A stretch of 64,000 bases of DNA. Origin: Escherichia coli (GTDB lineage: Bacteria > Pseudomonadota > Gammaproteobacteria > Enterobacterales > Enterobacteriaceae). Under the pieces are notes generated by a model that searched no databases, was not told the origin of the DNA, and saw only the letters and a list, made by a program, of their open reading frames with translations. Of this stretch, positions 1-64,000 are shown in pieces. The stretch is taken from NCBI RefSeq assembly GCF_003790525.1, contig NZ_CP033635.1. The stretch is one strand, 5' to 3'. Each line of letters starts with the position of its first letter. Positions within the stretch are counted from its first letter, which is position 1. The position numbers were made by a program, and so were the translations under genes.

Positions 1-3000
1 CCGGGACGGTATCGTAAATCACCAGATACTGCCGCCAGGATTCGCCTTCATTTTCCGGCTCGCGGTACACAACGCCTTTCAGGTGATCGACATTCCCCTT
101 GAAGTAATGTTTAAGACCTAGCTGGATCGCCGCCCCAAGAGAAGCCTCCACGACACGGTCATTACTGTAACTGCTTACCGGGAGCAGAATACGCAACGCT
201 TCTGACTCCAGCTGGCGATAGAGATAGAGATAATCTTCGAACTTCGCCTTTTCGGGTTCCGTGCGATATTTGCAGCTCAAATCATGACGTGGTTCATGAT
301 CGCGAGGACGCTGCACCATGCCGCACCCGAGGCAAACTTTAAACCCGGTTCGCTTCTTCGCTTCTCCGGCAATCATCAACTCATTGGCATCATCCGCCAT
401 TTTGCCGAAGTTGATATCCCGCAGGGTGACTTTGCTTAAAAATTCAAAACCAAACGGAACTTCGCCTTCCTCAATCGCGTATGCCGCCGATACATCTTCT
501 TTTTCGAAACTAACCAATAGCTGACGCTGGAAGAAAGCAGGTTCACGGCTGTCGCTCTCGTCGCTGATCTGGCTATCACGTGCGCTGGCGCGGGCATACA
601 CCTGGCGAAGTTTCAGCAGCGTGGTTTTTTGTCCGGCGTCGGCCCACCCCGGTGTGCCACATTTCGGGCAATATTTATGCTGGTCGCCCGTCTGGTCGAT
701 ATTTTCGCTGTAGTTACAGTGGCTACAGATACGCCAGTTCTCCGGCTCAGAGACCTTCAGGTCTATCTGCTCAATTTCAACTTTATGCCCACCGGCATAG
801 AAATTATTCAGCGGAGCCAGCTCAGCCAGCGCCGTTGATGCCGGGCGTTCATATTCGAAAGTGGTGTTTTGATATTCACGCGCTTCCCCGCCTTCTTTAC
901 GCCGCCAGAGCACAGAACGTAACGTAATACCGGCTTCCGGGAAGGCGTAGTTAGGCAGCAGACCTTCATCCGTGAGGAAATTCAGCGTCTGCTTATTGTT
1001 GATTTGATTTACCAGCGCCATCAGCGCCTGCCGTTCTGAAGTTAACTCGCGCATATCGCTGTCAAAGTTTTGATCGCGCGGCGCGTTCTCCAGCTTATCG
1101 ATACTGCGCTTGAGTTTATCGATGCGTGAACGCAGAGATTTGCGATCTTCCACCAGCAGTTTTAACGCTTCTTCGATACGCTGCACCAGCGAACGCTGTC
1201 CAGGCGCACCCTGAAGATAAGACAACAACTGTTGGCGAGTTTCTGCGGCAAGATCGGGGAAGATCGCCGTAAATTGTGCAGCAATCTCCGCATGATGCTG
1301 TTCGATATATCTCAGTAAGTTATACGGAAAACCCGATTTACGCCCGAACTCCAGCTCATCCAGCATCTGTTTGACGTTTTTACAGATAGCGGATTCTGGT
1401 ACACCGGTTTTCACCCAGTTATCCATACAAAAAGCTGCCAGCTGGCGTTCGAGAATAGCCGTTGCATTGAGGAAGACGCCAGGAGCCTGCACCTGGCCCT
1501 GCATCATCTCCAGTGGTTCTTCAAAGAAAAACTGATCGTGCGGGTTCCCTTCTGCCACGGTAATGTTTAACGCGTTACCATCTTTACGACCGGCGCGACC
1601 AATACGCTGCAAGTAGTTGGCCTGAGCAGGTGGGACAGAACAGAGTAAAACGGTGGAAAGATCCCCAACGTCGATACCCATCTCCAGCGTCGGTGTTGCC
1701 GACAACAGGTTGATATTCCACGGTTGGTTGCCGCGGTAGAACGATTTTTCGGTGGCTTCGCGATCTTCACGGCTAAGCAGCCCCGTGTGTTCTGCGCCCT
1801 GCACGCGCGCGATGTCCATGTTCTCCCAACGCCAGGTCGCCGTATTGTCGACTTCCTGGTAACGACCTTCACAACGTAAAGAGAGACAAGGCGCATTACG
1901 CCACTGCCAGCCTTGATCGGCCGGAGCCCGGACAACCTCACGGCAACATGAGCAATTAAGCTGAACGACGTCACGGCTCACCACCAGCGCCGAAGGCACC
2001 AGTCCCCAGGCTTCACGCCCTTTGGTGTCAAAATCTTTTACTACTCCGGCTATTTTCAACGCCGTAAACAGGCGTCGTAACACCGTTTCCGCAACGCTAC
2101 TGATAAACAGATTATTGCCGTTACTCAGCGTGCGATTGATCCAATGCTGATACCAACTGGGGTTAGACTTCGCGCCAATCAGGCGATGGAAACCATTAAT
2201 TTTTTCAAACGACGCATAAGCCGGTTTACGCGTTTTCGGACCGATAGAAGGCATATAGCGCGAGGTACGCTCTTTTTGCGTCATCATAAAGGTCGTGCCA
2301 TCACGGCGATAACTTTCGAACGCCGGATGCATAACGGCCCCGGCCTGGCGTTGATACCAAATAACCCCCAGCGCCAGGTGCGCGACCTGCTCGACGCTCA
2401 CACCGGACATCTCATCACCCAGCTCTTCACAAAGCTGTTGATGCAGGGCGGTAATTGCCGGATTAAAGCGTTCTTTATCCACTCCGGCAACGGCATAACC
2501 GGTGGCTTCCAGCGTACGTCCGATACGCGCGCGCAGGGTAAATTCGCTGTACACCTCCCAGTCGAGGCGCAGGGAAACCAGCTCCGGCAGATCGGAGTTC
2601 TCCGCCAGTTTGCCTTCATTTTTCAGCGTCTGATAATCATTCAGCCACTGCATATTTGGTGCGATGAAGTTCGCTGCAAAATGAGCATCGTCCGGTGAAC
2701 GTTCACGCGTTTGTTGGCAAACACGCGCCGCGAACGCATCCAGCGGTAATGTCTCTTTTTCGCCAAGAACACTGGCGATTTGCCCACGAATCATCAGCGG
2801 CCAGGTTCGGGCAGTAAAAAAGCTGGCACGATGCGCGGCGTCTTGTACCGAGTCAGAAAACGTAATCAGCTTTTTATGTTCGTTGAACTGGCTGCCATAA
2901 AGCTGGTGAATCATCACCGCCGACAGACTGGCAGCCCGTGACCCCAAAATCGAAATCCCCTGTTTGCTGTTGCAGTACGGGCATTCATTAGCAAACTCCA

Positions 3001-4780
3001 GCTCGTCCTTACGCTCTTTGAGCATATCCGGGATCAGTACCTGCAACAGCTCTGTATGACCACAATGTCCACACTGGACGCTGGACTGTCGGTTCAGTTT
3101 CAGGCAGGTAGGGCACAGTTTCTGGTGTGCGCCACTGACCGCTTTTTCGTTGTTATCCGGGAAAGCGAGGACGATGGAGCGCCCTTTTTCAAAGAACTGG
3201 CGATAAATGCCGTCGAGGTCTGTTTCCAGCTGAACGCTTTGCCCATGACGCAGGCTGGCCCAGCCGGTTGCGTGGCAGTCACGGCAGTGGATAACCGGCA
3301 AATAGTGTTCGCGGTCTTCCACCGCCACATCATCGGCAAACACCAGTCGCGGCGTTTTCGCCACGCTGGCGACCAGACGACGCATCTCACGAAGCCACAA
3401 CTGGGAGCGCAGTTGCACAAATGGCAGCACCGGACGCACTTTCTTCGCCTGGAGACGTTTTTGCCGATCGTGTTCCGTTTCCGGTACTTCGAGACGTGCC
3501 TGCGCGATCAGTGCCAGAATGCTTTGCAGCACGCGTCGGGCATGGTCGGCGCTTTCTGCCAGCATAACCTGGAGATTTTCCAGACACTCTCGTTCAGAGA
3601 GGATCCCGCCTTGCAGATCATGGAGTAAGACATGCATCACGCTGTGGCGGCGTAACAGTGACCCCAGCGCAATACGCTTTTCACGCCCGTCGTCGCTCTC
3701 CAGATCGTCCGGGAGTTGCAAGTCGCTGTCGGGGAACCACAAAGGGATTTGCCCGTTAAGATACGCTACCGGGGTAGCGTAACTCTGCGGGTCCAGGGCC
3801 GAAGCGACCTCCGGCCCCGGATACTGACTGTACGCAATGGCATAATCCTGCAAGTACTCCGCTGCCGTGTAGCGATCTTCGCGAATAACGGCGTCATCGG
3901 TAAACGGCTGGTCAAAGATTGTTTTTGCGTAATCGAGCAGTTGCCCCAGTTCGTCGCCGACGGTAGCTGATGTCCCGACGCAGGCGAATCGTTGGTTATC
4001 CACACCTATGTGATGCTTCAGACGTCGCACCAGACAGGCCAGATCCGACCCTTGCGCGCCATCAAACGTATGCAATTCATCCACGACCAGGTAACGCAAT
4101 GAGCCGGGCTGGTTGTAACGCCAGAGCGGCTGATCGCCAGGGCGCATCAGCAGGTAGTCGAGCATTTTGTAGTTGGTCAACAGGATGTCCGGCGGGCTTT
4201 CGCGCAGCGTGTGCTTACAGGTAATGACCTTTTCTGCCGACATTTTCTTGCTGGGTTCGATTTCGCTGTCGCCGACAAACAAGCCGACGGTCACCTTGCC
4301 ATGCAGTTGTGGATCGCTGGCGATGGTTTTGGCGAAACGGCTGGCCTGATCGGTTGCCAGGGCGTTCATCGGGTAGATGATAATTGCTTTAACCCCGGCT
4401 TGTGACGCGCCCGCGCAGTGGTTGAGCAGCGGGAACATAAAACATTCTGTTTTACCGGAGCCGGTACCGGTTGCGACCAGCGTCGGCTGTGGCGCGTCGC
4501 TTCCCAGACGCTGAAATGCCCGGGCCTGATGCGCGTGCGGCGGGAACGGCAGCGTCAGATTAGGGAAAAAATTCAGCGGTAAGTCACTTTTACGAAACGG
4601 CAACTGGGCGGAAAGGTATGGTCCTTTCAGCAGCGTTTCGGGCTGGGCCAGAAATTGCTCCAGCATTGAGACATTATCGTTATTCTCACCGTTAAACAGC
4701 GGGCTGTTTAGCGGGAACGCCGCCCGTAAAAAGGCGGCAACGCTGTCGGCGACCTGCCGACTGACAACGGACGGCAACAT
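1..4780 (-). CDS. DEAD/DEAH-box SF2 helicase with Cys-rich C-terminal region (DUF1998-like), DrmA/DruE-like; 5' complete, 3' end beyond window start
   Basis: Minus-strand start ATG at 4780..4778 overlaps the methyltransferase stop (TGATG). Hand translation gives MLPSVVSRQ...LVATGTGSGKTECF (Walker A). Near the window start the same frame reads ...FKVCLGCGMVQRPRDHEPRHDLSCKY... and ...PENEGESWRQYLVIYDTVP with no stop codons in the stretches checked. The ORF track lists no terminated minus-strand ORF in this frame, consistent with an ORF that runs off the window. Plus-strand ORFs over 318-4405 look like antisense noise. Confidence 0.6.
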   Translation of the reverse strand, partial: MLPSVVSRQVADSVAAFLRAAFPLNSPLFNGENNDNVSMLEQFLAQPETLLKGPYLSAQLPFRKSDLPLNFFPNLTLPFPPHAHQARAFQRLGSDAPQPTLVATGTGSGKTECFMFPLLNHCAGASQAGVKAIIIYPMNALATDQASRFAKTIASDPQLHGKVTVGLFVGDSEIEPSKKMSAEKVITCKHTLRESPPDILLTNYKMLDYLLMRPGDQPLWRYNQPGSLRYLVVDELHTFDGAQGSDLACLVRRLKHHIGVDNQRFACVGTSATVGDELGQLLDYAKTIFDQPFTDDAVIREDRYTAAEYLQDYAIAYSQYPGPEVASALDPQSYATPVAYLNGQIPLWFPDSDLQLPDDLESDDGREKRIALGSLLRRHSVMHVLLHDLQGGILSERECLENLQVMLAESADHARRVLQSILALIAQARLEVPETEHDRQKRLQAKKVRPVLPFVQLRSQLWLREMRRLVASVAKTPRLVFADDVAVEDREHYLPVIHCRDCHATGWASLRHGQSVQLETDLDGIYRQFFEKGRSIVLAFPDNNEKAVSGAHQKLCPTCLKLNRQSSVQCGHCGHTELLQVLIPDMLKERKDELEFANECPYCNSKQGISILGSRAASLSAVMIHQLYGSQFNEHKKLITFSDSVQDAAHRASFFTARTWPLMIRGQIASVLGEKETLPLDAFAARVCQQTRERSPDDAHFAANFIAPNMQWLNDYQTLKNEGKLAENSDLPELVSLRLDWEVYSEFTLRARIGRTLEATGYAVAGVDKERFNPAITALHQQLCEELGDEMSGVSVEQVAHLALGVIWYQRQAGAVMHPAFESYRRDGTTFMMTQKERTSRYMPSIGPKTRKPAYASFEKINGFHRLIGAKSNPSWYQHWINRTLSNGNNLFISSVAETVLRRLFTALKIAGVVKDFDTKGREAWGLVPSALVVSRDVVQLNCSCCREVVRAPADQGWQWRNAPCLSLRCEGRYQEVDNTATWRWENMDIARVQGAEHTGLLSREDREATEKSFYRGNQPWNINLLSATPTLEMGIDVGDLSTVLLCSVPPAQANYLQRIGRAGRKDGNALNITVAEGNPHDQFFFEEPLEMMQGQVQAPGVFLNATAILERQLAAFCMDNWVKTGVPESAICKNVKQMLDELEFGRKSGFPYNLLRYIEQHHAEIAAQFTAIFPDLAAETRQQLLSYLQGAPGQRSLVQRIEEALKLLVEDRKSLRSRIDKLKRSIDKLENAPRDQNFDSDMRELTSERQALMALVNQINNKQTLNFLTDEGLLPNYAFPEAGITLRSVLWRRKEGGEAREYQNTTFEYERPASTALAELAPLNNFYAGGHKVEIEQIDLKVSEPENWRICSHCNYSENIDQTGDQHKYCPKCGTPGWADAGQKTTLLKLRQVYARASARDSQISDESDSREPAFFQRQLLVSFEKEDVSAAYAIEEGEVPFGFEFLSKVTLRDINFGKMADDANELMIAGEAKKRTGFKVCLGCGMVQRPRDHEPRHDLSCKYRTEPEKAKFEDYLYLYRQLESEALRILLPVSSYSNDRVVEASLGAAIQLGLKHYFKGNVDHLKGVVYREPENEGESWRQYLVIYDTVP

Positions 4781-7700
4781 CAGGCGCTCTCCTTATCTTG
4801 TGCAAAGAACGCCCAGGCCACTTTGTAGTCGTCTTCGCGATCCGGCTTGATAAACGGTGCCTGCCAGGTGACGGTACGGCGCTCGCCTTCGTCGCTGCGG
4901 GTATAGTCATCAAAGGTAACGCTGACGGTACCGGTTTGCAGATGTTTGACATCATCCCAGCCGATGGCTTGATCGGTGCAGTCACCGCCGGTCCAGTCCG
5001 GGCTGTCGACGTTAAAGACAAAGCCGTTTTTCAGGTCAGCTTTACGCGCGGTACGAGGCAAGCCAACGCCCACCAGCCCTTTGCTTGGGGTAAAGATAAT
5101 GCGACCGTTTTGATCGTACCAGGTGTCCGCTTCGTACTGGCGCATCACCGGGAACTGAATACGGTAGATGGCGAGTAGTTCTTCGAGGGTTAGCCCCAGC
5201 GCCTGCGCCACCAGCACGTCGATTTCCACCAGCGCCTGACGGCGGCTGTAGTCGGAGCGTAAGGCGCAGTTACGCTGCCATTCTGGGGTCAGATTGGTGA
5301 AGAAATCCTGGGGGAGCTGTGGGAGATCGCGGCTCCAATATTGTATTTTAAATTCTGAGGAATAAATGGAACACCACAATTTTTTATAATGCTCTGTTAT
5401 ACTAACCAAAGCCATCGACCTTGCATGTAAAGAGGCTCTAAACTTCTCATTACTTAATAATGGAAGTTGATTAACTAATGACTGATTCGCATGCCCCATG
5501 CCAGTACACTTGACTCTATAATCTACGACAATGGACAAAGACATCGAAAAGAAATCAAGTAAATCATAGTCATGTTTAAAAATAGTGCTTAGACACGTAT
5601 TAATATGAGAAATACCGGGAGGTATTATAGTTGCGATGAAAGTTCGTTCAGAAGTTGAACCTATCATTTCCCGATTAACAAATCTATAGCCATTAGTCAC
5701 AGGAAAGACATTACCATCCCAAGAAACTGTCGGAATTCGATTTAGAAAATCGGAATACTCGCAATTAGGAATATAATTAACCCTAGGCATATAATTATCA
5801 GGAATAGTCATCAAATCAATGGAGTCATAGTCACTATTTAATTTACATAAAGTCCGTGGCGTTTTGTAATAAGCATTCCCCACAAAGAAATGTGGTCCAG
5901 ATAATATCCATTGTGAAATTCCAGAGGGGAATTCCGTTTTCCTTTTAGTTGTACCATCTCTTTGAGCAAATGTTTCATCAAACATCACTGTAGAATAATA
6001 ATTATTTTTTATTGAAGATAGTTTTTTTGATTTAACATCAAATTTACGTAAAACTTCCAATAATTGTACTGTATGTAAAGCTGGAAGCCTTGCGTGCAGT
6101 GCAGGTGTTGAATTATCATCAAATATCCCCGCAAACAAACGTAACTCATCAATAGTAATTGTTAATACTCTTGATTTATGGGGTGATATATTCCAATTTA
6201 TTTTCAGTTTATCCCCATTGTAAGATTCTTCCTTGATACCAGGAATTTCCCCTTGATTATCATGCAAAATACTTGAATCTATTGTATACACAGAGAACAA
6301 ATTTGACATGTGTGTAAATGAAGGCGATTCTTGCAATGGACCATAAATATTAATACTAAATGTTGTTGCATGATGAACATCGGGAAAAAGCCCTAATTCA
6401 TTTTGAAATTGATAATGGTCACGCAAACGGCAGTAAATTTTGGCACGAAGTTCCCCCGCCTTGCTATCATCATAAACTCCATCAGGGTGCAATAACCCTG
6501 AAACACCATGTTCAGAAATAAGTCGCCATGAGACTGGTAAAAAACATTTATATAGATTTGTTTTTTGCCCTAACAAGCATGAAAAATTTTGCTGACTATT
6601 TAGATAGTTCTGTAATCCAACGGCAGATTCAAACTCACTTCGCCATGCATCTTCTAATCCATAGACTCGTGCAAAAGATTCTTCTCGGAGAGAAGATATA
6701 TTGGCAGCGCTAAGATTGTGCAGTACAAGCTCAGGTTTATAATCTCCCAATATTCCGCGTTCTTCCCATACAACTTTTAGCCACGGCGGGTTTCCGAGCA
6801 TCAGGTCAAAACCGCCGCGCTCGGCAAACAGGTCGCAGAACTCCAGATCCCAGTGGAAGAAACGGTACTGCTTTCTCAGGGCATCGACAATCGCCAGACG
6901 CGGCAAATGACGGAACAACACCTCGGTTTTCAGACGACCTGCGCCGGAAAACAGTGAAGACTCTTCTCGCAGCAGACCTTCTTCGGCAAACAGATCGCCG
7001 GTGGTGTGCTCCGCAACTTCAGTGACTTTTTCCGTGATTACAATCCCGTCGAGCAGGGTTTCAATCTCAAACAACCAGGTGCCGCGATCCGGTAGCTCAT
7101 CGGCTTTGTCGATCGGCCAGAACCACAGCGCGCACCAGTAGTCCATCACCCAACGCAGCTTCTGGTAGGCACTGTTATCTTCAAGACGACCACTGAAGGT
7201 TTCATCTTTACTGCTCAGCGAAGAACGCGTCTGCTCGCTGTTTTCTGCCGGCCACACCGGGTAGCTGTCGGCGGTTTTCAGACGTTCTGCTTTAAGTTGC
7301 TGGCGATAGGTGTTCCACAGAGCTTCCACCTTTTCGCTGATACGCTGCACATCAGCAATCTCATGCCCGGCAAAGCTTTTAATAAACTCTTTGCGCCAGC
7401 TGTCCAGGGCTTTGAAGTCATCCGGATAACGCTGCTTAACGGTTTTATCGCTGTAGTTAGCCATACCGCCGTCGGGCAGCAGGAAGTGAAAAATCTGCGT
7501 CTCTTCACGCGGCGTGTTCATCGCCAGTTCGACCGGCTCGCTGTTAAGCCAGCTCGGATCTTTGGCTTTTTTGTAGGTCAGTTCACTCTTGTTGAACACC
7601 TGACGGCGCGCGCCCACCAGCGAGTTACCGCAGTGCAGCTGGTAACCAAACCACGGTACAAAGGCATCGCCACTGATGGCGTTCAGCCACAGCGACACTT

Positions 7701-9702
7701 CCGCCAGTTCCACCGCCACCGGGTTTAAGTCCACGCCGAAAACGTTGTTGTCGGCAATGTACATTTTCACCCGCTGTAACTCCTGGGTGTAACGATCCTG
7801 CGGAATACGGCGACCTTCCGCCTGCTGCTTGTGGAACAGATACGCTTCCGCCAGCTGGTTGATGGCTTCGTTAAGGAACGCCGCGCTGCCCATCGCCGGT
7901 TCGCACACGGTGAGGTTTAAGATGGCATCAGCTTTAGCGTGCAGATCGGTAATCGGATCAATTTGCTCTTTAAACAGTTCTTTCAGGGCATATTTAACCA
8001 GTGAGCGGGTCAGCACTTCCGGGGTGTAATAAGAGGCAGATTTCTCACGGTCGCGCCCGGCCATACGGTAGATAAAACTGCCTTTGCGGTGAATGCGCAG
8101 ACTGCCGTCTTTCTCGTAGACCTTCTCGTCTTCGTGGTATTTGCCAATCTCATCCTTACTGACGAAGTAACCCGTCTCCAGCTCGTTAAACTCTTCCCCG
8201 GCTTTCTTCACCTCGTAGAGATCTTCGCTGGCGAAGAATCCGCGATAGGAGAGCAGCGCCTCATACACCGCACCCAACTGGTTGATACCCAACTGGCGAT
8301 AAGAAATACGTCCGCGGCGGTTAAAGCGCCCTTTGCCCGGGCGGCTTAACGACATCGCCTGGATAATCTGTTGCAGGGTTTCGTTACGGAATACCACGCG
8401 GTTAAGAATGCGCGTGTTGTTGGCATCAAACAGATGACTTTCCAGACGCGGGACGCTGAACTGATGACTATGGATGGTGATCCGGTCGCCGCTCTCCAGG
8501 TCACTCTGCATTTTCACGCCGCCGTTGTAGCCTTCGCGCACCAGTTTAAACAGCATATTCAGGCTGTCGTGGAAGTAGCGCCCGTTGCGATCTTCTTCGC
8601 TGGTCAGCGGGATCATCTCCAGATCGCGCAACGTTTCCAGGCTGTAACCTTGCAGATAGGTTTTGGCTGTCATTGGCGCATAACCCAGCTCCGGGCGCGC
8701 TTCAATGTAGAACAGGAACAGCAGGCGGTACATGTAACGCAGACATTCGCGGCTCAGTTCATCCGGGTCCACCGCACGGTTACCGGTATAGTTTGCCAGG
8801 CCACGGTCGATCAGATAATGCATCGCTTCGTTGCCCAACAACTCTATGCTTTCGCGCAGGGCATATTTCAGATCTTCCGAAACACCAAACGCATGTTTGT
8901 GCGAATTGTCATCCAGCGAGTCAAGATATGGTGCCCCACTGCCCGGCAGCAGCGAATCTTTATGTAGCAACACTGCCGTCGCTTTCAGCGTATCCGTTTC
9001 ACGACGACTTAAAATCTCTTCAAAATCAAAACGTAGCAGACGGTTTTGCGCCCACTTAGTACGGTCCAACAACAATAGCTGACGGTTACCGAGCAGCAGC
9101 ACAAAACGCGGCGGTTCATTTTGGGTGAAGACCGCCGTAGAGAGCAGATCCTGCCAGCTGCGATATTCACCGTTGGCTTTTTTGCGCAGGCTGTCGCGCT
9201 TATGTTTGTCGGTATCCGCCGGGAATTGCGCGGTCAGTAAGGAGAGCGCCAGCGGATCCAGCGTTCCTTCTTCCTGATCGTGTGCTTCAACAATCCACAG
9301 CCACGGGCTACCGTCAGTGCTGTTGTAACGCGCCAGTACTGGCAGTGGTGTATCGTCATCCAGCATTTGGATCTGCGGCGTAATTTCGTAGCCCAGCGCC
9401 TTTAACAATGGCTGCCAGCGATTACGTTGATCGGCCAGACGCTGCGGGATCTGACGCTGTTTTTCGTGCTCGGCAAGTTTGCGGAAAAACTCAGTCGCCA
9501 GACTGTTAAACTGGTTCCACGGAGCGCGGTATCCCGGCTCTACGTCTTTGCCCTGTTCACGAGCGGCACGCTCCGCTTCACGCGCTGCATTTTCCTGGGC
9601 TATCCAGGGTTCCAGCACATCGCGGATATCACTGGTGAATACCTCACCCAAATAGTGGTTAGAGTAAAATTCGTTTTCGTTATTAATACCGACCAGCGCC
9701 AT
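4780..9702 (-). CDS. drmMI: N6-adenine DNA methyltransferase, PglX/type IIG-like (DrmMI-like)
   Basis: 1640 aa ORF with an AdoMet-binding-like motif (CEPAMGSAAFLNEA), the PglX-type motif GVDLNPVAVELAEVSLWLN and the catalytic motif LGNPPW. Start lies 2 nt after the upstream SNF2 stop, suggesting translational coupling. Confidence 0.7.
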   Translation of the reverse strand: MALVGINNENEFYSNHYLGEVFTSDIRDVLEPWIAQENAAREAERAAREQGKDVEPGYRAPWNQFNSLATEFFRKLAEHEKQRQIPQRLADQRNRWQPLLKALGYEITPQIQMLDDDTPLPVLARYNSTDGSPWLWIVEAHDQEEGTLDPLALSLLTAQFPADTDKHKRDSLRKKANGEYRSWQDLLSTAVFTQNEPPRFVLLLGNRQLLLLDRTKWAQNRLLRFDFEEILSRRETDTLKATAVLLHKDSLLPGSGAPYLDSLDDNSHKHAFGVSEDLKYALRESIELLGNEAMHYLIDRGLANYTGNRAVDPDELSRECLRYMYRLLFLFYIEARPELGYAPMTAKTYLQGYSLETLRDLEMIPLTSEEDRNGRYFHDSLNMLFKLVREGYNGGVKMQSDLESGDRITIHSHQFSVPRLESHLFDANNTRILNRVVFRNETLQQIIQAMSLSRPGKGRFNRRGRISYRQLGINQLGAVYEALLSYRGFFASEDLYEVKKAGEEFNELETGYFVSKDEIGKYHEDEKVYEKDGSLRIHRKGSFIYRMAGRDREKSASYYTPEVLTRSLVKYALKELFKEQIDPITDLHAKADAILNLTVCEPAMGSAAFLNEAINQLAEAYLFHKQQAEGRRIPQDRYTQELQRVKMYIADNNVFGVDLNPVAVELAEVSLWLNAISGDAFVPWFGYQLHCGNSLVGARRQVFNKSELTYKKAKDPSWLNSEPVELAMNTPREETQIFHFLLPDGGMANYSDKTVKQRYPDDFKALDSWRKEFIKSFAGHEIADVQRISEKVEALWNTYRQQLKAERLKTADSYPVWPAENSEQTRSSLSSKDETFSGRLEDNSAYQKLRWVMDYWCALWFWPIDKADELPDRGTWLFEIETLLDGIVITEKVTEVAEHTTGDLFAEEGLLREESSLFSGAGRLKTEVLFRHLPRLAIVDALRKQYRFFHWDLEFCDLFAERGGFDLMLGNPPWLKVVWEERGILGDYKPELVLHNLSAANISSLREESFARVYGLEDAWRSEFESAVGLQNYLNSQQNFSCLLGQKTNLYKCFLPVSWRLISEHGVSGLLHPDGVYDDSKAGELRAKIYCRLRDHYQFQNELGLFPDVHHATTFSINIYGPLQESPSFTHMSNLFSVYTIDSSILHDNQGEIPGIKEESYNGDKLKINWNISPHKSRVLTITIDELRLFAGIFDDNSTPALHARLPALHTVQLLEVLRKFDVKSKKLSSIKNNYYSTVMFDETFAQRDGTTKRKTEFPSGISQWILSGPHFFVGNAYYKTPRTLCKLNSDYDSIDLMTIPDNYMPRVNYIPNCEYSDFLNRIPTVSWDGNVFPVTNGYRFVNREMIGSTSERTFIATIIPPGISHINTCLSTIFKHDYDLLDFFSMSLSIVVDYRVKCTGMGHANQSLVNQLPLLSNEKFRASLHARSMALVSITEHYKKLWCSIYSSEFKIQYWSRDLPQLPQDFFTNLTPEWQRNCALRSDYSRRQALVEIDVLVAQALGLTLEELLAIYRIQFPVMRQYEADTWYDQNGRIIFTPSKGLVGVGLPRTARKADLKNGFVFNVDSPDWTGGDCTDQAIGWDDVKHLQTGTVSVTFDDYTRSDEGERRTVTWQAPFIKPDREDDYKVAWAFFAQDKESA

Positions 9703-9704
9703 GA

Positions 9705-12563
9705 TTAACCCTCCGCTCCGGTGATAACAGCAATTACCTGAATGTAGGGTTCTTTTTCAGTCGTCATGGTGTCCTCAATCCATTCGATATAGCTGTCAAA
9801 ATTGTGTTCGATTTCGCGTTGTCTCTGCTCTTTACGGCTCTGCTTAACTGACAATTGCTGTTTGTTATCGGCAAAATCCAGCTCAAGTTGGCTCAACTGC
9901 CGCCCACGCAAAACGTCCAGCTTTTGCAGATGCTCATTCAGTTGCTGGTTAATGTGCGTTTCAAACGCATTCCGATCATGGATGAATACCTCCCGGGCAT
10001 GAGCAATAGCCGCTTCCAGTAAATCCTGCTGGCGCTGGTGATTACGATCTTTACCGCCGCTGTTAGTCAGCTTGTTACTCAACTGCGGATGACGTTGTAA
10101 AAACTCAGCAAATGGCTGACTGCCGATTAGCGATTCACGGTTAAAGCTCACCACTATCCACGGGTTCACCATCGGATGTGATTTACGGTTCGGGAATAAC
10201 CCGGAAAGAATGAAGTGATCTTCATCGGGTTCAAGCAGGTATGGCAGACGGATAACCGGTGCCTGATGACGACCAAAAGCCGAAGAGATTTTATCGTCCA
10301 GCCACTGCACTACCGGGTTGATTTGCCAGAGATACTGCACATCGGGCCAGGCATGTTGCTCACCGCGAGCGCGTGCAATCGCGTCGGTGATGACGGTTTT
10401 ATCCTGACTTAAATAGAGCTGCCAGTTCTCCGGCGCGATTTCAGGCGGTAGCTGATTGAAGCGGCGGCGTAACTCCTCCGGCGCCACCAGCGACAAGGTA
10501 TTATCAGGCAAGGTTTCATACTGGATAGTTTGACCACTGGCTTTCAGGTAACCCAATGCTCTTTCGCAGTACGCCTGTTCGCTGGCAAACAAGCTGGTGT
10601 CTGTTTCGGTGACCATTGAGGCATCGCTGGAAACCGCACTGCATATTTCGCCAAACAGATCATGTTCGGCGCTTTCCGAGACGTTGCTGTTCAGCAGTTG
10701 ATCAAACAGGCTGGCACCATCATCCTGCATCATGAACTCTGCAACCTGCTCTTCTTCCTCTTCCTGGGTAAATTTGCCGGTAAACTCCGAACTGTCCCCA
10801 ATGTTCTTCTGCGCCTGTTCGTCTTTGTTGATCAACACTTCCAGTACGCGCATATCGCCATTGATCTGCGGTTCGCTGGCCTCGGTAAGCAGATAGCGGA
10901 TTTGAGGCTGATGTTTTTGCCCATAGCGGTCAATACGCCCGTTACGTTGCTGGAATACCATCAACGACCACGGAATATCAAAGTGAATCATTTTGTGGCT
11001 AAGGTGATGCAGGTTGATCCCTTCAGATGCCACATCCGAACAAACCAGAAGACGCAACGGCGACTGCGTTTTACCAAAGGCTTCTACGGTTTCCATCAAC
11101 ACCGTATCGCCCTGATCGCCGCGCAGCGTGGCGATCTGATCATCTTTCAATTTCAGATCCGCTCGCAGTTGCTGTTCGAGGAACTCCAGCGTTTTAATGC
11201 TTTCAGTGAAGATCACCAGGCGATCTTCCGTGTTATTGGCTTTCCAGGCGAGGTCTTTTCGGATGGTGTCGAGCAGCAACTGGTATTTGCTAAACTGGCT
11301 GGCATCAATGTTATTCAGCGCCAACAGCAATGACTCCAGTTCGTTGATCTGGCTCTGGCTATTATGATCTTTACGGCTCTCAAGACGCTTCAGACGATTA
11401 GCCACTACGCTGGCACACGCCATCGGGCTGGAAAATAGCGCTTTTTCGAGGGTTATCTTGAACAGACGACCTTTGTTAGACTGGGCCTGTTCATCGTCAT
11501 CATCACGGAACTGACTCTCAACCAGGCGACGGTATGCTTCTTCTTCGGCACCGGATGCCAGGCGAGTCAGTTTGACAATATTGCGCTCGGGGAACTCGCC
11601 GGACATCTGATCTTTCACGTCTTTTTTGAAGCGACGGACAACCAGATTTTTATCGGCAAAGTCGGCGTATTCATACTCTTTCGGGTTGGCGATCGCCGTC
11701 GGGTCAAGCATGTTCATCAGGCTGGCAAAACTTTCAGCCTTACCATCATGCGGCGTCGCTGAAAGCATAATCAGCGTATCGCTACGCCCGGCGAGCAGTT
11801 TTGCCAGTTTACTGCGTAACGAACTGGTTCCACGTTCTGCGACGTTATGGGCCTCATCAATGACAATAATATCCCACCAGGCATTTTCCAGATGGTGACG
11901 ATATTCAATGTCTTGTTTCAGCGTATCGATGGAGATAATGGTCTTGTCAAAATAGTGAAACGGGTTGTGGTTGGTAGGGATGCGGTTACGCACCTTTTGT
12001 AAACCAGCAGAATCCAGGCGGGTCAATGGGATCGCAAAACGGCTCCAGAACTCCTTCTGGAATTGTGTCAGCATCGATTTAACCGCCAGAACCAGAATAC
12101 GTTTTCCGCGCCCACGACGGATCAGCTCCGAAACCAGAATACCGGCTTCCAGCGTTTTACCCAGACCGACAGCGTCGGCAATGAGTATCCGCTGGCGCGG
12201 CTGTGCCAGAGCCATCCGCGTAGGGTCGAGCTGAAACGGCATGGAATCCATCGCCGCCAGATGACCAAAATGGACTTTACTGTCTGTCGGTACGCGTTGG
12301 CGTAACTGACTTTCGATATACAACTGCGCCGCCTGATAATTGGCGGATTCATCTTCCACCAAATGCGTTTTTGCGGGATCCAGGATCTCTACTTTTTGTT
12401 CCAGTTTGGTCAGAAATAACCCTTCTTTACCGCGCACAAGCTCTGAAATACCATCGCAGGTCAGCAAATACCCACCATCACCACTGTCATCCGCCCGGCG
12501 AATACGCCATTCGGCATCACGAATAACCACCCGCATACCAGGTGCATAATTTTGCTTATTCAT
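9705..12563 (-). CDS. drmD: SNF2-family helicase (DrmD-like)
   Basis: 952 aa ORF with motif I ADAVGLGKT, motif II IIVIDEAHN and the C-terminal helicase motif QRNGRIDRYGQ. First gene of a three-gene minus-strand operon. Confidence 0.65.
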   Translation of the reverse strand: MNKQNYAPGMRVVIRDAEWRIRRADDSGDGGYLLTCDGISELVRGKEGLFLTKLEQKVEILDPAKTHLVEDESANYQAAQLYIESQLRQRVPTDSKVHFGHLAAMDSMPFQLDPTRMALAQPRQRILIADAVGLGKTLEAGILVSELIRRGRGKRILVLAVKSMLTQFQKEFWSRFAIPLTRLDSAGLQKVRNRIPTNHNPFHYFDKTIISIDTLKQDIEYRHHLENAWWDIIVIDEAHNVAERGTSSLRSKLAKLLAGRSDTLIMLSATPHDGKAESFASLMNMLDPTAIANPKEYEYADFADKNLVVRRFKKDVKDQMSGEFPERNIVKLTRLASGAEEEAYRRLVESQFRDDDDEQAQSNKGRLFKITLEKALFSSPMACASVVANRLKRLESRKDHNSQSQINELESLLLALNNIDASQFSKYQLLLDTIRKDLAWKANNTEDRLVIFTESIKTLEFLEQQLRADLKLKDDQIATLRGDQGDTVLMETVEAFGKTQSPLRLLVCSDVASEGINLHHLSHKMIHFDIPWSLMVFQQRNGRIDRYGQKHQPQIRYLLTEASEPQINGDMRVLEVLINKDEQAQKNIGDSSEFTGKFTQEEEEEQVAEFMMQDDGASLFDQLLNSNVSESAEHDLFGEICSAVSSDASMVTETDTSLFASEQAYCERALGYLKASGQTIQYETLPDNTLSLVAPEELRRRFNQLPPEIAPENWQLYLSQDKTVITDAIARARGEQHAWPDVQYLWQINPVVQWLDDKISSAFGRHQAPVIRLPYLLEPDEDHFILSGLFPNRKSHPMVNPWIVVSFNRESLIGSQPFAEFLQRHPQLSNKLTNSGGKDRNHQRQQDLLEAAIAHAREVFIHDRNAFETHINQQLNEHLQKLDVLRGRQLSQLELDFADNKQQLSVKQSRKEQRQREIEHNFDSYIEWIEDTMTTEKEPYIQVIAVITGAEG

Positions 12564-12642
12564 CGGTTTTTCTGTCTATTTGGGGCAGTGGCGGTAACGT
12601 CATCCTGAAAAATGTGGCGCGGCACACTGCGATAAAAAAGAG

Positions 12643-12667
12643 GGCCTTAAAGATATCATGAAGGCCC
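12643..12667 (-). terminator. Candidate intrinsic terminator between the druE-like gene and the SNF2 operon
   Basis: Perfect 7-bp inverted repeat GGGCCTT-N12-AAGGCCC, followed on the minus strand by CTCTTTTTTAT. Confidence 0.4.
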
Positions 12668-12786
12668 CCGGCAAAGTGACAAAATGGGAGGGAATGCGCA
12701 TAATTTGCGCATGATTTTCAAACAAAAATTATTAAAAAGTGAGCTGGGTCAACTCCCCTGGAAGATATCCTCAGGGGAGCAATTAT

Positions 12787-15700
12787 TTATCCAGCGATAA
12801 TATAACTCCTAAGGTCATTACCCGGGGCAACAGCTCGCGCTCGCGTGTTTGCCAGCCGTTCAACTTGCTGCGGTACTCGTAGAGCAAAATCAAAGAAGGT
12901 GTCTTCAATACAGCGCCAGTAGCTAAGCCCCATGTCGAGCAGGACATAATGCTGACTGCCATCGCTGAAGGTGACTGTCAGTTCTCGTCCATGCTCCGTA
13001 CTCTGGTTATCCCCCGTTAACCAGCTAATTGCTCCCAGCCACGCTGGCCCCAGATATCCTTCTTCAAGTAAAGTGGTCACAACCTGCTGACGATCTTCCT
13101 CATTAAGCCACGCGTTATAGAGAGCGTCGTGTTGGCGAGAGTTGTAATCCAATTTTTTGACGCAAACAGTGAGGCTGGCGCGTTCCGCCATTCCCTGTTC
13201 AACCAGCTCAGTTAAGATTTCACCTAACAAACGCGCCGTGAATGGGCTATTAAGATAACGATCGCTGTACTCAACATGCGTTATCTCTTTGTGGCGGGTA
13301 AATGCCTGCTTCCAGCCAGCGTGCTGTTGCGTGACTAACGACCAGAAACGCGAACCAAAACCTTCCAGCGGCCCGTCCAGTTGTTCGCAGAGATTGATGC
13401 GCACCGCCCCGGTGGGTAAGGCGGGCAGTAAATCTTCTGCACTTAAGATCTGACCCAAGAAGGTTTTTCCGGACGTTCCTTTAAGTGTCACTACTGGTGA
13501 AGACGCACTTTGTCCCCATAATTCACCAGGTGCAACGGTAGCGCTGTCGTCTGCGGCCCACTGTTGGCTTTGCCCTTCGCGAGTCACCTGCGCAAGCCAG
13601 CGTCCCTTTCCTTGCATGAGTTGCGCAGTGGCAATGGATTTCACTTGTAAGCGTCCTCCCGGCATCGCCGCCAACGCGGAAAGCTGATGTCTGGAGCTAT
13701 CAGTTAAGTTTGCCAACGGCGTGGCCACCAGCAACTCAACATGCCCACCGGAGGAGGCAAACTGGAGCAACTCTTTAAATAATGGCCATTGGGCAAAATC
13801 CCACTGTTCCTGCGGCCCCGCAAGAACCAGCGAGCAGGAGTCATAAATCTCGCTGTTCAGGCATTGCGCAATACGTAAACTCAGCGGGTTAGTTTCAACC
13901 CGGCTACCATCGCCGAAGTACTGATATTCTGGCGCGAGGTTAAGTCGCTGCAACCGTACATTGGTAAGCAGGGTTAATGCATGGTGACGATCTAATCTGT
14001 TGACATAATGCTGACTGTCGTAGCTGAGCAAGCAGTGGTGACAGAATTTATCGCAACTGCAATCGAGCAATTTTCTGGCGTAATTAAAGACATCAGCCCA
14101 ATGGTCGATCAATTGCACTGCATAACCTGCACCACCCGCATTATTGTCGTAAATGAAGATGGAATATCCGGTATAGCCATTGATATCGCGCGCTTGCTGC
14201 GTCGTCACGCCCAGCTCAGTATTTTCGATACCCAATTTATGCGCTAACCCTTCACGCAAAGCGACCGCAAGGGATCGCGCGGCAACCTCATCACGGATCA
14301 ACAGGCCATTATCATCATTGAGTTGCAGCTCAACCATATCTGTACGACTGCTATACCCCAACCACAGATCTTTATGCACATGACCGTGGCACAATTTATT
14401 GCTCCCCTGACGATCGTTACTGCCCCCTCGCAACAGGTAATGCGTATTTTCCCTCTCTGGGTTCTTAAGATTTTCAGGGGTACGCTGGGGTTGATTTTGA
14501 GATTCTGCCCGACCACATGAGAGGCAAATTGCGTAGCCGTGCCCAAATTCCCCTTCACTGAAGTGGAACAATTCCCCACTATGGCTAAAACGGTAACGTC
14601 CTAGCCCAGCATCGGGTAAAGAAACCCACACCGAAGACGGTACAAGAACACGTGGATCTTTCCAGGGAAGTTGTGCAGGCATGGATACATCATTATGCGC
14701 CTGATAACGGATATCTGTCGCAAAACCAACAGGCTGTAAATAACGCTTCACATCAAGTTGCTGTATATCCGCTTTGCAGTGACTACATTCGACAGGACGG
14801 GTAGTACTGGTTGCCCCCGCACCACATTTACGACAATGCCAGAACCACGGAATATGATGATCGCCTGACAGCTCCTGCCCGCTGGCAAGTACCTTGCCAA
14901 GCATAATGCCCGAGGAACGATATACTTTTCCGCCCAATACCACATCTGCACCTGGAGCATACTCGCGTAATGCTGTAGGCAAATCACGGCTGGGCAATTT
15001 TTCAATACGACGAGAAAAGCTTTCTCCCCCTTCATTAGGGTCAGCCTGAGTGGCTTTTATTGCGCGACGTTTTTCCAGCTCATCTGCCGTCAGATAATTG
15101 AAATTGACGACGCCAACCGGGAAACCATGCCCCGGCAGGAACGCTTCACTAATGAGTTTAGAAAACAGATATGCACCGCGATAATCACGAAGCTGATAAG
15201 CGATGGCTTTACCTGCTGGCGTTTCTTCCCACGCGCTGTTATCCGCCTTCAACGCTTCGATATTTTCCAACAGTATCGCAAGTTGGCTTCTCCAGCGGAT
15301 ATCAACCTGCTGCATCATTGCTTGTGTGCGGGTCAAGAGCTGGGTTGCCGTCAATGACATCAGGACGGTTCCCTGAGTAAGGCGTTTAAGTTTATCCGCC
15401 AGCTGATCGGCCTGGTTATTTAACCAATGGAGAAAACGAAGACACTGGCTCTCATCACCTTCAAAGAACCATTTGCAACTCAGTTTTGTCGCATCAGGAA
15501 CTTCAGCTCGTAAAAACAGACCTAAAACCAGGGCATTAACATGTCGTTGAACAATACTGCTGCTCCCAAAACGAACCCGTGGCGCACTGGCAGTAGTGTT
15601 GAACGCCCAGAGGGGGTCTTTGAATACCTCCATTCCATGCGCCGTGTTTTTACATAACGTAATGGCAGCAGATGCACTCTCTCCACGTCGACCCGCGCGG

Positions 15701-18700
15701 CCTGCACGCTGCAAATAATTTGCCGGAGCTGGAGGAACGTTGTTCATTGCCACCAAACTCATACCACCAATGTCCACCCCCATCTCCATGGTCGTGGAGC
15801 AGTTCAGCACATTAACTTTGCCTGACTTAAATTGTTTTTCATTAAACTGGTTCTGCTCAGGCGTTCTCTGCGCAGAGTGTTCCTCCAGACGATACCAGCT
15901 ATCTTTCAGGGCCAGTCGGTCGCTGCGAGTAGACCATAATCCTTCCTCGCGGGCATGTTGAATCAGCGCATTACTTTCCAGCCACTCCAGACGTTCTTCT
16001 CGGGCGATTTCTCCACCACCAGACAAACGCCAGTGACGTACAGGAAGCTCAGGCATTTCAATCAACACTGCTTTTTCAGGTGCAATTTCTTTGCTACCCG
16101 GCAAATACGGAGAGTATCCCAGTAACGTGACGTCTAACGCACGTCGAGTATAGGGGCAACGCCACACTTGCTTTGGACTGTAAAATTCAGCTTGTTGTTT
16201 AATATCCAGCTGATAACCCGACTCAAACTGACGTAAGCAGGGTCGAATTGCATCCCAGACCTCAATCATTAAGTGGTTAACTAACGATTTCCAGTGAGCC
16301 TGCTCAGGTTGTATTGCCGGAAAGACTGCAATTAATAGCTTAATGACCCGGTTATAATGGCGATCGCGTATTTGTGGCCAAAGTTGATCACGTTTCTGCC
16401 CTTTGTTTTTTTTATCTGGACCCTGGAGCATTTTTACCGGGAAACGAGCCCCCATCCAGCGAGGGTATTGCTCGTTTTCGTAAAAAACGGCACTGTTTTC
16501 ACGTATAAAGAAATCAAGAGTAATCTTCAATAAATTACGCCATTCCGCTAATTGCTTATCGGGATCGGGTAATAATGTCTTCCAGTCCTGCGGGCAGGTT
16601 GTAACTTTATCAATAAATGGATAGTGAATGGCTACCAGACCCAGACTTTCGAGGGTCCAGGCATTTTTAGGGCGGCGACCAAACTCACTGTATAAACAAA
16701 AATCTGCAAACTGTTGTTTAGTAAGATCAAGCCCAGACAATTCTTTAAAACTGCCTCTCATTCTATCGGCAAGGTCCACACTGCCAACCAGCTGTTCAGA
16801 CAGTGTTTGCCATGACATGGTTTTCTTCTGCTGATTGCCAGAGTTAGCCTGGAGTATTTGCATCGCTTCAGCATGATCCGGGCTTAAGGAACTCACCATC
16901 GGCTCGATAATTTTAAGTGCCTGAATGTCCGCCGGGCTAAGCTCTTCATTAGCAACCATCGCTTTTTTCAGCGCGTCAATAGAGTTTTTTAAAGGAAGGA
17001 TAGAAAACTGGGTAATAAAACTCTCTAACAATGCGCAGTGTGCCGGGCTGAGCTTTGCTGATGGCTCATTAATATTGGCCAACTCCTGGTAACAAAGAGC
17101 TCGCAACGTCGCTTTATCGGCATCCTGCTGTAAGCGGGCAGAAATGCGGGCAGTGCCCTGACGTGAATCCGTAAAGGTGAGCAGACGTCGACCATTAAAC
17201 GGTCCTAACTGCTCTTCTCTTGTCTGCGGTAATGGTGAAAACTCCAGCAGAGTAGGAATAATTTCATTTAAAAAAAAGGGCGCGCCAAGTCGAAGCGGAC
17301 GGAATAAAGGATTATTTTTTCGTTGGGTGTCACCACAGCAAACACAAGCAAAGGAATTATTACGTCCCTCACCTCGAGATTCCGGTCTTAACAGGTTTAT
17401 TTCATAGTGCTTTTGCGCTTCACTATCAATTTTCCCCGCCGTCGTTTCTTCCAGAGAAATGATATATTTTTCACCATCGATCGCAATCAGACGATCAAAT
17501 TGAGAGTTATTGTCTAATTCGTCGTTGTCTTCATCTTCAGAATAAACATCTACATCAAGAGCAAATTCATCCACTTCGGCAGCGGCGGGTTGCGCTACCA
17601 ACCAGTTCGTTCCATCACCGCGCACCTCCTCTTTGGCAGACAAATAAGCTGAACCACACCCGGAGCAACGTAAAACTTCAAATACCGGCGCACCACAGTC
17701 ACAATATTGGCGCTGCTCAAACCATACCTGACCAAATGGCCAGTCACTCTGATTTAATTCATGCGCTTTATGTGAGCATTGTTTGTTTGAACATGCCCAT
17801 AGACCCGCCAGTGTTCTGATAAACCCATGCATACGTAATGGCGTAAAAGCCAGTTCACCTTCTCGCGATCTCGCCATTAGGTCGAGGAGTTGCAGTAACT
17901 CACGGTGATTAATATCTGGCCAGGTTCTTCTGGCAACATTGAGCAACTCACTCAAACGTACTGCCTGCCGTCCGGGATGAGTTAACGCCTGACGCAATTG
18001 CTGGGCCACACGGTAATGACAAAGCTGTTGGTAAAGATCCTGAGGGCTCAAAGATTTAAGAGAAGTTAAAGATGTGGGATATTCATGACGAATCAGCGAC
18101 TCCGATACCCGCGGTATTTGTCGATAGCCGCGAACCACTTTGACATCACGTTCTGTAACGCCCGCGAGATCAGCGACAAATTTAGCAAGCTCCTTATTAC
18201 CTTCAGGAGAGTCTTCACCAATAGTGGCAGAGGTCGCGATAATCTGCACAGGTTTATCTGTGCCCGGTCCAACATTGAAAGCCTGCATAACACGACGTAA
18301 AAGCAGCGCTAACTCAGCAGCCTGAGAACCAATATAACTATGGGCTTCATCCAGGACGATATACTTTAACATCCCCTGAGACTTTTCGATGATTGGGGCA
18401 TCTTTACGACGAATCAGCATATATTCCAGCATGGTGGTATTCGTCACCATGATGGAAGGTGGTGCTTCGTAAATGGCTTCCCGACTCAAAGCTTGTTCAG
18501 GTACTTTCAACTGATCTTCCTGAACTTCGTATTTGGTATGCCGGGTTTCGCCATTATATAGCGCGAAGCGTATTTTCCCCTTAAATCCGCGCGTCCATTC
18601 GCGAAGCCGCTCCTGTTGGCTGTTAATTAATGCATTTAACGGATACAAGAAAATAGCTTGTGTCCCTGTTAGTGACTGACGGGTCGATTTTTGCTGACGA

Positions 18701-19110
18701 ATAAGATCTTCCAGAACCGGTACCATAAAGCATTCTGTTTTCCCGGATCCCGTACCGCTGCTCACTAACAAGGATTTTTTGTCTTCCAGAATCGTTCGCC
18801 ACGCCGTAAGTTGATGACGAAATGGCACCGGCGCTTTGCTCAATGCATCAACCAGCGGGCTGGAAATTAGCTTGTCCCGCAAATCCTCCATTGTTTCATC
18901 CGCAGGCATCCAGCCGAACGTGCTTTCGAATACCGGGTCTGCAAGCAGTGACCCCTCCTGACCGGGAGGCTGGAAATATTGTGATTCCAGATAATGAGTC
19001 AACGACTTGCTCCGCAATGCCAACTGACTTACCACCGACCTCACCGCGCGCTGATGAAGCTGATTTAGAAGTGGCGCATAATGCAGTTGCTGAACGTCCA
19101 TCAATGACAT
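12787..19110 (-). CDS. druE: DruE-like large helicase (Druantia type III-like)
   Basis: 2107 aa ORF with Walker A SSGTGSGKTECFM, DEAH-type box VLDEAHSY and a C-terminal Cys-rich region (CLSCG..., CSCDKFCHHC). Overlaps the upstream gene by 10 nt. Confidence 0.6.
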   Translation of the reverse strand: MSLMDVQQLHYAPLLNQLHQRAVRSVVSQLALRSKSLTHYLESQYFQPPGQEGSLLADPVFESTFGWMPADETMEDLRDKLISSPLVDALSKAPVPFRHQLTAWRTILEDKKSLLVSSGTGSGKTECFMVPVLEDLIRQQKSTRQSLTGTQAIFLYPLNALINSQQERLREWTRGFKGKIRFALYNGETRHTKYEVQEDQLKVPEQALSREAIYEAPPSIMVTNTTMLEYMLIRRKDAPIIEKSQGMLKYIVLDEAHSYIGSQAAELALLLRRVMQAFNVGPGTDKPVQIIATSATIGEDSPEGNKELAKFVADLAGVTERDVKVVRGYRQIPRVSESLIRHEYPTSLTSLKSLSPQDLYQQLCHYRVAQQLRQALTHPGRQAVRLSELLNVARRTWPDINHRELLQLLDLMARSREGELAFTPLRMHGFIRTLAGLWACSNKQCSHKAHELNQSDWPFGQVWFEQRQYCDCGAPVFEVLRCSGCGSAYLSAKEEVRGDGTNWLVAQPAAAEVDEFALDVDVYSEDEDNDELDNNSQFDRLIAIDGEKYIISLEETTAGKIDSEAQKHYEINLLRPESRGEGRNNSFACVCCGDTQRKNNPLFRPLRLGAPFFLNEIIPTLLEFSPLPQTREEQLGPFNGRRLLTFTDSRQGTARISARLQQDADKATLRALCYQELANINEPSAKLSPAHCALLESFITQFSILPLKNSIDALKKAMVANEELSPADIQALKIIEPMVSSLSPDHAEAMQILQANSGNQQKKTMSWQTLSEQLVGSVDLADRMRGSFKELSGLDLTKQQFADFCLYSEFGRRPKNAWTLESLGLVAIHYPFIDKVTTCPQDWKTLLPDPDKQLAEWRNLLKITLDFFIRENSAVFYENEQYPRWMGARFPVKMLQGPDKKNKGQKRDQLWPQIRDRHYNRVIKLLIAVFPAIQPEQAHWKSLVNHLMIEVWDAIRPCLRQFESGYQLDIKQQAEFYSPKQVWRCPYTRRALDVTLLGYSPYLPGSKEIAPEKAVLIEMPELPVRHWRLSGGGEIAREERLEWLESNALIQHAREEGLWSTRSDRLALKDSWYRLEEHSAQRTPEQNQFNEKQFKSGKVNVLNCSTTMEMGVDIGGMSLVAMNNVPPAPANYLQRAGRAGRRGESASAAITLCKNTAHGMEVFKDPLWAFNTTASAPRVRFGSSSIVQRHVNALVLGLFLRAEVPDATKLSCKWFFEGDESQCLRFLHWLNNQADQLADKLKRLTQGTVLMSLTATQLLTRTQAMMQQVDIRWRSQLAILLENIEALKADNSAWEETPAGKAIAYQLRDYRGAYLFSKLISEAFLPGHGFPVGVVNFNYLTADELEKRRAIKATQADPNEGGESFSRRIEKLPSRDLPTALREYAPGADVVLGGKVYRSSGIMLGKVLASGQELSGDHHIPWFWHCRKCGAGATSTTRPVECSHCKADIQQLDVKRYLQPVGFATDIRYQAHNDVSMPAQLPWKDPRVLVPSSVWVSLPDAGLGRYRFSHSGELFHFSEGEFGHGYAICLSCGRAESQNQPQRTPENLKNPERENTHYLLRGGSNDRQGSNKLCHGHVHKDLWLGYSSRTDMVELQLNDDNGLLIRDEVAARSLAVALREGLAHKLGIENTELGVTTQQARDINGYTGYSIFIYDNNAGGAGYAVQLIDHWADVFNYARKLLDCSCDKFCHHCLLSYDSQHYVNRLDRHHALTLLTNVRLQRLNLAPEYQYFGDGSRVETNPLSLRIAQCLNSEIYDSCSLVLAGPQEQWDFAQWPLFKELLQFASSGGHVELLVATPLANLTDSSRHQLSALAAMPGGRLQVKSIATAQLMQGKGRWLAQVTREGQSQQWAADDSATVAPGELWGQSASSPVVTLKGTSGKTFLGQILSAEDLLPALPTGAVRINLCEQLDGPLEGFGSRFWSLVTQQHAGWKQAFTRHKEITHVEYSDRYLNSPFTARLLGEILTELVEQGMAERASLTVCVKKLDYNSRQHDALYNAWLNEEDRQQVVTTLLEEGYLGPAWLGAISWLTGDNQSTEHGRELTVTFSDGSQHYVLLDMGLSYWRCIEDTFFDFALRVPQQVERLANTRARAVAPGNDLRSYIIAG

Positions 19111-22100
19111 ACTCCTGCTTGTTCAAAATAATATTGATAGATTACCCCTAATTGCTGCGGGGCTTGCTGATAGTGGAATTCAAAAAGCGCAGACAGTTGA
19201 TGTATCAAGTTATTATCTTTTTGGGTTAACAGCGCTGCGACTAACATCAAATTAAAACGTTTTTCAAGCCGTGAGTGATATTTATTTTTAATCCAAAGCT
19301 TATTAAAAACAGATTTTAACTCTGGAGTAATCGCACTAGACCAAAGTTCTTTAGGGAAGATACTGATACGCCCAAAGCTGTCGGGGTTCCTTAATAGCAT
19401 CTGTTTAGCTTCATTAAACTGCTCACGACTAACAGTTGGCAAGACATTACAACCGGCTGGTAGGAGTTTGCTATATGTAAGTAACATATTCGCAATGGGA
19501 GCCAGACGACGATCGATATGTGCACGATGGTTCATAAAAGCAATAAAGGGTTGCAATATATGTAATGCTAATGTTTTATCGTTAATCTGTTTTTCCAGAT
19601 AAGCCCAACACTTTTGAAAAACATCTTTCCAGATTGAAACGGGAATCCATCCCCATGAAAAGGGTAATTCTTCCTGTATATCATAAATCGTATCGCTATC
19701 ACCAGAAAGACATGATGATATTAACAACTGAACAACTACGCGGTAATTACTCGAAATACCTCTGAACAAATCCAGATCCAGCAAGGATAAGCCATTATTC
19801 ATTTTGTATTTCTTAATATACTCCGTTAATAAACAGCAATAATTTTGCAAAGGATTGTTATCTATTTCAAAAATTAGCTCATTAAAATATTTTTTTCGCT
19901 GTTCGGAATCCGCTTCGCATAGAGCATTAAGTAATAAATCATTTGTCTGTAATACAGGTAGCCCCCATTTAATTACTGGTGCAATGCGAGCTGTACCATC
20001 AAGTTTCCCCACAATTAACCATGGGCTATCCTGAACATTCAGAGCTGAAAGATCATAAGCAAATTCATCTTTTTTTAGCAACGATATGTGTAAGCCAGGA
20101 TCCTTAAGAGAAATAGCATCAACAACCAGCTCGTCTATTCTATTTGCAGGAAAAACAACAGAATTTTTTATATCAACCAGTAACCCTTGATCGTGTTCAA
20201 TAAAACTACCATCGTAGCGTTTAATACTGAGTGTTGCTTTATCCTTTCCAAATCTGTCAGAGTAAAAATCAACACATAATGTACTATTGCTGCTCCATGC
20301 ACATGCCAGCATAGCATTTAGCAAATTATAGTTCTCATAAAGTGAAATTTGTTTTAATTTGTCATTGCATCCTGATAAAAGAGGAAGGTCGGCATGTAAA
20401 TAACGGAATTTTTCAGCTACTGGATTTTCATCCAACAACTCGATATTAAGATATCCTCTTCCAGCACAAGATATGGTTAACAACTCAGCATCTATTCCAT
20501 GCAAATGCGCTATAGATGCCACACCATCAAAATGAACAGAACCATCATGAGTTACAAATCGGCCACCGCTAACCGGCTTAGGTAATAATAGTTTAAGATT
20601 AGAACCATCTTTCCAGGAGACCCGTAAATCAACGGTATTTTCCAGCATCTCCGATGAATTATAATAAATAGCACACTCGTTTTGTGAATAATCGGACTTA
20701 AGTGTTACTTTTTCATTGTTTGAATATTTGTCAATTCTAGTATCCGTTATACCAGAAAGCATTATGATGCCTTGCTGAGCACTCTCAGGTATAATATTAA
20801 TATCGAAGTCAGCTGGTAAAACTACAACTTTACCGCTAAATAAAACCTCATCATTAACTATTCGTCTGACTTCTATCTGTCCTTTTGGCATTTTTGATGC
20901 GACAGAATACCAGGCATTGTTACCTGAACGAATGGAACGCCAAAAAAGTTCTTTCTCCGGTACAATGCCATATTGCAGATCCTTTTTCCAACCGATCTTC
21001 GGCCAGGCTCGATGGACAGGATAATCCGATTTAACCAGTTCAACTTCTGTCGATTTAATATAATATTCAATCGCAGAATCATAAAGTTGCTGGGTGCGAA
21101 TTGTACAAACTGCACCATCATGTAAAACAACGCTAAATACTCCACTTATTTTAGTTAAGCTGCGTTCACTGTTTTTCAGCAACCTTGGGATATCAAACTC
21201 ACCTTCTCCACTAATATCTAAATGGCTATTTTTCGGTAGCGAAATAAACAGAGCATTTAGCCTGGAACTCACAGACCCCATACCGACAAGTTTTAGCTGC
21301 GATTCACTCTCATTCATCGCTTCAAAAACCCAGGGGAGTTCTTCAGTAAGTTCATAACCGCCTTTTGGAATTGTGTGGCCTAACAGAATTGGACCTTCAT
21401 GAAGCGACAACGAGATTTCGGCCATTGCATCTGCACCAGAGAGCTTTTGCATCGCAATAGGTAATAACTCGACCCGCCAATCTTGCTGCTCATAACGGCT
21501 TAGCATTGCCAACCTTGCCCCGCCATTTCTCCATTTTCCTGAAATGATGAGTCGGGTCTGCTCCGGCTGAATATTGCATTCAAACAAAGAGGTTAACTGT
21601 TCTGTACGCATTGTGGCCGGGAATCGGAACCGGGCATCACAATACCAACTGTCATCAACATCGACCCAGATTCTTTCAACCTGAAGACTACTTGCACTGC
21701 GTATTTCAGAAGATTGAGAAAGTAATCGCCTTACAATCTCTGCAGCATTCGCTTCGGGGAGAACGAGTGGAAGTTGAAGGTGCCAGTCTGGAGAGAGCTT
21801 ACGTAATGCAGAAACGGGATCACTGCTTTGAGGTGGATGCTCACTAAGTAATCGGCAGAGAGTCTCGCAGAATTCACCGGCTATTTCATAGACCAGTTCG
21901 TTTTGCATTGTGACAGGAATCGTATCGCCTAATTCTTGTGCAATTTTAGCGGCAGGATATTGAGATGCTTGCCCACGAAGCGCCTGATATATCCTTCTGA
22001 AATAGGTAATCAAATAACCGCTCTCATTTTCAATCATGCGGATAGGTAAACCACCTTCACAAGCCAGTGTATGCAGATAACCCGAAGCTTGCCCCAGGTT

Positions 22101-22460
22101 TCTTATCTTTCTTTTCCAGTAGCGAATGCCATCATTAACCAGCTTCTGTCGATGAACATACGGAACTTTCCAGTCAATAGAATCTAAAATTGTGTCCCAT
22201 TTAGGGTGTCCGACCGTATGAGTCCGGCGGATAAACTCTGCGGCATATATGCTAAATAGAACATCGCTATAGGAAATGAATATCGTTCTTGGATAACTAC
22301 GGGGGGCATATGTACGCAGTAGTTCTGCCAAACTTTCGTACTCTGTATCAGTACAACGGTAAGCATATAACGCCCGTCCATCAGCTCCGGATAATGAACG
22401 GCGACTAAAAAACATGTTAAGCCATTGCAAAAGTGGGTTAACTGGAGTTTTCACAAGCAA
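19101..22460 (-). CDS. druH: Large protein of unknown function, DruH-like (partner of DruE)
   Basis: 1119 aa ORF immediately upstream of and overlapping the DruE-like gene, AT-rich. Assignment is by size and context only; no catalytic motif recognised. Confidence 0.45.
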   Translation of the reverse strand: MLVKTPVNPLLQWLNMFFSRRSLSGADGRALYAYRCTDTEYESLAELLRTYAPRSYPRTIFISYSDVLFSIYAAEFIRRTHTVGHPKWDTILDSIDWKVPYVHRQKLVNDGIRYWKRKIRNLGQASGYLHTLACEGGLPIRMIENESGYLITYFRRIYQALRGQASQYPAAKIAQELGDTIPVTMQNELVYEIAGEFCETLCRLLSEHPPQSSDPVSALRKLSPDWHLQLPLVLPEANAAEIVRRLLSQSSEIRSASSLQVERIWVDVDDSWYCDARFRFPATMRTEQLTSLFECNIQPEQTRLIISGKWRNGGARLAMLSRYEQQDWRVELLPIAMQKLSGADAMAEISLSLHEGPILLGHTIPKGGYELTEELPWVFEAMNESESQLKLVGMGSVSSRLNALFISLPKNSHLDISGEGEFDIPRLLKNSERSLTKISGVFSVVLHDGAVCTIRTQQLYDSAIEYYIKSTEVELVKSDYPVHRAWPKIGWKKDLQYGIVPEKELFWRSIRSGNNAWYSVASKMPKGQIEVRRIVNDEVLFSGKVVVLPADFDINIIPESAQQGIIMLSGITDTRIDKYSNNEKVTLKSDYSQNECAIYYNSSEMLENTVDLRVSWKDGSNLKLLLPKPVSGGRFVTHDGSVHFDGVASIAHLHGIDAELLTISCAGRGYLNIELLDENPVAEKFRYLHADLPLLSGCNDKLKQISLYENYNLLNAMLACAWSSNSTLCVDFYSDRFGKDKATLSIKRYDGSFIEHDQGLLVDIKNSVVFPANRIDELVVDAISLKDPGLHISLLKKDEFAYDLSALNVQDSPWLIVGKLDGTARIAPVIKWGLPVLQTNDLLLNALCEADSEQRKKYFNELIFEIDNNPLQNYCCLLTEYIKKYKMNNGLSLLDLDLFRGISSNYRVVVQLLISSCLSGDSDTIYDIQEELPFSWGWIPVSIWKDVFQKCWAYLEKQINDKTLALHILQPFIAFMNHRAHIDRRLAPIANMLLTYSKLLPAGCNVLPTVSREQFNEAKQMLLRNPDSFGRISIFPKELWSSAITPELKSVFNKLWIKNKYHSRLEKRFNLMLVAALLTQKDNNLIHQLSALFEFHYQQAPQQLGVIYQYYFEQAGVCH

Positions 22461-22671
22461 CCTGCCTTCCTTTGATACAATTCGTAACAGGTTACTATCA
22501 TCATAAAAAAGCTCAACCCGATGAACTCGCTAAAAATGAGACAAATCATTTATATCTCGAAAAAACTTGTTACAATCATGAGCGCTACACCGAACTTAAC
22601 CATATAAATTATGTGTGTTTTGTTTATTTTTTAAACAATTACAACTATCCATTATTTACACAGGTATCAAA

Positions 22672-24324
22672 ATGTTAGCGCAGCTTTTTGAGCAGTTGTT
22701 TCAATCGATAGACTCTACACTGATCACCAATATTTTCATCTGGGCTGTTATATTCGTATTTTTATCAGCGTGGTGGTGTGACAAAAAAAATATACATAGT
22801 AAGTTTAGAGAATATGCTCCAACCTTAATGGGGGCATTAGGTATTCTGGGTACTTTCATTGGTATTATTATTGGGTTACTCAATTTTAATACTGAAAGTA
22901 TTGATACCAGCATCCCCGTATTATTAGGCGGCCTAAAAACAGCATTCATTACAAGCATTGTAGGTATGTTTTTTGCCATTTTATTTAATGGAATGGATGC
23001 TTTCTTTTTTGCCAATAAACGAAGTGCGTTAGCAGAAAATAACCCTGAATCTGTTACACCTGAACATATCTATCATGAATTAAAAGAGCAGAACCAGACT
23101 CTGACTAAATTAGTCTCGGGTATTAACGGTGATAGTGAAGGTTCTCTTATTGCTCAAATAAAATTACTACGTACTGAGATTAGCGATTCCTCGCAGGCAC
23201 AATTAGCTAATCACACTCATTTCAGTAATAAGCTTTGGGAACAACTTGAACAATTTGCAGATCTAATGGCAAAAGGTGCTACAGAACAAATTATTGATGC
23301 TTTACGACAAGTCATTATTGATTTTAATGAAAATTTAACTGAACAGTTTGGTGAAAACTTTAAAGCACTTGATGCCTCTGTAAAAAAACTTGTTGAGTGG
23401 CAGGAAAATTATAAAACGCAAGTTGAGCTGATGTCAGAACAATATCAACAAAGTGTCGAGTCTCTGGTTGAAACAAAAACTGCGGTTGCCGGGATTTGGG
23501 AAGAATGTAAAGAAATTCCTCTGGCTATGTCTGAACTGCGTGAAGTGCTTCAGGTGAACCAACATCAAATCAGCGAACTCTCCCGCCATTTAGAAACCTT
23601 TGTCGCCATCCGCGATAAAGCTACAACCGTATTACCTGAAATACAGAACAAAATGGCTGAAGTGGGTGAACTGCTGAAATCCGGAGCTGCAAATGTTAGT
23701 GCATCTCTTGAGCAAACCAGCCAGCAAATACTTCTTAATGCAGATTCAATGCGCGTGGCCCTGGATGAAGGTACCGAAGGATTCAGACAATCGGTTACCC
23801 AAACACAACAAGCATTTGCCTCGATGGCACATGATGTCAGCAATTCCTCCGAAACTCTAACCAGCACGTTAGGTGAAACAATTACTGAAATGAAACAAAG
23901 TGGTGAAGAATTCCTGAAGTCACTAGAGTCGCACTCGAAAGAATTGCATAGAAATATGGAACAAAATACGACTAATGTAATTGATATGTTCAGTAAGACT
24001 GGTGAAAAGATTAACCATCAACTATCCAGTAATGCCGATAATATGTTTGATTCAATCCAGACATCATTTGATAAGGCAAGTGCAGGGCTGACTTCTCAAG
24101 TCAGAGAATCAATTGAAAAATTTGCTCTATCCATCAACGAGCAGTTACATGCTTTTGAGCAAGCAACTGAACGTGAGATGAACCGTGAAATGCAATCATT
24201 AGGTAATGCTCTGCTTTCAATCAGCAAAGGTTTTGTCGGTAACTATGAAAAACTTATTAAAGATTACCAAATAATTATGGGGCAGTTACAAGCATTAATT
24301 TCTGCTAATAAACATCGAGGGTAA
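22672..24324 (+). CDS. zorA: ZorA-like MotA/ExbB-family membrane protein with long coiled-coil tail (Zorya type II-like)
   Basis: N-terminal hydrophobic helices (IFIWAVIFVFLSAWW, LMGALGILGTFIGIIIGLL, AFITSIVGMFFAILF) followed by about 400 aa of Q/E/L-rich coiled coil. The internal ATG at 22672 is preferred over the track start at 22615. Confidence 0.6.
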   Translation: MLAQLFEQLFQSIDSTLITNIFIWAVIFVFLSAWWCDKKNIHSKFREYAPTLMGALGILGTFIGIIIGLLNFNTESIDTSIPVLLGGLKTAFITSIVGMFFAILFNGMDAFFFANKRSALAENNPESVTPEHIYHELKEQNQTLTKLVSGINGDSEGSLIAQIKLLRTEISDSSQAQLANHTHFSNKLWEQLEQFADLMAKGATEQIIDALRQVIIDFNENLTEQFGENFKALDASVKKLVEWQENYKTQVELMSEQYQQSVESLVETKTAVAGIWEECKEIPLAMSELREVLQVNQHQISELSRHLETFVAIRDKATTVLPEIQNKMAEVGELLKSGAANVSASLEQTSQQILLNADSMRVALDEGTEGFRQSVTQTQQAFASMAHDVSNSSETLTSTLGETITEMKQSGEEFLKSLESHSKELHRNMEQNTTNVIDMFSKTGEKINHQLSSNADNMFDSIQTSFDKASAGLTSQVRESIEKFALSINEQLHAFEQATEREMNREMQSLGNALLSISKGFVGNYEKLIKDYQIIMGQLQALISANKHRG

Positions 24325-24330
24325 TCGATC

Positions 24331-25038
24331 ATGGATAAGATTATAGGGAAACAATTACCTAAAAAAGATCAAGATAATGAACACTGGGTATCCATGTCAG
24401 ACCTAATGGCAGGGCTGATGATGGTTTTTATGTTCATATCTATTGCTTATATGCACTACGTACGTATTGAAAAAGAAAAAATTAAAGAAGTTGCCGTAGC
24501 CTACGAGAATGCTCAGTTACAGCTTTATAATGCTCTGGATATTGAGTTTGCAAAGGATTTGCAAGACTGGGATGCAGAGATCGATAAGCAGACTCTGGAG
24601 GTTCGATTTAAATCACCGGATGTTTTATTTGGCTTAGGAAGCACAGAGCTTAAACCAAAGTTTAAACTCATTCTTGACGACTTCTTTCCTCGCTACCTAA
24701 AAGTTCTTGATAATTATCAAGAACATATTACTGAAGTCCGCATTGAAGGTCACACAAGTACTGACTGGACTGGAACAACGAATCCTGATATTGCTTATTT
24801 TAATAATATGGCACTATCACAAGGTCGTACACGTGCAGTATTACAATACGTTTATGATATAAAAAATATCGCGACACACCAACAATGGGTTAAAAGTAAA
24901 TTTGCCGCAGTAGGTTATTCATCTGCACATCCCATTCTTGATAAAACCGGCAAGGAGGATCCTAATCGCTCTCGTCGTGTCACCTTCAAAGTTGTAACAA
25001 ATGCCGAGTTGCAGATTAGAAAGATTATTCAGGAGTAA
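24331..25038 (+). CDS. zorB: ZorB-like MotB/OmpA-family protein
   Basis: Single N-terminal transmembrane segment (LMAGLMMVFMFISIAYM) and a C-terminal OmpA-like peptidoglycan-binding signature (EGHTSTDWTG...ALSQGRTRAVLQYV). Starts 6 nt after the zorA-like stop. Confidence 0.65.
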   Translation: MDKIIGKQLPKKDQDNEHWVSMSDLMAGLMMVFMFISIAYMHYVRIEKEKIKEVAVAYENAQLQLYNALDIEFAKDLQDWDAEIDKQTLEVRFKSPDVLFGLGSTELKPKFKLILDDFFPRYLKVLDNYQEHITEVRIEGHTSTDWTGTTNPDIAYFNNMALSQGRTRAVLQYVYDIKNIATHQQWVKSKFAAVGYSSAHPILDKTGKEDPNRSRRVTFKVVTNAELQIRKIIQE

Positions 25039-25041
25039 GAG

Positions 25042-26145
25042 ATGAAATTATCTATCGACATTTCAGAACTTATTCAATTAGGGAAGAAAATGTTACCAGA
25101 AGGAGTCGATTTTTTTCTGGATGAATCCCCTATTGACTTTGATCCTATAGATATTGAGTTATCCACGGGTAAAGAAGTTAGTATCGAAGATCTTGACCCT
25201 GGTAGCGGGCTAATCTCTTATCATGGCCGCCAGGTTCTTTTATATATTAGGGACCATTCAGGGCGTTATGATGCGGCTATCATCGATGGCGAAAAAGGAA
25301 AACGTTTTCATATTGCCTGGTGCAGAACTCTTGATGAAATGCGCCATAAAAATCGATTTGAAAGGTATCATGCAACTAACCGCATAGATGGTTTATTCGA
25401 AATTGATGATGGTTCAGGCCGGAGCCAGGATGTTGATTTACGGGTATGTATGAATTGTCTGGAACGACTTAATTACAAAGGAAGTATTGATAAACAAAGG
25501 AAAAGAGAGATTTTTAAATCATTCTCATTAAATGAGTTTTTTTCAGATTATAGTACCTGTTTTCGTCATATGCCTAAGGGTATCTATGACAAAACAAATA
25601 GTGGGTATGTCGAAAACTGGAAAGATATATCAAAATCAATACGAGAAAAGGCCAAGTATACTTGTAATGATTGTGGTGTGAATTTATCAACCGCCAAAAA
25701 CTTGTGCCATGTCCATCATAAAAATGGCATCAAATATGATAATCACCATGAAAACCTTCTTGTTCTGTGTAAGGATTGCCATCGTAAACAGCCCCTCCAT
25801 GAAGGTATATTCGTTACCCAAGCTGAGATGGCTATCATTCAACGTTTACGTTCCCAACAAGGGTTATTAAAAGCCGAATCCTGGAATGAAATATATGACC
25901 TGACTGATCCATCAGTACATGGTGATATTAATATGATGCAACATAAAGGCTTTCAACCTCCTGTTCCTGGGTTAGATCTTCAAAACTCAGAACATGAAAT
26001 TATTGCAACCGTAGAAGCAGCATGGCCAGGCCTTAAAATTGCAGTTAACCTTACTCCCGCCGAAGTCGAAGGATGGAGAATATATACCGTGGGTGAGCTG
26101 GTTAAAGAAATACAAACAGGAGCCTTTACGTCAGCAACGTTGTAA
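25042..26145 (+). CDS. zorE: ZorE-like HNH endonuclease
   Basis: HNH motif CNDCGVNLSTAKNLCHVHHKNGIKYDNHHENLLVLCKDCH. Starts 3 nt after the zorB-like stop. Confidence 0.6.
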   Translation: MKLSIDISELIQLGKKMLPEGVDFFLDESPIDFDPIDIELSTGKEVSIEDLDPGSGLISYHGRQVLLYIRDHSGRYDAAIIDGEKGKRFHIAWCRTLDEMRHKNRFERYHATNRIDGLFEIDDGSGRSQDVDLRVCMNCLERLNYKGSIDKQRKREIFKSFSLNEFFSDYSTCFRHMPKGIYDKTNSGYVENWKDISKSIREKAKYTCNDCGVNLSTAKNLCHVHHKNGIKYDNHHENLLVLCKDCHRKQPLHEGIFVTQAEMAIIQRLRSQQGLLKAESWNEIYDLTDPSVHGDINMMQHKGFQPPVPGLDLQNSEHEIIATVEAAWPGLKIAVNLTPAEVEGWRIYTVGELVKEIQTGAFTSATL

Positions 26146-26354
26146 ATTCCGAAACTCCGTGAAAGTTAAGACTTTCACGGAAGATAAATAAAATTTTCCT
26201 GATTTGTGACTCAAATTACAAAAGTCGTTTATGGCATAACTTGTCTGTTTTTTTGGTGTAATAGGTATAAAGGCATATGCTATGGTTAGCCTTATATTTA
26301 AAACTTTCCTCATACGGGTGAAGGTTAAAGCTTGGTAGATAGGTTACAGTCACA

Positions 26355-26853
26355 ATGAATAAAGCAATAACGGTGCTTGCTATAATGATGGCTTCATTTT
26401 CCGTAAATGCGTATGTATTACCGGAAACGCCTGTGCCATTTAAAAGTGGTACCGGAGAAATTGATAACAACACTGTCTACATTGGTTTAGGTAGCGCAGG
26501 TACGGCATGGTACAAGCTGGAGAAACAGACCAAAGATAAAAAAATGGACAGCGTTAGCTGCATTTCCTGGTGGACCGAGAGATCAAGCAACCTCTGCATT
26601 TATTGATGGCAATCTGTATGTGTTTGGCGGCATTGGCAAAAACAGCGAGGGCTTGACTCAGGTATTTAATGACGTACACAAATACAACCCCAAAACCAAT
26701 AGCTGGGTTAAATTGATGTCGCACGCGCCGATGGGCATGGCGGGTCATGTGACATTTGTACACAACGGCAAGGCTTATGTTACTGGCGGTGTTAACCAGA
26801 ATATCTTCAACGGCTATTTTGAAGATCTTAACGAAGCTGGAAAAGATTCAACA
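26355..26853 (+). pseudogene. nanM: nanM (N-acetylneuraminate epimerase, Kelch repeat) remnant: frameshifted and 3'-truncated
   Basis: N-terminal signal peptide and Kelch-repeat sequence closely resemble E. coli NanM. The frame breaks in the A8 run at about 26541-26548 (nanM-like sequence continues in another frame), and similarity ends after ...NEAGKDST at about 26853. Confidence 0.7.
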
Positions 26854-26971
26854 TACCGAACGCCGGAGAACTGGACGACGACACCACGAAGCAGTCATTT
26901 CAGTCGGGGGATGATTGTAGACAAATTTGTTGACGCTATTTTGCGGTTTTGGCGTGAAGGGTGAGCATTCA

Positions 26972-27613
26972 TTAATTTGCATCCATCAACGCTTTTAACT
27001 GCTCCGGCGAAAACGGTGGTTTGCGTCGGTGCAACATCGCATGGCAATTAGGGCACACAGGAAGCAAATCATTAACTGGATCCAGCTGGTAATCCTCTTT
27101 AATGGCTGAAAGCGGCACCAGGTGATGCATATGGATAAAACCCTCAGCGATATCGCCATAGATCTTCACCAGATCAACGCCGCATACGTTGCACTGGCAT
27201 CCATGATGTTCGACCGCTTTATCTCGGGCCTTTTTATCGCGTTCATAGCGGTTTACTGTCACCTTTATCGCCGCACCTTCAACGTATGTCTCCTGCGACG
27301 GCAACTCATCCGGGAACAGAACGTCGGCTATGGGAGCCGCAGCGGCTTTATCCTGATGAATATGAAATCCCTGCTCTATGAGTAGTTTGACGCATTTAGA
27401 TTTTATTCCGCCGGTGAAATCCGCAGGGGTAAATTGCGTCCCCGTCATCAATGTCGCTGCGATGCCAGCAATCGCCTTCGAGGGGTAACGTCGGCCATGA
27501 TATTCAATCTTATACAACCGCGCAGGCTGGAACTGATGAGTTTCTCCCGCATCCCATAAATGGATAGCTTCGATGATATACCGCCGCGGAAGATGATCGG
27601 GGAGTTTATTCAT
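26972..27613 (-). CDS. HNH endonuclease-domain protein with unassigned N-terminal domain
   Basis: 213 aa ORF with C-terminal HNH-type motif CQCNVCGVDL...HMHHLVPL...PVCPNCHAMLH. Divergent from the next gene. Confidence 0.5.
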   Translation of the reverse strand: MNKLPDHLPRRYIIEAIHLWDAGETHQFQPARLYKIEYHGRRYPSKAIAGIAATLMTGTQFTPADFTGGIKSKCVKLLIEQGFHIHQDKAAAAPIADVLFPDELPSQETYVEGAAIKVTVNRYERDKKARDKAVEHHGCQCNVCGVDLVKIYGDIAEGFIHMHHLVPLSAIKEDYQLDPVNDLLPVCPNCHAMLHRRKPPFSPEQLKALMDAN

Positions 27614-27692
27614 GGAGAATGTCCTTATACGTTCTCAGAACAGGCAGCAAAAAAACAAATGAGATCAAGGTAATATATCTTCACTTGCAGGC

Positions 27693-28622
27693 TTGAACAG
27701 CAGAAAATTTGCGAGCATGATCGCAACTATTTCACTGCCAGGGATATCAATGGCTTCCAGTAAATCGCTACAGCAGGCAATCGCCAATATAAAAATCTGG
27801 CACAAGGGTGAACAGCGCGCGCCGCATAAACCATTGTTACTGCTATACGTATTAGCGGGATACCTGAATGGGCATCCGCGCCTTTTCGATTATGGATTGG
27901 AAATCTACGAACCTCTGCACAATTTACTGGAACGTTTTGGGCCACAGCGTTCACAGTACCGACCTGATATGCCGTTCTGGCGATTACAAGGCGACGGATT
28001 CTGGCAATTACACAATGCCGAGCTTTGCTCAACAGCAGGGAGCAGCCGACAACCGCCAGTGAAGGAACTGAACGAATACCACGTTGCAGGCGGTTTCGAT
28101 GAACAGCACTACGCCCTGGTAACCGGCAATAAAAAACTCATCAATACTCTGGCGCAACAGATACTCGAAGCGCACTTCACCGAGAGTATTCAGGAAGAAA
28201 TTGCTGACGAGCTGGGTTTTGATCTCCAGCAAATCCGTAAACAGCGTGACCCGTTATTTCGCAAAAATGTATTACGCGCTTATAACTACCAGTGCGCGAT
28301 ATGTGGCTTTAATATGCGCCACGACGACACCACCGTCGCGCTGGAAGCGGCGCATATAAAATGGAAACAGCACGGCGGTCCTTGTGAAATTCCTAATGGC
28401 CTGGCGCTTTGCGCAATTCACCATAAAGCCTTTGATAAAGGATCGATTGGCCTGGATGAAAATATGCGGGTACTGGTCTCGGATGCGGTAAACGGCGGAG
28501 GGATCGTTGAGAGATTATTCTGGGATTTTGATGGGAAAACTATTGCGTTGCCACAGGTGCGTAAAAATTACCCTTTTGAGGGGTTTGTGGAGTGGCATCG
28601 AAAAGAGGTTTTTAGGGGGTGA
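27693..28622 (+). CDS. HNH endonuclease-domain protein with unassigned N-terminal domain (candidate modification-dependent nuclease)
   Basis: 309 aa ORF with C-terminal HNH-like motif YQCAICGFNMRHDDTTVALEAAHIKW...LALCAIHHKAFD. The N-terminal roughly 180 aa are of unknown fold. Confidence 0.5.
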   Translation: MNSRKFASMIATISLPGISMASSKSLQQAIANIKIWHKGEQRAPHKPLLLLYVLAGYLNGHPRLFDYGLEIYEPLHNLLERFGPQRSQYRPDMPFWRLQGDGFWQLHNAELCSTAGSSRQPPVKELNEYHVAGGFDEQHYALVTGNKKLINTLAQQILEAHFTESIQEEIADELGFDLQQIRKQRDPLFRKNVLRAYNYQCAICGFNMRHDDTTVALEAAHIKWKQHGGPCEIPNGLALCAIHHKAFDKGSIGLDENMRVLVSDAVNGGGIVERLFWDFDGKTIALPQVRKNYPFEGFVEWHRKEVFRG

Positions 28623-28733
28623 GGTTGATAACTATCGCGTCCCTATAATCTTGCCATCTCGTGCATTGAGATGTTAAAAGCTACAAATGTTCTCCCTATT
28701 TTTCAATGTAGACATTTATAGCAATATCAAAAT

Positions 28734-39054: not shown

Positions 39055-39229
39055 AACATTCTCCCTCTGAGACGGAAGCCACTATAGTACTCGCCCGCCA
39101 ATTAAGCAAAGAAACTTTGCTTAATTTTTATTTATAGCAATGTTATTTGTTTTGATGTCATTCGCCTTCTATACTCAGTCGGTATATCAAACCGCAATTG
39201 ATTAACCTGCAAATAAGAATAAAACTGAT

Positions 39230-40123
39230 ATGTACTACTCAAAGTTTCTTGAGAAACACAAATCCCCCCTCAGCCACGCACAATGGTTGCGCTTGCGCTA
39301 TATTGAGCGCCAGCTACTGTGGGAACGAAAGGTCACTTCGCGCATGATTGCTGAAGAGTTTGGCGTCTCGGCGCAACAAGCTCGTACTGATGTAAGAACC
39401 TATATGGAGGTCGCTCCAGGCAATGCTATTGAGAAGGGGGCCGGCCGAAAAGGGTATTTCCCCAGTACGACGTTTACGCCTGTTTTGCTGGGAGACAACG
39501 ATCTGGTCTGGCGTACGACGGTAGAATTTCAACCGCCGCAAGCGGCCCACGCGCAGGAAATCCCGCTCATCCATCGCGCAGTGCATAGCCGCACGCTGGC
39601 AATTTTTTTGTCAGCAATCGAACAGAAAGGACAAGTAAAAGTGACTTATGCGTCAATGGAAAACCCGGAAGGCATATCTCGTACACTAAGCCCTACGGTA
39701 ATTATCACCGTTAACGGGCGTCAGCATGTGCGAGCCTATGACTGGGGAAGTTCGGCGTTTAAGGACTTTGTTTTGGCGCGATTTCTGGACTTGCCGGAAC
39801 TGATTGTTCCTGCACCCGCCCCGCCACGCAAAGATACCGCGTGGGAGGTCATAATCCCCGTGCGTTTTATAGCCAATCCAACACTAAACAAAGCGCAACA
39901 AGAGGTAATTAAGCGGGACTATTTACTTGAACCCTCTGAATTCAACATTCGTGCACCAATGATTTTTTATTTATGCCCTGAAAACAATCTGCCTAAAACA
40001 GATGATGAATATGCACAAGCTACTGACGCCAGCAGCCACGGCCCCTTTATCTACCCTGTTCTAGCTGTGCACGCCCAAACAGGGGAGCCTATTCATAAGT
40101 ACCGCCATGCAGGTGAGAGATAG
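39230..40123 (+). CDS. Candidate HTH/WYL-domain transcriptional regulator, divergent from the Wadjet operon
   Basis: 297 aa ORF with an N-terminal HTH-like segment (SRMIAEEFGVSAQQARTDVRTY) and a central region resembling a WYL domain. Divergently transcribed from the jetA-like gene with a 175-bp shared intergenic region. Confidence 0.4.
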   Translation: MYYSKFLEKHKSPLSHAQWLRLRYIERQLLWERKVTSRMIAEEFGVSAQQARTDVRTYMEVAPGNAIEKGAGRKGYFPSTTFTPVLLGDNDLVWRTTVEFQPPQAAHAQEIPLIHRAVHSRTLAIFLSAIEQKGQVKVTYASMENPEGISRTLSPTVIITVNGRQHVRAYDWGSSAFKDFVLARFLDLPELIVPAPAPPRKDTAWEVIIPVRFIANPTLNKAQQEVIKRDYLLEPSEFNIRAPMIFYLCPENNLPKTDDEYAQATDASSHGPFIYPVLAVHAQTGEPIHKYRHAGER

Positions 40124-40269
40124 ACATTCTGTTTACTAATAATTTATAGCCATTCACTGTTCCTGCATCATAGATATGGTGCAGCAACATTAAACACCAG
40201 CCATCTAAAAATTATGATTTATTAATTTCTGATTCAGTTAAATTCCTCTGAAAATAGATCCGTTATAGT

Positions 40270-40530
40270 TCCATGCATCTTTTGAAATCCCGACCAAATA
40301 ATGGGGTCGGCAAACATCTATTTGAGACGTTGGTTCTCATCCTCAAGATCTTTGATTATTTTAATATCAGAAGATTCCATACCACCGTATCTGGACTTCC
40401 AGTTGTAGTAAGTGGCTCAGAGAAGCCTGCCTCCCGGCAGACATCTTTAACAGTTCGCCCGTATTCAAGCGATTTAATCACGGCGATAATCTGATGCTCA
40501 GTAAAAGGGGCTTTACGCATAGCGATCTCC
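40270..40530 (-). pseudogene. IS3-family transposase OrfA remnant (frameshifted and truncated)
   Basis: Minus-strand translation MRKAPFTEHQIIAVIKSLEYGRTVKDVCREAGFSE..., then a frame break, then ...DIKIIKDLEDENQRLK*. Only about 260 bp of the element remains. Confidence 0.5.
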
Positions 40531-40594
40531 TTCATTGGCAGATTGATTATGCCGGAGGATCTCTAAATGTTAATGGCACGATTATGCGGGATAT

Positions 40595-41500
40595 TTACAA
40601 TACCAGTCCAACCCTCAGCTTACTGCAATGCCCATCAAGAGGGATGGTCCACATTGACGTATCAAAATCGCTCTCTGACCAGCGAGCAAAACGCAGCTCA
40701 CTGGATCGAATAAAGATAAGCAGAGTGAGTTCTGTCGCCCAGCGGGTTAGCGGCCTGCCGGTATAGCTGTCTATTTTCTCAAGTAACTCAGGGATGCGCT
40801 TTAACTCCAGCGCCGGACGATGCTGTCGATTACTGGAAGCAACCGCCCCCGCCATCTCCTGCGCCGGATTGTAATGAATTAACCCGCTTTGCACTGCATA
40901 ACGCATGATGGCCGTGGTGCGCTGTTGAAGGCGGGAAGCCACTTCAAAACGTCCAGATTTCTCCACGGCTTTAATGGGAATTAACAGATCGCGGGTGCCC
41001 AGTTCAGCAATATTGCGAGCACCAATTGTTGGGAAGATATTGTCCTCCAGGCTCTTTTTTCCACGATTAGCATGATCTTCCGACCATTTTTGGTTTGTCA
41101 CGAGCCACTCTCTGGCAACCTTCTCGAAAGTAATAATCTCTTTCGCCTGCTCTTCTTTCACAGCACGTTTATGCTCACGAGGATCGATACCAGCAGCGAC
41201 CAGCTTTCTGGCCTCTTCCCTTTTCTTCCGCGCATCCGCCAGCGAAACATCCGGGTAAACGCCGAACGCCATCAAATGTTGTTTACCACCAAAACGGAAA
41301 CGAAATCACCAATACTTTGAACCGCCAGGTTTTACAAGTAAAGACATGCCGTCGCCGTCAACAAGTGAATACTCTTTCTCCTCTGACTTCACAGAACGAA
41401 CTTTAGTATCCGTTAGGGCAATAATGGTCTTCCTTCCATTGGTATCTCGTGAGTATACAAGCAATATCGAATCGGCAAATATACTCATAAGTATACTCAC
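40595..41500 (-). pseudogene. P4-type tyrosine integrase, decayed (frameshifted, catalytic C-terminus missing)
   Basis: Two ORF fragments: 41306-41500 (...LTDTKVRSVKSEEKEYSLVDGDGMSLLVKPGGSKYW) and 40595-41275 (...GVYPDVSLADARKKREEARKLVAAGIDP...RFARWSE...). Both resemble the N-terminal two-thirds of the intact integrase at 51562-52815. Confidence 0.6.
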
Positions 41501-41622
41501 AAGCCTGTTGATGTGGGTTGAGTCAGGTTGACTTCAGTTGAGAAGAAAAGCTGGAAAAGCCTTGCGTGGCGCGGATTTCAGGCATAAAAAAAGACCTCAG
41601 TTGAGGTCTATTTACATACTTT

Positions 41623-41645
41623 TGGTGCGAAGGCCGGACTCAAAC
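41623..41645. repeat. Degenerate copy of the leuX 3' end (att remnant / tandem-island junction)
   Basis: tggtgcgaaggccggactcaaac matches the leuX 3' end tggtgccgaaggccggactcgaac at 52979-53002 except for one deletion and one substitution. Confidence 0.6.
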
Positions 41646-41847
41646 ATCAAAATAAGTTAATGATAAAAAACAAATAATAAAACACAACAATGAAATATGC
41701 CCCCTTTTGTGCCCCCACTGTTTTTCTGACCAATCTATTTTCAGCCCATCAATAAATCGGAAAGTTAAATCATTTTTAATCAGTAAGTTTGGATCCGTAG
41801 CTCGGCTCCAAACCAGTGCATCTTTTATCCACATAAAAAATTTTTTT

Positions 41848-42135
41848 TCGAAAGAACTGTTCACACTGTTCACCTTTCTGTTTTCTCCTTTTATTTCATA
41901 GTGATAGGTGGTGAATAATGGGTGAAGGGTGAACATTCGATTCTTCACCTCCGGCATTCTGCCGGTGTGACTTGTGCAGGGGATTAATTTCCCGTGCTGA
42001 AATCACACCGGAAGAAAAAAGTTTTTTTTGATTTGATTGTTCACACTGTTCACCTTTCGTTTTTCTCTTTTAATTTCAGTGTGATAACGGGTGAATATAC
42101 GGTGAAGGGTGAACAGTGGATTGTTCACCTTCGGG
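41848..42135. repeat. P4 crr-like cis-replication region: two roughly 110-bp direct repeats carrying TGTTCACC iterons
   Basis: Near-identical units at about 41848-41950 and 42020-42135 separated by about 70 bp. Each contains TGTTCAC(A/C)CTGTTCACC and inverted GGTGAA copies. Confidence 0.6.
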
Positions 42136-42146
42136 GAATTCAGGGA

Positions 42147-42172
42147 TAAAAAAAGACCGGCAGATGCCGGTC
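42147..42172 (-). terminator. Intrinsic terminator downstream of the alpha gene
   Basis: GACCGGCA..TGCCGGTC hairpin followed on the minus strand by a T7 run, a few nt after the alpha stop. Confidence 0.55.
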
Positions 42173-42179
42173 AGGTGGG

Positions 42180-44513
42180 TCAGGCTGTTGCAGGGTCGTC
42201 ACATTTTGGCAGCCAGTCGCCGTAGCTTTCCTCTTTCAGCGTCAGGTTGGTCTGTATCCCCTGTTTGGTATGGCGCTTCTCGTAATTCAGTCCGTATTCC
42301 TTCAGCATCACCGGCAGCCCCAGCCCGAACATTTTCAGACTGAGTACATTCCGGTAGCCGTTTGCCTCCATGTAGGCCAGATAGGCGTGATAGAGGTATT
42401 TACGGTAATTGCGCGGGATGATACTGGCGTTCCCCATATACATGCCGCTGGTCTGCGGCAGGGTTTCCAGATAGCCGATAAAATCAAACGTCGGGTCGGC
42501 ATCCCGTTTGATGTTCAGTGCCTCGTCTGAGTTCTGCTGGGACTGAAGCAGTGACCGGGCGAGCATCGGGTCGCTGAACTTCTGCATCAGGTGACGCACG
42601 ATGACCGCCAGCTCGCGGGTGATTTTGTCCTTAAGCTGCGGGTCGCGCTCCTGCGGGGCTATCTGTTCCGGGAAGTGAATAATCACCCGCCGGCGTGACA
42701 CGCCGCCGCTGCGGTCGGTGAAGCGCATCGGGTTATTGTTCACGGCCAGAATTACCGCCGGGATATGCGTGGAGTATGCATCCCGGTATTTCGGGTCAAC
42801 GGACACCGCATCGCCGCCGGTGATGGCCTTGAGTCCGGCACCGTCGCCGCTCCATTTTTCCTGGTCCGGCAGGCGTATCAGTGAGAAGCCAGTTAACGCG
42901 GCACGTTCACGCGGGGATTCCAGCGTCTCGATGGTGGCCGACGTGGCGTTATCCTCCCCGGCCAGCAGGGTGGCTATTTCGGCCATGATACTTTTGCCGC
43001 TGCCGCCGGGACCGGTCACCTCCAGAAAGAGCTGCCAGTCGTAGCGGTTTGCCAGCACCATAAACAGTGCGGCCAGAATCACGTCGCGTTTTTCCGCACG
43101 GCCACCGGCGGCACGGTCAAGCCAGCACCAGAACGCGGGGGCGTGGGTCTCCAGCGTTTCACCGTCCACCGGCGGGGTGAAATCCACATCGCACAGGGTG
43201 CGCATCCAGTGTGACGGACTGTGCGGGTGGAACGTGCCGTTCTGCGTGTCGAGCACGCCGTTACGAAAGCCAATCAGGCGGCGGGAGGGGGCTTCCTGCT
43301 GCGGAATAATCAGCTTCAGGGTGTCCACCACGGAGGCCACCTTCCCGGAGGAGAACGGCGCGCGCAGACGCTGAAACAGCCCGGCCACATCCCGGGCAAA
43401 GTCCTGTGGTGGCAGCACCTTCCAGACACCATTTTCATAACGGGACAGAAGCTGGCCGTTGGCATCGACCGCGAGCGCCTCGCCGTAATGCTCATAGATA
43501 CGCATGGCCTTTTCGCTGGTACTCATGGCGGAAAACTCCGCTTCACTCATGGTGTCGAACGGGCTTTCAGCCGGTGGCCGGATGGCATCGTAAATGGCCT
43601 TACGGGTGGCCTCCCCGCCGTACTGCGTGAAGGCATCATTCCAGTCACCGAAGACCGGTGGCAGGGCAACAACACCTTCACACGCATCTGCGGCTGCGGC
43701 GGCTTTTTTCTGGCCATCACCGCTGAGGTCACGGTCAGCGGCAAGGACAATCTGACAGGCGGGGTGCTTCTGCCGGGCAAGGCTGGCCAGAGAAAGGAGG
43801 TTCACGGAAGAAAGCGCCACCATCACCGTTTCACCGGTCAGGTGATGCACGGTAAGTGCGGTCGCGTATCCCTCCGCTATCCACAGACGTTTTCCGGCCT
43901 GATTCTGTCCTTCAAGGATGTGACAGGTGCCCCTGACCTGTCCGCCTTTCAGGGTGCGCTTACGGCCGTCAGCACTGATTAACTGAAGGTTAACCAGTTC
44001 GCCGCTGTCGTCATACAGTGGCACCACAAGGTCACCGGCGCGCCAGCTCACGCCACCGGCTCTGTGTGTGCCGGTCAGCATCCGGCATTCCCGGCCGGGA
44101 AAGCCCTTGCGGGTCAGGTAGGCGTTACCGGTTCCGGGACGGGTTTTCGCCATCAGGGTTTGTGCCAGTGCGGCGGCGTTCTTCCGGGCAGCGTCTGTTT
44201 CAGCACCGGCGGCAGCCGTCACTGCCGGGTCAGCCGGGGGCAGGCTGCCGGTCACGGCAGCCACCTTTGTGGCCGCGTCGGACGGGGAGACACCAAACAC
44301 CTTTTCAACCAGTTTCAGGCCGTCACCGGCACCACACTGATTGCAGTACCAGGTGCCGCGCCCCTCCCTGTCATCAAAACGGAAGCGGTCACTCCCGCCA
44401 CAGACCGGACAGGGCTGATGACGGTTCTTCAGCACCTGAATCCCCAGCGCCGGGAGAATACGCGGCCAGTGGCCGAGCGCATGGCTGACGGTGGCGGTTA
44501 CGTTCATTTTCAT
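42180..44513 (-). CDS. alpha: P4 alpha-like primase-helicase
   Basis: 777 aa ORF with an N-terminal zinc-binding primase motif (CPVCGGSDRF...YCNQCGAGDG), next to the TGTTCACC iteron clusters. Confidence 0.8.
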   Translation of the reverse strand: MKMNVTATVSHALGHWPRILPALGIQVLKNRHQPCPVCGGSDRFRFDDREGRGTWYCNQCGAGDGLKLVEKVFGVSPSDAATKVAAVTGSLPPADPAVTAAAGAETDAARKNAAALAQTLMAKTRPGTGNAYLTRKGFPGRECRMLTGTHRAGGVSWRAGDLVVPLYDDSGELVNLQLISADGRKRTLKGGQVRGTCHILEGQNQAGKRLWIAEGYATALTVHHLTGETVMVALSSVNLLSLASLARQKHPACQIVLAADRDLSGDGQKKAAAAADACEGVVALPPVFGDWNDAFTQYGGEATRKAIYDAIRPPAESPFDTMSEAEFSAMSTSEKAMRIYEHYGEALAVDANGQLLSRYENGVWKVLPPQDFARDVAGLFQRLRAPFSSGKVASVVDTLKLIIPQQEAPSRRLIGFRNGVLDTQNGTFHPHSPSHWMRTLCDVDFTPPVDGETLETHAPAFWCWLDRAAGGRAEKRDVILAALFMVLANRYDWQLFLEVTGPGGSGKSIMAEIATLLAGEDNATSATIETLESPRERAALTGFSLIRLPDQEKWSGDGAGLKAITGGDAVSVDPKYRDAYSTHIPAVILAVNNNPMRFTDRSGGVSRRRVIIHFPEQIAPQERDPQLKDKITRELAVIVRHLMQKFSDPMLARSLLQSQQNSDEALNIKRDADPTFDFIGYLETLPQTSGMYMGNASIIPRNYRKYLYHAYLAYMEANGYRNVLSLKMFGLGLPVMLKEYGLNYEKRHTKQGIQTNLTLKEESYGDWLPKCDDPATA

Positions 44514-44527
44514 GGTGTTGTTCTCCT

Positions 44528-44848
44528 TCAGTGCAGTACCGGCGCTTTTATGTGACGGGCACAGAGTTCATCCATCACAACCAGCCCGAGAAAGGACAGC
44601 GACGGCGCGGCCTTCAGGGGGCCGGATTCCATTAAATCTTCCAGCAGGGCACAGGCTATCTGACGCCCTTTTTCCTCACCGTGCTGGCGCAGATAAAAGC
44701 CTTCCAGCTCAGCGGCGATGGCCGCCTCCAGTGACTCAAGGGTGAGATGCGGGTAGCGGTGCTGACGTTCGCACACGGTCAGCCAGGCACAGGCGACAGC
44801 GCGACGGTAAAGGGCAGCGCGTAAGACGGGCGGTAAGGGTGTTTTCAT
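44528..44848 (-). CDS. Small P4-type protein (orf106/Cnr-like), function uncertain
   Basis: 106 aa ORF immediately upstream of alpha in the same operon. Confidence 0.45.
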
Positions 44849-44983
44849 TTGTTTTCCTCCCTGTGACAGATGACTGCATTCCGTGCCGGTTGCATTAACT
44901 GATAAGGCATATCTGCGTCTCCTGAAGACGTGCGTATCCCTGCGCGAATACGCACATTTAATTTTTCGGGTGTCGTTTTTTAA

Positions 44984-45439
44984 TTACAGATAATTGCGGT
45001 AACTGTTATCCGGGGTGATTTCCGGGTCAGGCTCCGTGCGGGGAATTTCCCGCCATTCCCGCGCCACCGGTGCCGCCCGGCTGACCGGAACAGTGTCCTG
45101 CGGGTAAATATCCAGATATTTCTCCCGCCATTTCTGTAATTCCGGGTCTCCGGCCATTTCTTTCAGTACCGCATGCCGGTTTACGGGGCTGCGTTTGAAC
45201 AGGTCAGGACGGTCACAGGTAAATTCCCGCAGAAAACGCCCCAGCGGGATGTCTGTGGTGCGCCCGTCGGCGAGGATACGCACAAGGATACTGAATTTAC
45301 GGCGGTACGGGTTCCAGACAATGTCCGGGCAGCGGTACGGCATTTCCCACGGAATACCGTCTTCCAGAATGCCGACCACGGCCACATCGGGAAAACCGGC
45401 AGAACGGTAAATCTCACCGGGCTGGGGAAAATCAAACAT
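44984..45439 (-). CDS. P4 orf151-like protein
   Basis: 151 aa ORF in the epsilon-alpha operon position. Confidence 0.45.
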   Translation of the reverse strand: MFDFPQPGEIYRSAGFPDVAVVGILEDGIPWEMPYRCPDIVWNPYRRKFSILVRILADGRTTDIPLGRFLREFTCDRPDLFKRSPVNRHAVLKEMAGDPELQKWREKYLDIYPQDTVPVSRAAPVAREWREIPRTEPDPEITPDNSYRNYL

Positions 45440-45719
45440 GCGTCCTGTCTCCCCGGTCTTTCTGCTGGGCGAGAAAATCGCGGCACAGGCCTTTGGCTTT
45501 CAGCTCATTCAGCACAAAATCAATATCTTCATTCAGGTAGCTGAAAATATGCGGAATGTAGAGCTGATGCAGGCCGGAGAGTTCACGGTGAATCAAATCA
45601 CCCCCAACAAACTGGGATACGGCGCTGGCGCGGTTGAGCTTATGGTAAGCCTCAATGCTGAGGTGTTCACGGGCGTCATGACGCGCTGAGACGGTCTGAG
45701 GGGCTTTTTTATTACGCAC
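45432..45719 (-). CDS. P4 epsilon-like small protein (putative GTG start)
   Basis: 95-codon frame beginning at a GTG at 45719..45717 ([20 protein letters not shown]...). The longer track ORF 45432-45959 has an implausible N-terminal extension. Confidence 0.35.
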
Positions 45720-46298
45720 GGGACACCTCCACCACCGGCAGACGGGCAGCAAGGGAGAGCACATAGTCACGGACAAGGGAACGGCGGGCGCTGCGTTCAT
45801 CACCGGCGACGGTGCGAAGCATGCAGATACGGGGATGACGGTCTGCGCGACGGACAGCCGCAAACACAAAGACAAATTCAGGGTGTGAGGGGGTAAGGGT
45901 TGTAGCCATAAGGCAGCCTCCTTCGAGTAGCAAATAACTGCTATCGCCGGAGTTCTCACGCTCGATGGCGATAGCCCAGACGGGGGTGAGAATACCGGCC
46001 TCGAAGAATACCGGCCAGCCCGGAGGCTGCCCCGCCTGAGCTACCATTGACTCAGTGGCATAACATGCGATTGCGAACAGGATAATACCTGCACGGCAAA
46101 CCACACGCCACACCATAATCTGGCGCTCTGTGGCGTTGATTGCGACACAAAAAAAGACGCATGGCGCGTCATATGTCGCCTTCGAGTTACACGGGTTCTC
46201 ACGCCCGGCTGCCGATTTTGCGGCAACGGAAAGACTATATCCGCAAATGCCGGAAAAAGGCAAGCCAGAAAAAGGGAGTTTTTGCAGAGCGGGCATCA

Positions 46299-46565
46299 TC
46301 ATGCGTCATACCCCCGTTTGCGTCCGGCAATGCGGCCGGCCATCCATGCGGTGACTTCAGAGTGCAGCCAGGCCACATTTTTACCGCCAAGACTCACCTG
46401 CGGCGGAAATTCCCCCTTACGGATGAGTTCGTAGATGGTCGAGCGTGACAGGCCGCACAGGTGCATCACTTCCGGAAGACGCAAAAAACGCTCCTGTGTG
46501 ATGTCCGGCTGCGGCATCAGTGGCGTCACAGGGGCGGGAGACGGGGAAGAAAAAACAGCTTGCAT
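46299..46565 (-). CDS. vis: Vis/AlpA-family small DNA-binding regulator
   Basis: 88 aa ORF with an AlpA-type HTH ([26 protein letters not shown]), at the head of the leftward operon. Confidence 0.6.
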
Positions 46566-46844
46566 CGGGCTACCTCGTTAATGTCCATACAGCACCGGAT
46601 AAGTCTGTCCGGCTTCGGGTAGCGCTTTATTTTGTGAATATTTTCAGCAGACGCAACAGGGGGGATTTGTTCCGGCAGCCTTACAATGCTTGTGTGTTTT
46701 TTGTTCATCTCCACTTAAAGTCATTTAAAGCCACTTAAAGCAATTCGTAATTTTTATAGTGAAATACAAATCGTTTTTTCTTATTCATTCCCGGCGAATT
46801 AATAAAAACAAACAGTAGTAAACAGCACAAAAAGCCCATCAACG

Positions 46845-46948
46845 GGTGAACAGTGGTGAACAGACGGTGAACAGTCATTACTGCGATTGTTCACCCTTTA
46901 ACTTACTGTATTACTTATCTTTTTTCTTATGGCGAACAGAGGTGAACA
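46845..46948. repeat. ori-like iteron cluster (GGTGAACAG repeats)
   Basis: Three tandem GGTGAACAG copies at 46845-46874 with 1-2 bp spacers, an inverted TGTTCACC at 46888-46895, and further copies at 46932-46948. Confidence 0.5.
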
Positions 46949-47117
46949 GTAAAATATAAAAAAACAAACAGTAAGACGGTTTTTCCTGCGACCTTTTCCT
47001 GGCTTGCCGGTGTGAGGATGAGTCTCCTGTGTCAGGGCTGGCACATCTGCAATGCGTCGTGTTGTTGTCCGGTGTACGTCACAATTTTCTTAACCTGAAG
47101 TGACGAGGAGCCGGAAA

Positions 47118-47852
47118 ATGTCTGACAACACCATCCCTGAATATCTGCAACCCGCGCTGGCACAACTGGAAAAGGCCAGAGCCGCCCATCTTGAGAACGC
47201 CCGCCTGATGGATGAGACCGTCACGGCCATTGAACGGGCAGAGCAGGAAAAAAATGCGCTGGCGCAGGCCGACGGAAACGACGCTGACGACTGGCGCACG
47301 GCCTTTCGTGCAGCCGGTGGTGTCCTGAGCGACGAGCTGAAACAGCGCCACATTGAGCGCGTGGCACGCCGGGAGCTGGTACAGGAATATGACAATCTGG
47401 CCGTGGTGCTGAATTTTGAACGCGAACGCCTGAAAGGGGCGTGTGACAGCACGGCCACCGCCTACCGGAAGGCACATCATCACCTGCTGAGTCTGTATGC
47501 AGAGCATGAGCTGGAACACGCCCTGAATGAAACCTGTGAGGCGCTTGTCCGGGCAATGCATCTGAGCATTCTGGTACAGGAAAATCCGCTCGCCAACACC
47601 ACCGGGCATCAGGGCTACGTCGCACCCGATAAAGCTGTCATGCAGCAGGTGAAATCATCGCTGGAACAGAAAATAAAACAGATGCAAATCAGCCTCACCG
47701 GCGAGCCGGTTCTCCGGCTGACCGGACTGTCAGCGGCAACACTCCCGCACATGGATTATGAGGTGGCAGGCACACCGGCACAGCGCAAGGTGTGGCAGGA
47801 CAAAATAGACCAGCAGGGAGCAGTGCTTAAGGCCAGAGGACTGCTGTCATGA
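47118..47852 (+). CDS. sid: P4 Sid-like capsid size determination protein
   Basis: 244 aa from the internal ATG (MSDNTIPEYLQPALAQLEKARAAHLENARLMDE...). Stop overlaps the delta start (ATGA). Confidence 0.75.
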   Translation: MSDNTIPEYLQPALAQLEKARAAHLENARLMDETVTAIERAEQEKNALAQADGNDADDWRTAFRAAGGVLSDELKQRHIERVARRELVQEYDNLAVVLNFERERLKGACDSTATAYRKAHHHLLSLYAEHELEHALNETCEALVRAMHLSILVQENPLANTTGHQGYVAPDKAVMQQVKSSLEQKIKQMQISLTGEPVLRLTGLSAATLPHMDYEVAGTPAQRKVWQDKIDQQGAVLKARGLLS

Positions 47853-48349
47853 TTTACTGCCCGTCGTGTGGACATGTTGCTCACACCCGTCGCGCACATT
47901 TCATGGACGATGGCACCAAGATAATGATTGCACAGTGCCGGAATATTTATTGCTCTGCGACATTTGAAGCGAGTGAAAGCTTTTTCTCTGACAGTAAAGA
48001 TTCAGGAATGGAATACATTTCAGGCAAACAGAGATACCGCGATTCACTGACGTCAGCCTCCGGCAGTATGAAACGCCCGAAAAGAATGCTTGTTACCGGA
48101 TATTGTTGTCGGAGATGTAAAGGCCTTGCACTGTCAAGAACATCGCGGCGTCTGTCTCAGGAAGTCACCGAGCGTTTTTATGTGTGCACGGATCCGGGCT
48201 GTGGTCTGGTGTTTAAAACGCTTCAGACCATCAACCGCTTCATTGTCCGCCCGGTCACACCGGACGAACTGGCAGAAAGCCTGCATGAAAAACAGGAACT
48301 GCCGCCAGTACGGTTAAAAACACAATCATATTCGCTGCGTCTGGAATGA
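47849..48349 (+). CDS. delta: P4 Delta-like late-gene activator (tandem Ogr-type zinc fingers)
   Basis: 166 aa ORF with two zinc-finger modules (MIYCPSCGHVAH...CRNIYC and CCRRCKGLAL...CTDPGC). Confidence 0.8.
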   Translation: MIYCPSCGHVAHTRRAHFMDDGTKIMIAQCRNIYCSATFEASESFFSDSKDSGMEYISGKQRYRDSLTSASGSMKRPKRMLVTGYCCRRCKGLALSRTSRRLSQEVTERFYVCTDPGCGLVFKTLQTINRFIVRPVTPDELAESLHEKQELPPVRLKTQSYSLRLE

Positions 48350-48422
48350 GGGCTGCCGGTTAACACCGGCCGTCGCCGCACACCGTATTTTTATTCTTCA
48401 GCATGATGAGAAAGAGATAACG

Positions 48423-48995
48423 ATGGAAAGCACAGCCTTACAGCAGGCCTTTGACACCTGCCAGAATAACAAAGCAGCATGGCTGCAACGCAAAAATGAG
48501 CTGGCTGCGGCCGAACAGGAATATCTGCGGCTTCAGTCCGGGGAAGGCAGAAACGTCAGTCGCCTTGACGAATTACGCAATATTATCGAAGTCAGAAAAT
48601 GGCAGGTGAATCAGGCCGCCGGTCGTTATATTCGTTCGCATGAAGCCGTTCAGCACATCAGCATCCGCGACCGGCTGAATGATTTTATGCAGCAGCACGG
48701 CACAGCACTGGCGGCGGCACTGGCACCGGAGCTGATGGGCTACAGTGAGCTGACGGCCATTGCCCGAAACTGTGCCATACAGCGTGCCACAGATGCCCTG
48801 CGTGAAGCCCTTCTGTCCTGGCTTGCGAAGGGTGAAAAAATTAATTATTCCGCACAGGATAGCGACATTTTAACGACCATCGGATTCAGGCCTGACGTGG
48901 CTTCGGTGGATGACAGCCGTGAAAAATTCACCCCTGCGCAGAACATGATTTTTTCGCGTAAAAGTGCGCAACTGGCATCACGTCAGTCTGTGTAA
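48423..48995 (+). CDS. psu: P4 Psu-like polarity suppression protein
   Basis: 190 aa ORF, third gene of the sid-delta-psu late operon. Confidence 0.75.
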   Translation: MESTALQQAFDTCQNNKAAWLQRKNELAAAEQEYLRLQSGEGRNVSRLDELRNIIEVRKWQVNQAAGRYIRSHEAVQHISIRDRLNDFMQQHGTALAAALAPELMGYSELTAIARNCAIQRATDALREALLSWLAKGEKINYSAQDSDILTTIGFRPDVASVDDSREKFTPAQNMIFSRKSAQLASRQSV

Positions 48996-49368
48996 AATTC
49001 CCCGAAAATCCGCCCGTTTTTACTGAAAAAAGCCATGCATCGATAAGGTGCATGGCTTTGCATGCGTTTCCCTGCCTCATTTTCTGCAAACCGCGCCATT
49101 CCCGGCGCGGTCTGAGCGTGTCAGTGAAACTGCATTAAAACCGCCCCGCAAAGCGGGCGGGCGAGGCGGGGAAAGCACTGCGCGCATGATATAAAAGAGT
49201 ATTAAGAATTTTACAGAAACAGCTAATACAGACGCTGAAGTAAAATCATTGAGACCATTCGTGATTTGATGCAAAAAATTGCACAACATAAGCTCCTATG
49301 GTTCATAGTAATACTATTAAACCTATCTTTTCGTTGGTATATTACCCATTTTGTAATGGAGAATTGAA

Positions 49369-51501
49369 ATGCTTTCTACTCAGGATATAAACGGTTTTTT
49401 TAATGCTGTTGACTCTCTCAAAAGGTTTAAACGAGCAGAAATAAGGGACAACAAAGATAAACCACTTATTGATTCACTTTACACAGATCTATTGCCAAAC
49501 AATCACGTCTTCAAAATGTGCTACGGGGAAAACACTACATTTTTAATTGGAAGAAAAGGCACAGGAAAATCCACAATAATTCTTAAACTTGAAAGTGAGT
49601 ACAGAAAAGAATCTTCATACCTCCCATGCTATATAGATACAAAAACAGTATTCGAAAGTGTTAGAGGTGAGTATCAAAAAATAGACTACCTAAAAGGGAA
49701 GATACCTGAAGAGCATCTAGAAAAATATTTAGTCGAGCGTGCATTCATTAAAAACATCTTGAAATCAATCGGTGACGAATTGAATATTCGAGCAGAAAGC
49801 ATATTCTCAAAACTAGCAGGGATTGTTAATGCAAGCAAAAAACAAGCGGTAAAAGCAAAAATAACAAAACTACTTTTAATGGTGGACAATAACCAAATAA
49901 TAAAAGAAATTGAAATACCCGTAATAACAGAAGTAAATACTAAACTTACTAAGGCGAACGAATCAGAAAATGGAACTACCCAAAACTATAACTCTGAGCT
50001 AACTGTAAAAATCGGAACATCACAACATGAAGGTGGTGGAAAAATAGGAGCGGTAAAAGGAATCACCTCAAGACAGAAAAACAATGACGCTTGGGAAAAG
50101 AGTTTCTCTACAGCCCTTCTAAAGGTTTTTCAAATCACATCAGTAATTGAAGAAATTAAAATCATATTAAGAGAGCTAGGAGTAAAAAAGCTTGTAATAT
50201 TTTTAGACGATTTCTCTGAAGTTGAAGAGAAGACGCTAAAAAACTTCGTCGATGTTGTACTTGCTCCGCTAAATAACTGGGCTAATGATTTCATTTGTTT
50301 TAAAGTCGCTGCCTACCCAAGTCGCATATATTATGGCGACATTGATGTTGGCAAAATAGATGTGGTAAATTTAGATTTTTATAATTTATATTCTAATTAT
50401 GATAAATCTACGATGGAATCCTTATCAGCTGACTTCACCAAGAGACTTTTAAATCAAAGGCTTAATCAGTTTTGCACATTGAAGTTTGAAGATTATTTTG
50501 ATACATCTTCAGCTACTCCAGAAGAGTACTATGATCTTATATTTAAAGTATCCATGAATGTCCCTAGAATTATAGGATACATTCTTTATTACTGCCATCA
50601 AACCAATGTATCTCTTGGCAGAAAAATAAATAAAGGCTCAATCGAGAAAGCAGCTCAGACTTATTATGAGCAAGTTGTATCTAAGTTTTTCGATATTGCC
50701 ACGCATAGTCTGATGTCTTTCAGTGAAAAAGTTTCTGAACTTCAGCAAAAAGAGATTCTAAATCTCTTCGTTCAGAAATTAAAAACGATTAAGCGACAAA
50801 TAATAACAAATGAACTAACTGGCACAATTTACAATAGAGACAGAACAAATCCTTATTGTAGTCATTTTTATTTTCAACCTAATCTTGAACATTTTCTGCG
50901 TACATTGGAGCTTAATTTCTTCATTACCAAATATAATGAATTAGTAAATAAAGACGGAAACAAGGTCTCGATATATGGAATAAATTATGGATTAGCTCGA
51001 AGTGAAAACCTCAAATGGGGAAAACCTGAAGGTAATCAGTTCCGTAGTTATTTCGTAGAAAGACCATTTGATTTCAACAAAGATATCGAAGATTTCTTAA
51101 GAGAATCGAAAAAAATCGTATGTCTTAATAGCTCTTGTGATAAAACCTATCCATATGAAGAACTTGCATTTCTTGAATATAATAAAATGAGATGTATTGA
51201 ATGCCAGTCGCCTGTTGAAGTAAGATCGTTTTCTGAAAGTATCAGTTCTGAAATATCTAAAATTGACAACGCTAAACTTTTACCAAAATTAGAATTAATG
51301 ATATTACATGAACTGAATAAGGCAGACGATCATCTCCTAGCTCGAGACATTGCTGAGGAACTAGACGCTTCATCACAATTAATTGCCAAACGGGCTGAAA
51401 AATTAGACAGAAAAGGTCTTGTTTTTAGAGATAAAAGTGATGCATTAATTAAGTATTCAATAACAAATAAAGCAGTAGAAGGTTATTTCTATGATGACTA
51501 A
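49369..51501 (+). CDS. Uncharacterised P-loop NTPase with C-terminal zinc ribbon and winged-helix-like domain; candidate anti-phage defence gene in the P4 psu-int hotspot
   Basis: 710 aa ORF, conspicuously AT-rich compared with flanking P4-like genes. Walker A LIGRKGTGKST, Walker B-like LVIFLDDFSEVEE, Cys4 cluster CLNSSCDKTYPYEELAFLEYNKMRCIECQSP, and a C-terminal wHTH-like segment. Confidence 0.6.
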   Translation: MLSTQDINGFFNAVDSLKRFKRAEIRDNKDKPLIDSLYTDLLPNNHVFKMCYGENTTFLIGRKGTGKSTIILKLESEYRKESSYLPCYIDTKTVFESVRGEYQKIDYLKGKIPEEHLEKYLVERAFIKNILKSIGDELNIRAESIFSKLAGIVNASKKQAVKAKITKLLLMVDNNQIIKEIEIPVITEVNTKLTKANESENGTTQNYNSELTVKIGTSQHEGGGKIGAVKGITSRQKNNDAWEKSFSTALLKVFQITSVIEEIKIILRELGVKKLVIFLDDFSEVEEKTLKNFVDVVLAPLNNWANDFICFKVAAYPSRIYYGDIDVGKIDVVNLDFYNLYSNYDKSTMESLSADFTKRLLNQRLNQFCTLKFEDYFDTSSATPEEYYDLIFKVSMNVPRIIGYILYYCHQTNVSLGRKINKGSIEKAAQTYYEQVVSKFFDIATHSLMSFSEKVSELQQKEILNLFVQKLKTIKRQIITNELTGTIYNRDRTNPYCSHFYFQPNLEHFLRTLELNFFITKYNELVNKDGNKVSIYGINYGLARSENLKWGKPEGNQFRSYFVERPFDFNKDIEDFLRESKKIVCLNSSCDKTYPYEELAFLEYNKMRCIECQSPVEVRSFSESISSEISKIDNAKLLPKLELMILHELNKADDHLLARDIAEELDASSQLIAKRAEKLDRKGLVFRDKSDALIKYSITNKAVEGYFYDD

Positions 51502-51561
51502 ATAGAAACTAACAATGAAAAGCTCAACGCTGATTCTAGGGCGTTGAGCTACTTAATAATT

Positions 51562-52815
51562 TTAGATCCTAGCAAAATCATAGGCCGTAATATTTTGATA
51601 TCGATTAATATCTAGATAGTCAGCCCACCATTGCATCATCAAACGACGCTCTTCTAAATGCTCTGAAGTATGAATATAAGCTGCGCGTACATTGTTACGT
51701 TCTGAATGGCTCAATTGACGTTCTATCGCATCATCACTCCATAGTCCCGATTCCCCCAACGCCCCGCGTGCCATAGTCCTAAAACCATGGCCACATACTT
51801 CTGTTTTTGTGTCATATCCCATTACACGCAATGCATTGTTTACCGTATTTTCACTCATAACCTTAGTTGCGTCATGATCGCCCGGGAAAAGAAAGTCTCT
51901 ATCACCACTAATCTGCTTAAGCTGTTCTAACAATATAATCGCCTGTCGGCTAAGCGGAACTATATGCTCCTCTTTCATTTTCATGCCACGATACGAGTAA
52001 CGTACGCCTTTAATTTCTTCTCGTTTAGCAGGAATACGCCAAGTAGCGTTATCAAAATCAAATTCTTTCCAACGAGCAAAACGTAATTCACTTGAACGAA
52101 CAAAAGTTAGTAAAGAAAGCTCAACCGCAATTTTCGTCATCATACGCCCACGATATACATCAAGACGTGCCAAGAACTCATGGAAACGATGTGATGGTAG
52201 CGCCGGGTAGTGCCGCGTTTTCGCCGTAGATAACGCACCGGCCATATCAATTGCAGGATTTGAGTCTACATAATCGTTCTGAACAGCATAGCGCATAATA
52301 GCAGTGACACGTTGCTGAAGACGCTGCGCTACATCATGCTTACCACTGGCATCAACTTTTTTTATCGGTGCCAAAAGGTGACTAGTTTTAAGCTGTCGAA
52401 TATCAGACGAGCCAATATAGGGAAAGATATAAAGCTCTAGATAGCGAAGAACCCGTGCCCGATGTTCCTCACTCCAACGCTTATTGCTGGCATGCCATTC
52501 ACGAGCAATAGTTTCAAAATTATAAGCACCAGCATTAACTGCTTGGGCCTCTTTCTGTACTGCTTTTGGATCTATACCTTGCACCAGCAACTTTTTGGCT
52601 TCATCCCTTCTAGCTCTAGCTTCAGCAAGCGTCACAGTCGGCCAAACACCAAAAGCAAGACGATCCTCTTTTTTGTCGGAAGGTCGTCTATATTTCATAC
52701 GCCAATATTTAGAGCCTTTGACAGAAACCTCGAGGTACAAACCGCCACCATCGGCCATTTTATAGGTTTTATCTTTTGGCTTTGCGGTCTCGACCTGTCT
52801 GGCGTTGAGCTTCAT
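51562..52815 (-). CDS. int: P4-type tyrosine integrase (IntB-like), intact
   Basis: MKLNARQVETAKPKDKTYKMADGGGLYLEV... with a complete C-terminal catalytic region (...HGFRTMARGAL..., ...HSERNNVRAAYIHT). Begins about 165 bp from the leuX 3' end, in the same orientation. Confidence 0.85.
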   Translation of the reverse strand: MKLNARQVETAKPKDKTYKMADGGGLYLEVSVKGSKYWRMKYRRPSDKKEDRLAFGVWPTVTLAEARARRDEAKKLLVQGIDPKAVQKEAQAVNAGAYNFETIAREWHASNKRWSEEHRARVLRYLELYIFPYIGSSDIRQLKTSHLLAPIKKVDASGKHDVAQRLQQRVTAIMRYAVQNDYVDSNPAIDMAGALSTAKTRHYPALPSHRFHEFLARLDVYRGRMMTKIAVELSLLTFVRSSELRFARWKEFDFDNATWRIPAKREEIKGVRYSYRGMKMKEEHIVPLSRQAIILLEQLKQISGDRDFLFPGDHDATKVMSENTVNNALRVMGYDTKTEVCGHGFRTMARGALGESGLWSDDAIERQLSHSERNNVRAAYIHTSEHLEERRLMMQWWADYLDINRYQNITAYDFARI

Positions 52816-52978
52816 TTGGGGGCACATCCCTAATCGAAGTTAAGATGCCCCCAATTATGCCCCCAATGACATCCGGATTTCAACGTACAACCTCGGACGA
52901 CTCGGGACGTTAAAATCACTGCAAGCATTGATTTTTAAGGAATTATTGGACTTTCTCGGATGGTCTAGGAAGTGCTTA

Positions 52979-53063
52979 TGGTGCCGAAGGCCGGACTCGA
53001 ACCGGCACGTATTTCTACGGTTGATTTTGAATCAACTGCGTCTACCGATTTCGCCACTTCGGC
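52979..53063 (-). tRNA. leuX: tRNA-Leu (anticodon CAA), leuX
   Basis: Reverse complement reads GCCGAAGTGGCGAAATCGGTAGACGCAGTTGATTCAAAATCAACCGTAGAAATACGTGCCGGTTCGAGTCCGGCCTTCGGCACCA, an 85-nt class II tRNA with CAA anticodon and encoded CCA. Confidence 0.9.
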
Positions 53064-53258
53064 ACTGAAGAGGTATGCGGAAAACGTTGTGGATTATACC
53101 TGTCGCACGCCACCATGCAAGCGCCAGCTTGCTCGCATCTCGCTAAGTGCTGAAATTTTCAGCATTACACTCAGCGATGTGTAACCTTTGTCACACTCCA
53201 GGCACCCCGCCCTGCCATGCTCTACACTTCCCAGACAACACCAGAGAAGGACCAAAAA

Positions 53259-54278
53259 ATGTCGATGATAAAAAGCTATGCCGCAAAAGAAGCGGGCGGC
53301 GAACTGGAACTTTATGAGTACGATCCCGGTGAATTGAAGCCACAAGATGTTGAAGTGCAGGTGGATTACTGCGGGATCTGCCATTCCGATCTGTCGATGA
53401 TCGACAACGAATGGGGATTTTCACAGTATCCGCTGGTTGCCGGGCATGAGGTGATTGGTCGCGTGGTGGCGCTCGGGAGTGCCGCACAGGATAAAGGTTT
53501 GCAGGTCGGTCAGCGTGTCGGGATTGGCTGGACGGCACGCAGCTGCGGGCATTGCGATGCCTGTATTAGCGGTAATCAGATCAACTGCGAGCAAGGTGCG
53601 GTGCCAACAATTATGAATCGCGGCGGTTTTGCCGAGAAGTTGCGTGCGGACTGGCAATGGGTGATTCCGCTGCCAGAAAATATCGATATCGAGTCCGCCG
53701 GGCCGCTGCTGTGTGGTGGTATCACGGTCTTTAAACCACTGTTGATGCACCATATCACTGCTACCAGCCGCGTTGGGGTAATTGGTATTGGCGGGCTGGG
53801 GCATATCGCTATAAAACTTCTGCACGCAATGGGATGCGAGGTGACAGCCTTTAGTTCTAATCCGGCGAAAGAGCAGGAAGTACTGGCGATGGGTGCCGAT
53901 AAAGTGGTGAATAGCCGCGATCCGCAGGCACTGAAAACTCTGGCGGGGCAGTTTGATCTCATTATCAATACTGTGAACGTCAGCCTCGACTGGCAGCCTT
54001 ATTTTGAGGCGCTGACGTATGGCGGTAATTTCCATACGGTCGGTGCGGTTCTCACGCCGCTGTCTGTTCCGGCCTTTACGTTAATTGCGGGCGACCGCAG
54101 CGTCTCTGGCTCTGCTACCGGCACGCCTTATGAGCTGCGTAAGCTGATGCGCTTTGCCGCCCGCAGCAAGGTTGCGCCAACTACCGAACTGTTCCCGATG
54201 TCGAAAATTAACGACGCCATCCAGCATGTGCGCGACGGTAAGGCGCGTTACCGCGTGGTTCTGAAAGCCGATTTTTGA
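53259..54278 (+). CDS. ahr: NADPH-dependent aldehyde reductase Ahr (YjgB), zinc-type alcohol dehydrogenase
   Basis: [45 protein letters not shown]... with zinc-ligand and GxGxxG motifs. Internal start preferred over the track start at 53217. Confidence 0.9.
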
Positions 54279-54281
54279 AAA

Positions 54282-54845
54282 TCATTCGCAGCGCTGATCT
54301 GAGGCGCTGCCCCCTTTCGCACATATTCTGTCTTGTCGTATCGCCAGCACGGCCTGCCGACATTGTTCGGTGACATTGGCAATATCATGGTTGATATCAA
54401 TGCGCACAATATCCTGTTCATCTGCTTGTGGACGCTCCAGCGCCTCAAACTGACTTTTTAGTAACGCTACCGGCATAAAATGCCCAGCCCGCCGCTGCAT
54501 TCGCGCGAGAATAGTTTCATAGTCGCCATCTAACCAGAGGAAATGAACATGGGGGCTACCCTTGCGTAAAATATCACGATACTGTTTTTTTAATGATGAA
54601 CAGACAATAAATCCTGTTTCATTCTTTTTATAAAGACTGTATGAAGCATCATTTAAGCGTTCCAGCCAGGGAAGTCGATCTTCATCAGATAATGGAATAC
54701 CCTGCGACATTTTATCTATATTTTTGGCTGGATGAAGATCGTCACCATCAATAAATTTAGCAGATAATAACGTGGCAACCTTGCTACCAATTAATGTTTT
54801 ACCACTCCCTGAAACGCCCATCAAAATAAAGCTTTCACCCGCCAT
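54282..54845 (-). CDS. idnK: Gluconokinase IdnK
   Basis: MAGESFILMGVSGSGKTLIGSKVATLLSAKFIDGDDLHP... (P-loop), divergent from idnD. Confidence 0.9.
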   Translation of the reverse strand: MAGESFILMGVSGSGKTLIGSKVATLLSAKFIDGDDLHPAKNIDKMSQGIPLSDEDRLPWLERLNDASYSLYKKNETGFIVCSSLKKQYRDILRKGSPHVHFLWLDGDYETILARMQRRAGHFMPVALLKSQFEALERPQADEQDIVRIDINHDIANVTEQCRQAVLAIRQDRICAKGGSASDQRCE

Positions 54846-55061
54846 TTAAAATCTCCTGAGTCATCTTACCTGCTGCGATACTACGCCTGGTGGCATAATA
54901 ATTTCACGTTTTTTTATTTCTGCTGATAAGAATTACAAGGCACATCACGTTATGCGTAACATAGTAATGTAACAATTTTCTGACGTGATCTTCATCACAA
55001 ATAATGACAATTAAAACCGCTTAAATGCTTCCGAGGTGTCTACCTGACCAGTGAGGAATTT

Positions 55062-56093
55062 ATGCAAGTGAAAACACAGTCCTGCGTTGTTGCGGGCAAG
55101 AAAACTGTTGCCGTTACCGAGCAGACGATAGATTGGAATAATAATGGAACATTAGTACAAATAACCCGAGGTGGAATTTGCGGTTCCGATTTACATTATT
55201 ATCAGGAAGGAAAAGTAGGTAATTTCATGATAAAGGCACCGATGGTGTTAGGTCATGAAGTTATCGGTAAAGTTATTCATAGCGACTCATCAGAATTACA
55301 TGAAGGGCAAACGGTAGCCATTAATCCGTCTAAACCGTGCGGTCACTGCAAATACTGCATTGAACATAACGAGAATCAGTGTACAGATATGCGTTTTTTT
55401 GGCAGTGCCATGTATTTCCCTCATGTTGATGGTGGTTTTACCCGTTATAAAATGGTCGAAACGTCGCAATGTGTCCCTTATCCGGCCAAAGCTGACGAAA
55501 AGGTTATGGCTTTTGCCGAACCTTTAGCCGTCGCGATTCATGCCGCACATCAGGCCGGCGAGTTACAGGGCAAGCGAGTATTTATTTCTGGTGTTGGGCC
55601 CATTGGCTGCCTGATTGTCAGTGCTGTGAAAACACTGGGGGCCGCGGAAATTGTCTGTGCCGATGTGAGTCCCCGTTCCCTTTCGCTGGGCAAAGAGATG
55701 GGGGCGGAGGTGCTCGTAAACCCACAAAACGACGACATGGATCACTGGAAAGCGGAAAAAGGCTATTTCGATGTCAGCTTTGAAGTGTCCGGTCATCCTT
55801 CATCAGTGAATACCTGCCTGGAGGTCACTCGTGCACGCGGCGTAATGGTGCAGGTAGGGATGGGAGGCGCGATGGCAGAATTCCCAATGATGACGTTGAT
55901 TGGTAAGGAGATTTCACTCAAAGGCTCTTTCCGTTTTACCAGCGAATTTAATACCGCAGTGTCATGGCTGGCGAATGGCGTTATCAATCCACTGCCTTTA
56001 CTGAGTGCTGAATATCCCTTCACTGACCTGGAAGAGGCGCTACGTTTCGCCGGTGATAAAACCCAGGCAGCAAAAGTCCAGCTTGTTTTCTAA
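55062..56093 (+). CDS. idnD: L-idonate 5-dehydrogenase IdnD
   Basis: 343 aa zinc-dependent MDR-family dehydrogenase; first gene of the idnDOTR operon. Confidence 0.85.
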   Translation: MQVKTQSCVVAGKKTVAVTEQTIDWNNNGTLVQITRGGICGSDLHYYQEGKVGNFMIKAPMVLGHEVIGKVIHSDSSELHEGQTVAINPSKPCGHCKYCIEHNENQCTDMRFFGSAMYFPHVDGGFTRYKMVETSQCVPYPAKADEKVMAFAEPLAVAIHAAHQAGELQGKRVFISGVGPIGCLIVSAVKTLGAAEIVCADVSPRSLSLGKEMGAEVLVNPQNDDMDHWKAEKGYFDVSFEVSGHPSSVNTCLEVTRARGVMVQVGMGGAMAEFPMMTLIGKEISLKGSFRFTSEFNTAVSWLANGVINPLPLLSAEYPFTDLEEALRFAGDKTQAAKVQLVF

Positions 56094-56116
56094 GAGATAA
56101 ATAAAGGAATAATACA

Positions 56117-56881
56117 ATGAACGATCTATTTTCACTGGCAGGAAAAAATATCTTGATTACCGGTTCAGCACAGGGCATTGGCTATTTACTGGCAACCGGC
56201 CTGGGTAAATATGGCGCACAAATAATTATTAATGATATTACTGCCGAACGCGCAGAACTTGCTGTAGAAAAACTCCACCAGGAGGGTATTCAGGCCGTTG
56301 CCGCACCTTTTAATGTTACTCATAAACATGAAATTGATGCCGCCGTTGAACATATCGAAAAGGACATCGGCCCCATTGATGTGCTGGTGAATAACGCCGG
56401 TATCCAGCGCCGTCATCCTTTTACTGAGTTCCCTGAACAAGAGTGGAATGATGTGATCGCAGTAAACCAGACCGCCGTGTTCCTGGTATCGCAAGCGGTA
56501 ACTCGTCACATGGTTGAACGCAAGGCAGGTAAAGTTATTAATATTTGCTCGATGCAAAGCGAACTGGGACGTGACACCATCACCCCTTATGCCGCATCGA
56601 AAGGGGCGGTAAAAATGCTCACCCGCGGCATGTGCGTCGAGCTGGCGCGCCACAATATTCAGGTCAACGGTATTGCGCCGGGCTATTTCAAAACAGAAAT
56701 GACTAAAGCACTGGTTGAGGACGAAGCCTTCACCGCCTGGTTGTGCAAACGGACCCCCGCCGCACGCTGGGGAGATCCGCAGGAACTGATTGGTGCTGCG
56801 GTGTTCCTTTCTTCAAAAGCCTCTGATTTCGTAAACGGCCACCTGTTGTTTGTTGATGGCGGCATGTTAGTGGCTGTTTAA
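56117..56881 (+). CDS. idnO: 5-keto-D-gluconate 5-reductase IdnO (SDR family)
   Basis: 254 aa ORF with SDR motifs TGSAQGIG and Y-x3-K. Confidence 0.85.
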   Translation: MNDLFSLAGKNILITGSAQGIGYLLATGLGKYGAQIIINDITAERAELAVEKLHQEGIQAVAAPFNVTHKHEIDAAVEHIEKDIGPIDVLVNNAGIQRRHPFTEFPEQEWNDVIAVNQTAVFLVSQAVTRHMVERKAGKVINICSMQSELGRDTITPYAASKGAVKMLTRGMCVELARHNIQVNGIAPGYFKTEMTKALVEDEAFTAWLCKRTPAARWGDPQELIGAAVFLSSKASDFVNGHLLFVDGGMLVAV

Positions 56882-56945
56882 CACCTACTACCCTACGTGC
56901 AGCGCGAAAGCGCTGCTTTTCTGGCACTAATAAGAGATAAAGACT

Positions 56946-58265
56946 ATGCCATTAATCATTATTGCGGCAGGCGTCGCGCTGCTTCTTATCCTGATGATCG
57001 GCTTTAAAGTTAACGGCTTTATTGCCCTCGTTCTGGTCGCTGCCGTCGTCGGATTTGCCGAAGGGATGGATGCACAGGCCGTCCTGCACTCTATACAAAA
57101 TGGTATCGGCAGCACGCTCGGCGGGCTGGCAATGATCCTCGGTTTCGGGGCCATGTTAGGCAAGCTGATTTCTGATACGGGCGCGGCACAACGTATCGCC
57201 ACTACGCTGATTGCTACTTTTGGTAAAAAACGCGTGCAATGGGCGCTAGTGATCACCGGTCTGGTTGTCGGCCTCGCCATGTTTTTTGAAGTGGGTTTTG
57301 TCCTGCTGCTGCCGTTGGTATTTACCATCGTGGCATCATCTGGATTACCCCTGTTGTATGTTGGCGTACCGATGGTAGCAGCGCTCTCTGTAACCCACTG
57401 TTTTCTGCCGCCACATCCAGGGCCTACTGCCATCGCGACTATCTTTGAGGCTAATCTCGGAACGACTCTACTGTATGGATTTATCATTGCCATTCCGACA
57501 GTTATTGTCGCAGGACCGCTGTTTTCTAAACTGCTAACTCGCTTTGAGAAAGCACCACCGGAAGGCTTATTTAATCCTCATCTGTTTAGCGAAGAGGAGA
57601 TGCCCTCCTTCTGGAACAGTATTTTCGCTGCAGTGATCCCGGTCATCCTGATGGCTATCGCCGCCGTTTGTGAAATTACGTTACCGAAAACTAACACCGT
57701 GCGCCTCTTCTTTGAATTTGTCGGTAACCCTGCCGTTGCGCTGTTTATTGCCATTGTTATTGCGATTTTCACACTGGGCCGACGTAATGGACGCACCATC
57801 GAGCAAATCATGGATATCATTGGGGATTCTATAGGCGCTATCGCGATGATTGTGTTTATTATCGCTGGCGGCGGCGCGTTTAAGCAGGTATTAGTAGATA
57901 GCGGTGTCGGGCAGTATATTTCACACTTAATGACCGGAACTACACTTTCGCCGTTATTGATGTGCTGGACTGTTGCGGCGCTGTTGCGTATCGCTCTGGG
58001 CTCTGCCACCGTCGCGGCCATTACCACCGCGGGTGTGGTGTTGCCGATTATCAACGTTACCCATGCCGATCCCGCTTTAATGGTACTGGCAACTGGTGCG
58101 GGCAGCGTGATCGCGTCACACGTAAACGACCCTGGCTTCTGGCTATTTAAAGGGTATTTTAATCTGACGGTTGGTGAAACGTTGCGTACCTGGACGGTGA
58201 TGGAAACCCTTATTTCTATTATGGGTTTGCTGGGCGTGTTAGCCATTAACGCCGTATTGCACTGA
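56946..58265 (+). CDS. idnT: Gluconate/idonate transporter IdnT (GntP family)
   Basis: 439 aa polytopic membrane protein in the idn operon. Confidence 0.85.
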   Translation: MPLIIIAAGVALLLILMIGFKVNGFIALVLVAAVVGFAEGMDAQAVLHSIQNGIGSTLGGLAMILGFGAMLGKLISDTGAAQRIATTLIATFGKKRVQWALVITGLVVGLAMFFEVGFVLLLPLVFTIVASSGLPLLYVGVPMVAALSVTHCFLPPHPGPTAIATIFEANLGTTLLYGFIIAIPTVIVAGPLFSKLLTRFEKAPPEGLFNPHLFSEEEMPSFWNSIFAAVIPVILMAIAAVCEITLPKTNTVRLFFEFVGNPAVALFIAIVIAIFTLGRRNGRTIEQIMDIIGDSIGAIAMIVFIIAGGGAFKQVLVDSGVGQYISHLMTGTTLSPLLMCWTVAALLRIALGSATVAAITTAGVVLPIINVTHADPALMVLATGAGSVIASHVNDPGFWLFKGYFNLTVGETLRTWTVMETLISIMGLLGVLAINAVLH

Positions 58266-58331
58266 AAGAATAAAATATTGTGATGTAGTTTCGGGGGAAG
58301 ATTGAAGATTCCCCCGACGTTGGGAGAAGTT

Positions 58332-64000: not shown

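What the first reader, a model, noticed from the sequence alone, without database searches (positions are those of the whole stretch)
39230..40123. Divergent candidate WYL-type regulator next to the Wadjet operon
Seen in sequence: a 297 aa protein with an N-terminal HTH-like segment and a central WYL-like region, sharing a 175-bp intergenic region (39055-39229) with the jetA-like gene. Established knowledge: HTH-WYL regulators of the BrxR/CapW type commonly repress adjacent defence operons. Inference: this protein may control Wadjet expression here.
Basis: partly seen in the sequence, partly recalled or inferred. Interest (0 to 1): 0.5.

Follow-up and report, generated by a model that had tools for sequence, protein, structure and literature searches.

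The report
BrxR/CapW-type repressor beside Wadjet operon
The gene is a real BrxR/CapW-family DNA-binding regulator that most likely switches the neighbouring anti-plasmid Wadjet operon off by binding a conserved 27-bp palindrome. This pairing is already noted in the literature, and in this strain the Wadjet operon is broken by an insertion sequence.

Summary
ORF 39230-40123 (+, 297 aa) lies 175 bp from, and divergent to, a type III Wadjet operon (jetA3, jetB, jetC3, jetD3).

It is a full-length wHTH-WYL-WCX protein:
- Pfam WYL, E 1.4e-6.
- PDB sequence hits to BrxR 7T8K (3e-28) and CapW 7TB5 (2.5e-23).
- The AlphaFold model's top Foldseek hits are all BrxR or CapW.

RefSeq already names it "WYL domain-containing" or "BrxR family". 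Three papers already note a BrxR/CapW-Wadjet association.

New detail from this work:
- A perfect 12+3+12 palindrome (39100-39126) overlaps the likely -35 of the jetA promoter. It is kept, with compensatory arm changes, in nine loci from different genera.
- The four ssDNA-contacting residues of CapW are present (S142, R164, R168, R184).
- The RWHVR tryptophan is Gln here.
- Seven of the eight nearest protein groups whose context I examined (31-36% identity) also sit divergent to jetA, of type I Wadjet. This points to a Wadjet-associated subfamily.

In this window jetC is cut by IS1414 (31300-32614), so the regulated system is probably dead.

Verdict: a new member of a known kind, of moderate interest. 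DNA binding, repression and the inducing signal are all untested.

The parts
39230..40123 (+). BrxR/CapW-family regulator gene, 297 aa. Approximate domains: wHTH residues 12-80 (nt 39263-39469); linker 81-119 (nt 39470-39586); WYL 120-192 (nt 39587-39805); WCX about 200-297 (nt 39827-40120).
   Evidence: Domain limits are taken from the secondary structure of the model and from alignments to 7T8K, 7TB5 and 9C5G.
39100..39126 (.). Candidate operator: perfect palindrome AATTAAGCAAAG-AAA-CTTTGCTTAATT. It can equally be read as 11+5+11, 27 bp in all.
   Evidence: A 12/12 match occurred in 0 of 4000 shuffles of the intergenic region. It is the only copy in the window at up to 3 mismatches. It is conserved at the same place in 9 loci, with compensatory arm changes.
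39081..39086 (-). Putative -10 hexamer of the jetA promoter (TATAGT on the minus strand).
   Evidence: Read from the sequence. The + strand ACTATA has invariant A, T, T, A at the positions that correspond to T1, A2, A4 and T6 of the hexamer in 9 loci. The simple promoter scan did not call it, because its -35 partner matches only 3 of 6.
39104..39109 (-). Putative -35 hexamer of the jetA promoter (TTGCTT on the minus strand), 17 nt from the -10 and lying inside the left arm of the palindrome.
   Evidence: Sequence and alignment. This is an inference; no transcription start site is mapped.
39170..39175 (+). Putative -10 hexamer of the regulator's own promoter (TATACT).
   Evidence: T, A, A, C, T are invariant in 9 loci. 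Inference.
39136..39152 (+). Conserved block GCAATGTTATTTGTTT. It contains the putative -35 of the regulator promoter (TTGTTT, 39147-39152). It also resembles a degenerate second half-site (GCAA-N6-TTGT).
   Evidence: C, A, A, T, T, T, T, T invariant. The function is not resolved.
37588..39054 (-). jetA (type III), 488 aa.
   Evidence: PADLOC JetA3 PDLC00564, 1136 bits, full length.
36689..37585 (-). jetB-position gene, 298 aa. No family match.
   Evidence: Position and size are conserved in all related cassettes. There is no PADLOC, NCBIfam or Pfam hit.
32615..36686 (-). jetC 5' part, residues 1-1357, cut by the IS. The ORF runs on to a stop at 32601 inside the IS.
   Evidence: PADLOC JetC3 3077 bits, profile positions 1-1358 of 1478. 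It is identical to the intact SMS-3-5 JetC through residue 1357.
31300..32614 (-). IS1414 (IS256 family) insertion, 1315 bp, with an 8-bp target duplication GTCGGGTG. The transposase ORF is 31334-32542.
   Evidence: NCBIfam IS256 transposase 5.9e-129. RefSeq name IS1414. Boundaries come from comparison with SMS-3-5. Target duplication.
30927..31299 (-). jetC 3' remnant. It encodes the signature motif EGSGGQ and the Walker B region.
   Evidence: PADLOC JetC3 profile positions 1374-1478.
29859..30914 (-). jetD (type III).
   Evidence: PADLOC JetD3 PDLC00593, 807 bits. RefSeq: JetD domain-containing protein.

Best explanation
The ORF encodes a homodimeric wHTH-WYL-WCX transcription factor of the BrxR/CapW family. 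The proposed mechanism has four steps. (1) The two winged-helix domains of the dimer bind the 27-bp palindrome at 39100-39126. (2) The left arm of that site covers the -35 element (TTGCTT) of the jetA promoter, whose -10 (TATAGT) lies 17 nt away, so the bound dimer blocks RNA polymerase and keeps jetABCD low. (3) Single-stranded DNA binds the basic pocket of the WYL domain (S142, R164, R168, R184), as shown for CapW. The ssDNA could come from DNA damage, from RecBCD processing, or perhaps from incoming conjugative DNA. (4) The wHTH domains move apart, the dimer leaves the operator, and Wadjet expression rises. Family membership and the existence and conservation of the operator are shown here. 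DNA binding, the direction of regulation and the ligand are inferred from characterised relatives. In this window the circuit would drive an operon whose jetC is truncated by IS1414, so the output is probably non-functional here.
For: Family: PDB sequence hits to BrxR 7T8K (3e-28), CapW 7TB5 (2.5e-23), 7TB6, 9C5G and 7QFZ over residues about 10-256. With a profile the E-values are 1e-49 to 4e-39. The AlphaFold model has mean pLDDT 81.5, and its top 15 Foldseek PDB hits are all BrxR or CapW at probability 1.00. PF26109, PF13280 and PF26107 are on record for homologues. Residues: S142, R164, R168, R184 and the DNA-binding R21, S47 and Q50 are conserved; their roles are described in PMC11662680, PMC9122588 and PMC9122601. 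Operator: a perfect palindrome seen in 0 of 4000 shuffles, unique in the window. Its length and geometry match the characterised BrxR operators: 11+5+11 in E. fergusonii, and 10+5+10 overlapping the -35 in Acinetobacter (PMC9122601, PMC9122589). It sits at the same position in 9 loci from different genera. Across them 82% of arm positions are complementary, 6 of 12 positions show compensatory changes, and covariation is 0.255 against 0.108 in shuffles (1 of 500) and at most 0.081 when the register is slid. Linkage: every relative of 76% identity or more that I examined is divergent to type III jetABCD. This includes 62 of 65 E. coli genomes that carry the gene. Seven more distant relatives (31-36% identity) are divergent to type I jetA. 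Their intergenic regions carry related palindromes; for example L019 has two GCAA-N7-TTGC sites 22 bp apart, where chance gives about one per 26 kb.
Against: There are no binding, expression or transcription-start data. Both proposed -35 hexamers match the consensus at only 3 of 6 positions, and the promoter scan called nothing in the intergenic region. A dimer centred near -39 on a weak -35 could activate rather than repress. The Trp of the RWHVR motif couples ssDNA binding to the linker helices in CapW (PMC11662680). Here it is Gln. The linker is about 10 residues shorter and is modelled with low confidence and no helices. The allosteric route, or the ligand, may therefore differ. The palindrome lies about 21 bp upstream of the regulator's own putative -35, so autoregulation is not explained by this one site.
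Confidence: 0.65

Rival explanations
1. The protein activates jetABCD. It would bind at about -39 over a weak -35 and recruit RNA polymerase, as the WYL activators DriD and PafBC do.
For: The putative -35 (TTGCTT) is only 3 of 6. The palindrome centre lies about 39 bp upstream of the inferred start. DriD and PafBC appear as weaker structural relatives (E 2e-6 to 1e-4). Blankenchip et al. argue that Wadjet ought to be constitutively available (PMC11662680).
Against: Sequence and fold place the protein firmly with BrxR and CapW (E 1e-19 to 1e-15 against 1e-6 for DriD and PafBC). All characterised members of that group are repressors (PMC9122588, PMC9122589, PMC9122601). The Acinetobacter BrxR site also overlaps a -35 and that protein represses (PMC9122589).
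Confidence: 0.12
2. The regulator uses the same architecture but senses a different ligand, or transmits the signal differently, because the coupling Trp is lost and the linker is shortened.
For: RQHVR replaces RWHVR. Gln at this position is confined to the type III-linked clade among the 178 relatives aligned, and the nearest relatives carry L, F, I or V. The linker is 40 residues against about 50, and residues 92-115 have pLDDT below 50.
Against: All four ssDNA-contacting residues are kept. Low pLDDT in a monomer model of a domain-swapped dimer is expected and is not evidence of disorder.
Confidence: 0.15
3. The adjacency reflects co-transfer inside defence islands. The protein regulates only itself or other island genes, not Wadjet.
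For: BrxR homologues occur next to many different systems (PMC9122601). In Brenneria the same regulator also sits 130 bp upstream of brxA of a type I BREX, on the same strand. A clade of 37-40% identity is not next to Wadjet at all.
Against: The pairing persists from 97% down to about 31% identity, and across Wadjet types I and III whose proteins are barely alignable. The conserved operator lies on the jetA side of the intergenic region, over the jetA -35. No second operator copy exists in the window.
Confidence: 0.08

Closest known systems
BrxR of Acinetobacter sp. NEB394 (PDB 7T8K, 7T8L; PMC9122589)
   Same: It is the best sequence and fold match (3e-28; Foldseek 5e-19; 28% identity). It has the same wHTH-WYL-WCX order and a similar length (291 against 297 aa). 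Its operator is a roughly 25-bp dyad overlapping a -35. The S-x-Q-Q recognition-helix motif is shared (SAQQ here, SRQQ in BrxR).
   Different: It regulates BREX and lies co-directionally upstream of brxA, whereas this gene is divergent from Wadjet. It has RWHVR where this protein has RQHVR. Its linker is about 10 residues longer. The operator sequences are unrelated.
CapW (E. coli upec-117, P. aeruginosa PA17 7TB5, S. maltophilia 7TB6, R. leguminosarum 9C5G; PMC9122588, PMC11662680)
   Same: The gene arrangement is the same: divergent genes sharing one promoter region that contains a palindrome. The ssDNA-contacting Ser and three Arg residues are conserved. CapW is a homodimeric repressor released by ssDNA and DNA damage.
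   Different: CapW controls CBASS, and its sites overlap the -10 rather than the -35. CapW's conserved DNA-contact Arg (Sm R32) is Ser37 here. Trp is replaced by Gln in the RWHVR motif.
BrxR of Escherichia fergusonii pEFER (PDB 7QFZ; PMC9122601)
   Same: The operator geometry is 11+5+11, 27 bp, identical in length to the site here. The essential DNA-binding R17 aligns with R21 here. That paper's survey lists Wadjet among the systems found next to BrxR homologues.
   Different: Only about 23-27% identity. It controls a BREX/BrxU island on a plasmid. Its operator lies downstream of the promoter.
DriD and PafBC (WYL-domain transcriptional activators)
   Same: The WYL domain binds ssDNA through the same pocket. 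They are weaker structural hits.
   Different: They are activators, with a different orientation of the WCX domain. Identity is about 13-16%, and Foldseek E-values are about ten orders of magnitude weaker.

Membership tests
BrxR/CapW (wHTH-WYL-WCX repressors) | N-terminal winged helix-turn-helix (Pfam PF26109 WHD_BrxR) | tested here: met
   Alignments to BrxR and CapW start at residues 10-19. PF26109 is on record for homologues of 76-97% identity. The model has H16-32, H37-44, H48-61 and strands 66-68 and 76-78. The Pfam copy used lacks this family and gave only marginal HTH_11 and HTH_10 hits.
BrxR/CapW (wHTH-WYL-WCX repressors) | Central WYL domain with a basic pocket (Ser plus three Arg that contact ssDNA in CapW) | tested here: met
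   Pfam WYL 1.4e-6; PADLOC WYL 2.7e-16. S142, R164, R168 and R184 are present and near-invariant in 178 relatives. Their roles are described in PMC11662680.
BrxR/CapW (wHTH-WYL-WCX repressors) | RWHVR motif, with the Trp packing on linker helix LH1 | tested here: not met
   The motif is RQHVR. W is replaced by Q in all members of the type III-linked clade, and by L, F, I or V in the nearest relatives. 112 of the 178 relatives aligned have W. Both arginines and His-Val are kept.
BrxR/CapW (wHTH-WYL-WCX repressors) | C-terminal WCX domain (PF26107 BrxR_CTD) | tested here: met
   PF26107 is on record for homologues. Alignments to 7T8K and 7TB5 extend to residues about 250-256. The model has pLDDT near 90 over residues 200-297. 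Foldseek alignments span 248-301 columns.
BrxR/CapW (wHTH-WYL-WCX repressors) | Dyad-symmetric operator of about 19-27 bp in the promoter region next to its own gene | tested here: met
   A 27-bp perfect palindrome, conserved with compensatory changes. This shows the sequence feature only.
BrxR/CapW (wHTH-WYL-WCX repressors) | Homodimer that binds the operator and represses transcription; release by ssDNA | not testable with these tools
   This needs SEC-MALS, EMSA or fluorescence polarisation, reporter assays and ssDNA competition.
Wadjet type III (neighbouring operon) | jetA, jetB, jetC and jetD in one operon with type III profiles | tested here: met
   JetA3, JetC3 and JetD3 match PADLOC models at full length. 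The jetB-position gene has no profile hit but is conserved in place and size.
Wadjet type III (neighbouring operon) | Intact SMC-like ATPase JetC | tested here: not met
   IS1414 is inserted after codon 1357. This separates the signature motif and Walker B from the rest of the protein. jetC is intact in E. coli SMS-3-5.

The most novel reading that the evidence does not exclude
The gene may belong to a Wadjet-dedicated subfamily of BrxR/CapW regulators. The subfamily would be marked by an IERQLLW helix, loss of the coupling Trp (RWHVR becomes R[Q/L/F/I/V]H[V/I/L]R), a shortened linker, and operators related to ATGCAAAG-NAA-CTTTGCAT. It would have co-evolved with both type I and type III Wadjet. 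It would make anti-plasmid defence inducible, for example by the single-stranded DNA that enters during conjugation or transformation, rather than constitutive as currently assumed.
Probability: 0.25. Interest if true: 0.65.

Novelty: new member of a known kind. Interest (0 to 1): 0.4.

Why it matters
Wadjet is usually discussed as a constitutively active plasmid-restriction machine. Blankenchip et al. (PMC11662680) point out that its frequent pairing with CapW/BrxR is puzzling. This locus offers a defined experimental system for that question. It has one regulator, one clean 27-bp operator, and an intact version of the cassette in the sequenced E. coli strain SMS-3-5. It could be used to ask whether, and by what signal, Wadjet expression is switched on. 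If the subfamily is dedicated to Wadjet and responds to ssDNA, plasmid entry itself could be the inducer, which would affect how plasmid uptake barriers are understood. For genome annotation, the result shows that the existing label "BrxR family regulator" is correct. It also shows that the Wadjet system in this strain should be scored as disrupted.

Tried and rejected
- NCBIfam gave no family for the regulator, JetA, JetB or JetC at E <= 0.01. The RefSeq name "BrxR family" must therefore rest on other evidence.
- Pfam HTH models alone were not significant.
- The consensus promoter scan found no sigma-70 site in the intergenic region. It flagged the palindrome as terminator-like. I rejected a terminator because no gene reads into it on the + strand and the following T-run is not conserved in other genera.
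- Rfam gave no hit in 38900-40600.
- A hairpin in the regulator's 5' UTR is not better than shuffled sequence (z = -0.59).
- A search for further operator copies in the window found none at up to 3 mismatches. The looser motif GCAA-N7-TTGC occurs at chance frequency elsewhere in the window.
- The close clade is absent from phage records. In the plasmid collection, the only record with a match of 60% identity or more is a 4.9-Mb record that I take to be a chromosome.
- No complete E. coli genome in the collection carries the same IS1414::jetC junction.
- JetB gave no Pfam or PADLOC match.
- I did not run the metagenome-wide locus scan. I judged the sampled contexts sufficient: 9 type III loci, 7 type I loci, and one clade with no Wadjet nearby.

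Full report
**1. The observation**

ORF 39230-40123 (+, ATG start, 297 codons plus stop) exists as described. The nearest upstream gene is on the other strand (37588-39054). That leaves a 175-bp shared intergenic region, 39055-39229.

The neighbouring operon is a type III Wadjet system. PADLOC models match JetA3 (1136 bits, full length), JetC3 (3077 bits) and JetD3 (807 bits). The second gene, 36689-37585, occupies the jetB position. It matches no PADLOC, NCBIfam or Pfam model.

From 23677 to 41647 the window matches the defence island of E. coli SMS-3-5 almost perfectly: 100% identity up to the insertion point and 99.99% after it. The one structural difference is a 1315-bp insertion.

**2. 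What the protein is**

Pfam detects a WYL domain (E 1.4e-6, residues 122-188). It gives only marginal generic HTH hits. A PADLOC WYL model scores 2.7e-16.

Against the sequences of solved structures, the only hits are five proteins:
- BrxR of Acinetobacter, 7T8K, 3e-28.
- CapW of P. aeruginosa, 7TB5, 2.5e-23.
- CapW of S. maltophilia, 7TB6.
- CapW of R. leguminosarum, 9C5G.
- BrxR of E. fergusonii, 7QFZ.

These alignments span residues about 10-256. With a profile of 32 homologues the E-values fall to 1e-49 to 4e-39.

An AlphaFold model has mean pLDDT 81.5 and pTM 0.74. It shows a three-helix winged helix (residues 16-78), a low-confidence linker (92-115), a beta-rich WYL domain (120-192) and an alpha/beta C-terminal domain. 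Its top 15 Foldseek matches in the PDB are all BrxR or CapW chains at probability 1.00. DriD and PafBC follow about ten orders of magnitude behind. TM-scores near 0.5 are what I would expect when a monomer model is compared with chains taken from domain-swapped dimers.

Homologues of 76-97% identity carry the precomputed Pfam families WHD_BrxR (PF26109), WYL (PF13280) and BrxR_CTD (PF26107). RefSeq names the identical protein "WYL domain-containing protein" or, in newer annotations, "BrxR family helix-turn-helix transcriptional regulator". The family assignment is therefore secure and already made in public annotation.

**3. Functional residues**

Blankenchip et al. 2024 (PMC11662680) showed that CapW binds ssDNA through S144, R164, R168 and R184 (R. 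leguminosarum numbering). The last three lie in or near a conserved RWHVR motif. The aligned residues here are S142, R164, R168 and R184. All four are near-invariant among the 178 relatives I aligned.

The DNA-binding Arg that is essential in E. fergusonii BrxR (R17; PMC9122601) aligns with R21. Two of the three recognition-helix positions mutated in CapW (S42 and Q45 in Sm CapW; PMC9122588) align with S47 and Q50. The third, S47 in Sm CapW, aligns with R52 here.

Two differences stand out:
- The motif is RQHVR, not RWHVR. Gln at this position is found only in the type III-linked clade. The nearest relatives have L, F, I or V, and 112 of the 178 relatives have Trp. In CapW this Trp packs on linker helix LH1 and transmits ssDNA binding to the wHTH domains (PMC11662680).
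- The linker is about 40 residues against about 50 in most relatives.

**4. The intergenic region**

It contains a perfect palindrome, AATTAAGCAAAG-AAA-CTTTGCTTAATT (39100-39126).
- A 12/12 match with a 1-5 nt spacer arose in 0 of 4000 shuffles of the region. A match of 11/12 or better arose in 0.3%.
- It is the only copy in the 64-kb window, even allowing 3 mismatches.
- Read as 11+5+11, it has exactly the geometry of the E. fergusonii BrxR operator. It is close to the 10+5+10 Acinetobacter site, which overlaps a -35 (PMC9122601, PMC9122589).

I aligned the intergenic regions of nine cassettes: E. coli, Photorhabdus, Brenneria, Zobellella, Aeromonas, Oceanimonas, Endozoicomonas, a TARA metagenome contig and Carnimonas. 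Five blocks are conserved:
- The jetA ribosome-binding region.
- ACTATA, which reads TATAGT on the jetA strand. The invariant positions are T1, A2, A4 and T6 of a -10 hexamer.
- The palindrome core GCAAAG-N3-CTTTGC.
- A block GCAAT-TTATTTG.
- TATACT, a -10-like hexamer on the regulator strand.

The outer arms of the palindrome differ between genera but change together. Examples are AATTAAGC/GCTTAATT, ATTTAAGC/GCTTAAAT, CATCAGGC/GTCTGATG and AATGC/GCAT. Scored formally:
- 82% of arm cells are complementary.
- 6 of 12 positions show changes on both arms.
- The covariation score is 0.255, against 0.108 in shuffles (reached in 1 of 500) and at most 0.081 when the register is slid.

The TATAGT hexamer (39086 to 39081 on the minus strand) lies 17 nt from TTGCTT (39109 to 39104). 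That hexamer is inside the left arm of the palindrome. A bound dimer would therefore cover the -35 of the jetA promoter.

These promoter assignments are inferences. The consensus scan called nothing, because both -35 hexamers match only 3 of 6 positions.

**5. Linkage to Wadjet**

Every relative of 76% identity or more that I could place is divergent to a type III jetABCD cassette. Protein identities of the regulator and of JetA, JetB and JetD fall roughly in parallel between genera.

In E. coli the gene is in 66 of 5426 complete genomes. In 65 of them the match covers at least 80% of the query. In 62 of those, jetA, the intergenic region and the regulator are contiguous.

A search of 1.84 billion cluster representatives shows this clade to be one isolated 50%-identity cluster. 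The next relatives are at 40% identity or less, and only 13 clusters score below E 1e-30.

Of the nearest outgroup clusters, six are divergent to a type I jetA. They are P0039, P0042, P0043, P0044, P0046 and P0047, at 31-36% identity. A seventh relative, on a Vibrio nigripulchritudo megaplasmid (33.5% identity), is arranged the same way.

One clade of 37-40% identity, from Oceanospirillaceae and Marinobacterium, is not near any Wadjet genes.

The outgroup intergenic regions carry related dyads:
- Two GCAA-N7-TTGC sites 22 bp apart in L019, where chance gives about one per 26 kb.
- Tandem ATGCCAAATAATTTGCCAT-like repeats in L025.
- CATGGCAATTATGTTGCCAT in L021.
- ATGTCAATAAAGTTGACAT in L024.

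The N-terminal helix IERQLLW and the recognition helix (SAQQARTD here, SKQQARKD in P0039) are shared.

Together this argues for a Wadjet-associated subfamily rather than chance adjacency.

**6. Mechanism**

The best-supported reading is a CapW-like circuit. A dimer sits on the palindrome and occludes the jetA -35. ssDNA binding in the WYL pocket then releases it.

What is shown here:
- Family membership.
- Conservation of the ligand-contact and DNA-contact residues.
- The existence, uniqueness and symmetry-preserving evolution of the operator.
- Conserved linkage to jetA.

What is inferred:
- DNA binding.
- Repression rather than activation.
- ssDNA as the signal.
- The promoter positions.

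The Trp-to-Gln change and the short linker leave room for a different allosteric route. The palindrome is about 21 bp upstream of the regulator's own putative -35. Autoregulation, if it occurs, may use the degenerate second site (GCAATGTTATTTGT, 39136-39149), but that is speculative.

**7. State of the system in this window**

IS1414, an IS256-family element, is inserted at 31300-32614 with an 8-bp target duplication, GTCGGGTG. It cuts JetC after residue 1357. That point is immediately before the ABC signature motif (EGSGGQ) and the Walker B region. The ATPase, and hence Wadjet, is very probably inactive in this strain. The regulator and operator are intact. No complete E. coli genome in the collection has this junction.

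**8. Comparison with what is known, and novelty**

Picton et al. list Wadjet among the systems next to BrxR homologues (PMC9122601). Blankenchip et al. 2024 and Chambers et al. state that CapW/BrxR is associated with Wadjet (PMC11662680, PMC11601596). Full-text searches found no paper that characterises a Wadjet-linked WYL regulator.

The finding is therefore a correct identification of a new, uncharacterised member of a known kind. The additions from this analysis are:
- The operator and its covariation.
- The subfamily-level link to both type I and type III Wadjet.
- The RQHVR variant.
- The IS disruption of jetC.

Interest is moderate, at 0.4. The locus makes testable the open question of why an anti-plasmid system that is expected to be constitutive carries a damage-responsive repressor. 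Nothing in it contradicts current models.

Noticed in passing
window 31300-32614 (IS); jetC fragments 32615-36686 and 30927-31299: IS1414 (IS256 family) is inserted in jetC with an 8-bp target duplication, GTCGGGTG. It cuts JetC after residue 1357, just before the signature motif and Walker B. The same island in E. coli SMS-3-5 has an intact jetC of 1478 aa. No complete E. coli genome in the collection shares this junction.
   Followed up: yes
L023 (Vibrio nigripulchritudo plasmid NZ_AP027047.1), locus 2026-6748: A type I Wadjet on a 351-kb conjugative megaplasmid is also paired with a divergent WYL regulator. Its jetC is split by an IS3-family transposase. This is a second IS-inactivated jetC among the few loci I examined.
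   Followed up: partly
L017 (Brenneria goodwinii), 10001-20894: The same regulator (86% identity) sits between the type III Wadjet (divergent) and a type I BREX operon (brxA-brxB-brxC-pglX-pglZ). The BREX operon starts 130 bp downstream on the same strand, which is the position BrxR normally occupies. Only one GCAA-N7-TTGC site is present in that locus, so BREX might be read through from the regulator's promoter.
   Followed up: partly
window 36689-37585 (-): The gene in the jetB position (298 aa) has no hit in PADLOC, NCBIfam or Pfam. It is nevertheless conserved in place and size, at 79-93% identity, in every related cassette.
   Followed up: partly
window 39136-39149 and 39186-39205: Two further conserved intergenic elements remain unexplained. 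One is the block GCAATGTTATTTG, just upstream of and overlapping the regulator's putative -35; it could be a degenerate second operator. The other is a weak inverted repeat, TATCAA...TTGAT, in the regulator's 5' UTR, whose RNA fold is no better than shuffled sequence.
   Followed up: partly
window 4780-29732: The regulator and Wadjet lie at the end of a large defence island. The island holds a type IIG RM or DrmMI-like enzyme (4780-9702), a DrmD-like SNF2 helicase (9705-12563) and Druantia type III (druE 12787-19110, druH 19101-22460). It also holds Zorya type II (zorA2, zorB2, zorE, 22615-26145), an HNH endonuclease (26972-27613) and a phosphorothioate-dependent restriction endonuclease (27693-28622). 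The last gene is a PDC-S11 candidate (28734-29732).
   Followed up: partly
window 40124-53063: Downstream of the regulator are transposase and integrase pseudogene fragments (40.3-41.3 kb). From 41648 the sequence is absent from the SMS-3-5 island. It carries a P4-family primase (42180-44513) and a 421-aa ORF (51562-52827) that is not annotated here. That ORF lies next to tRNA-Leu(CAA) at 52979-53063.
   Followed up: no
L004-L006, L011-L015 (Oceanospirillaceae and Marinobacterium): The clade of 37-40% identity, which has Leu in place of the RWHVR Trp, is not near Wadjet or any other recognisable defence system. It lies in a housekeeping-like neighbourhood, about 625 bp from a divergent ABC-transporter gene.
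   Followed up: partly
window 40066-40123; E. coli O157:H7 TR01 NZ_CP033605.1 5430069-5430126: The last 58 bp of the regulator gene occur at 100% identity in an O157:H7 genome, under the annotated phosphorothioate-dependent endonuclease gene. This may be a recombination or deletion scar of the cassette.
   Followed up: no
L016 (Aeromonas hydrophila), 1-1632: A Bub-type ubiquitin-like operon fragment (Multi_ubiq, DUF6791, BubE) lies directly beside jetD of the regulator-linked type III Wadjet.
   Followed up: no

Follow-up and report, generated by a model that had tools for sequence, protein, structure and literature searches.

Gene content of the leuX region

The window analysed here is a 64,000-nucleotide stretch of an Escherichia coli genome (GCF_003790525.1, NZ_CP033635.1). 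ARAGORN found a single tRNA gene in this window, an intact tRNA-Leu(CAA) gene, leuX, located at 52979-53063 on the minus strand and also recovered by the Rfam tRNA model and by an exact 25-mer match. The last 20 bp of leuX (52979-52998) constitute attL, the proximal att core of a P4-like satellite whose body fills 41646-52978 on the minus strand. We delineated this satellite using its attP sequence, crr repeats, Rfam RNAs, homology to the Int and Vis proteins of phage P4, and the RefSeq annotation of strain 2D, a close relative that is identical to the window over the junction described below.

Reading away from leuX, the satellite encodes an intact 421-aa integrase (51562-52827, minus strand) that is 90% identical to P4 Int, followed by a variable cargo gene for a 710-aa protein (49369-51501, plus strand), which lies between psu and int. 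The ORFs at 47100-48995 (plus strand) have the sizes of sid, delta and psu, and were assigned as such solely by synteny, size and the RefSeq annotation of strain 2D. Beyond them are vis (46302-46565, minus strand), whose product is 98% identical to P4 Vis, and two RNAs identified by Rfam, isrK (46150-46227, minus strand) and the C4/CI antisense RNA (45964-46051, minus strand); c4-a1b1 target motifs were matched as well. The element then continues with a gene for a 777-aa alpha primase (42180-44513, minus strand) and two 120-bp crr repeats (41835-41954 and 42015-42134) that have the same 180-bp spacing as in P4. The hallmark set of P4 satellites (alpha primase, crr, CI/C4 RNA, vis, sid/delta/psu and int) is present. 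The satellite retains int, vis, both att sites and its replication and immunity modules and, judging from its sequence, is potentially mobile.

The 710-aa cargo protein has a weak match to P-loop ATPases of the Sll1717 family and no match in PADLOC. The same slot between psu and int holds a gene for an 824-aa TIR-domain protein in strain 2D. In O157:H7 FRIK944 it holds an HTH gene together with a type II restriction endonuclease and a cytosine methyltransferase, such that an ATPase-like protein in the window stands opposite a type II restriction-modification system in O157. The int gene of the satellite is 87% identical at the nucleotide level to its counterpart in O157:H7, and the remainder of the satellite is 96-99% identical, which suggests mosaic exchange at the int/cargo end.

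A displaced leuX 3' end at the far side of the satellite

The sequence tggtgcgaaggccggactcaaac is found at 41623-41645, precisely where the original prediction had placed a partial copy of the leuX 3' end. Compared with the leuX 3' end itself, TGGTGCCGAAGGCCGGACTCGAAC, this copy has one C missing and one G>A change (TGGTGC-GAAGGCCGGACTCaAAC aligned against TGGTGCCGAAGGCCGGACTCgAAC), and the alignment upholds its relation to att. The 13-mer GAAGGCCGGACTC occurs at two sites only in the window, in leuX and in the copy at 41623, and two or more matches were found in 0 of 100 shuffled sequences.

The flanks of the copy identify it. The 50 bp to its left (41573-41622, minus strand) are identical to the sequence downstream of leuX in ApSLC23, ZH063 and K-12 DH10B, and in satellite-free genomes this segment lies directly 3' of the leuX end. 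It is thus a displaced leuX trailer, in which a terminator scan detected a Rho-independent terminator-like hairpin (41592-41609). To the right, the sequence follows the right arm of P4 attP nearly base for base and runs into the crr repeats. When 52828-52978 is joined to 41623-41850, the reconstructed attP is ~99% identical to P4 3927-4300 over ~370 bp, including both arms and crr; on the attL side, 52828-52998 aligns to P4 3927-4097, and the tRNA gene there is intact. Because native leuX flank lies on the left and P4 attP arm and crr lie on the right, 41623-41645 is the distal att of a P4-like satellite and not a chance match. Read in this way, it is the predicted attR of a satellite spanning 41623-52998. 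No strand is assigned to attR, which consists of a 19-bp core (41623-41641), TGGTGC-GAAGGCCGGACTC, followed by AAAC from the satellite arm. P4 attP reads TGGTGCCGAAGGCCGGACTC followed by AAACATCAAAATAAG in the annotation of GenBank NC_001609/X05947, where the core is 20 bp. The copy at 41623 is a 19-bp version of this P4 core, with 19 of its 20 bases and one C fewer.

The counterpart of P4p05, a 105-aa ORF at 41640-41957 (minus strand), overlaps crr. Its stop codon, TGA (41640-41642), is made up of the last core bases and an A that is specific to the arm; the same position in leuX reads CGA.

A truncated integrase beside a deleted insertion sequence

On the other side of the displaced trailer lies a pseudogene of a P4-family tyrosine integrase of the IntB/PAI II536 type (40635-41422, minus strand), which comprises codons 1 to ~262 of 422. 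Its former start codon is 201 bp from the leuX copy, a distance that had been given earlier as about 180 bp. Taking as reference the intact 422-aa integrase that adjoins leuX in strain ZH063, to which the pseudogene has 96% amino acid identity over 261 residues, we found three lesions: the start codon is changed from ATG to ATT (41420-41422), codon 39 is changed from CGA to a TGA nonsense codon (41306-41308), and homology to the intact integrase ends at 40635, at approximately residue 262. The Pfam domains of the ZH063 ortholog are Arm-DNA-bind_3 (residues 3-87), Phage_int_M (99-193) and Phage_integrase (206-384). A break at ~262 leaves about one third of the catalytic domain and removes about two thirds of it, in line with the loss of the catalytic C-terminus noted earlier. 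Both the complete three-domain architecture and an intact frame with a start codon are absent.

The pseudogene matches NCBIfam PRK09692 (E=4e-35) and is 73-74% identical to the Int of PAI II536 and to K-12 IntB, both of which are full length, and 49% identical to P4 Int. By homology, the remnant is a relic of the P4-family tyrosine integrases and not a functional member, and it is placed within the leuX-targeting P4 family on a different branch than the integrase of the satellite. The original prediction described this integrase as broken into two frames. Its two ORFs (41306-41500 and 40595-41275) are in one frame and are split by the TGA at 41306-41308; comparison of the frames with those of the intact ZH063 ortholog rules out a frameshift. 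For the identical sequence in strain 2D, RefSeq records "internal stop; incomplete", which agrees with the lesions found here.

Next to the integrase break is an internally deleted IS3-family element of 351 bp (40249-40599, minus strand), which we defined by alignment to a complete copy (locus L006). The left end of the element, including IRL (TGTAAATATCCC...), corresponds to 40305-40599, and the right end, including IRR (...CTATTTTCA), to 40249-40304; both match the termini of the complete copy. The 295 bp from the left end are fused directly to the 56 bp from the right end, such that ~0.86 kb of a 1.2-kb IS is gone, including the OrfB DDE transposase and with it most of the transposase. The complete IS is ~1209 bp and multicopy, and the complete copy has a GTAC target duplication, whereas the deleted element has no target-site duplication (its flanks are GTAT vs GAGG). 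The deleted element has ~90% nucleotide identity to plasmid genes annotated as IS3 family transposase. Within it, an OrfA remnant (40305-40520, minus strand) starts with an ATG at 40518-40520 and contains a 1-bp deletion, which shifts the frame, and a CAG>TAG stop; its repaired translation matches NCBIfam transpos_IS3 with an E-value of 2.9e-9, a partial match that is under the full-length cutoff. The OrfA piece that had been described earlier is therefore real, but it is not merely a truncated gene, as it is part of an internal-deletion derivative that keeps both termini.

Nor does the OrfA-bearing element abut the integrase, as had been proposed. A 35-bp filler (40600-40634, no strand assigned) intervenes between the left end of the IS and the integrase break. 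The filler matches neither the integrase, whose homology ends at 40635, nor the IS, which starts at 40599. An origin as part of the IS is ruled out, as homology among the multicopy IS begins at the TGTAA end. It is kept in 2D, O157 FRIK944 and ApSLC23. There is a loose resemblance between the filler and the sequence next to this IS in plasmid pRHB14-C07_2, possibly a sign of target preference.

The window, 2D, O157:H7 FRIK944 and ApSLC23 all have the truncation, the filler and the deleted IS. Among these four, the ATT and TGA lesions are confined to the window and 2D; the ApSLC23 stub has a frameshift of its own, and the O157 stub has no added lesion. Being common to all four sequences, the truncation predates the lineage-specific point lesions and is the oldest lesion. 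The stub would then have drifted neutrally after it was truncated. Between the window and O157, the stub has 94% identity and is the most diverged segment after the satellite int gene (87%); for Zorya and the satellite alpha gene the figure is 98-99%.

A composite defence island with no detectable distal att

Further from leuX lies an older island of defence genes. PADLOC identified Druantia III (DruH3/DruE3), Zorya II and Wadjet III (JetA3, JetC3, JetD3), as well as a DrmD-like helicase and a type IIG/DrmMI-like methyltransferase. The original prediction had assigned Wadjet, Zorya, Druantia and a DISARM-like operon to a single older island, which by the following comparisons is a composite rather than one element. 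A fragment of nanM at 26620-26964 (N-acetylneuraminate epimerase, ~residues 97-177), which also occurs in O157 and 2D, lies between Zorya II and the HNH/PT-DNA endonuclease genes. It divides the Zorya/Druantia/DrmD-like block from the leuX-proximal genes, and suggests that this block was added in a separate event near the nanS/nanM boundary. In addition, the cassette of Wadjet and BrxR is absent from O157, whose integrase/IS scar is the same. In strain 536, the PT-DNA endonuclease is outside the distal repeat of PAI II.

A distal att for the island was also looked for. We found no third copy of the leuX core in the window, either with a 25-mer allowing 3 mismatches or with a 13-mer allowing 1-2 mismatches, and none with the 13-mer (1-2 mismatches) in the 48 kb of strain 2D that extend to fimB/fimH. 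The ancestral distal flank known from strain 536 was likewise not found in the window or in 2D up to fimB. From the lack of a working integrase together with the lack of a detectable distal att, we infer that the old island cannot excise by site-specific recombination. Immobilisation had earlier been attributed to integrase decay. The integrase is indeed dead, but the distal att is absent as well, giving two reasons instead of one.

The jetC gene of Wadjet type III (30927-36686) is split by an IS256-family insertion whose transposase gene occupies 31334-32542. The segment at 32601-36686 encodes JetC residues 1-1358, and that at 30927-31244 encodes residues 1374-1478. Because of this split, Wadjet is probably inactive in this strain. 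In strain 2D, jetC is intact.

A probable tandem of two elements at leuX, and the likely order of their arrival

The original prediction proposed that a P4-like satellite integrated in tandem at the att site of leuX, beside an older island whose integrase had decayed. The flanks of attR and the genomes that lack the satellite bear this out. We consider it likely, with a probability of roughly 85%, that the junction is the seam of two integrative elements inserted in tandem at the 3' end of leuX, of which the island came first and the satellite later. An element with an IntB/PAI II536-type P4-family integrase would first have sat directly against leuX, with the leuX trailer and terminator contributed by its integrase-side arm. 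The integrase would have lost everything past codon ~262 in an old rearrangement linked to an IS3-family element, which would itself later have undergone its internal deletion. As the stub drifted as a pseudogene, this lineage would have added the ATG>ATT change and the TGA nonsense codon. A P4-like satellite would later have recombined its attP with the leuX 3' end by means of its own integrase, regenerating a full leuX on the integrase side (attL, 52979-52998) and displacing the old trailer and terminator, joined to the 19-bp core, to the far end (attR, 41623-41641). The connection between the integrase truncation and the IS is weakened by the 35 bp between them and by the lack of a target duplication, and we describe the two as associated.

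Of 5426 complete E. coli genomes, 373 have the entire scar. In ApSLC23, O157:H- 493/89 and O111:H8, the same dead integrase and IS lie against an intact leuX and the satellite is absent; comparison of island structure across related genomes had been suggested earlier, and these genomes are its outcome. One of these, 493/89, is clonal with O157:H7 at this locus. Identity between it and O157:H7 FRIK944 is 99.86% on the island side (6.2 kb compared) and 100% on the chromosomal side (4.2 kb compared); what separates the two is the ~9.5-kb satellite, together with eight substitutions in the island-side sequence. That the satellite is present in some genomes and absent from others is directly observed, like the anatomy and homologies of the junction; the order of events is what we infer from them. 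A dead island against an intact leuX without a satellite, including in the clonal 493/89, supports the order in which the island came first and the satellite later. The satellite-free state of 493/89 could reflect loss of the satellite instead of its never having been gained.

Geometry alone leaves the order unfixed. If the satellite had arrived at leuX first and the island had later entered the distal att copy of the satellite, the same layout would be predicted, with the island integrase beside the copy, and the copy at 41623 does retain 19 of the 20 core bases. We nevertheless regard this reverse order as improbable. In genomes that lack the satellite, among them a clonal relative of O157:H7, the same island sits against a functional leuX with its integrase already dead, and intact integrases of the same family directly adjoin leuX in K-12, 536 and ZH063. 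Moreover, the distal copy is without the tRNA body, which is the other half of attB.

Another possibility is that the whole stretch between the left of the window and leuX forms one mobile island in which the internal att copy is a mere relic. The genes from leuX to nanS are all accessory and a single intact integrase is present, as this model would have it. It is made very unlikely by the lack of any further core copy in the window or, in 2D, onward to fimB, by the absence of the 536-type distal flank, by a satellite whose presence or absence is independent of the island, and by att repeats that bracket the satellite alone. Two related systems at leuX can be compared with the junction. In K-12 (leuX-intB, KpLE2) and in UPEC 536 (PAI II536), a P4-family integrase lies directly 3' of leuX with the same trailer and terminator, although the integrase is full length in both and truncated in the window. 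PAI II536 integrates at leuX only (PMC3202238). Its distal repeat, TGGTC-GAAGGCCGGACTCGAAC (L070 ~890-915), is an 18-bp exact repeat with leuX, whereas the island in the window has no distal repeat.

The flank of the PAI II536 distal repeat is a different, terminator-containing, ancestral sequence (gccgctcttgagcgactc...gcatacggtg). This flank is the commonest among metagenome junctions.

In O157 Sakai, the published boundary between SpLE5 and SpLE6 is the counterpart of this junction, such that its layout is already known. The O157 tables list SpLE5, which runs for 9.5 kb from tRNA-Leu to int, directly beside SpLE6, which runs for 34.5 kb from int to nanS (PMC8190617). The O157:H7 junction shares with the window the truncated integrase, the 35-bp filler, the deleted IS, the 19-bp core and the end of a P4-like satellite, and the two are 94% identical across 40200-41650. 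They differ in that the window integrase has two more point lesions than that of O157, and in that the interval from the scar to the PT-DNA restriction endonuclease contains Wadjet type III with BrxR/WYL, PDC-S11 and an HNH gene in the window but not in O157. Excised circles of the SpLEs of O157 Sakai were not detected with or without mitomycin C (PMC2669165). The excision-circle PCR that had been suggested for each element has therefore effectively been done in the published O157 Sakai homologs, with a negative result for both. The arrangement is real but ordinary, being documented as SpLE5/SpLE6 and found as a scar in hundreds of sequenced E. coli. Its main value lies in correct annotation, in that it marks where a potentially mobile satellite with variable cargo meets a composite defence island that is fixed in place and contains Druantia III, Zorya II, Wadjet III and DrmD-like/type IIG genes. 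It also illustrates that the leuX hotspot grows through stacking.

The 19-bp core as a possible signature of the element family

The copy at 41623 had been labelled degenerate on the basis of its two differences from leuX. One of these, the G>A at 41642, is outside the 20-bp core. Since P4 attP reads TGGTGCCGAAGGCCGGACTC and then AAACATC..., the A at 41642 belongs to the satellite arm and is no mutation. The other difference, the missing C (TGGTGC vs TGGTGCC), is far from unique to the window. The single-C core is found at ~61 of 62 element-distal junctions sampled (window 41623-41628; loci L001, L002, L009-L021, L023-L068, L072 and L073): in 8 of 8 E. coli genomes examined, in all 10 true junctions in viral contigs, which were sought with a pattern that left the left half free, and in 43 of 44 metagenome junctions. 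These junctions span several left flanks and at least 4 element arms. CC is found in every functional leuX and in the clonal empty site of 493/89. The combination of CC with a following AAAC had just three occurrences: P4 attP, a single metagenome contig (L033) and a genuine tRNA gene of Pantoea (L022). A scan of genome contigs for junctions yielded 3 loci, one of which was the genuine Pantoea tRNA. Apart from P4, no natural attP in its excised form was found in phage records, viral contigs or metagenomes, and no description of the 19-bp core form was found in the literature searched.

These data bear on whether the copy is a randomly decayed relic, in which mutations after integration locked the satellite in place. 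Such decay would fit a copy that differs from leuX at two positions and an O157 homolog for which no excision was detected (PMC2669165). It would also be expected to produce varied lesions, and instead the same single C is missing at 8/8, 10/10 and 43/44 junctions with varied flanks and arms, the clonal empty site in 493/89 has CC, and the G>A is beyond the core and the same as in P4 attP. We consider random decay highly improbable; the missing C is better described as a feature of the family, and the 19-bp form, in which 19 of the 20 bases of the P4 core are kept, is the norm in natural junctions. A stronger formulation, that TGGTGCC>TGGTGC is a conserved signature carried by natural leuX-targeting P4-family elements themselves, is one that we offer tentatively and at somewhat less than even odds.

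The clonal O157 pair is pertinent here. If O157:H7 gained the satellite, the deletion arrived with the satellite; if 493/89 lost it, excision restored the CC. With either history, judging by the two sequences, the deletion behaves as though the crossover left it with the element. Were it carried by the element, the natural attP core would be 19 bp and laboratory phage P4, with its full 20 bp, would be the exception. Given how prevalent the 19-bp form is in natural junctions, the textbook definition of a 20-bp core may be unfit for natural elements. An element-borne deletion would also place strand exchange on the 3'-terminal side of the missing C, in the last six bases of the tRNA gene (GCACCA; TGGTGC). 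On the other hand, re-integration of PAI II into the deletion strain 536-21 was reported to restore a complete leuX (PMC3202238), a result that suggests a crossover in the 18-bp central repeat for PAI II536. The two lines of evidence conflict, with 536-21 suggesting strand exchange within the central identity of 13-18 bp and the O157 clonal pair suggesting the 3' end. The near-universal 19-bp distal core is relevant to the position of strand exchange by P4-family integrases, and to whether leuX stays intact when such an element is lost.

At the distal junction of two satellites, in E. coli EC556 (L012 ~2480-2520) and at L073 (~1810-1860), there are three tandem copies of the motif GGTGCGAA (TGGTGCGAAGGTGCGAAGGTGCGAAGGCCGG...), a local expansion located exactly at the core.

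Follow-up and report, generated by a model that had tools for sequence, protein, structure and literature searches.

The region at positions 41623-53063 of the window, the whole 64 kb stretch of Escherichia coli DNA that was analysed, is with high confidence a complete satellite prophage of the P4 family, which appears to have been inserted at the 3' end of leuX by its tyrosine integrase, is expected to follow a P4-like life cycle and carries a foreign cargo gene. The element measures 11,356 bp between its att cores, and P4-like satellites at leuX are an already known and very common kind of element. BLASTN comparison with P4 (NC_001609) revealed that positions 41623-49186 correspond, in the same order, to P4 4078-11624 followed by 1-27, with 97.9% nucleotide identity over 7548 aligned columns, and that the int-att segment retains 83% nucleotide identity, values which reflect homology to P4 rather than chance. 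Colinearity extends from attL through cos and resumes from int to attR; the two elements share the order and content of att, crr, alpha, orf106, orf151, epsilon, kil, CI RNA, vis, ori, sid, delta, psu and cos, as well as the integration site (leuX), the attP arm sites and the cohesive end (Table 1).

All eleven backbone proteins are full length and 90-100% identical to those of P4, the lowest value being that of Int and the remainder lying at 97.7-100% amino acid identity, and comparison with the P4 proteins revealed no frameshift or premature stop in any backbone gene. The integrase is composed of three Pfam domains (Arm-DNA-bind_3, Phage_int_M and the catalytic domain) and its R, HxxR and Y motifs match those of P4, whereas its gene is 83% identical to P4 int at the nucleotide level and the C-terminal tail differs (421 aa here, 439 aa in P4). 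The Psu, Delta and Sid capsid-hijack operon retains the gene order of P4. The seven markers by which SatelliteFinder defines P4-like Type A satellites (PMC10085698), namely Int, Psu, Delta, Sid, AlpA/Vis, epsilon and alpha, are all present (7/7), and the satellite is apparently functional as judged from its sequence. A degraded integrase and a large defence island are found in tandem with the element.

A sequence-only reading of the same DNA had proposed a P4-like element bounded by a repeat of the leuX 3' end and by leuX itself, and every feature that it listed was located between these repeats: a crr-like double repeat, a 777 aa alpha primase-helicase, small epsilon- and orf151-like genes, an 88 aa Vis-like regulator, an ori-like iteron cluster, a sid-delta-psu operon specifying 244, 166 and 190 aa, one cargo gene, which is the single ORF of the variable segment, and an intact integrase, the catalytic motifs of which are indeed kept. 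Whole-element alignment to P4 agreed with this proposal in that the likeness is colinear and reaches beyond a few genes, while the backbone genes are free of inactivating mutations. Its description of the element as near-complete requires amendment, as the element is complete because only the known variable slot differs from P4, and its statement that the gene set is exactly that of P4 held for the backbone but not for the gop-beta-cII module, which is replaced by an unrelated cargo gene. The CI immunity RNA, the Icd-like kil ORF and the cos site are additional to the features of that list.

Table 1. Features of the P4-like element and its attachment sites (window coordinates; a point in the strand column marks features without orientation).
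Feature	Position	Strand	Comparison or content
attL core, TGGTGCGAAGGCCGGACTC	41623..41641	.	displaced copy of leuX 3' end, one C fewer than attR/leuX
Two Int arm-type repeats, crr side of att	41695..41718	.	12/12 and 12/12 identical to P4 4151-4174
crr cis replication region	41835..42134	.	two 120-bp direct repeats, 41835-41954 and 42015-42134
alpha primase-helicase, 777 aa	42180..44513	-	99.0% identical to P4 alpha
orf106 (DUF5375)	44528..44848	-	100% identical to P4
orf151	44984..45439	-	99.3% identical to P4
epsilon (Ash), helper derepression protein, 95 aa	45432..45719	-	98.9% identical to P4
kil-position ORF, 65 aa, Icd-like cell-division inhibitor domain	45712..45909	-	
CI immunity RNA	45964..46051	-	Rfam C4 antisense RNA, 74.3 bits (gathering score 45)
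Left (PLE) operon leader with seqA target CUCGAAGG and terminator	46150..46240	-	matches Rfam isrK and c4-a1b1
vis (orf88, AlpA-type excisionase and regulator), 88 aa	46299..46565	-	97.7% identical to P4
Divergent late-promoter and ori region	46668..47083	.	
sid, capsid size-determination scaffold, 244 aa	47118..47852	+	98.8% identical to P4
delta, Ogr/Delta zinc-finger late activator, 166 aa	47849..48349	+	98.2% identical to P4
psu, polarity suppression and capsid decoration protein, 190 aa	48423..48995	+	99.5% identical to P4
cos packaging site	49118..49186	.	flanks of the cohesive end 91-94% identical to P2 cos
Variable (hotspot) segment replacing P4 gop-beta-cII	49187..51575	.	2.4 kb, GC 32.6% against 55% in backbone
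Cargo gene, 710 aa	49369..51501	+	predicted P-loop AAA+ ATPase, zinc ribbon, winged helix
Integrase, 421 aa	51562..52827	-	90% identical to P4 Int over residues 1-414
Three Int arm-type repeats, int side of att	52816..52866	.	each 12/12 identical to P4
attR core, TGGTGCCGAAGGCCGGACTC	52979-52998	.	leuX 3' terminal 20 bp; 20/20 identical to P4 attP core
leuX tRNA-Leu(CAA)	52979..53063	-	

The sites on which replication, late transcription and packaging would depend are similarly well preserved. All ten type-1 octamer iterons of crr (10/10) are identical to those of P4, while the ori, at 46711-46948, comprises three type-2 decamers and six type-1 octamers, eight of these nine repeats being identical to P4 and one octamer differing by 1 nt. 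Three late-promoter TGT-N12-ACA sites are conserved at 46668, 47028 and 47066, the homologous positions in P4 being 9133, 9493 and 9531. Five of the six Int arm sites are identical to P4 and one differs. The 19-nt cohesive end of cos, GGCGAGGCGGGGAAAGCAC (49160-49178), is identical to that of P4, and the cos site is predicted to be compatible with the P2 terminase.

By homology with P4, the CI RNA of the lysogen is expected to be processed from the PLE leader and to base-pair, via its seqB loop, with seqA and seqC; transcription of the left operon (kil, epsilon, orf151, orf106 and alpha) would thereby be terminated and its translation blocked. In the presence of a P2-like helper, P2 Cox or Ogr together with the Delta protein of the satellite would switch on the late promoters via the TGT-N12-ACA sites, Vis and Int would excise the element, alpha would replicate it from ori and crr, and epsilon would derepress the helper; Sid would then build a small capsid, decorated by Psu, into which the helper terminase would package the 11.4 kb genome from cos. 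Actual excision, exploitation of a helper and the function of the cargo are matters that we infer.

Immunity is likewise predicted to be RNA-based and to operate through the CI RNA, upstream of which a 9-nt deletion is found relative to P4. The seqB loop of this RNA reads UCUUCGAG where P4 has CCUGUGAA, so that the seqA/seqB determinants are CUCGAAGG/UCUUCGAG here as opposed to UUCACAGG/CCUGUGAA in P4, and seqC, with which the ribosome-binding site of the kil-position ORF overlaps, is changed jointly. Cognate pairing of seqB with seqA and seqC amounts to 8-9 bp, whereas the seqB of P4 pairs over only 3-4 contiguous nucleotides with the seqA and seqC of this element. The specificity class differs from that of P4, to which the element would be heteroimmune, and the joint change of seqA, seqB and seqC with retention of cognate pairing shows that the immunity circuit is still under selection.

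The gop-beta-cII segment of P4 is non-essential, and tblastn yielded no match to gop, beta or cII in the window; its place is taken by one unrelated gene encoding 710 aa. The product is an AAA+ ATPase of ORC/Cdc6-like type that also contains a zinc ribbon and a winged helix, and in which Walker A occupies residues 61-69, Walker B residues 280-284, a four-Cys zinc ribbon residues 585-612 and a C-terminal MarR-like winged helix residues 641-688; Walker A, Walker B and the four Cys residues are invariant across 46 homologues. Cdc6/Orc1 and the ORC subunits were the best fold matches and the RADAR ATPase RdrA the second-best, with Foldseek E values of 5e-5 to 1fnn and 4e-4 to 8hra at low TM-scores (0.22-0.26 on the query). 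An AAA+ core followed by a winged helix is common to the cargo, the ORC/Cdc6 ATPases and RdrA, whereas sequence-level similarity and an RdrB-like partner gene are lacking and the cargo possesses an additional zinc ribbon and a middle domain of roughly 150 residues without a match.

Searches for a family to which this protein might be assigned returned little. PADLOC-DB v2.0 provided weak wHTH matches only (E of at least 2e-4), PHROGs no match, Pfam nothing beyond weak ATPase and wHTH matches, NCBIfam a sub-threshold assignment to the 'Sll1717 family ATPase' (37 bits against a cut-off of 75), the sequence search of the PDB a wHTH match only, and a literature search on Sll1717 found nothing; neither the defence nor the phage libraries recognise the protein, and none of these searches linked it to a named defence system. 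The RefSeq name, MarR family transcriptional regulator, was rejected, as MarR_2 covers only residues 641-688 of 710 (E 1.8e-4), and the protein is not a full-length MarR (a dimeric wHTH of roughly 150 aa) because its remainder consists of an AAA+ ATPase and a zinc ribbon. Comparison by BLASTP and hhalign with Reve, a single-gene ATPase system described in a 2026 preprint (10.64898/2026.02.27.708500), was not significant and showed the two to be unrelated, the Reve ORF having been taken from Dataset E1 and presumed from its position just before UnknownSys8. A promoter and terminator scan around the cargo gene identified nothing above shuffled expectation.

The cos-int slot of P4-like satellites has been shown experimentally to be a defence hotspot (PMC9122126), and the element shares both its architecture and its variable slot with E. 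coli P4-like satellites that possess such a psu/cos-int hotspot (PMC9122126; de Sousa et al. 2023, PMC10085698; preprint 10.64898/2026.02.27.708500). In that preprint, protection against phages was conferred by six of eight unknown P4 cargo loci picked at random. The present cargo was not found among the systems tested in those studies, and its 16- to 20-mers are absent from the files of synthesised sequences of the preprint; WP_042346724, the cargo protein of strain Ec42, is entered in Table S1A of Rousset et al. 2022 (PMC9122126), where it forms a single P4 locus labelled 'hypothetical'. TIR-NLR, EcoO109I-type R-M or Kiwa genes are found in sister elements integrated at this site. In a Yersinia P4-like element the slot is filled by a homologue with 74% identity, and further homologues are patchily distributed in Vibrio, Shewanella, Bacteroidota and cyanobacteria, where they adjoin other mobile elements.

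The likeliest role of the cargo is that of a single-gene factor in anti-phage defence or MGE competition, its defence role being read entirely from this context. The more specific proposal, that it constitutes an undescribed single-gene anti-phage system spread patchily through Proteobacteria, Bacteroidota and cyanobacteria and moved by P4-like satellites, is quite possible and is advanced tentatively. It appears rather unlikely that the gene instead provides the satellite with a regulator or replication-type factor for plasmid-state maintenance or helper interference. Such a role would accord with replication initiators heading the fold matches, with the DNA-binding winged helix and zinc ribbon, with the RefSeq name and with the failure to detect a nuclease, TIR, SIR2 or any other effector domain in the cargo, but P4 and most P4-like elements lack the gene (it is carried by 8 of 5426 genomes), so the satellite life cycle does not require it. 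The low GC content of the segment relative to the backbone, the scattering of homologues beside mobile elements in a pattern typical of defence genes and the rank of RdrA among the fold matches also favour the anti-phage or competition factor.

Concerning mobility, comparison with two strains was instructive. Relative to Ec42, the element itself differs by 2 SNPs but sits in a different chromosome, with an unrelated left flank and approximately 70 SNPs over 4 kb of the right flank. Relative to HS4 (HS4/2D), there are no differences left of 41648 or right of 52977, yet the otherwise identical HS4/2D chromosome harbours a different P4-like element with 1.6% backbone divergence and a different cargo. 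In both comparisons the att cores mark the exact points at which the sequences switch, and whole-element exchange ending at att with 0 SNPs outside it (HS4) fits site-specific integration and not homologous recombination in the flanks. The element is probably still mobilisable by a P2-like helper, as the sequence-only reading had supposed, a view strengthened by the intact cis sites and by strain exchanges that terminate at the att cores.

Compared with that of P4, the crr-side att core lacks one C. This single-C form is shared by 5/5 other E. coli genomes, 6/6 IMG/VR contigs and 55 of 56 metagenome contigs, where it adjoins at least eight different host flanks, and IMG/VR contains no crr flank joined to the CC version of the core. 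Its presence beside so many flanks implies that it arises at each integration rather than being a one-off scar, and we argue that it is a family-wide trait and not decay; decay that locks the prophage in place was rejected as an explanation of the 1-nt difference by the recurrence of the same form in these genomes and contigs. The near universality of the single C raises the lesser possibility that P4-like attP sites in nature depart from the P4 reference of 1987 and that strand exchange is located in the terminal TGGTGC (the GCACCA end of the tRNA), not in the T-loop. For the O157 leuX element, PMC2669165 contains no excision data. It is very improbable that the region is a domesticated, immobile P4-derived island which has lost excision, is kept for its cargo and is inherited vertically or by recombination in the flanks: an attL 1 nt away from attR within a 20-bp core, the occupation of leuX by P4-like elements in many E. 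coli (in 95 of 5426 genomes, coverage of the locus reaches at least 80%) and the finding of no P2-like helper prophage within the 64 kb window would suit such an island, but the distribution of the single-C attL, the strain exchanges bounded by att and the intact state of all genes and cis sites speak against it.

For annotation, these 11.4 kb would be labelled a complete P4-like satellite of Type A with a hotspot cargo rather than a cryptic remnant or a 'MarR regulator' locus. The element illustrates, as a routine case, that E. coli strains whose chromosomal flanks are identical differ in their leuX satellite and hence in their cargo. The cargo is the sole part of the element able to teach something new, belonging as it does to a large, conserved and unnamed family that adjoins mobile elements, and this gene represents a reasonable candidate for a cloning-and-challenge screen.

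Among 50,697 phage records searched by megablast, phage P4 (NC_001609) was the sole extensive match to the satellite prophage at leuX, and the whole-element alignment for which the sequence-only reading had called (see table) bears out its P4-like character. Pairwise BLASTN against NC_001609 gave no counterpart in the window for P4 28-2675 (gop, beta and cII), and none in P4 for window 49187-51575. The att cores lie 11,356 bp apart, compared with 11,624 bp for P4, a length that would fall inside the packaging range of a P4-size capsid, and none of the seven core markers by which PMC10085698 defines Type A P4-like satellites is missing. The element, previously described as near-complete, is better termed complete. 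It is an ordinary and already catalogued one, which had been correctly identified and well described: P4-like satellites are reported from 26-44% of E. coli (PMC9122126), and coverage of the present locus reaches 80% or more in 95 of the 5,426 complete E. coli genomes searched.

Features of the P4-like element, its P4 alignment and its left neighbourhood
Feature	Window position	Sequence or P4 counterpart	Comparison with P4
Aligned segment	41623-49159	P4 4078-11624	97.9% identity, 144 mismatches, 5 gap openings (BLASTN)
cos junction	49160-49186	P4 1-27	aligned (BLASTN)
Aligned segment	51576-53002	P4 2676-4101	83% (BLASTN)
attL core, repeat of tRNA 3' end	41623-41641	TGGTGCGAAGGCCGGACTC	
attR core, terminal 20 bp of tRNA-Leu(CAA)	52979-52998	TGGTGCCGAAGGCCGGACTC	
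crr 120-bp repeats	41835-41954 and 42015-42134		
seqA		CUCGAAGG	P4: UUCACAGG
seqB (CI RNA loop)		UCUUCGAG	P4: CCUGUGAA
seqC (over ribosome-binding site of first ORF)		CUCGAAGG	P4: UUCACAGG
alpha			99.0% identity (tblastn)
orf106			100% identity (tblastn)
orf151			99.3% identity (tblastn)
epsilon			98.9% identity (tblastn)
vis			97.7% identity (tblastn)
sid			98.8% identity (tblastn)
delta			98.2% identity (tblastn)
psu			99.5% identity (tblastn)
Cargo gene (+)	49369-51501		
Defence island	24331-40123		
WYL/BrxR-like regulator	39230-40123		
Type III Wadjet jetA, 298 aa ORF in jetB position, jetC, jetD	29859-39054		
PDC-S11 candidate	28734-29732		
HNH/type IV-like nucleases	26972-28622		
Type II Zorya zorB2/zorE	24331-26145		

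The ORFs between the att repeats, with products of 777, 106, 151, 88, 244, 166, 190, 710 and 421 aa, agree with the earlier description of alpha, a Vis-like regulator, sid-delta-psu and an integrase. With P4 proteins as tblastn queries, the backbone matches were full length and without stops. The claim that P4 has exactly this gene set holds for these shared backbone genes but not for the cargo gene, which P4 lacks. Int is 90% identical to P4 Int over residues 1-414 and possesses arm-binding, central and catalytic domains (Pfam); its short C-terminal tail, downstream of the catalytic tyrosine motif, differs. The blocks TFVRSSELRF, GHGFRTMARG and VRAAYIH are unchanged. A 196 aa ORF at 45712-46302 was rejected as an artefact that reads through an RNA gene, the true gene here likely being an Icd-like ORF of 65 aa that begins at 45909. 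A 105 aa ORF (41640-41957, minus) overlaps the att arm sites and crr and is equivalent to P4p05 (GeneMark-only); it gave no family matches, part of it is named 'integrase' by RefSeq in strain Ec42, and it is probably not a gene.

Annotated P4 features were mapped onto the window to compare cis-acting sites. The crr-like double repeat noted earlier is present as two 120-bp copies, in which all ten octamers are the same as in P4, as are three of three type-2 decamers and five of six type-1 octamers of ori (the remaining octamer having one mismatch). Five of the six Int arm repeats match P4 at 12/12 positions, the 19-nt cohesive end GGCGAGGCGGGGAAAGCAC is the same, and three TGT-N12-ACA sites, the late-promoter activator sites, occur at positions homologous to P4 9133, 9493 and 9531.

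The sole tRNA of the window is tRNA-Leu(CAA) (52979-53063, minus; ARAGORN, with Rfam in agreement), and the element is indeed flanked by the leuX 3'-end repeat and leuX. The attL core is one C shorter than attR, leuX and the P4 reference attP. An inactivating scar or decay was rejected as the explanation, as the same form is widespread across elements, contigs and host flanks: each of the other five E. coli leuX elements compared has it (three different cargos, two different left flanks), as do 6/6 IMG/VR contigs and 55 of 56 metagenome contigs, in which eight or more distinct host flanks are represented. No crr arm with the CC form attached was found in IMG/VR. The near-invariable attL reading in P4-like elements (window 41623-41641 and loci L003-L069) is TGGTGCGAAGG. 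It is implausible that one mutation should recur identically in DNA of host origin, and the most economical explanation would therefore be that the single-C sequence belongs to the crr-side arm of natural elements themselves, which suggests that strand exchange may occur left of the single-C position, within TGGTGC (the tRNA terminus GCACCA). One host lineage (L008, L015 and other loci) has GGTGCGAA in three tandem copies at attL. Also, 27 nt to the left of attL (41570-41596), in the leuX terminator region, are 89% identical to 42132-42158 (crr end and alpha terminator), a similarity that may be fortuitous or may reflect a common origin of the P4 att-crr region and host DNA downstream of leuX.

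As a correction to the sequence-only reading, the element has a defence island and a second, degraded integrase of P4 type directly to its left. The integrase is truncated (40595-41422, minus; 49% identity to P4 Int residues 5-266) and is a pseudogene with an internal stop in the sister-genome annotation; leuX therefore carries a tandem array: the intact satellite and, beyond it, an older island that is degraded. Within the defence island, PADLOC gave no match for the 298 aa ORF that occupies the jetB position; further left, strain 2D possesses giant DEAD/DEAH-box helicase and DNA methyltransferase genes. A 1.3 kb insertion (31300-32614), missing from strain 2D (100% identical in this stretch apart from it), encodes an IS256-family transposase (402 aa, 31334-32542) with an 8-bp overlap at the junction. 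Because it cuts jetC off at residue 1357 of 1478, the Wadjet system of the window is probably inactive.

Comparison with other E. coli strains bears on mobility. Strain 2D matches the window at 100.000% identity over 1-31299 and at 99.6% over 32615-43251. Strain HS4 has the same flanks, with no differences left of 41648 or from 52979 to 54500, and its P4-like element carries a TIR-domain gene; between 41648 and 52979 the backbone differs by ~1.6% and int by ~8%, and the cargo is unrelated. The Ec42 element has identical cargo and int and two differences along 7.6 kb of backbone, its right chromosomal flank has ~70 differences in 4 kb, and its left flank is non-homologous. From these alignments, the unit moving between chromosomes ends exactly at the att cores, as would be expected if a transduced satellite integrated site-specifically.

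The 710 aa cargo protein contains Walker A (GRKGTGKST) and Walker B (LDDFSE) motifs, four invariant cysteines (C585, C590, C609 and C612) and a C-terminal wHTH with a MarR_2 match (E 1.8e-4, residues 641-688 only). Its AlphaFold2 model (mean pLDDT 83, pTM 0.78) best matches, at low TM-scores, Cdc6/Orc1 (1fnn, E 4.9e-5), the RADAR ATPase RdrA (8hra, E 3.7e-4) and ORC subunits, with MarR-type winged helices at the C-terminus. PADLOC, PHROGs and PDB sequences yielded no useful match, no effector domain was recognisable, and identity with the single-gene ATPase system Reve (10.64898/2026.02.27.708500) was rejected on sequence comparison. None of the 849 database homologues (E <= 0.001; mostly ~710 aa; from Enterobacterales, Vibrio, Shewanella, Bacteroidota and cyanobacteria) has a functional name. 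A mobile accessory role is supported by the low GC content (32.6% against 55% for the backbone) and by homologue contexts: a 74% identical homologue in Yersinia enterocolitica follows the Ogr/Delta gene of a different P4-like element, while those of Vibrio cholerae and Sphingobacterium adjoin a filamentous prophage and base-hypermodification genes, respectively. The cargo occurs in eight of 5,426 complete E. coli genomes, always in the same slot, three of them being partial segment matches (51-64%). Since this slot is a defence hotspot (Rousset et al., PMC9122126, whose Table S1A already lists WP_042346724, the cargo protein of the Ec42 element, as an untested 'hypothetical' locus) and six of eight randomly picked unknown P4 cargo loci protected against phages (10.64898/2026.02.27.708500), a defence function is likely but unproven.

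A further correction concerns immunity, which is RNA-based and, judging from its pairing determinants, of a class different from P4. Rfam places a C4 antisense RNA, a family that includes the P4 CI RNA, at 45964-46051 (74.3 bits, the gathering score being 45), and the leader at 46150-46240 matches the isrK and c4-a1b1 target models. Differences from P4 are concentrated at 46000-46200 in a non-random pattern. Among 17 related elements there are five immunity classes, across which seqA, seqB and seqC (window 45919-46190) covary perfectly three-way; cognate seqB-seqA/C pairing spans 8-11 contiguous bp, against at most 7 bp, mostly 3-5 bp, for non-cognate pairs. Such triple compensatory change, as read from the alignments, shows the circuit to be under selection and implies that the element would be heteroimmune to P4. 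Immunity specificity is known to vary among P4 relatives, as in retronphage phiR73. Strains HS4 and RM11911 share the element's class, while the O157:H7 FRIK944 and O170:H18 elements belong to another; that of O170:H18 nevertheless carries the same cargo and int, and immunity and cargo modules therefore reassort.

Follow-up and report, generated by a model that had tools for sequence, protein, structure and literature searches.

The crr double repeat of a P4-type satellite prophage at tRNA-Leu(CAA) in Escherichia coli

Within a 64-kb stretch of an E. coli chromosome (the window, 64,000 nucleotides in full), we found a double direct repeat that is very probably (about 94%) the crr of an apparently complete P4-type satellite prophage at tRNA-Leu(CAA), acting as an alpha-binding, enhancer-like partner of ori. 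The repeat had been called crr-like in an earlier note; because the near-identical repeats lie within an entire P4-type prophage whose alpha gene is intact, the sequence argues that the element is crr itself, and nothing found here contradicts this identification. The discovery value is small, since crr was sequenced and named in the 1980s and the present copy is nearly identical.

A repeat search of the window returned two direct copies of 120 nt with 81% identity, whose starts lie 180 nt apart and leave a 60-bp spacer between crr units A and B. The two long direct units claimed by the earlier note are real, and the positions given for them (41848–41950 and 42020–42135) fall roughly inside the true units, but their length is 120 nt and not about 110, the gap is 60 bp instead of about 70, and the units, being 81% identical, are similar but not nearly identical as had been stated. 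The element comprises the following features.

41835–42134, plus strand: whole crr element, counterpart of the crr annotated in P4 (X51522 4291–4590, constant offset 37544)
41835–41954, plus strand: crr repeat A, 119/120 identical to P4 repeat 1, with a single difference at 41899
41835–41848: A6T8 tract of repeat A
41858–41865, plus strand: repeat A iteron 1, TGTTCACA
41867–41874, plus strand: repeat A iteron 2, TGTTCACC
41910–41917, minus strand: repeat A iteron 3, TATTCACC
41921–41928: additional degenerate iteron of repeat A, GGTGAAGG
41928–41935, minus strand: repeat A iteron 4, TGTTCACC
41942–41949, plus strand: repeat A iteron 5, TCTTCACC
41955–42014, no strand: inter-repeat spacer, with an imperfect palindrome inside
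42015–42134, plus strand: crr repeat B, 120/120 identical to P4 repeat 2
42015–42029: A6GT8 tract (A/T tract) of repeat B
42038–42045 and 42047–42054 (plus strand), 42090–42097 and 42108–42115 (minus strand), 42122–42129 (plus strand): repeat B iterons

Both units share one layout, in which an A6T8-type tract is followed by a tandem TGTTCACA-C-TGTTCACC on the plus strand, a 35-bp AT-rich stretch, GGTGAATA and GGTGAACA (the minus-strand iterons) and finally T(C/G)TTCACC on the plus strand. The five TGTTCACC matches per repeat, in the order + + − − +, coincide with the features annotated as 'ori type 1 repeat' in X51522. With 36–37% GC, the units are poorer in GC than the whole prophage (49%). 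In line with the octamers and inverted copies reported in the earlier note, the 64-kb window contains 12 exact copies of TGTTCACC where 1.7 would be expected, a roughly 7-fold enrichment (none of 100 shuffles reached 12), with five copies in the crr repeats, five at 46845–46948 and only two outside crr and ori. When one mismatch was allowed, ten TGTTCACC sites, five per unit, were found in the 300-bp element; the background of this search, about 47 sites per 64 kb, would put roughly 0.2 in a stretch of that length. Window-wide, one-mismatch variants numbered 102 (47 expected), 16 of them in crr and ori; outside these two sites as well, they were about twice as frequent as in shuffles, probably a codon-usage effect (e.g. 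GGT-GAA) that dinucleotide shuffles do not preserve. An Rfam scan of 40000–53500 gave no match in crr itself, and a promoter scan of 41400–42400 detected no sigma-70-like site. A CRISPR array resembles crr in having direct repeats around non-repeated sequence. It was ruled out here, as it had been by the earlier note, because there are two long units (120 nt each, 81% identical, internally repetitive) and no regular series of at least three short repeats (about 24–48 nt) and spacers; moreover, the ORF list of the window contains no cas genes near crr.

When 41700–42250 was compared with a phage collection by blastn, P4 records were the sole matches, with 96.4% identity over 551 nt lying directly under the annotated crr, which bears out the P4 crr-like reading of the earlier note. 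In the repeats, 239 of 240 bases are the same as in P4, and the offset of 37544 puts every annotated crr feature on its counterpart in the window; in a blastn comparison of P4 with the window, each P4 repeat also matched the non-cognate repeat (E = 1e-27 and 6e-26). Like the present element, P4 crr consists of two 120-bp direct repeats with a 60-bp spacer and five type I iterons each in the same order, and both are located between the att site (attP in P4, the att core at 41623–41641 in the window) and the alpha terminator (42155–42172). Apart from the substitution at 41899 in repeat A, the present crr differs from that of P4 by 14 spacer substitutions within 41965–42009, out of 20 differences from P4 in the whole of 41623–42250.

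The surroundings of the repeats are those of a complete P4-type satellite prophage that spans 41623–52998. Its first part (41623–48241) is collinear with P4 4078–10706 at 97.8% identity (blastn), and it stays collinear, with 98.7% identity, up to 49186, a stretch that takes in delta, psu and the cos junction. The P4 backbone is intact and collinear (alpha with 777 aa, ORF106, epsilon, C4 RNA, ori, sid, delta, psu, cos and int), and the following features were located.

41623–41641, no strand: att core copy at the crr-side end of the prophage, TGGTG-CGAAGGCCGGACTC, with a 1-nt deletion relative to P4 attP
42155–42172, minus strand: rho-independent terminator of the alpha operon (t-alpha), a 7-bp stem with six GC pairs followed by T7, 20 nt from the end of crr
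42180–44513, minus strand: alpha (primase, SF3 helicase and origin-binding protein), 769/777 (99%) identical to P4 alpha
44528–44848, minus strand: ORF106, counterpart of P4 ORF106, collinear with P4 6984–7304
45964–46051, minus strand: C4 immunity RNA (Rfam)
46150–46227, minus strand: isrK (Rfam)
46188–46240, minus strand: a1/b1 target of the P4 immunity RNA (Rfam)
46845–46948, no strand: ori iteron cluster, five exact TGTTCACC and one TGTTCGCC, annotated as rep_origin in P4
51562–52827, minus strand: P4-type integrase, adjoining tRNA-Leu, 83% nucleotide identity to P4 int
52979–52998: second att core copy (the core being about 20 nt), the 3' end of tRNA-Leu(CAA)
52979–53063, minus strand: tRNA-Leu(CAA)

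The presence of C4, the a1/b1 target and isrK is consistent with an intact immunity region. The crr-side att core is one C shorter than both P4 attP and the tRNA-side copy (TGGTG-CGAAGG versus TGGTGCCGAAGG), a deletion that might affect excision. This deletion, together with the integrated state of the element and the existence of decayed copies elsewhere, for example in E. coli MS 115-1, would fit a domesticated prophage that never replicates autonomously and whose crr is a crr by descent and an inert relic today; such a history is nevertheless very improbable, given that all P4 backbone parts are intact and collinear and that the iterons are unchanged from P4 and visibly constrained across the family (see below).

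Other genes and sequences in and around the prophage were also noted. In the psu–int hotspot, a 710-aa cargo gene (49369–51501) stands where P4 has gop-beta-cII and starts about 180 nt after P4 homology ends just past cos. Its product, named 'MarR family transcriptional regulator' in RefSeq, gave weak signals of an N-terminal P-loop NTPase, a weak Pfam match to a MarR-type winged helix at 641–688 and, in the PADLOC search, weak matches to CARF-type models with no confident family; the gene is a candidate uncharacterised anti-phage gene. The stretch 41573–54134 is 99.67% identical to the chromosome of E. coli Ec42, with crr being 100% identical. Just left of the prophage lies a type III Wadjet-like defence operon (32601–39054, minus strand), followed by a gene on the opposite strand:

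32601–36686, minus strand: JetC (PADLOC E = 0)
36689–37585, minus strand: 298-aa ORF between JetC and JetA, no PADLOC match
37588–39054, minus strand: JetA (PADLOC E = 0)
39230–40123, plus strand: WYL-domain protein

Directly outside the crr-side prophage end, the stretch 41570–41613 contains a second terminator-like hairpin (41592–41609, minus strand), and 41570–41596 is 89% identical over 27 nt to 42132–42158, the junction of repeat B and the alpha terminator. The sequence 41573–41622 is common to Ec42 and the DNA further left differs; 41570–41613 may be a scar left by a P4-type element that occupied this tRNA earlier. A 226-aa ORF at 40595–41275 shows weak nucleotide similarity to P4 int (40844–40933, 74%), and at the corresponding position, immediately left of the prophage, Ec42 carries a full integrase of 402 aa in DNA that does not align with the window. 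The 226-aa ORF looks like a truncated integrase, left by an older island that the P4-type insertion displaced.

The protein expected to act on the repeats is encoded next to them. The alpha gene, which is intact, ends 45 nt from crr, and residues 671–770 of its product are 100% identical to PDB 1KA8 (named 'putative P4-specific DNA primase' by its depositors), which we take to be the crystal structure of the origin-binding domain of P4 alpha. As both the DNA sites and the binding domain of alpha match the pair studied experimentally in P4, specific binding of alpha to the repeats would be expected. ORF106 is presumably cnr, a negative regulator acting through alpha. The ori cluster, with iterons at 46845, 46855 and 46866 (minus strand), 46888 (plus strand) and 46931 and 46941 (minus strand), is situated 4.7 kb from crr on the other side of the alpha operon, and three type-2 decamer repeats are found near it at 46711–46740. 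In P4, ori (ori1, the counterpart of 46845–46948 here) shares with crr the TGTTCACC iterons and AT-rich DNA between oppositely oriented iterons; it differs in that its six iterons are arranged differently, in having type-2 decamers and in being the site where replication starts, whereas crr is duplicated and distant. The likeness in design, with oppositely oriented iterons flanking a 35-bp AT-rich segment in units that are clearly less GC-rich than the prophage, could suggest that each unit is a small origin of its own at which replication starts. We consider this highly improbable, because the type-2 repeats of ori are absent from crr, and because replication mapping in P4 places initiation at ori, and crr by itself is not known to support replication.

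For the conservation of crr, 80 loci with an alpha homologue (one genome per species) and 35 additional E. coli-type loci from viral contigs were compared. An alignment of 13 double-unit crr sequences, the window and 12 elements with an adjacent double unit from other genera (Citrobacter, Enterobacter, Edwardsiella, Raoultella, Tenebrionibacter and Superficieibacter), contained 74% invariant columns in the iterons, 68% in the A/T tracts, 36% in the rest of the units and 3% in the spacer (Fisher p = 2e-8 for iterons versus rest of units and 4e-20 for iterons versus spacer). Among 38 distinct E. coli-type crr sequences, common polymorphisms were seen in three places only (left flank, AT-rich segment and spacer), and the iterons had none. 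These alignments indicate that the iterons are under purifying selection. The comparative footprint thus marks the iterons and A/T tracts as the constrained parts of crr and the spacer as the free part. The paired arrangement with ori also recurred: of the 80 loci with an alpha gene, 24 had an ori cluster upstream and a crr cluster downstream, both built of the same octamer, and among them were elements of Erwinia and Pantoea, in which alpha identity drops to about 59%. Elements differed in how many units they carried and where (one, two, or units split by 0.4–2.7 kb of cargo), always in direct orientation; as many related elements have one unit or cargo-split units, the double-repeat form is not obligatory.

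The same comparison bears on an ORF of 105 aa (41640–41957, minus strand) that overlaps repeat A and would make the region protein-coding. In Ec42, PGAP/RefSeq places a 74-aa 'integrase' CDS across the equivalent stretch, and the match in NC_001609 overlies a 'hypothetical protein'; against this, most of the genomes listed with a crr match have no annotated feature there, and conservation tracks the iterons and A/T tracts and no reading frame. Moreover, the left flank of repeat A is wholly different among E. coli elements with the same crr, so the ORF is not conserved; a coding region was ruled out on this ground and is barely credible.

Of 5426 complete E. coli genomes, 1125 (about one fifth) carried a crr homologue, which was always chromosomal. 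The element is unannotated in RefSeq; in most of the genomes listed, the place is either blank or spuriously assigned to an 'integrase' or a 'hypothetical protein'. Since crr marks the alpha-side end of P4-type satellites, it is useful for annotation. In 12 loci from other genera, cargo was located between alpha and crr or between the crr units, and the cargo near crr downstream of alpha included an AriA/OLD-like ATPase, BovA and PDC-S15, each in a different locus. That the interval from the primase to att is a minor hotspot of defence genes has already been noted in a text in which crr occurs 0 times (bioRxiv 10.64898/2026.02.27.708500). In the decayed element of E. coli MS 115-1 (NZ_CP146665.1 49173–49632), an IS3 cuts repeat A and alpha is reduced to a fragment of the winged-helix region.

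The spacer contains a palindrome with arms of 27 nt (41957–41983 and 41990–42016) that are 81% complementary and centred on TTAATT. The predicted fold has a dG of −19.5 kcal/mol (z −5.9), compared with −8.2 kcal/mol (z −1.65) for the P4 spacer. Among 43 E. coli-type sequences there were 25 spacer alleles built of alternative blocks, with folds from −7.6 to −19.5 kcal/mol, and the window allele, the one with the strongest fold, occurred in five of the 43. Some alleles keep the pairing, one of them in the outer stem, through changes in both arms (for example CCGGTGTGA/TCACACCGG here, CCTGTGTGA/TCACACAGG in strain 2013C_3678). Spacers at least 95% identical to that of the window were found in about 75 of 956 matching E. 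coli genomes, and about 728 of 945 carried a spacer of the P4 type, with an identity of 90% or more. In other genera, spacers delimited in the same way are shorter (46–59 bp) and unrelated to the window spacer; the 12 analysed fold no better than shuffles, weak cases aside (z +1.6 to −2.2). The palindrome was also considered as a conserved part of crr, which the comparison did not support, other genera having no palindrome and P4 only a weak one. A role of the spacer hairpin as a terminator was rejected: the terminator scan gave only t-alpha and the hairpin at 41592–41609, both on the minus strand and outside the spacer, and no T-run directly follows the palindrome on either strand. The spacer could instead form a functional cruciform, or a site for a dimeric protein, that tunes the activity or specificity of crr between competing satellites and evolves fast for that reason, a proposal that we regard as unlikely. 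Given that the P4 spacer is largely unpaired and that other genera are without the palindrome, it is more likely that the spacer is the least constrained part of crr, shaped by relaxed constraint and by recombination between alleles. A strong palindrome appears dispensable for crr function, since the reference P4 has none and replicates with a largely unpaired spacer.

Taken with the position of the repeats and the intact cognate alpha and ori, the most likely function of crr is that of a cis-acting alpha-binding site that would cooperate with ori to start P4 replication. Alpha reportedly binds type I iterons at both ori and crr through its C-terminal winged-helix domain and supplies helicase and primase, crr is said to be needed in cis for initiation at ori, and Cnr is said to restrain replication through alpha bound at these sites. 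For the present element, binding by alpha, looping, the need for crr in cis and the function of Cnr are inferred from the P4 literature and from the GenBank annotation of P4, which describes crr as required in cis for replication; two P4-engineering papers likewise describe it as a region required in cis for, and essential to, replication. By this model, each 120-bp unit would offer about five 8-bp type I iterons (TGTTCACC), two direct, then past the 35-bp AT-rich stretch two inverted and one direct, to which the C-terminal winged-helix domain of the element's own alpha would bind as it would to the iterons of ori. Once the satellite is derepressed and excised, alpha at crr and ori would bridge the two sites via DNA looping, and initiation at ori would follow, using the helicase and primase of alpha itself. 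crr would accordingly serve as a second alpha landing site and a cis-acting, enhancer-like partner of ori, and the small protein Cnr would hold replication back by making alpha more stable at both sites. As long as the prophage stays integrated and repressed, crr would be silent.

A different possibility is a mainly negative role, in which the site controls copy number or incompatibility by titrating alpha or handcuffing origins in the manner of P1 incA. This would agree with the presence of an initiator-binding iteron cluster outside the origin, which acts negatively in many iteron plasmids, with the neighbouring ORF106 (cnr), which is collinear with P4, and with the tolerance of related elements for one, two or three units, which could be expected of a dosage-type element. 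In P4, Cnr inhibits replication by raising the binding of alpha to ori and crr. Deletion of crr, however, abolishes P4 replication rather than raising copy number, and both the GenBank annotation and later users of P4 call crr required in cis, which is a positive role. A mainly negative element is therefore unlikely, although the two roles are compatible and a negative one may coexist with the role as partner of ori.

Apart from P4 itself, several systems invite comparison with crr as an enhancer-like partner of ori. In the plasmid loci P1 incA and F incC, and in R6K, where the alpha and beta origins depend on the iterons of the gamma origin, initiator-binding repeats lie kilobases from the site of initiation and make contact with it by looping, which likens them to crr. 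In R6K, pi mediates long-range activation of the alpha and beta origins by the gamma-origin iterons, a positive requirement in cis like that for crr; incA and incC, unlike crr, are dispensable negative controllers. The auxiliary iteron arrays of these plasmids have no sequence similarity to crr, and their Rep and pi initiators are winged-helix dimers unrelated to a primase-helicase with a C-terminal winged helix. Another counterpart is crtS of Vibrio cholerae, which like crr is a non-origin site that is bound by the initiator (RctB) and boosts the firing of a distant origin. In contrast to crr, crtS is located on another chromosome, works by being replicated, is not made up of origin-type iterons and has no cis requirement.

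Follow-up and report, generated by a model that had tools for sequence, protein, structure and literature searches.

Positions 45720-46298 of the Escherichia coli DNA analysed here (contig NZ_CP033635.1; the whole stretch of 64,000 nucleotides is called the window) very probably constitute the immunity region of a P4-like satellite prophage, in which one stretch of DNA serves two uses. The locus is a compact example of DNA that is read as structured RNA and also as an open reading frame (ORF). On this reading, a stretch known as "Icd-like protein" in RefSeq and as "Ash" in Pfam comprises a promoter, leader targets, a terminator, an antisense RNA, a target at a ribosome-binding site, and an ORF. 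Every feature of P4 immunity that can be tested in the sequence is present, the sole failure being identity of specificity with P4. The mechanism is a known one in a new element; heteroimmune P4-like elements and the two-box logic are already known. The evidence consists of homology to P4, matches to RNA families, covariation of the target boxes, conservation of a reading frame, and near-neutral evolution of the N-terminal part of the eta product.

The prophage and its immunity interval

Window positions 45400-46700 align end to end with positions 7856-9165 of phage P4 (NC_001609) at 95.2% identity. The earlier note had proposed that the P4 immunity region with its CI locus lies here, and had named alignment to the P4 cI/seqB region and a covariance search as checks. 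Both checks agree with the proposal. The whole window was scanned with Rfam, with the gathering scores as the cut-off; the three matches in the interval (C4, isrK, and c4-a1b1) are above these scores, and all are on the minus strand (Table 1).

The P4-like prophage is 11.4 kb in length and is sited at the tRNA-Leu(CAA) gene (leuX). All of the genes at 42-46.6 kb of the window are carried by the minus strand, and their order (vis, eta/kil, epsilon, orf151, orf106, alpha) is common to the window and P4. The first gene downstream of kil/eta is epsilon: its GTG start (45719), with GGAGG ahead of it, overlaps the end of kil/eta. On the upstream side, eta adjoins vis, whose TGA stop is at 46301-46299. 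Copies with at least 99% identity are found in 55 complete E. coli genomes, and related copies, roughly 1,200 in total and up to 4 in one genome, are found in 1,003 of 5,426 genomes. One strain that carries this prophage is E. coli Ec42 (NZ_CP059119), with 99.8% identity.

Sites of the form TGT-N12-ACA number three in 800 nt, against 0.2 expected. The dyad upstream of vis lies about 400 nt upstream of the promoter PLE; judging from the P2/P4 late promoters, an activator site for the late promoter PLL would presumably be expected there. Its position suits a late-promoter activator site, for which it is a candidate.

Table 1. Features of the immunity interval and of the surrounding prophage (window coordinates).
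Feature	Coordinates	Strand	Evidence and remarks
Prophage-bounding 18-nt repeat	41628-41645 and 52985-53002		17/18 identical
alpha	42180-44513	minus	P4 order
orf106	44528-44848	minus	P4 order
orf151	44984-45439	minus	P4 order
epsilon (helper derepression protein)	45432-45719	minus	Pfam Derepression, 170 bits; P4 annotation
kil, 65 codons + stop (MATTLTPSH...), Icd-like	45712-45909	minus	Codons 45909-45715; TAA stop 45714-45712
eta homologue, 196 codons	45712-46302	minus	ORF list; in frame with kil, which is the last 65 codons
b2 target box CTCGAAGG	45927-45920 (45917-45927 with the Shine-Dalgarno)	minus	Overlaps kil Shine-Dalgarno GGAGG, 45921-45917
Hairpin GCTATCGCC...GGCGATAGC	45940-45975	minus	9 pairs, invariant in 36 sequences
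a2 target box GTGAGAA (seqC region)	45953-45959	minus	Pairs with CI a'
CI RNA (Rfam C4, RF01695)	45964-46051	minus	74.3 bits vs gathering 45; model positions 1-87/87
a' box TTCTCAC	45986-45992	minus	Single-stranded CI linker; same allele as P4
b' box (seqB core) TCTTCGAG	46000-46007	minus	In 12-nt loop of hairpin 2; P4: CCTGTGAA
Intrinsic terminator t1, GACGCGCCATGCGTC then T7	46149-46170	minus	Terminator scan; between PLE and cI
Leader RNA (seqA region; Rfam RF01394 isrK)	46150-46227	minus	67 bits vs gathering 50
b1 target box CTCGAAGG (seqA core)	46179-46186	minus	Complementary to CI loop TCTTCGAG; P4: TTCACAGG
c4-a1b1 targets (Rfam RF03163)	46240-46188	minus	50.3 bits vs gathering 46.7; overlaps isrK match
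a1 target box GTGAGAA	46196-46202	minus	Complementary to CI a' TTCTCAC
PLE -10 hexamer TATAGT	46234-46239	minus	Promoter scan; 18-nt spacer from -35
PLE -35 hexamer TTGCCT	46258-46263	minus	Promoter scan; identical in P4
vis (orf88; AlpA-family excisionase/regulator; 88 aa)	46299-46565	minus	Pfam Phage_AlpA, 74.2 bits; P4 annotation
TGT-N12-ACA dyad upstream of vis	46668-46685		Motif count
Integrase	51562-52827		
tRNA-Leu(CAA)	52982-53063		

The regulatory RNAs and the pairing of their boxes

CI, seqA, and seqC of P4 have been described (PMC4825925, PMC3632133); an IsrK-like RNA has been equated with seqA, and the C4 homologue is the CI RNA in P4 (PMC3632133; PMC4825925). In the window, a sigma-70-type promoter is predicted at 46263-46234 (TTGCCT-18-TATAGT), at the position of P4 PLE. 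A "consensus -10" is marked at the homologous place in the old P4 record X02534. Transcription from PLE would start near 46227, which is the position where the isrK model begins. This model is matched end to end by the leader (46227-46150), terminator included. Within the leader, hairpin A (46227-46208) is followed by hairpin B (46207-46192), whose loop carries the a1 box, and then by the b1 box and t1. The t1 hairpin is the 3' hairpin of the isrK model; none of the 36 sequences has lost its helix, and the other helices of the leader are likewise preserved in them. We take the terminator at 46170-46149 to be P4 t1, both in name and in role; the name of P4 t1 and its role in termination are reportedly due to work by Briani and co-workers from 2000.

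The CI RNA consists of a 17-bp stem (46046-46030 with 45985-45969), hairpin 1 (46029-46016), and hairpin 2 (46015-45994). Its minimum-free-energy fold (-48 kcal/mol, z = -5.35) is the same as the Rfam consensus. The CI RNA of P4 is 69 nt in length. By analogy, the mature CI RNA of the window probably spans about 46041-45973 and has a 12-bp stem. The b' box, which can also be written as (T)CTTCGAG, is the specificity determinant and is unlike that of P4.

The hairpin at 45975-45940 and the lower CI stem are mutually exclusive. The a2 box is in the loop of this hairpin and a U-rich stretch comes after it; this may be a candidate for the P4 t4 site. As in P4, seqC overlaps the ribosome-binding site of kil, the first translated gene. 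The kil ATG (45909) has CTCGAAGGAGG 8 nt ahead of it, with the Shine-Dalgarno sequence AGGAGG. NCBIfam NF033153 (Icd-like cell-division inhibitor) matches aa 143-190 of the long ORF with 72.2 bits against a threshold of 25. The kil gene shows dN/dS values of 0.07-0.33 and a third-position bias (substitutions at the three codon positions of, for example, 5, 5, and 32), and the 65-aa protein is identical in sequence to P4 Kil. Thus, the seqA leader, seqC, and kil, which the earlier note expected to be found here, are all present, as judged from Rfam, covariation, and the 65-codon frame, respectively. The interpretation of the interval as a locus of RNA-based immunity was right, because CI, seqA, PLE, t1, seqC, and kil are all there.

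The differences between the window and P4 cluster in three short sites, which are mutually complementary within each element. In the window, CI pairs with both seqA and seqC, with 8 + 7 pairs each. Relatives were collected from two scans of viral contigs and one scan of species-representative genomes, and came from Escherichia, Klebsiella, Rahnella, Ewingella, Hafnia, Photorhabdus, Izhakiella, Erwinia, and other genera. The tallies exclude eight chance matches to the 19-mer in unrelated phyla, which lack a CI-like fold, and one Ewingella locus (L074), which is CI-like with a shorter loop than the search pattern accepted. Covariation was counted on 36 distinct aligned sequences for a structure specified by us. 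The b' box forms 8 pairs with b1, of which 6 show compensatory changes (98.3% of cells paired), and 8 pairs with b2, again with 6 compensatory (98.6%). For the a' box, 3 of 7 pairs are compensatory both with a1 (99.6% of cells paired) and with a2 (100%). In other words, compensatory changes occur at 9 pairs per target site, seqA as well as seqC. When the partner was slid by 1-3 columns as a control, the paired cells decreased from 98-100% to 27-46%. The internal helices of CI are invariant in the sample and give no covariation support for that reason; this invariance is due in part to the search anchor in the stem.

Among 74 CI-like loci, 5 alleles of a' and 13 alleles of b' occur in 22 combinations. 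All four target boxes are fully complementary in 63 of the 72 loci that have both flanks; when boxes were matched with flanks taken from loci of a different type, 0 of 360 were. Among the exceptions are L031, apparently a recombinant whose seqA is of another type, and two mismatched loci (L014 and L026). The energies of duplex formation, calculated for the loops only, were -11.3 to -11.8 kcal/mol for cognate and -1 to -6 kcal/mol for non-cognate combinations; the values were -11.5 kcal/mol for the window loop on its own target, -1.7 kcal/mol for the window loop on P4 b1 and -4.2 kcal/mol for the P4 loop on the window b1. Whole-segment duplex energies were dropped, because the CI stems unfold in that calculation and the discrimination is poor, although the cognate diagonal was always the best. 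By sequence comparison alone, and independently, the covariation survey supports the P4 pairing model.

The long reading frame

Between the epsilon-like start and the vis-like stop, the earlier note had seen one long ORF (45712-46302, 196 aa). It is on the minus strand, and no other ORF exceeding about 100 aa is present on the coding strand in this interval. From its sequence, it is the homologue of P4 eta, and it fits each published point on eta. The published points, as given where PMC10111431 summarizes Forti et al. 1999, are as follows: the constitutive promoter lies within eta; Kil is Eta in truncated form; translation of full-length eta takes place only on transcripts of the upstream late promoter; translation of eta is linked to that of the alpA homologue by coupling; and termination is prevented by eta translation. 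The ORF of the window spans PLE, seqA, t1, CI, and seqC. The eta gene is not one of the small genes of the region, as had been assumed, but is the long ORF itself. The P4 eta is 199 codons long, and the difference from the 196 codons of the window is caused by a 9-nt deletion in the t1-CI spacer of the window. In addition, a +1/-1 indel pair distinguishes P4 and the window just upstream of the kil ATG.

The statement that this ORF has no credible start context does not hold. Its ATG (46302-46300) and the vis stop overlap as ATGA, which is a classic coupling arrangement, with a GGGGG run whose end is 8 nt upstream. The same overlap is seen in P4. The composition, which had been called implausible, is so in the first 131 codons: the GC contents of the three codon positions are flat (0.56/0.51/0.58), and Cys and Trp together make up 7.6% of the residues, compared with 1.1-4.7% in six neighbouring genes. 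The last 65 codons, however, are a clean gene.

Such a composition might be expected if only the regulatory RNAs and the small kil gene were functional and the upstream part of the 196-aa frame were accidental and never translated. The first 131 codons furthermore show dN/dS values of 0.5-1.0, lack codon periodicity, with substitutions spread evenly over the codon positions (for example 28, 28, and 28), and lie in a stretch where every nucleotide already has an RNA or promoter role. When the observed substitutions were placed randomly in a simulation of one lineage, the frame stayed open with P of about 0.10-0.17, so that openness in a single lineage could arise by chance. Because this per-lineage value is only about 0.10-0.17, the argument that the frame is under selection draws on the lineages, the indels, the start context, and the literature in combination, and together these make an accidental frame extremely improbable. 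In 36 of 36 distinct relatives with the vis-overlapping ATG, no stop codon interrupts the eta frame before the kil ATG, whereas the other two sense frames have 4.3 and 5.8 stops per sequence on average. The indels (9 nt, 12 nt, paired -1/+1, and -1/-2) keep the frame in four of five configurations; the only frame-breaking set is that of L014, with a net change of -2. The long frame is retained in three diverged lineages, and its starts differ among them. One of the three has its own start, AAGGAG-N7-ATG, 111 codons upstream of kil. The frame is absent, with about 10 stops, exactly at those loci in which the C4-type RNA is followed by a gene that is not kil-like. The overlap of the start with the vis stop, and the translation of P4 eta with its effect on termination in the part of PMC10111431 mentioned above, are also against an accident.

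The conservation of the frame could alternatively mean that its N-terminal "Ash" domain functions as a folded polypeptide, with the RNA matches being secondary. Pfam PF10554 (Phage_ASH) does match aa 22-143 of the ORF with 77.6 bits against a gathering score of 26, and RefSeq annotates the whole 196-aa ORF as a protein, "Icd-like protein", with no RNA feature. This possibility seems very unlikely in view of how the N-terminal part has evolved. Its dN/dS of 0.5-1.0 is to be compared with 0.04-0.35 in kil, vis, and epsilon of the same genomes (the range in vis and epsilon being itself 0.04-0.35). Between P4 and the window, a stretch of 10 codons differs in frame, with no consequence. Variation falls exactly at the positions that covary as RNA pairs. 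The synonymous divergence is 0.25-0.33, compared with 0.6-1.2 in kil; this low value is a signature of constraint at the nucleotide level. It should be mentioned that a 137-aa "cI/ash protein" was annotated in the eta frame in old P4 records, and that the Pfam family stems from this abandoned annotation. The Phage_ASH similarity is best explained by nucleotide-level constraint, because dN/dS is 0.5-1.0 and codon periodicity is absent.

The preferred interpretation is that the ORF is eta and that what is selected in its first 131 codons is the open frame and not the peptide sequence, which fits the data described above. The near-neutral evolution of the eta N-terminus suggests that translation itself matters, as published for P4, and not the peptide: eta would be a reading frame translated for the sake of translation. 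Accordingly, the view of the interval as mainly RNA rather than protein-coding was correct in that the regulatory RNAs are present, but it missed that the ORF is eta, with a conserved frame, and not spurious. This case also serves as a warning: a conserved ORF with a Pfam match is not proof of a functional polypeptide, and an odd composition is not proof of non-coding DNA.

Proposed mechanism, specificity, and relation to known systems

For the events at this locus, RNA processing, termination, translational coupling, and phenotypes are transferred from work on P4. Transcripts from PLE, a constitutive promoter in P4, starting near 46227, would contain the leader with a1 and b1 and then t1, and would either end at t1 or continue through cI. 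The tRNA-like stem-loop in the read-through RNA would be converted to CI by RNase P and the 3' exonuclease PNPase as in P4, whose CI is known to be an RNase P substrate (PMC5499578). The b' box in the loop and the a' box in the linker of CI would then pair with a1/b1 of seqA and a2/b2 of seqC. Binding of CI at seqA would lead to more termination at t1 and limit its own synthesis (autoregulation, as in P4). Binding at seqC would block translation of kil and lead to termination before epsilon and alpha, so as to keep the prophage silent as in P4. The termination linked to seqC might take place at t4 and at the Rho-dependent timm, the P4 termination sites. On transcripts from the late promoter, ribosomes ending vis would restart at the overlapping ATG of eta and cross PLE, seqA, t1, CI, and seqC into kil. 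Translation through eta would thus make the late-promoter transcripts insensitive to CI.

The window and P4 have identical PLE hexamers, t1, CI stem and hairpins, and a-box. The b-box is unlike that of P4 in all three copies, at 4-5 of 8 positions: the window has CTCGAAGG / TCTTCGAG where P4 has TTCACAGG / CCTGTGAA, and the paired forms are CUCGAAGG with UCUUCGAG in the window and UUCACAGG with CCUGUGAA in P4. In order, the three copies read TTCACAGG, CCTGTGAA, TTCACAGG in P4 and CTCGAAGG, (T)CTTCGAG, CTCGAAGG in the window. Members of the P4 immunity group have identical seqA, seqB, and seqC boxes, and those of the window element are not identical to P4. Since the a-box is common with P4 but the b-box and both of its targets are changed, the window element is predicted to be heteroimmune to P4.

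The allele survey raises the possibility, to which we give an even chance, that P4-like satellites across Enterobacterales use a modular two-box RNA "immunity code". Any one allele is present in three copies, in CI, seqA, and seqC, and the alleles appear to have been reassorted by recombination, as in L031. Every copy of a box must also remain stop-free in the eta frame. In the open literature searched, no survey was found of a modular two-box code that is present in three copies within a translated frame, and the pattern may be uncatalogued so far. If each combination is a separate heteroimmunity group, a large natural set of orthogonal antisense RNA/target pairs would exist. P4-like satellites could then be typed, and their coexistence or exclusion could be predicted; the window element would be one common type, with a = GTGAGAA and b = CTCGAAGG. 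Orthogonal RNA specificities of this kind might be used in satellite typing or in synthetic regulation.

The c4 RNA of P1/P7 belongs to the same RNA family and follows the same logic, with a' + b' against a1b1 + a2b2 in the control of icd-ant. Both for c4 and in the window, the ribosome-binding site of an Icd-like gene is overlapped by the downstream target. What is regulated in P1 is an antirepressor, and the main repressor there is a protein. In the window, unlike P1, the RNA would be the only immunity factor, and the outcome would be premature termination of the replication operon. Unlike in P1/P7, moreover, the whole locus lies within a frame (eta) that would be translated. Processing by RNase P (PMC5499578) and shifts of specificity by compensatory box changes are further points of likeness to c4.

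A likeness in concept is seen with phiR73, in that CI RNA and its targets give a specificity other than that of P4; the window element differs from it in the leuX site and in a 710-aa gene in the hotspot. The phage phiR73 integrates at selC and carries a retron. It is a P4-like retronphage that is reported to be heteroimmune to P4 (Sabbattini et al. 1996, Virology 216:389).

The seqA of P4 has been called a structural homologue of IsrK (PMC4825925). In Salmonella, IsrK of Gifsy-1 acts in trans, turning on the translation of a downstream antiterminator mRNA, whereas the leader in the window would be a target of CI.

Apparent constraint across the eta frame

The Pfam Phage_ASH match covers exactly the part of eta, the 196-aa ORF, that lies over the start of the constitutive promoter PLE, the upstream target site seqA, the terminator t1, the antisense RNA CI and the downstream target site seqC. 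The dN/dS of this part of eta was 0.5-1.0. Because the match overlies these RNA elements and the dN/dS lies in this range, the conservation recorded as Phage_ASH seems to be RNA and promoter constraint seen through translation. It should be mentioned that the RefSeq annotation of this interval is without any RNA feature.

For the eta frame, a natural control is provided by the loci whose downstream gene is not kil-like. C4/CI-type RNAs with matching a- and b-box targets precede such genes in Escherichia sp. (L078), an Enterobacteriaceae MAG (L081) and Photorhabdus (L063 and L044), the genes being a 95-aa ORF and a 33-aa ORF. The RNA region of these four loci is not crossed by any long ORF, and the corresponding frame holds about 10 stops. 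The occurrence of this RNA type before non-kil genes hints that the same RNA switch has been put to other uses.

Features of the P4-like prophage and its surroundings in the window
Feature	Position	Strand	Remark
Phage_ASH (PF10554)	45874-46239	-	aa 22-143 of the 196-aa ORF; Pfam
9-bp hairpin GCTATCGCC/GGCGATAGC, then GUUAUUUG	45940-45975	-	invariant in 36 sequences
Counterpart of the compared CI loci	45986-46007		
TGT-N12-ACA dyads	46668-46685; 47028-47045; 47066-47083		
120-nt direct repeats	41835-41954; 42015-42134		81% identical; just inside attL
27-nt repeat	41570-41596; 42132-42158		89% identical; one copy outside attL
710-aa low-GC ORF	49369-51501	+	in the P4 psu-int variable hotspot

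Alleles of CI and the adjoining hairpin

When the CI loci of related elements (L003-L061 and L063-L086) were compared, 22 combinations were found, built from 5 a-box and 13 b-box alleles, and a single b allele occurred with as many as four a alleles. CI specificity is modular. L031 seems to be a recombinant, having the seqA of another type. L014 and L026 may be decaying elements, since the CI boxes of both mismatch their targets and the eta frame of L014 is broken as well. Among 5,426 complete genomes of E. coli, 1,003 carried the region, with as many as four copies in one genome; heteroimmunity would predict that co-resident copies are always unlike in a/b type.

The 9-bp hairpin competes with the CI stem at the latter's 3' strand and exposes the a2 box of seqC in its own loop. 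This hairpin could correspond to t4, the atypical P4 terminator, or else act as a processing or refolding element.

Putative late promoters, repeats and the hotspot gene

The TGT-N12-ACA dyads, three in 800 nt against 0.2 expected, are located where the Delta/Ogr-activated late promoters of P4 would be expected, PLL in the direction of vis and Psid in that of sid. The 120-nt direct repeats resemble the P4 crr region. The 27-nt repeat copy outside attL could have been left behind when a P4-like element inserted at leuX on an earlier occasion.

In P4-like satellites the psu-int hotspot harbours anti-phage systems (PMC9122126). The 710-aa ORF located there is labelled a MarR family regulator in RefSeq; it showed only weak P-loop matches at the N-terminus and a MarR-type winged helix, scoring below threshold, at the C-terminus. 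A PADLOC search with this ORF gave no meaningful match. The ORF can be regarded as a candidate single-gene defence system that has no name yet.

Follow-up and report, generated by a model that had tools for sequence, protein, structure and literature searches.

A 64-kb stretch of Escherichia coli DNA, referred to here as the window, carries a cluster of short repeats at positions 46845-46948, and the question that this locus raises is whether the repeats form a replication origin and, if so, to which replicon the origin belongs. A reading of the letters without database searches (the sequence-only reading) had proposed that the cluster is the replication origin of a satellite, by analogy with phage P4.

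Repeat structure of the cluster

The plus strand of the cluster begins with three tandem copies of GGTGAACAG (46845-46853, 46855-46863, and 46866-46874), separated by gaps of 1 and 2 bp. These are followed by an inverted TGTTCACC at 46888-46895, by one degenerate copy, GGCGAACAG, at 46931-46939, and by another exact GGTGAACAG at 46941-46949. The sequence-only reading had described three tandem copies with 1- to 2-bp spacers, an inverted copy, and further degenerate copies. The tandem and inverted copies are borne out by these positions, while the description as degenerate applies to the copy at 46931-46939 and not to the one at 46941-46949, which is exact. Successive iterons start 10, 11, 22, 43, and 10 bp apart, a spacing that places the tandem copies on one face of the helix. 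Two short minus-strand open reading frames (46735-46878 and 46898-47044) overlap the cluster; they have no annotation in P4 and were not taken as genes.

The octamer GGTGAACA/TGTTCACC is found 12 times without mismatch in the window, compared with 1.91 occurrences expected from 100 dinucleotide-preserving shuffles, the largest of which gave 5 and none of which (0/100) reached 12. Ten of the 12 exact octamers lie in two clusters, 5 of them in the 104 bp at 46845-46948 and the other 5 in the crr region at 41867-42129, and a search that allowed one mismatch recovered the sixth ori copy (46931) together with further copies in crr. As the motif is short, one could suspect words that arose by chance in AT-rich intergenic DNA. 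Besides the excess over the shuffles, the Poisson chance of at least five exact octamers within 104 bp is about 2e-15, and conservation of the copies extends to about 80 loci (see below), so that we give this explanation no credence. The parts of the origin and the associated replication genes are listed in Table 1.

TABLE 1 Parts of the P4-type origin, crr, and neighboring genes in the window
Feature	Position	Strand	Remarks
ori type I iteron 1	46845..46852	-	GGTGAACA on plus strand, TGTTCACC on minus strand; P4 9310-9317; exact in 75/80 P4-like sequences
ori type I iteron 2	46855..46862	-	Exact octamer; P4 9320-9327; starts 10 bp past start of iteron 1
ori type I iteron 3	46866..46873	-	Exact octamer; P4 9331-9338; starts 11 bp past start of iteron 2; exact in 79/80
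ori type I iteron 4, inverted	46888..46895	+	TGTTCACC on plus strand; P4 9353-9360; exact in 73/80
AT-rich spacer, 35 bp, 80% A+T	46896..46930		From iteron 4 to distal pair; putative DNA-unwinding element
ori type I iteron 5, variant GGCGAACA	46931..46938	-	T>C relative to P4 9396-9403, which reads GGTGAACA
ori type I iteron 6	46941..46948	-	Exact octamer; P4 9406-9413; least conserved copy, exact in 42/80
Three 10-bp "ori type 2 repeats," CCACTTAAAG-like	46711..46740	+	Identical to P4 9176-9205; vis side of iterons
Equivalent of P4 "origin of DNA replication" feature (<9086..9809)	46621..47344		X51522 annotation carried over; 97.8% alignment
TGT-N12-ACA dyad	46668..46685		Motif search; putative Delta/Ogr activator site, late promoter PLL
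TGT-N12-ACA dyad	47028..47045		Motif search; putative activator site of Psid
crr (cis replication region)	41835..42134		Two 120-bp direct repeats (41835-41954, 42015-42134) with type I iterons; downstream of alpha
alpha, primase-helicase initiator (DnaG-type primase, SF3 helicase, C-terminal winged-helix origin-binding domain)	42180..44513	-	769/777 identical to P4 alpha
cnr (ORF106), upstream of alpha	44528..44848	-	106/106 identical to P4 ORF106
vis (ORF88), left neighbor of ori	46299..46565	-	86/88 identical to P4 ORF88
sid, right neighbor of ori	47118..47852	+	241/244 identical to P4 Sid

Correspondence with the origin of phage P4

A blastn search of 46300-47400 against phage records retrieved phage P4 (X51522, NC_001609) with 97.8% identity across all 1101 bases, and the match spans the P4 feature "origin of DNA replication" together with its "ori type 1 repeats" (six) and "ori type 2 repeats" (three). 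In the ungapped alignment, the six iterons of the window coincide exactly with the six type 1 repeat features of P4 (X51522 9310-9413). Five are exact octamers and one has a single mismatch, and the P4 arrangement of three direct, one inverted, and two direct copies is matched. The order, orientation, and spacing of the type I octamers are those of P4, as is the location between vis and sid, which the sequence-only reading had also recognized and which the nearly identical flanking genes confirm (Table 1).

The same reading had proposed alignment to P4 ori1 as a check. Across 46690-46990, 294/301 positions are identical. Of the seven differences, four lie outside the iteron cluster and three within it, two of these in the AT-rich spacer and one (T>C) in iteron 5, which leaves the cluster itself 101/104 identical to P4, with a single iteron affected. 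As the alignment is to an annotated P4 ori, it establishes orthology, which is stronger than the analogy from which the origin had first been proposed, and the proposal gains further support from the crr, alpha, and Cnr counterparts described below. The segment at 46845-46948 is almost certainly the ori (ori1) of a P4-type satellite prophage, judging from its sequence; the name ori1 distinguishes the site from an internal ori2 within alpha. A P4 ori in a P4-like prophage is already known and ordinary, and nothing in this identification is new.

The position of the cluster also allows a different reading, in which the repeats are not an origin and serve instead as transcription factor operators for the divergent late promoters PLL (of vis) and Psid. 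The vis-sid intergenic region is indeed divergent, and the cluster lies between two TGT-N12-ACA dyads of a kind typical of P2 and P4 late promoters, putatively belonging to PLL (46668-46685) and Psid (47028-47045). However, these activator-type dyads are separate from the iterons, the octamer recurs ten times in crr (by the P4 annotation), downstream of alpha and without a promoter, and in the P4 record this stretch bears the annotation of the mapped origin. We therefore regard a purely operator function as highly improbable. Alpha binding at the iterons may still have a secondary regulatory role next to that of an origin. Because the array sits between two divergent Delta-activated late promoters, one can imagine it as a regulatory switch, in which occupancy by alpha would couple replication to vis and sid transcription and the T>C change in iteron 5 would retune this coupling or the copy number in this lineage; nothing in our data supports this idea and we consider it very unlikely.

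Conservation among P4-like elements

Searching IMG/VR with alpha yielded 80 P4-like loci, in which the identity of alpha is 99-100% for about half and about 85% for the other half (at least 84% in all). Two octamer clusters are present at matching relative positions in nearly all 80 loci, and the ori pattern of two copies, one inverted copy, and three copies is shared by about 80 P4-like loci, among them the ones whose alpha has about 85% identity. The TGTTCAC core is common to all 80; the divergent members retain the core CTGTTCAC, and changes fall mostly on the last base. At copies 1 to 5, the octamer is exact in 73-79 of the 80 sequences, but at copy 6 in only 42.

The preference for the iterons is also evident when conservation is measured by column. 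When 73 distinct P4-like ori sequences were aligned, the mean majority fraction of the 48 iteron columns was 0.983, versus 0.814 for the 143 neighboring non-iteron columns and 0.739 for all non-iteron columns. Unlike the type I iterons, the type 2 repeats, which are identical between the window and P4, have a column majority fraction of only about 50% across these 73 sequences, and this low conservation suggests that they may be dispensable or lineage specific. From the inverted copy to the distal pair, 71 of the 73 sequences have a spacer of 35 bp, and its A+T content is 74-89%. In the window, this 35-bp spacer holds the 30-mer with the lowest duplex stability in the vis-sid intergenic region, at the 99th percentile of the prophage.

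Within this set of 80 ori sequences, the variant iteron GGCGAACA (T>C at position 46933, in iteron 5) is found in the window only. Variant iterons as such are carried by natural P4-like elements, for example TGTTCACT or GGTGAATA. The T>C change must also occur in E. coli Ec42, because the 301-bp ori segment of this strain matches at 100%.

Replication genes and the second iteron cluster

The sequence-only reading had noted crr-like repeats about 4.8 kb from the cluster, and the measured distance to crr is 4.7-5.0 kb. Compared with P4 crr (4291-4590), the 120-bp units match except for one substitution and all iterons are identical, most of the other differences being located in the 60-bp linker. 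Over residues 671-770, alpha matches PDB 1KA8, the structure of the winged-helix domain with which P4 alpha binds the origin, at 100% identity, so its DNA-binding specificity should be unchanged. P4 replication needs both ori and crr in cis, and Cnr is a negative regulator of this replication. By sequence comparison, the P4-like element in the window thus has every known cis and trans part of the P4 replication system.

From these parts, we can predict how replication would start, along the lines of the textbook model. The C-terminal winged-helix domain of alpha would recognize the TGTTCACC octamers, which in ori lie about one helical turn apart, as well as the further octamers in crr, downstream of alpha. 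Iteron-bound alpha would then melt the adjoining AT-rich DNA. The 35-bp spacer is the probable melting site, as suggested by its composition, its stability, and its fixed length. The SF3 helicase domain of alpha would unwind the DNA and the DnaG-type primase domain would prime it, and an initiator that is its own helicase and primase would allow replication to start without a host initiator. Cnr would limit this alpha-driven replication. We infer that the ori copy in the window is active in alpha-dependent replication. For P4, three papers (PMC4234260; PMC4889955; PMC2777425) describe alpha as binding the origin repeats through its winged-helix domain and then unwinding and priming. The first two of these (PMC4234260, PMC4889955) cite Ziegelin and Lanka (1995) and Yeo et al. 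(2002) for the action of alpha at the origin.

The general design of this origin has parallels in other replicons, among them both plasmids and satellites. The iteron plasmid origins (pSC101, F, P1, R6K) combine repeated initiator sites with an AT-rich segment and use winged-helix Rep initiators, and the ori of the window resembles them in having direct repeats about one helical turn apart beside an easily melted AT-rich segment. Unlike in iteron plasmids, the P4 initiator carries its own primase and helicase activities and requires in cis a further iteron cluster, crr, that lies several kilobases away; P4 replication is also not known to depend on DnaA, DnaB, or DnaG. A similar logic is found in the rep-ori of SaPIs and PICIs, where an initiator-helicase encoded by the satellite reads iterons that flank an AT-rich stretch on the same element. 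Their proteins and iterons are not known to be related to those of P4, no crr-like second site is known for them, and the origin is usually immediately beside rep.

The P4-like prophage in leuX

The origin is part of a larger P4-like element. The P4 segment bounded by the attP core and the right cos end (4078-11624) is collinear with 41623-49159 of the window at 97.9% identity, and the 19-nucleotide P4 cohesive end is present without change at 49160-49178. At the other side, P4 int aligns at 83% (DNA) to 51576-53002, and the attP core is exact at 52979-52998, inside the tRNA-Leu(CAA) gene on the minus strand (52979-53063). Taken together, the P4 alignment, the cos site, and the att cores delimit a P4-like prophage of about 11.4 kb (41623-52998) integrated in leuX. 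Besides this location, the element differs from phage P4 in its int and in another cargo gene that replaces gop-beta-cII; P4 1-2675 (gop, beta, cII) has no counterpart in the window alignment.

In the immunity region, Rfam models matched the C4 antisense RNA (P4 CI immunity RNA family) at 45964-46051 on the minus strand with 74 bits, and isrK (67 bits) together with the c4-a1b1 target element upstream, at 46150-46240 on the same strand. These matches indicate that the RNA-based immunity system of P4 is present.

Some of these features could be taken to mean that the cluster is a relic, descended from the P4 ori but no longer active, in a prophage that is decaying and immobilized. The substitution in iteron 5 falls in the conserved core and is unique among the 80 P4-like sequences, int has diverged, and the gop-beta-cII region has been replaced. 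In addition, the 20-bp P4 att core has lost 1 nucleotide in its attL copy (41623-41641; TGGTGC-GAAGGCCGGACTC), whereas the attR copy in leuX is exact. This deletion might impair excision, in which case the element could be heading toward immobilization. Neither the iteron 5 change nor the attL deletion speaks against assigning the cluster to the P4 ori. Against decay, however, the element retains intact alpha, cnr, vis, sid, crr, and cos, each with 98-100% identity to P4, and five of the six iterons are unchanged from P4. Variant iterons such as TGTTCACT and GGTGAATA are tolerated in natural P4-like elements, and replacement of gop-beta-cII is normal at what is a known variable defense hotspot of P4-like satellites (PMC8628076). 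A relic is therefore unlikely, and a functional P4-type origin remains our preferred interpretation.

The place of gop-beta-cII, in the gap between cos and int, is filled in the window by an ORF of 710 amino acids (49369-51501, plus strand). Its only matches are a weak one to P-loop ATPases (NCBIfam Sll1717 family; E value of 2e-9, below the cutoff) and one to a MarR-like winged helix at the C terminus (Pfam; E value of 1.8e-4). PADLOC gave no system match beyond the winged helix-turn-helix, and the ORF is absent from the 80 IMG/VR P4-like loci. RefSeq names the copy in the matching region of Ec42 a "MarR family transcriptional regulator." We consider this cargo ORF a candidate for an uncharacterized anti-phage gene.

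Distribution in E. coli genomes

Of 5426 complete E. coli genomes, 1006 contain a match to the 301-bp ori segment, always on the chromosome, and almost half of E. coli genomes are reported to have P4-like elements (PMC8628076). In RefSeq, no annotated feature lies under the 301-bp ori match, including in the strain that is identical here. The main value of the present identification is therefore correct annotation, as it establishes which replicon the P4-like satellite in the window uses, and the full set of replication parts is useful for judging the mobility of the satellite and its uncharacterized cargo gene.

E. coli Ec42 shares the prophage at 99.6% identity and is collinear with the window from 41573 onward, while positions 1-41572 are not collinear, and coverage of 37000-53100 does not exceed 85% in any complete E. 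coli genome of the collection. The break in Ec42 upstream of attL and the absence of any genome above 85% coverage indicate that the leuX neighborhood is mosaic between strains. Just outside attL, the window also contains a truncated P4-type integrase ORF of 226 amino acids (40595-41275, minus strand) with a partial NCBIfam PRK09692 domain (E value of 4e-35) and, at 40844-40933, weak similarity to P4 int at the DNA level. This ORF is probably the remnant of an earlier leuX island that was displaced by the insertion of the P4-like element.

Follow-up and report, generated by a model that had tools for sequence, protein, structure and literature searches.

The interval that separates psu from the gene downstream of it (48996-49368) is, with a probability that we put at close to nine in ten, the packaging (cos, cohesive-end) site of an integrated P4-like satellite, adjoined by the left junction of a defence-hotspot cassette. 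Such a combination of cos and hotspot junction is ordinary and has already been described for P4-like satellites. Our assignment builds on an exact cohesive end, on P4 genome ends that meet at 49159/49160, on the P4 gene order, on the tRNA-Leu site, and on a conserved sequence block. The first-pass annotation had instead read the interval as a terminator insulating psu, followed by an AT-rich leader with an autonomous promoter for the cargo gene.

Gene context and sequence identity of the cos site

The window (i.e., the whole 64,000-nucleotide stretch analyzed) holds an integrated P4-like satellite, in which ORF and Pfam analysis revealed alpha, sid, delta, psu, and int, with tRNA-Leu alongside (Table 1). 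An identical locus with the same annotation is found in E. coli Ec42. Megablast showed that delta through psu are 98.8% identical to phage P4, and the match stops exactly at the last base of P4, which corresponds to window position 49159. When the two P4 ends were joined and compared with the window, the alignment was continuous over 48462-49186 at 98.6% identity, with divergence beyond. The 19-nt cohesive end GGCGAGGCGGGGAAAGCAC has its sole copy in the window at this place, and it equals P4 nt 1-19 as well as the P2 cosL/cosR, which are annotated in the P2 record. The P2/P4 cohesive end and its 5'-protruding character are published (PMC3931495), and the 19 nt given in papers that cite the primary report (Ziermann & Calendar 1990, via PMC3931495, PMC2231350, and PMC9122126) are identical to those found here. 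In addition, the site occupies the same place after psu as the P4 cos, and the satellite gene content (alpha, sid, delta, psu, and int), with cos lying between psu and int, is that by which a P2/P4-type cos is recognized.

We aligned 113 cos loci anchored on the cohesive end and found a block that is conserved by column from -35 to +25; the loci were gathered from IMG/VR by pattern, and positions 0-17 are hence fixed by construction. The block takes the form TGCAnnTGCATTAAAACCGnCCC...AAGCGGGC(G/A), followed by cos19 and TGCGCGC, and the same block is present in the cos of P2-like phages, since P2-like phages and prophages align to ~49118-49185 only. Its GC content is 0.66, compared with ~0.53 in psu and the spacer, and its extent agrees with the "55-bp cos region" quoted in the literature (PMC3931495, PMC2231350). 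TGCGCGC, to the right of the nick site, appears roughly to mirror GCGGGC of the left flank, with twofold symmetry at 5-6 of 7 positions.

Two points distinguish the window from the P4 cos itself. At +19 the window carries T, the majority (P2-like) state, whereas P4 has C. At -33 (49127) it carries A, whereas 96% of the 113 cos loci, P4 included, have C; the change turns the left half of ATGCAnnTGCAT into GTGAA and is shared by one P2-like locus (L047). This deviation at so conserved a position counts against the cos reading, in which cleavage of the present cos is a prediction.

Table 1. Features of the P4-like satellite and of the interval between psu and the cargo gene (window coordinates; a dot marks features given without strand)
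Feature	Position	Strand	Basis or remark
alpha primase	42180-44513	-	ORF and Pfam
psu, last gene of the P4 late operon sid-delta-psu	48423..48995	+	Pfam Psu, E 4e-88; 98.8% nt identity to P4
Hairpin 1, AAAGCCATGCAtc/gataa/ggTGCATGGCTTT, 13-bp stem	49029..49059	.	-21.5 kcal/mol; z -3.9/-3.2
Phased TGCAT x3 array, candidate distal packaging (cosB-like) element	49036..49063	+	
Hairpin 2, ACCGCGCC/attccc/GGCGCGGT	49090..49111	.	z -3.5/-5.0
Conserved cos block, 61 bp (-35..+25)	49125..49185	.	Common to P2-like helper phages and P4-like satellites
GC palindrome, CCGCCCCGC-AAA-GCGGGCGG	49141..49160	.	Variable left arm plus invariant left flank of the nick site
Predicted nicks	49159/49160 (top strand); 49178/49179 (bottom strand)		
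19-nt cohesive end, GGCGAGGCGGGGAAAGCAC	49160..49178	+	Exact match to P4 nt 1-19; P4 right end aligns to 49159
TGCGCGC, flanking the nick site on the right; conservation ends here, ahead of the hotspot	49179..49185	.	95-100% conserved
Cargo-specific AT-rich leader, 182 bp	49187..49368	+	Homology break at 49186/7
Candidate promoter, TTGATG-17 nt-TAAGCT	49266-71, 49289-94	+	
Candidate extended -10, TGgTATATT	49335-43	+	
Cargo gene, 710 aa	49369..51501	+	ORF; wHTH and P-loop
Hairpin, GCTCAACGC/n10/GCGTTGAGC	51522..51549	.	-19.2 kcal/mol; between convergent cargo gene and int, right cassette end
Tyrosine integrase (int)	51562..52827	-	Pfam; adjoins tRNA-Leu(CAA)
tRNA-Leu(CAA), attachment site	52979-53063		

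The GC-rich palindrome next to the nick site

The GC-rich palindrome on which the first-pass annotation was based does exist, but it had been placed at about 49123-49147, and its true position is ~18 nt to the right (Table 1). It is imperfect, consisting of six G-C pairs, a bulged C, and two further pairs, and its right arm abuts the 19-nt cohesive end. The minus-strand tail reported for it is indeed TTTTAATG. A pattern scan calls the palindrome terminator-like on the minus strand only, where the six G-C pairs are followed by TTTTAATGCA, and a consensus scan finds the same terminator-like site in P2. This minus-strand "U-tract" is the conserved cos sequence CATTAAAA.

With its GC-rich stem-loop lying between psu and the cargo gene and a T-run on the minus strand, the palindrome resembles a Rho-independent terminator, which could end psu transcription and insulate the cargo gene. 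However, both genes are on the plus strand, where the tail is GCGAGGCGGGG and there is no U-tract. Nor is the palindrome more stable than shuffled sequence: the fold of 49128-49186 gave z = -0.90 on the plus strand and +0.32 on the minus strand against dinucleotide shuffles. Its pairing is likewise not kept across cos sites. In 75 cos sites the covariation score was 0.117 compared with 0.114 for shuffled data, and pairing was possible in 73.8% of cells vs 73.7 +/- 0.3% with partners shuffled. All six outer pairs can form in 33 of 101 distinct sites and all eight in 10, and a contig with a P4-like backbone and the same cargo gene (L133) lacks the palindrome. Moreover, the same sequence is found in P2, whose P operon runs towards cos, yet the annotated terminator of that operon, tQ, lies elsewhere (160-181), and for this reason we rejected the palindrome as the terminator of the P2 P-Q operon. 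That it terminates psu transcription is, in our view, extremely improbable.

Within the cos site, the invariant sequence to the left of the top-strand nick supplies the right arm, GCGGGCG(G), and the left arm varies without compensation. Given this uncompensated variation, the lack of covariation, and the absence of the palindrome from L133, the hairpin is not a structure under selection but a by-product of conserved sequence, its left arm being complementary by chance in the P4 lineage. Separately, an Rfam scan of 48300-49700 returned a sub-threshold RsmY match alone (17 bits vs a gathering score of 57), which we rejected as chance.

Conserved elements to the left of the cohesive end

Unlike the palindrome, hairpins 1 and 2, which lie within the same interval, are significant in their fold z against shuffles. 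Hairpin 1 begins 34 nt past the psu stop codon and carries a weak U-tail (UUUGCAUG) on the plus strand and U6 on the minus strand; its stem is kept and its loop varies in satellites with a Psu of only 52-60% identity. If anything, a psu transcript would end at hairpin 1, which is the only credible plus-strand candidate and has a weak tail. Hairpin 2 has a T-run on neither side; GGCGCGG, which forms its right arm (-56..-50), also recurs often in P2-like phages, equally far from cos.

Underlying hairpin 1 are three phased TGCAT copies that start at 49036, 49049, and 49059, i.e., at -124, -111, and -101 from the cohesive end, and the P2 reference (L131, P2 33451-33479) has three copies at the same distances from cos. 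Across the 113 cos loci, TGCAT starts at -124, -111, and -101 in 49, 74, and 82 loci, respectively, and at least two copies are present in 102 loci vs 1 of 113 in the right-side control. GCATGC occurs in 67 of the 113 left flanks, compared with 2.7 expected, and the consensus of the array in P2-like loci alone is aGGTGCATnnnTTTGCATG. The DNA around the array is otherwise variable. Since its position is kept while the surrounding DNA varies, the array seems to be a distal component of the packaging signal, and it is probably a packaging element with a possible role in terminase recognition. A literature search on TGCAT combined with terminase and cos returned nothing relevant, the primary cos paper being known via the papers that cite it.

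In phage lambda, cos consists of the cosN nicking site and the cosB terminase-binding repeats, whose R sites are one-sided, short, phased repeats. By analogy, the P2/P4 site has a nicking site with partial twofold symmetry and a one-sided phased repeat array. The two differ in their motifs and in the overhang, which is 19 nt in P2/P4 vs 12 nt in lambda; the TGCAT repeats are found on what becomes the right-hand end of the genome, and their binding by the P2 terminase is putative. We tentatively postulate, at somewhat less than even odds, that helper and satellite share a bipartite packaging signal longer than 55 bp, in which a distal, helically phased TGCAT x3 (-124/-111/-101) and ATGCAnnTGCAT (-36..-25) would act as a one-sided element for terminase recognition, analogous to cosB, the strong hairpin overlaid on the array in the P4 lineage would double as a transcription stop, and the DNA beyond +25 would be free to vary.

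It could also be that hairpin 1 is simply the psu terminator and that the TGCAT motifs are unrelated to packaging. Its location 34 nt past the stop codon and the conserved stem with a variable loop in distant satellites point in that direction, as does the length of 55 bp given for the cos region in the literature. Yet P2-like phages keep TGCAT x3 at the same distance from cos even though their neighbouring gene differs, transcription there is opposite, and no strong hairpin is formed. We regard this simpler account as rather unlikely, if less so than the other alternatives considered here.

The orientation of the U-tracts raises a further alternative, in which the palindrome with TTTTAATG and hairpin 1 with TTTTTT are minus-strand terminators directed against antisense transcription from inverted cassettes, a role that would be secondary to cos. 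Both structures carry U-tracts on the minus strand, hotspot cassettes are found in either orientation (PMC9122126), and the P4 lineage stands out for its unusually complete palindrome and for a hairpin 1 of -21.5 kcal/mol, against a family median of -12.7. On the other hand, the cargo gene here points away from cos, so that no transcript would need stopping, the "U-tract" behind the palindrome belongs to the conserved sequence of cos, and L133 has the same cargo gene on a P4-like backbone without the palindrome. With their terminator-like look on the minus strand, hairpin 1 (U6) and the cos palindrome might keep antisense transcription from an inverted cassette out of psu and cos, but as an explanation of the two structures we consider this unlikely.

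The hotspot junction

Returning to cos and its right flank, homology with P4, with most of the 2254 E. coli records that match 48996-49368, and with P2-like prophages ends at ~49185/49186. Only 6 of the 2254 records cover at least 80% of the interval and extend past ~49186. Among the 40 matches listed, those to P4-like elements end at query ~188-201 (49183-49196), and P2-like prophages match query ~126-190 (~49121-49185) only. From +27 on, the window is unrelated to the gop leader of P4.

At this break lies the junction with the defence hotspot next to cos that Rousset et al. described (2022; PMC9122126). According to that study, the hotspot directly adjoins cos, its cassettes occur in either orientation, and P2 and P4 share the core cos signal. 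The window agrees with the published hotspot (Rousset et al. 2022, PMC9122126; de Sousa & Rocha 2022, PMC8628076) in having a variable cos-int cassette and a break right after the conserved cos; indeed, a P4 hotspot cassette is characterized by DNA that varies between cos and int while the rest of the P4-like element is conserved. The cargo protein itself (WP_042346724, identical) is listed there in Table S1A as a one-gene "hypothetical" system. Our case differs in that its cargo is a putative defence gene without a PADLOC match. To the published description we add the placement of the junction at +26, a leader that moves with the gene, and relatives that follow cos in P2-like phages.

The AT-rich leader and cargo expression

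The cargo gene starts, as annotated, with the ATG at 49369, which has a Shine-Dalgarno sequence (GGAG) upstream at 49358-49361. The AT-rich stretch described in front of it is real (GC 0.30), but it is no local island, as the whole 2.3-kb cargo gene has a GC content of 0.33 (psu, 0.53), and it begins at 49187 rather than right after the palindrome, from which it is separated by the 19-nt cohesive end and TGCGCGC. Since leader and cargo gene share a low GC content, the AT-richness is a property of the whole cassette.

Of 5426 complete E. coli genomes, only 6 contain the leader, each time with no less than 99% identity and together with the 710-aa cargo gene. In addition, a cargo gene with 96% identity is found on metagenomic contigs L133-L136, whose P4-like backbone has a different cos allele (GGCG[T/G]GGCGGGGAGAGCAT) and whose homology to the window begins right at +26. 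Identity between these contigs and the window is 78% in the leader, 74% at synonymous third positions of the gene, and 52% in the DNA left of cos. Because the leader has moved together with the cargo gene into another backbone, it belongs to the cargo module and not to P4. With 78% identity vs 74% at synonymous sites in two lineages, the leader displays no constraint past the neutral expectation and no clear footprint.

Two candidate promoter elements can be pointed out in the leader (Table 1), and L133-L136 retain both TTGATG and TGnTATATT (TGaTATATT in L133), although only two lineages are compared. A scan for consensus promoters and terminators found no plus-strand promoter in the leader, and its sole terminator was the minus-strand cos palindrome. 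The best score in a PWM scan of the leader was 9.5 (TTGATG-17-TAAGCT), a value reached by 14% of shuffles. Both types of scan also miss the mapped old-tin promoter of P2 (L131, P2 33381-33574; starts annotated at 33424/33426), so a negative scan is uninformative in AT-rich cargo leaders. Old-tin is itself cos-adjacent cargo, and its mapped transcript starts are annotated in the P2 record. The gop-beta genes of P4 reportedly have their own promoter as well.

As an alternative to a promoter in the leader, the cargo gene might lack a promoter of its own and depend wholly on transcription that reads through from the late promoter Psid when a helper induces lytic growth. The leader has no significant sigma-70 match, only weak plus-strand terminators separate psu from the cargo gene, and Psu suppresses Rho-dependent termination (PMC11718236). 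However, the cargo family also occurs in P2-like phages that have no psu upstream, the scans that are silent on the leader miss the mapped P2 old promoter too, cassettes are found in both orientations, and, in PMC9122126, 7 of 19 hotspot cassettes conferred defence on a plasmid from their native upstream DNA. Exclusive dependence on read-through therefore appears quite improbable.

An autonomous promoter in the leader, as the first-pass annotation had suggested, is plausible. It is favoured by the occurrence of both cassette orientations, by the 7 of 19 cassettes active with native upstream DNA, by the psu-less relatives, and by the precedents of gop-beta and old-tin. We take the leader to be the 5' part of an imported low-GC cassette comprising the leader, the 710-aa P-loop/wHTH gene, and a terminator hairpin. 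Most likely, such a cassette would have its own weak sigma-70 promoter, which would allow cargo expression in the lysogen at a time when the late operon is off.

The cargo gene and its relatives

The cargo protein contains a Walker A P-loop (GRKGTGKS, residue 61), one CxxC (CIEC at 609), and a C-terminal MarR-like wHTH. A PADLOC search revealed no system match, no experimental record of phage resistance turned up, and the protein gives only weak wHTH matches to CARF/Csa3-type models; we refer to the gene as a putative defence-hotspot gene. At the right end of the cassette, the arms of the hairpin that separates the cargo gene from int are kept in the L133 backbone, and this hairpin is likely to be a bidirectional terminator that closes the cassette.

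The family is widespread as a single ~710-aa gene, with members in Vibrio, Shewanella, Serratia, Bacteroidota, and cyanobacteria. Relatives with 67-74% amino acid identity directly follow cos at +26 in a psu-less Yersinia P4-like element (L126/L127). P2-like loci (L129/L130 and L139/L140) also have such a relative after cos +26, in the order gpA-cos-cargo-portal, and in several of these P2-like and satellite loci the orientation is the same as in the window. In one P2-like locus (L128), a further relative lies instead among the tail genes, flanked by a tail-fibre gene and gpU. According to a 2026 preprint, closely related defence genes are hardly ever common to P2 and P4, which suggests that the sharing of this family is older. 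The relatives came from the protein database and contig look-ups, and a search of IMG/VR found none; in the plasmid collection, the sole relative is 33% identical and resides on a 6-kb Enterobacter plasmid. A 63%-identical homologue (P0012) comes from a 4.6-kb contig of a MAG labelled "Candidatus Lokiarchaeota archaeon", which is probably a binning artefact and not an archaeal gene.

Packaging and the position of the hotspot

We propose that the terminase of a P2-like helper would nick the circular satellite DNA at 49159/49160 on the top strand and at 49178/49179 on the bottom strand. The resulting 19-nt 5' overhangs would leave psu at one end of the virion genome and the cargo gene at the other. 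Recognition would reach leftwards into the psu 3' region, where it would involve ATGCAnnTGCATTAAAA at -36..-20 and the phased TGCAT x3 at -124..-97, and on the right side the constraint would cover just 7 bp past the nick. DNA from +26 on could then be replaced without harm to packaging, and this would account for the hotspot beginning at precisely that point.

These results imply that the interval should be labelled as cos and hotspot junction instead of terminator and promoter, and the nick coordinates (49159/60 and 49178/79), together with the cassette start at 49187, help to delimit cargo cassettes. If the TGCAT array is functional, it would define a minimal packaging signal for the design of P4 cosmids and transducing particles, and it could help to explain why cassettes are swapped at one precise point. 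Should the bipartite signal be true, its one-sidedness would be the structural reason why the hotspot starts where it does in P4-like and some P2-like elements.
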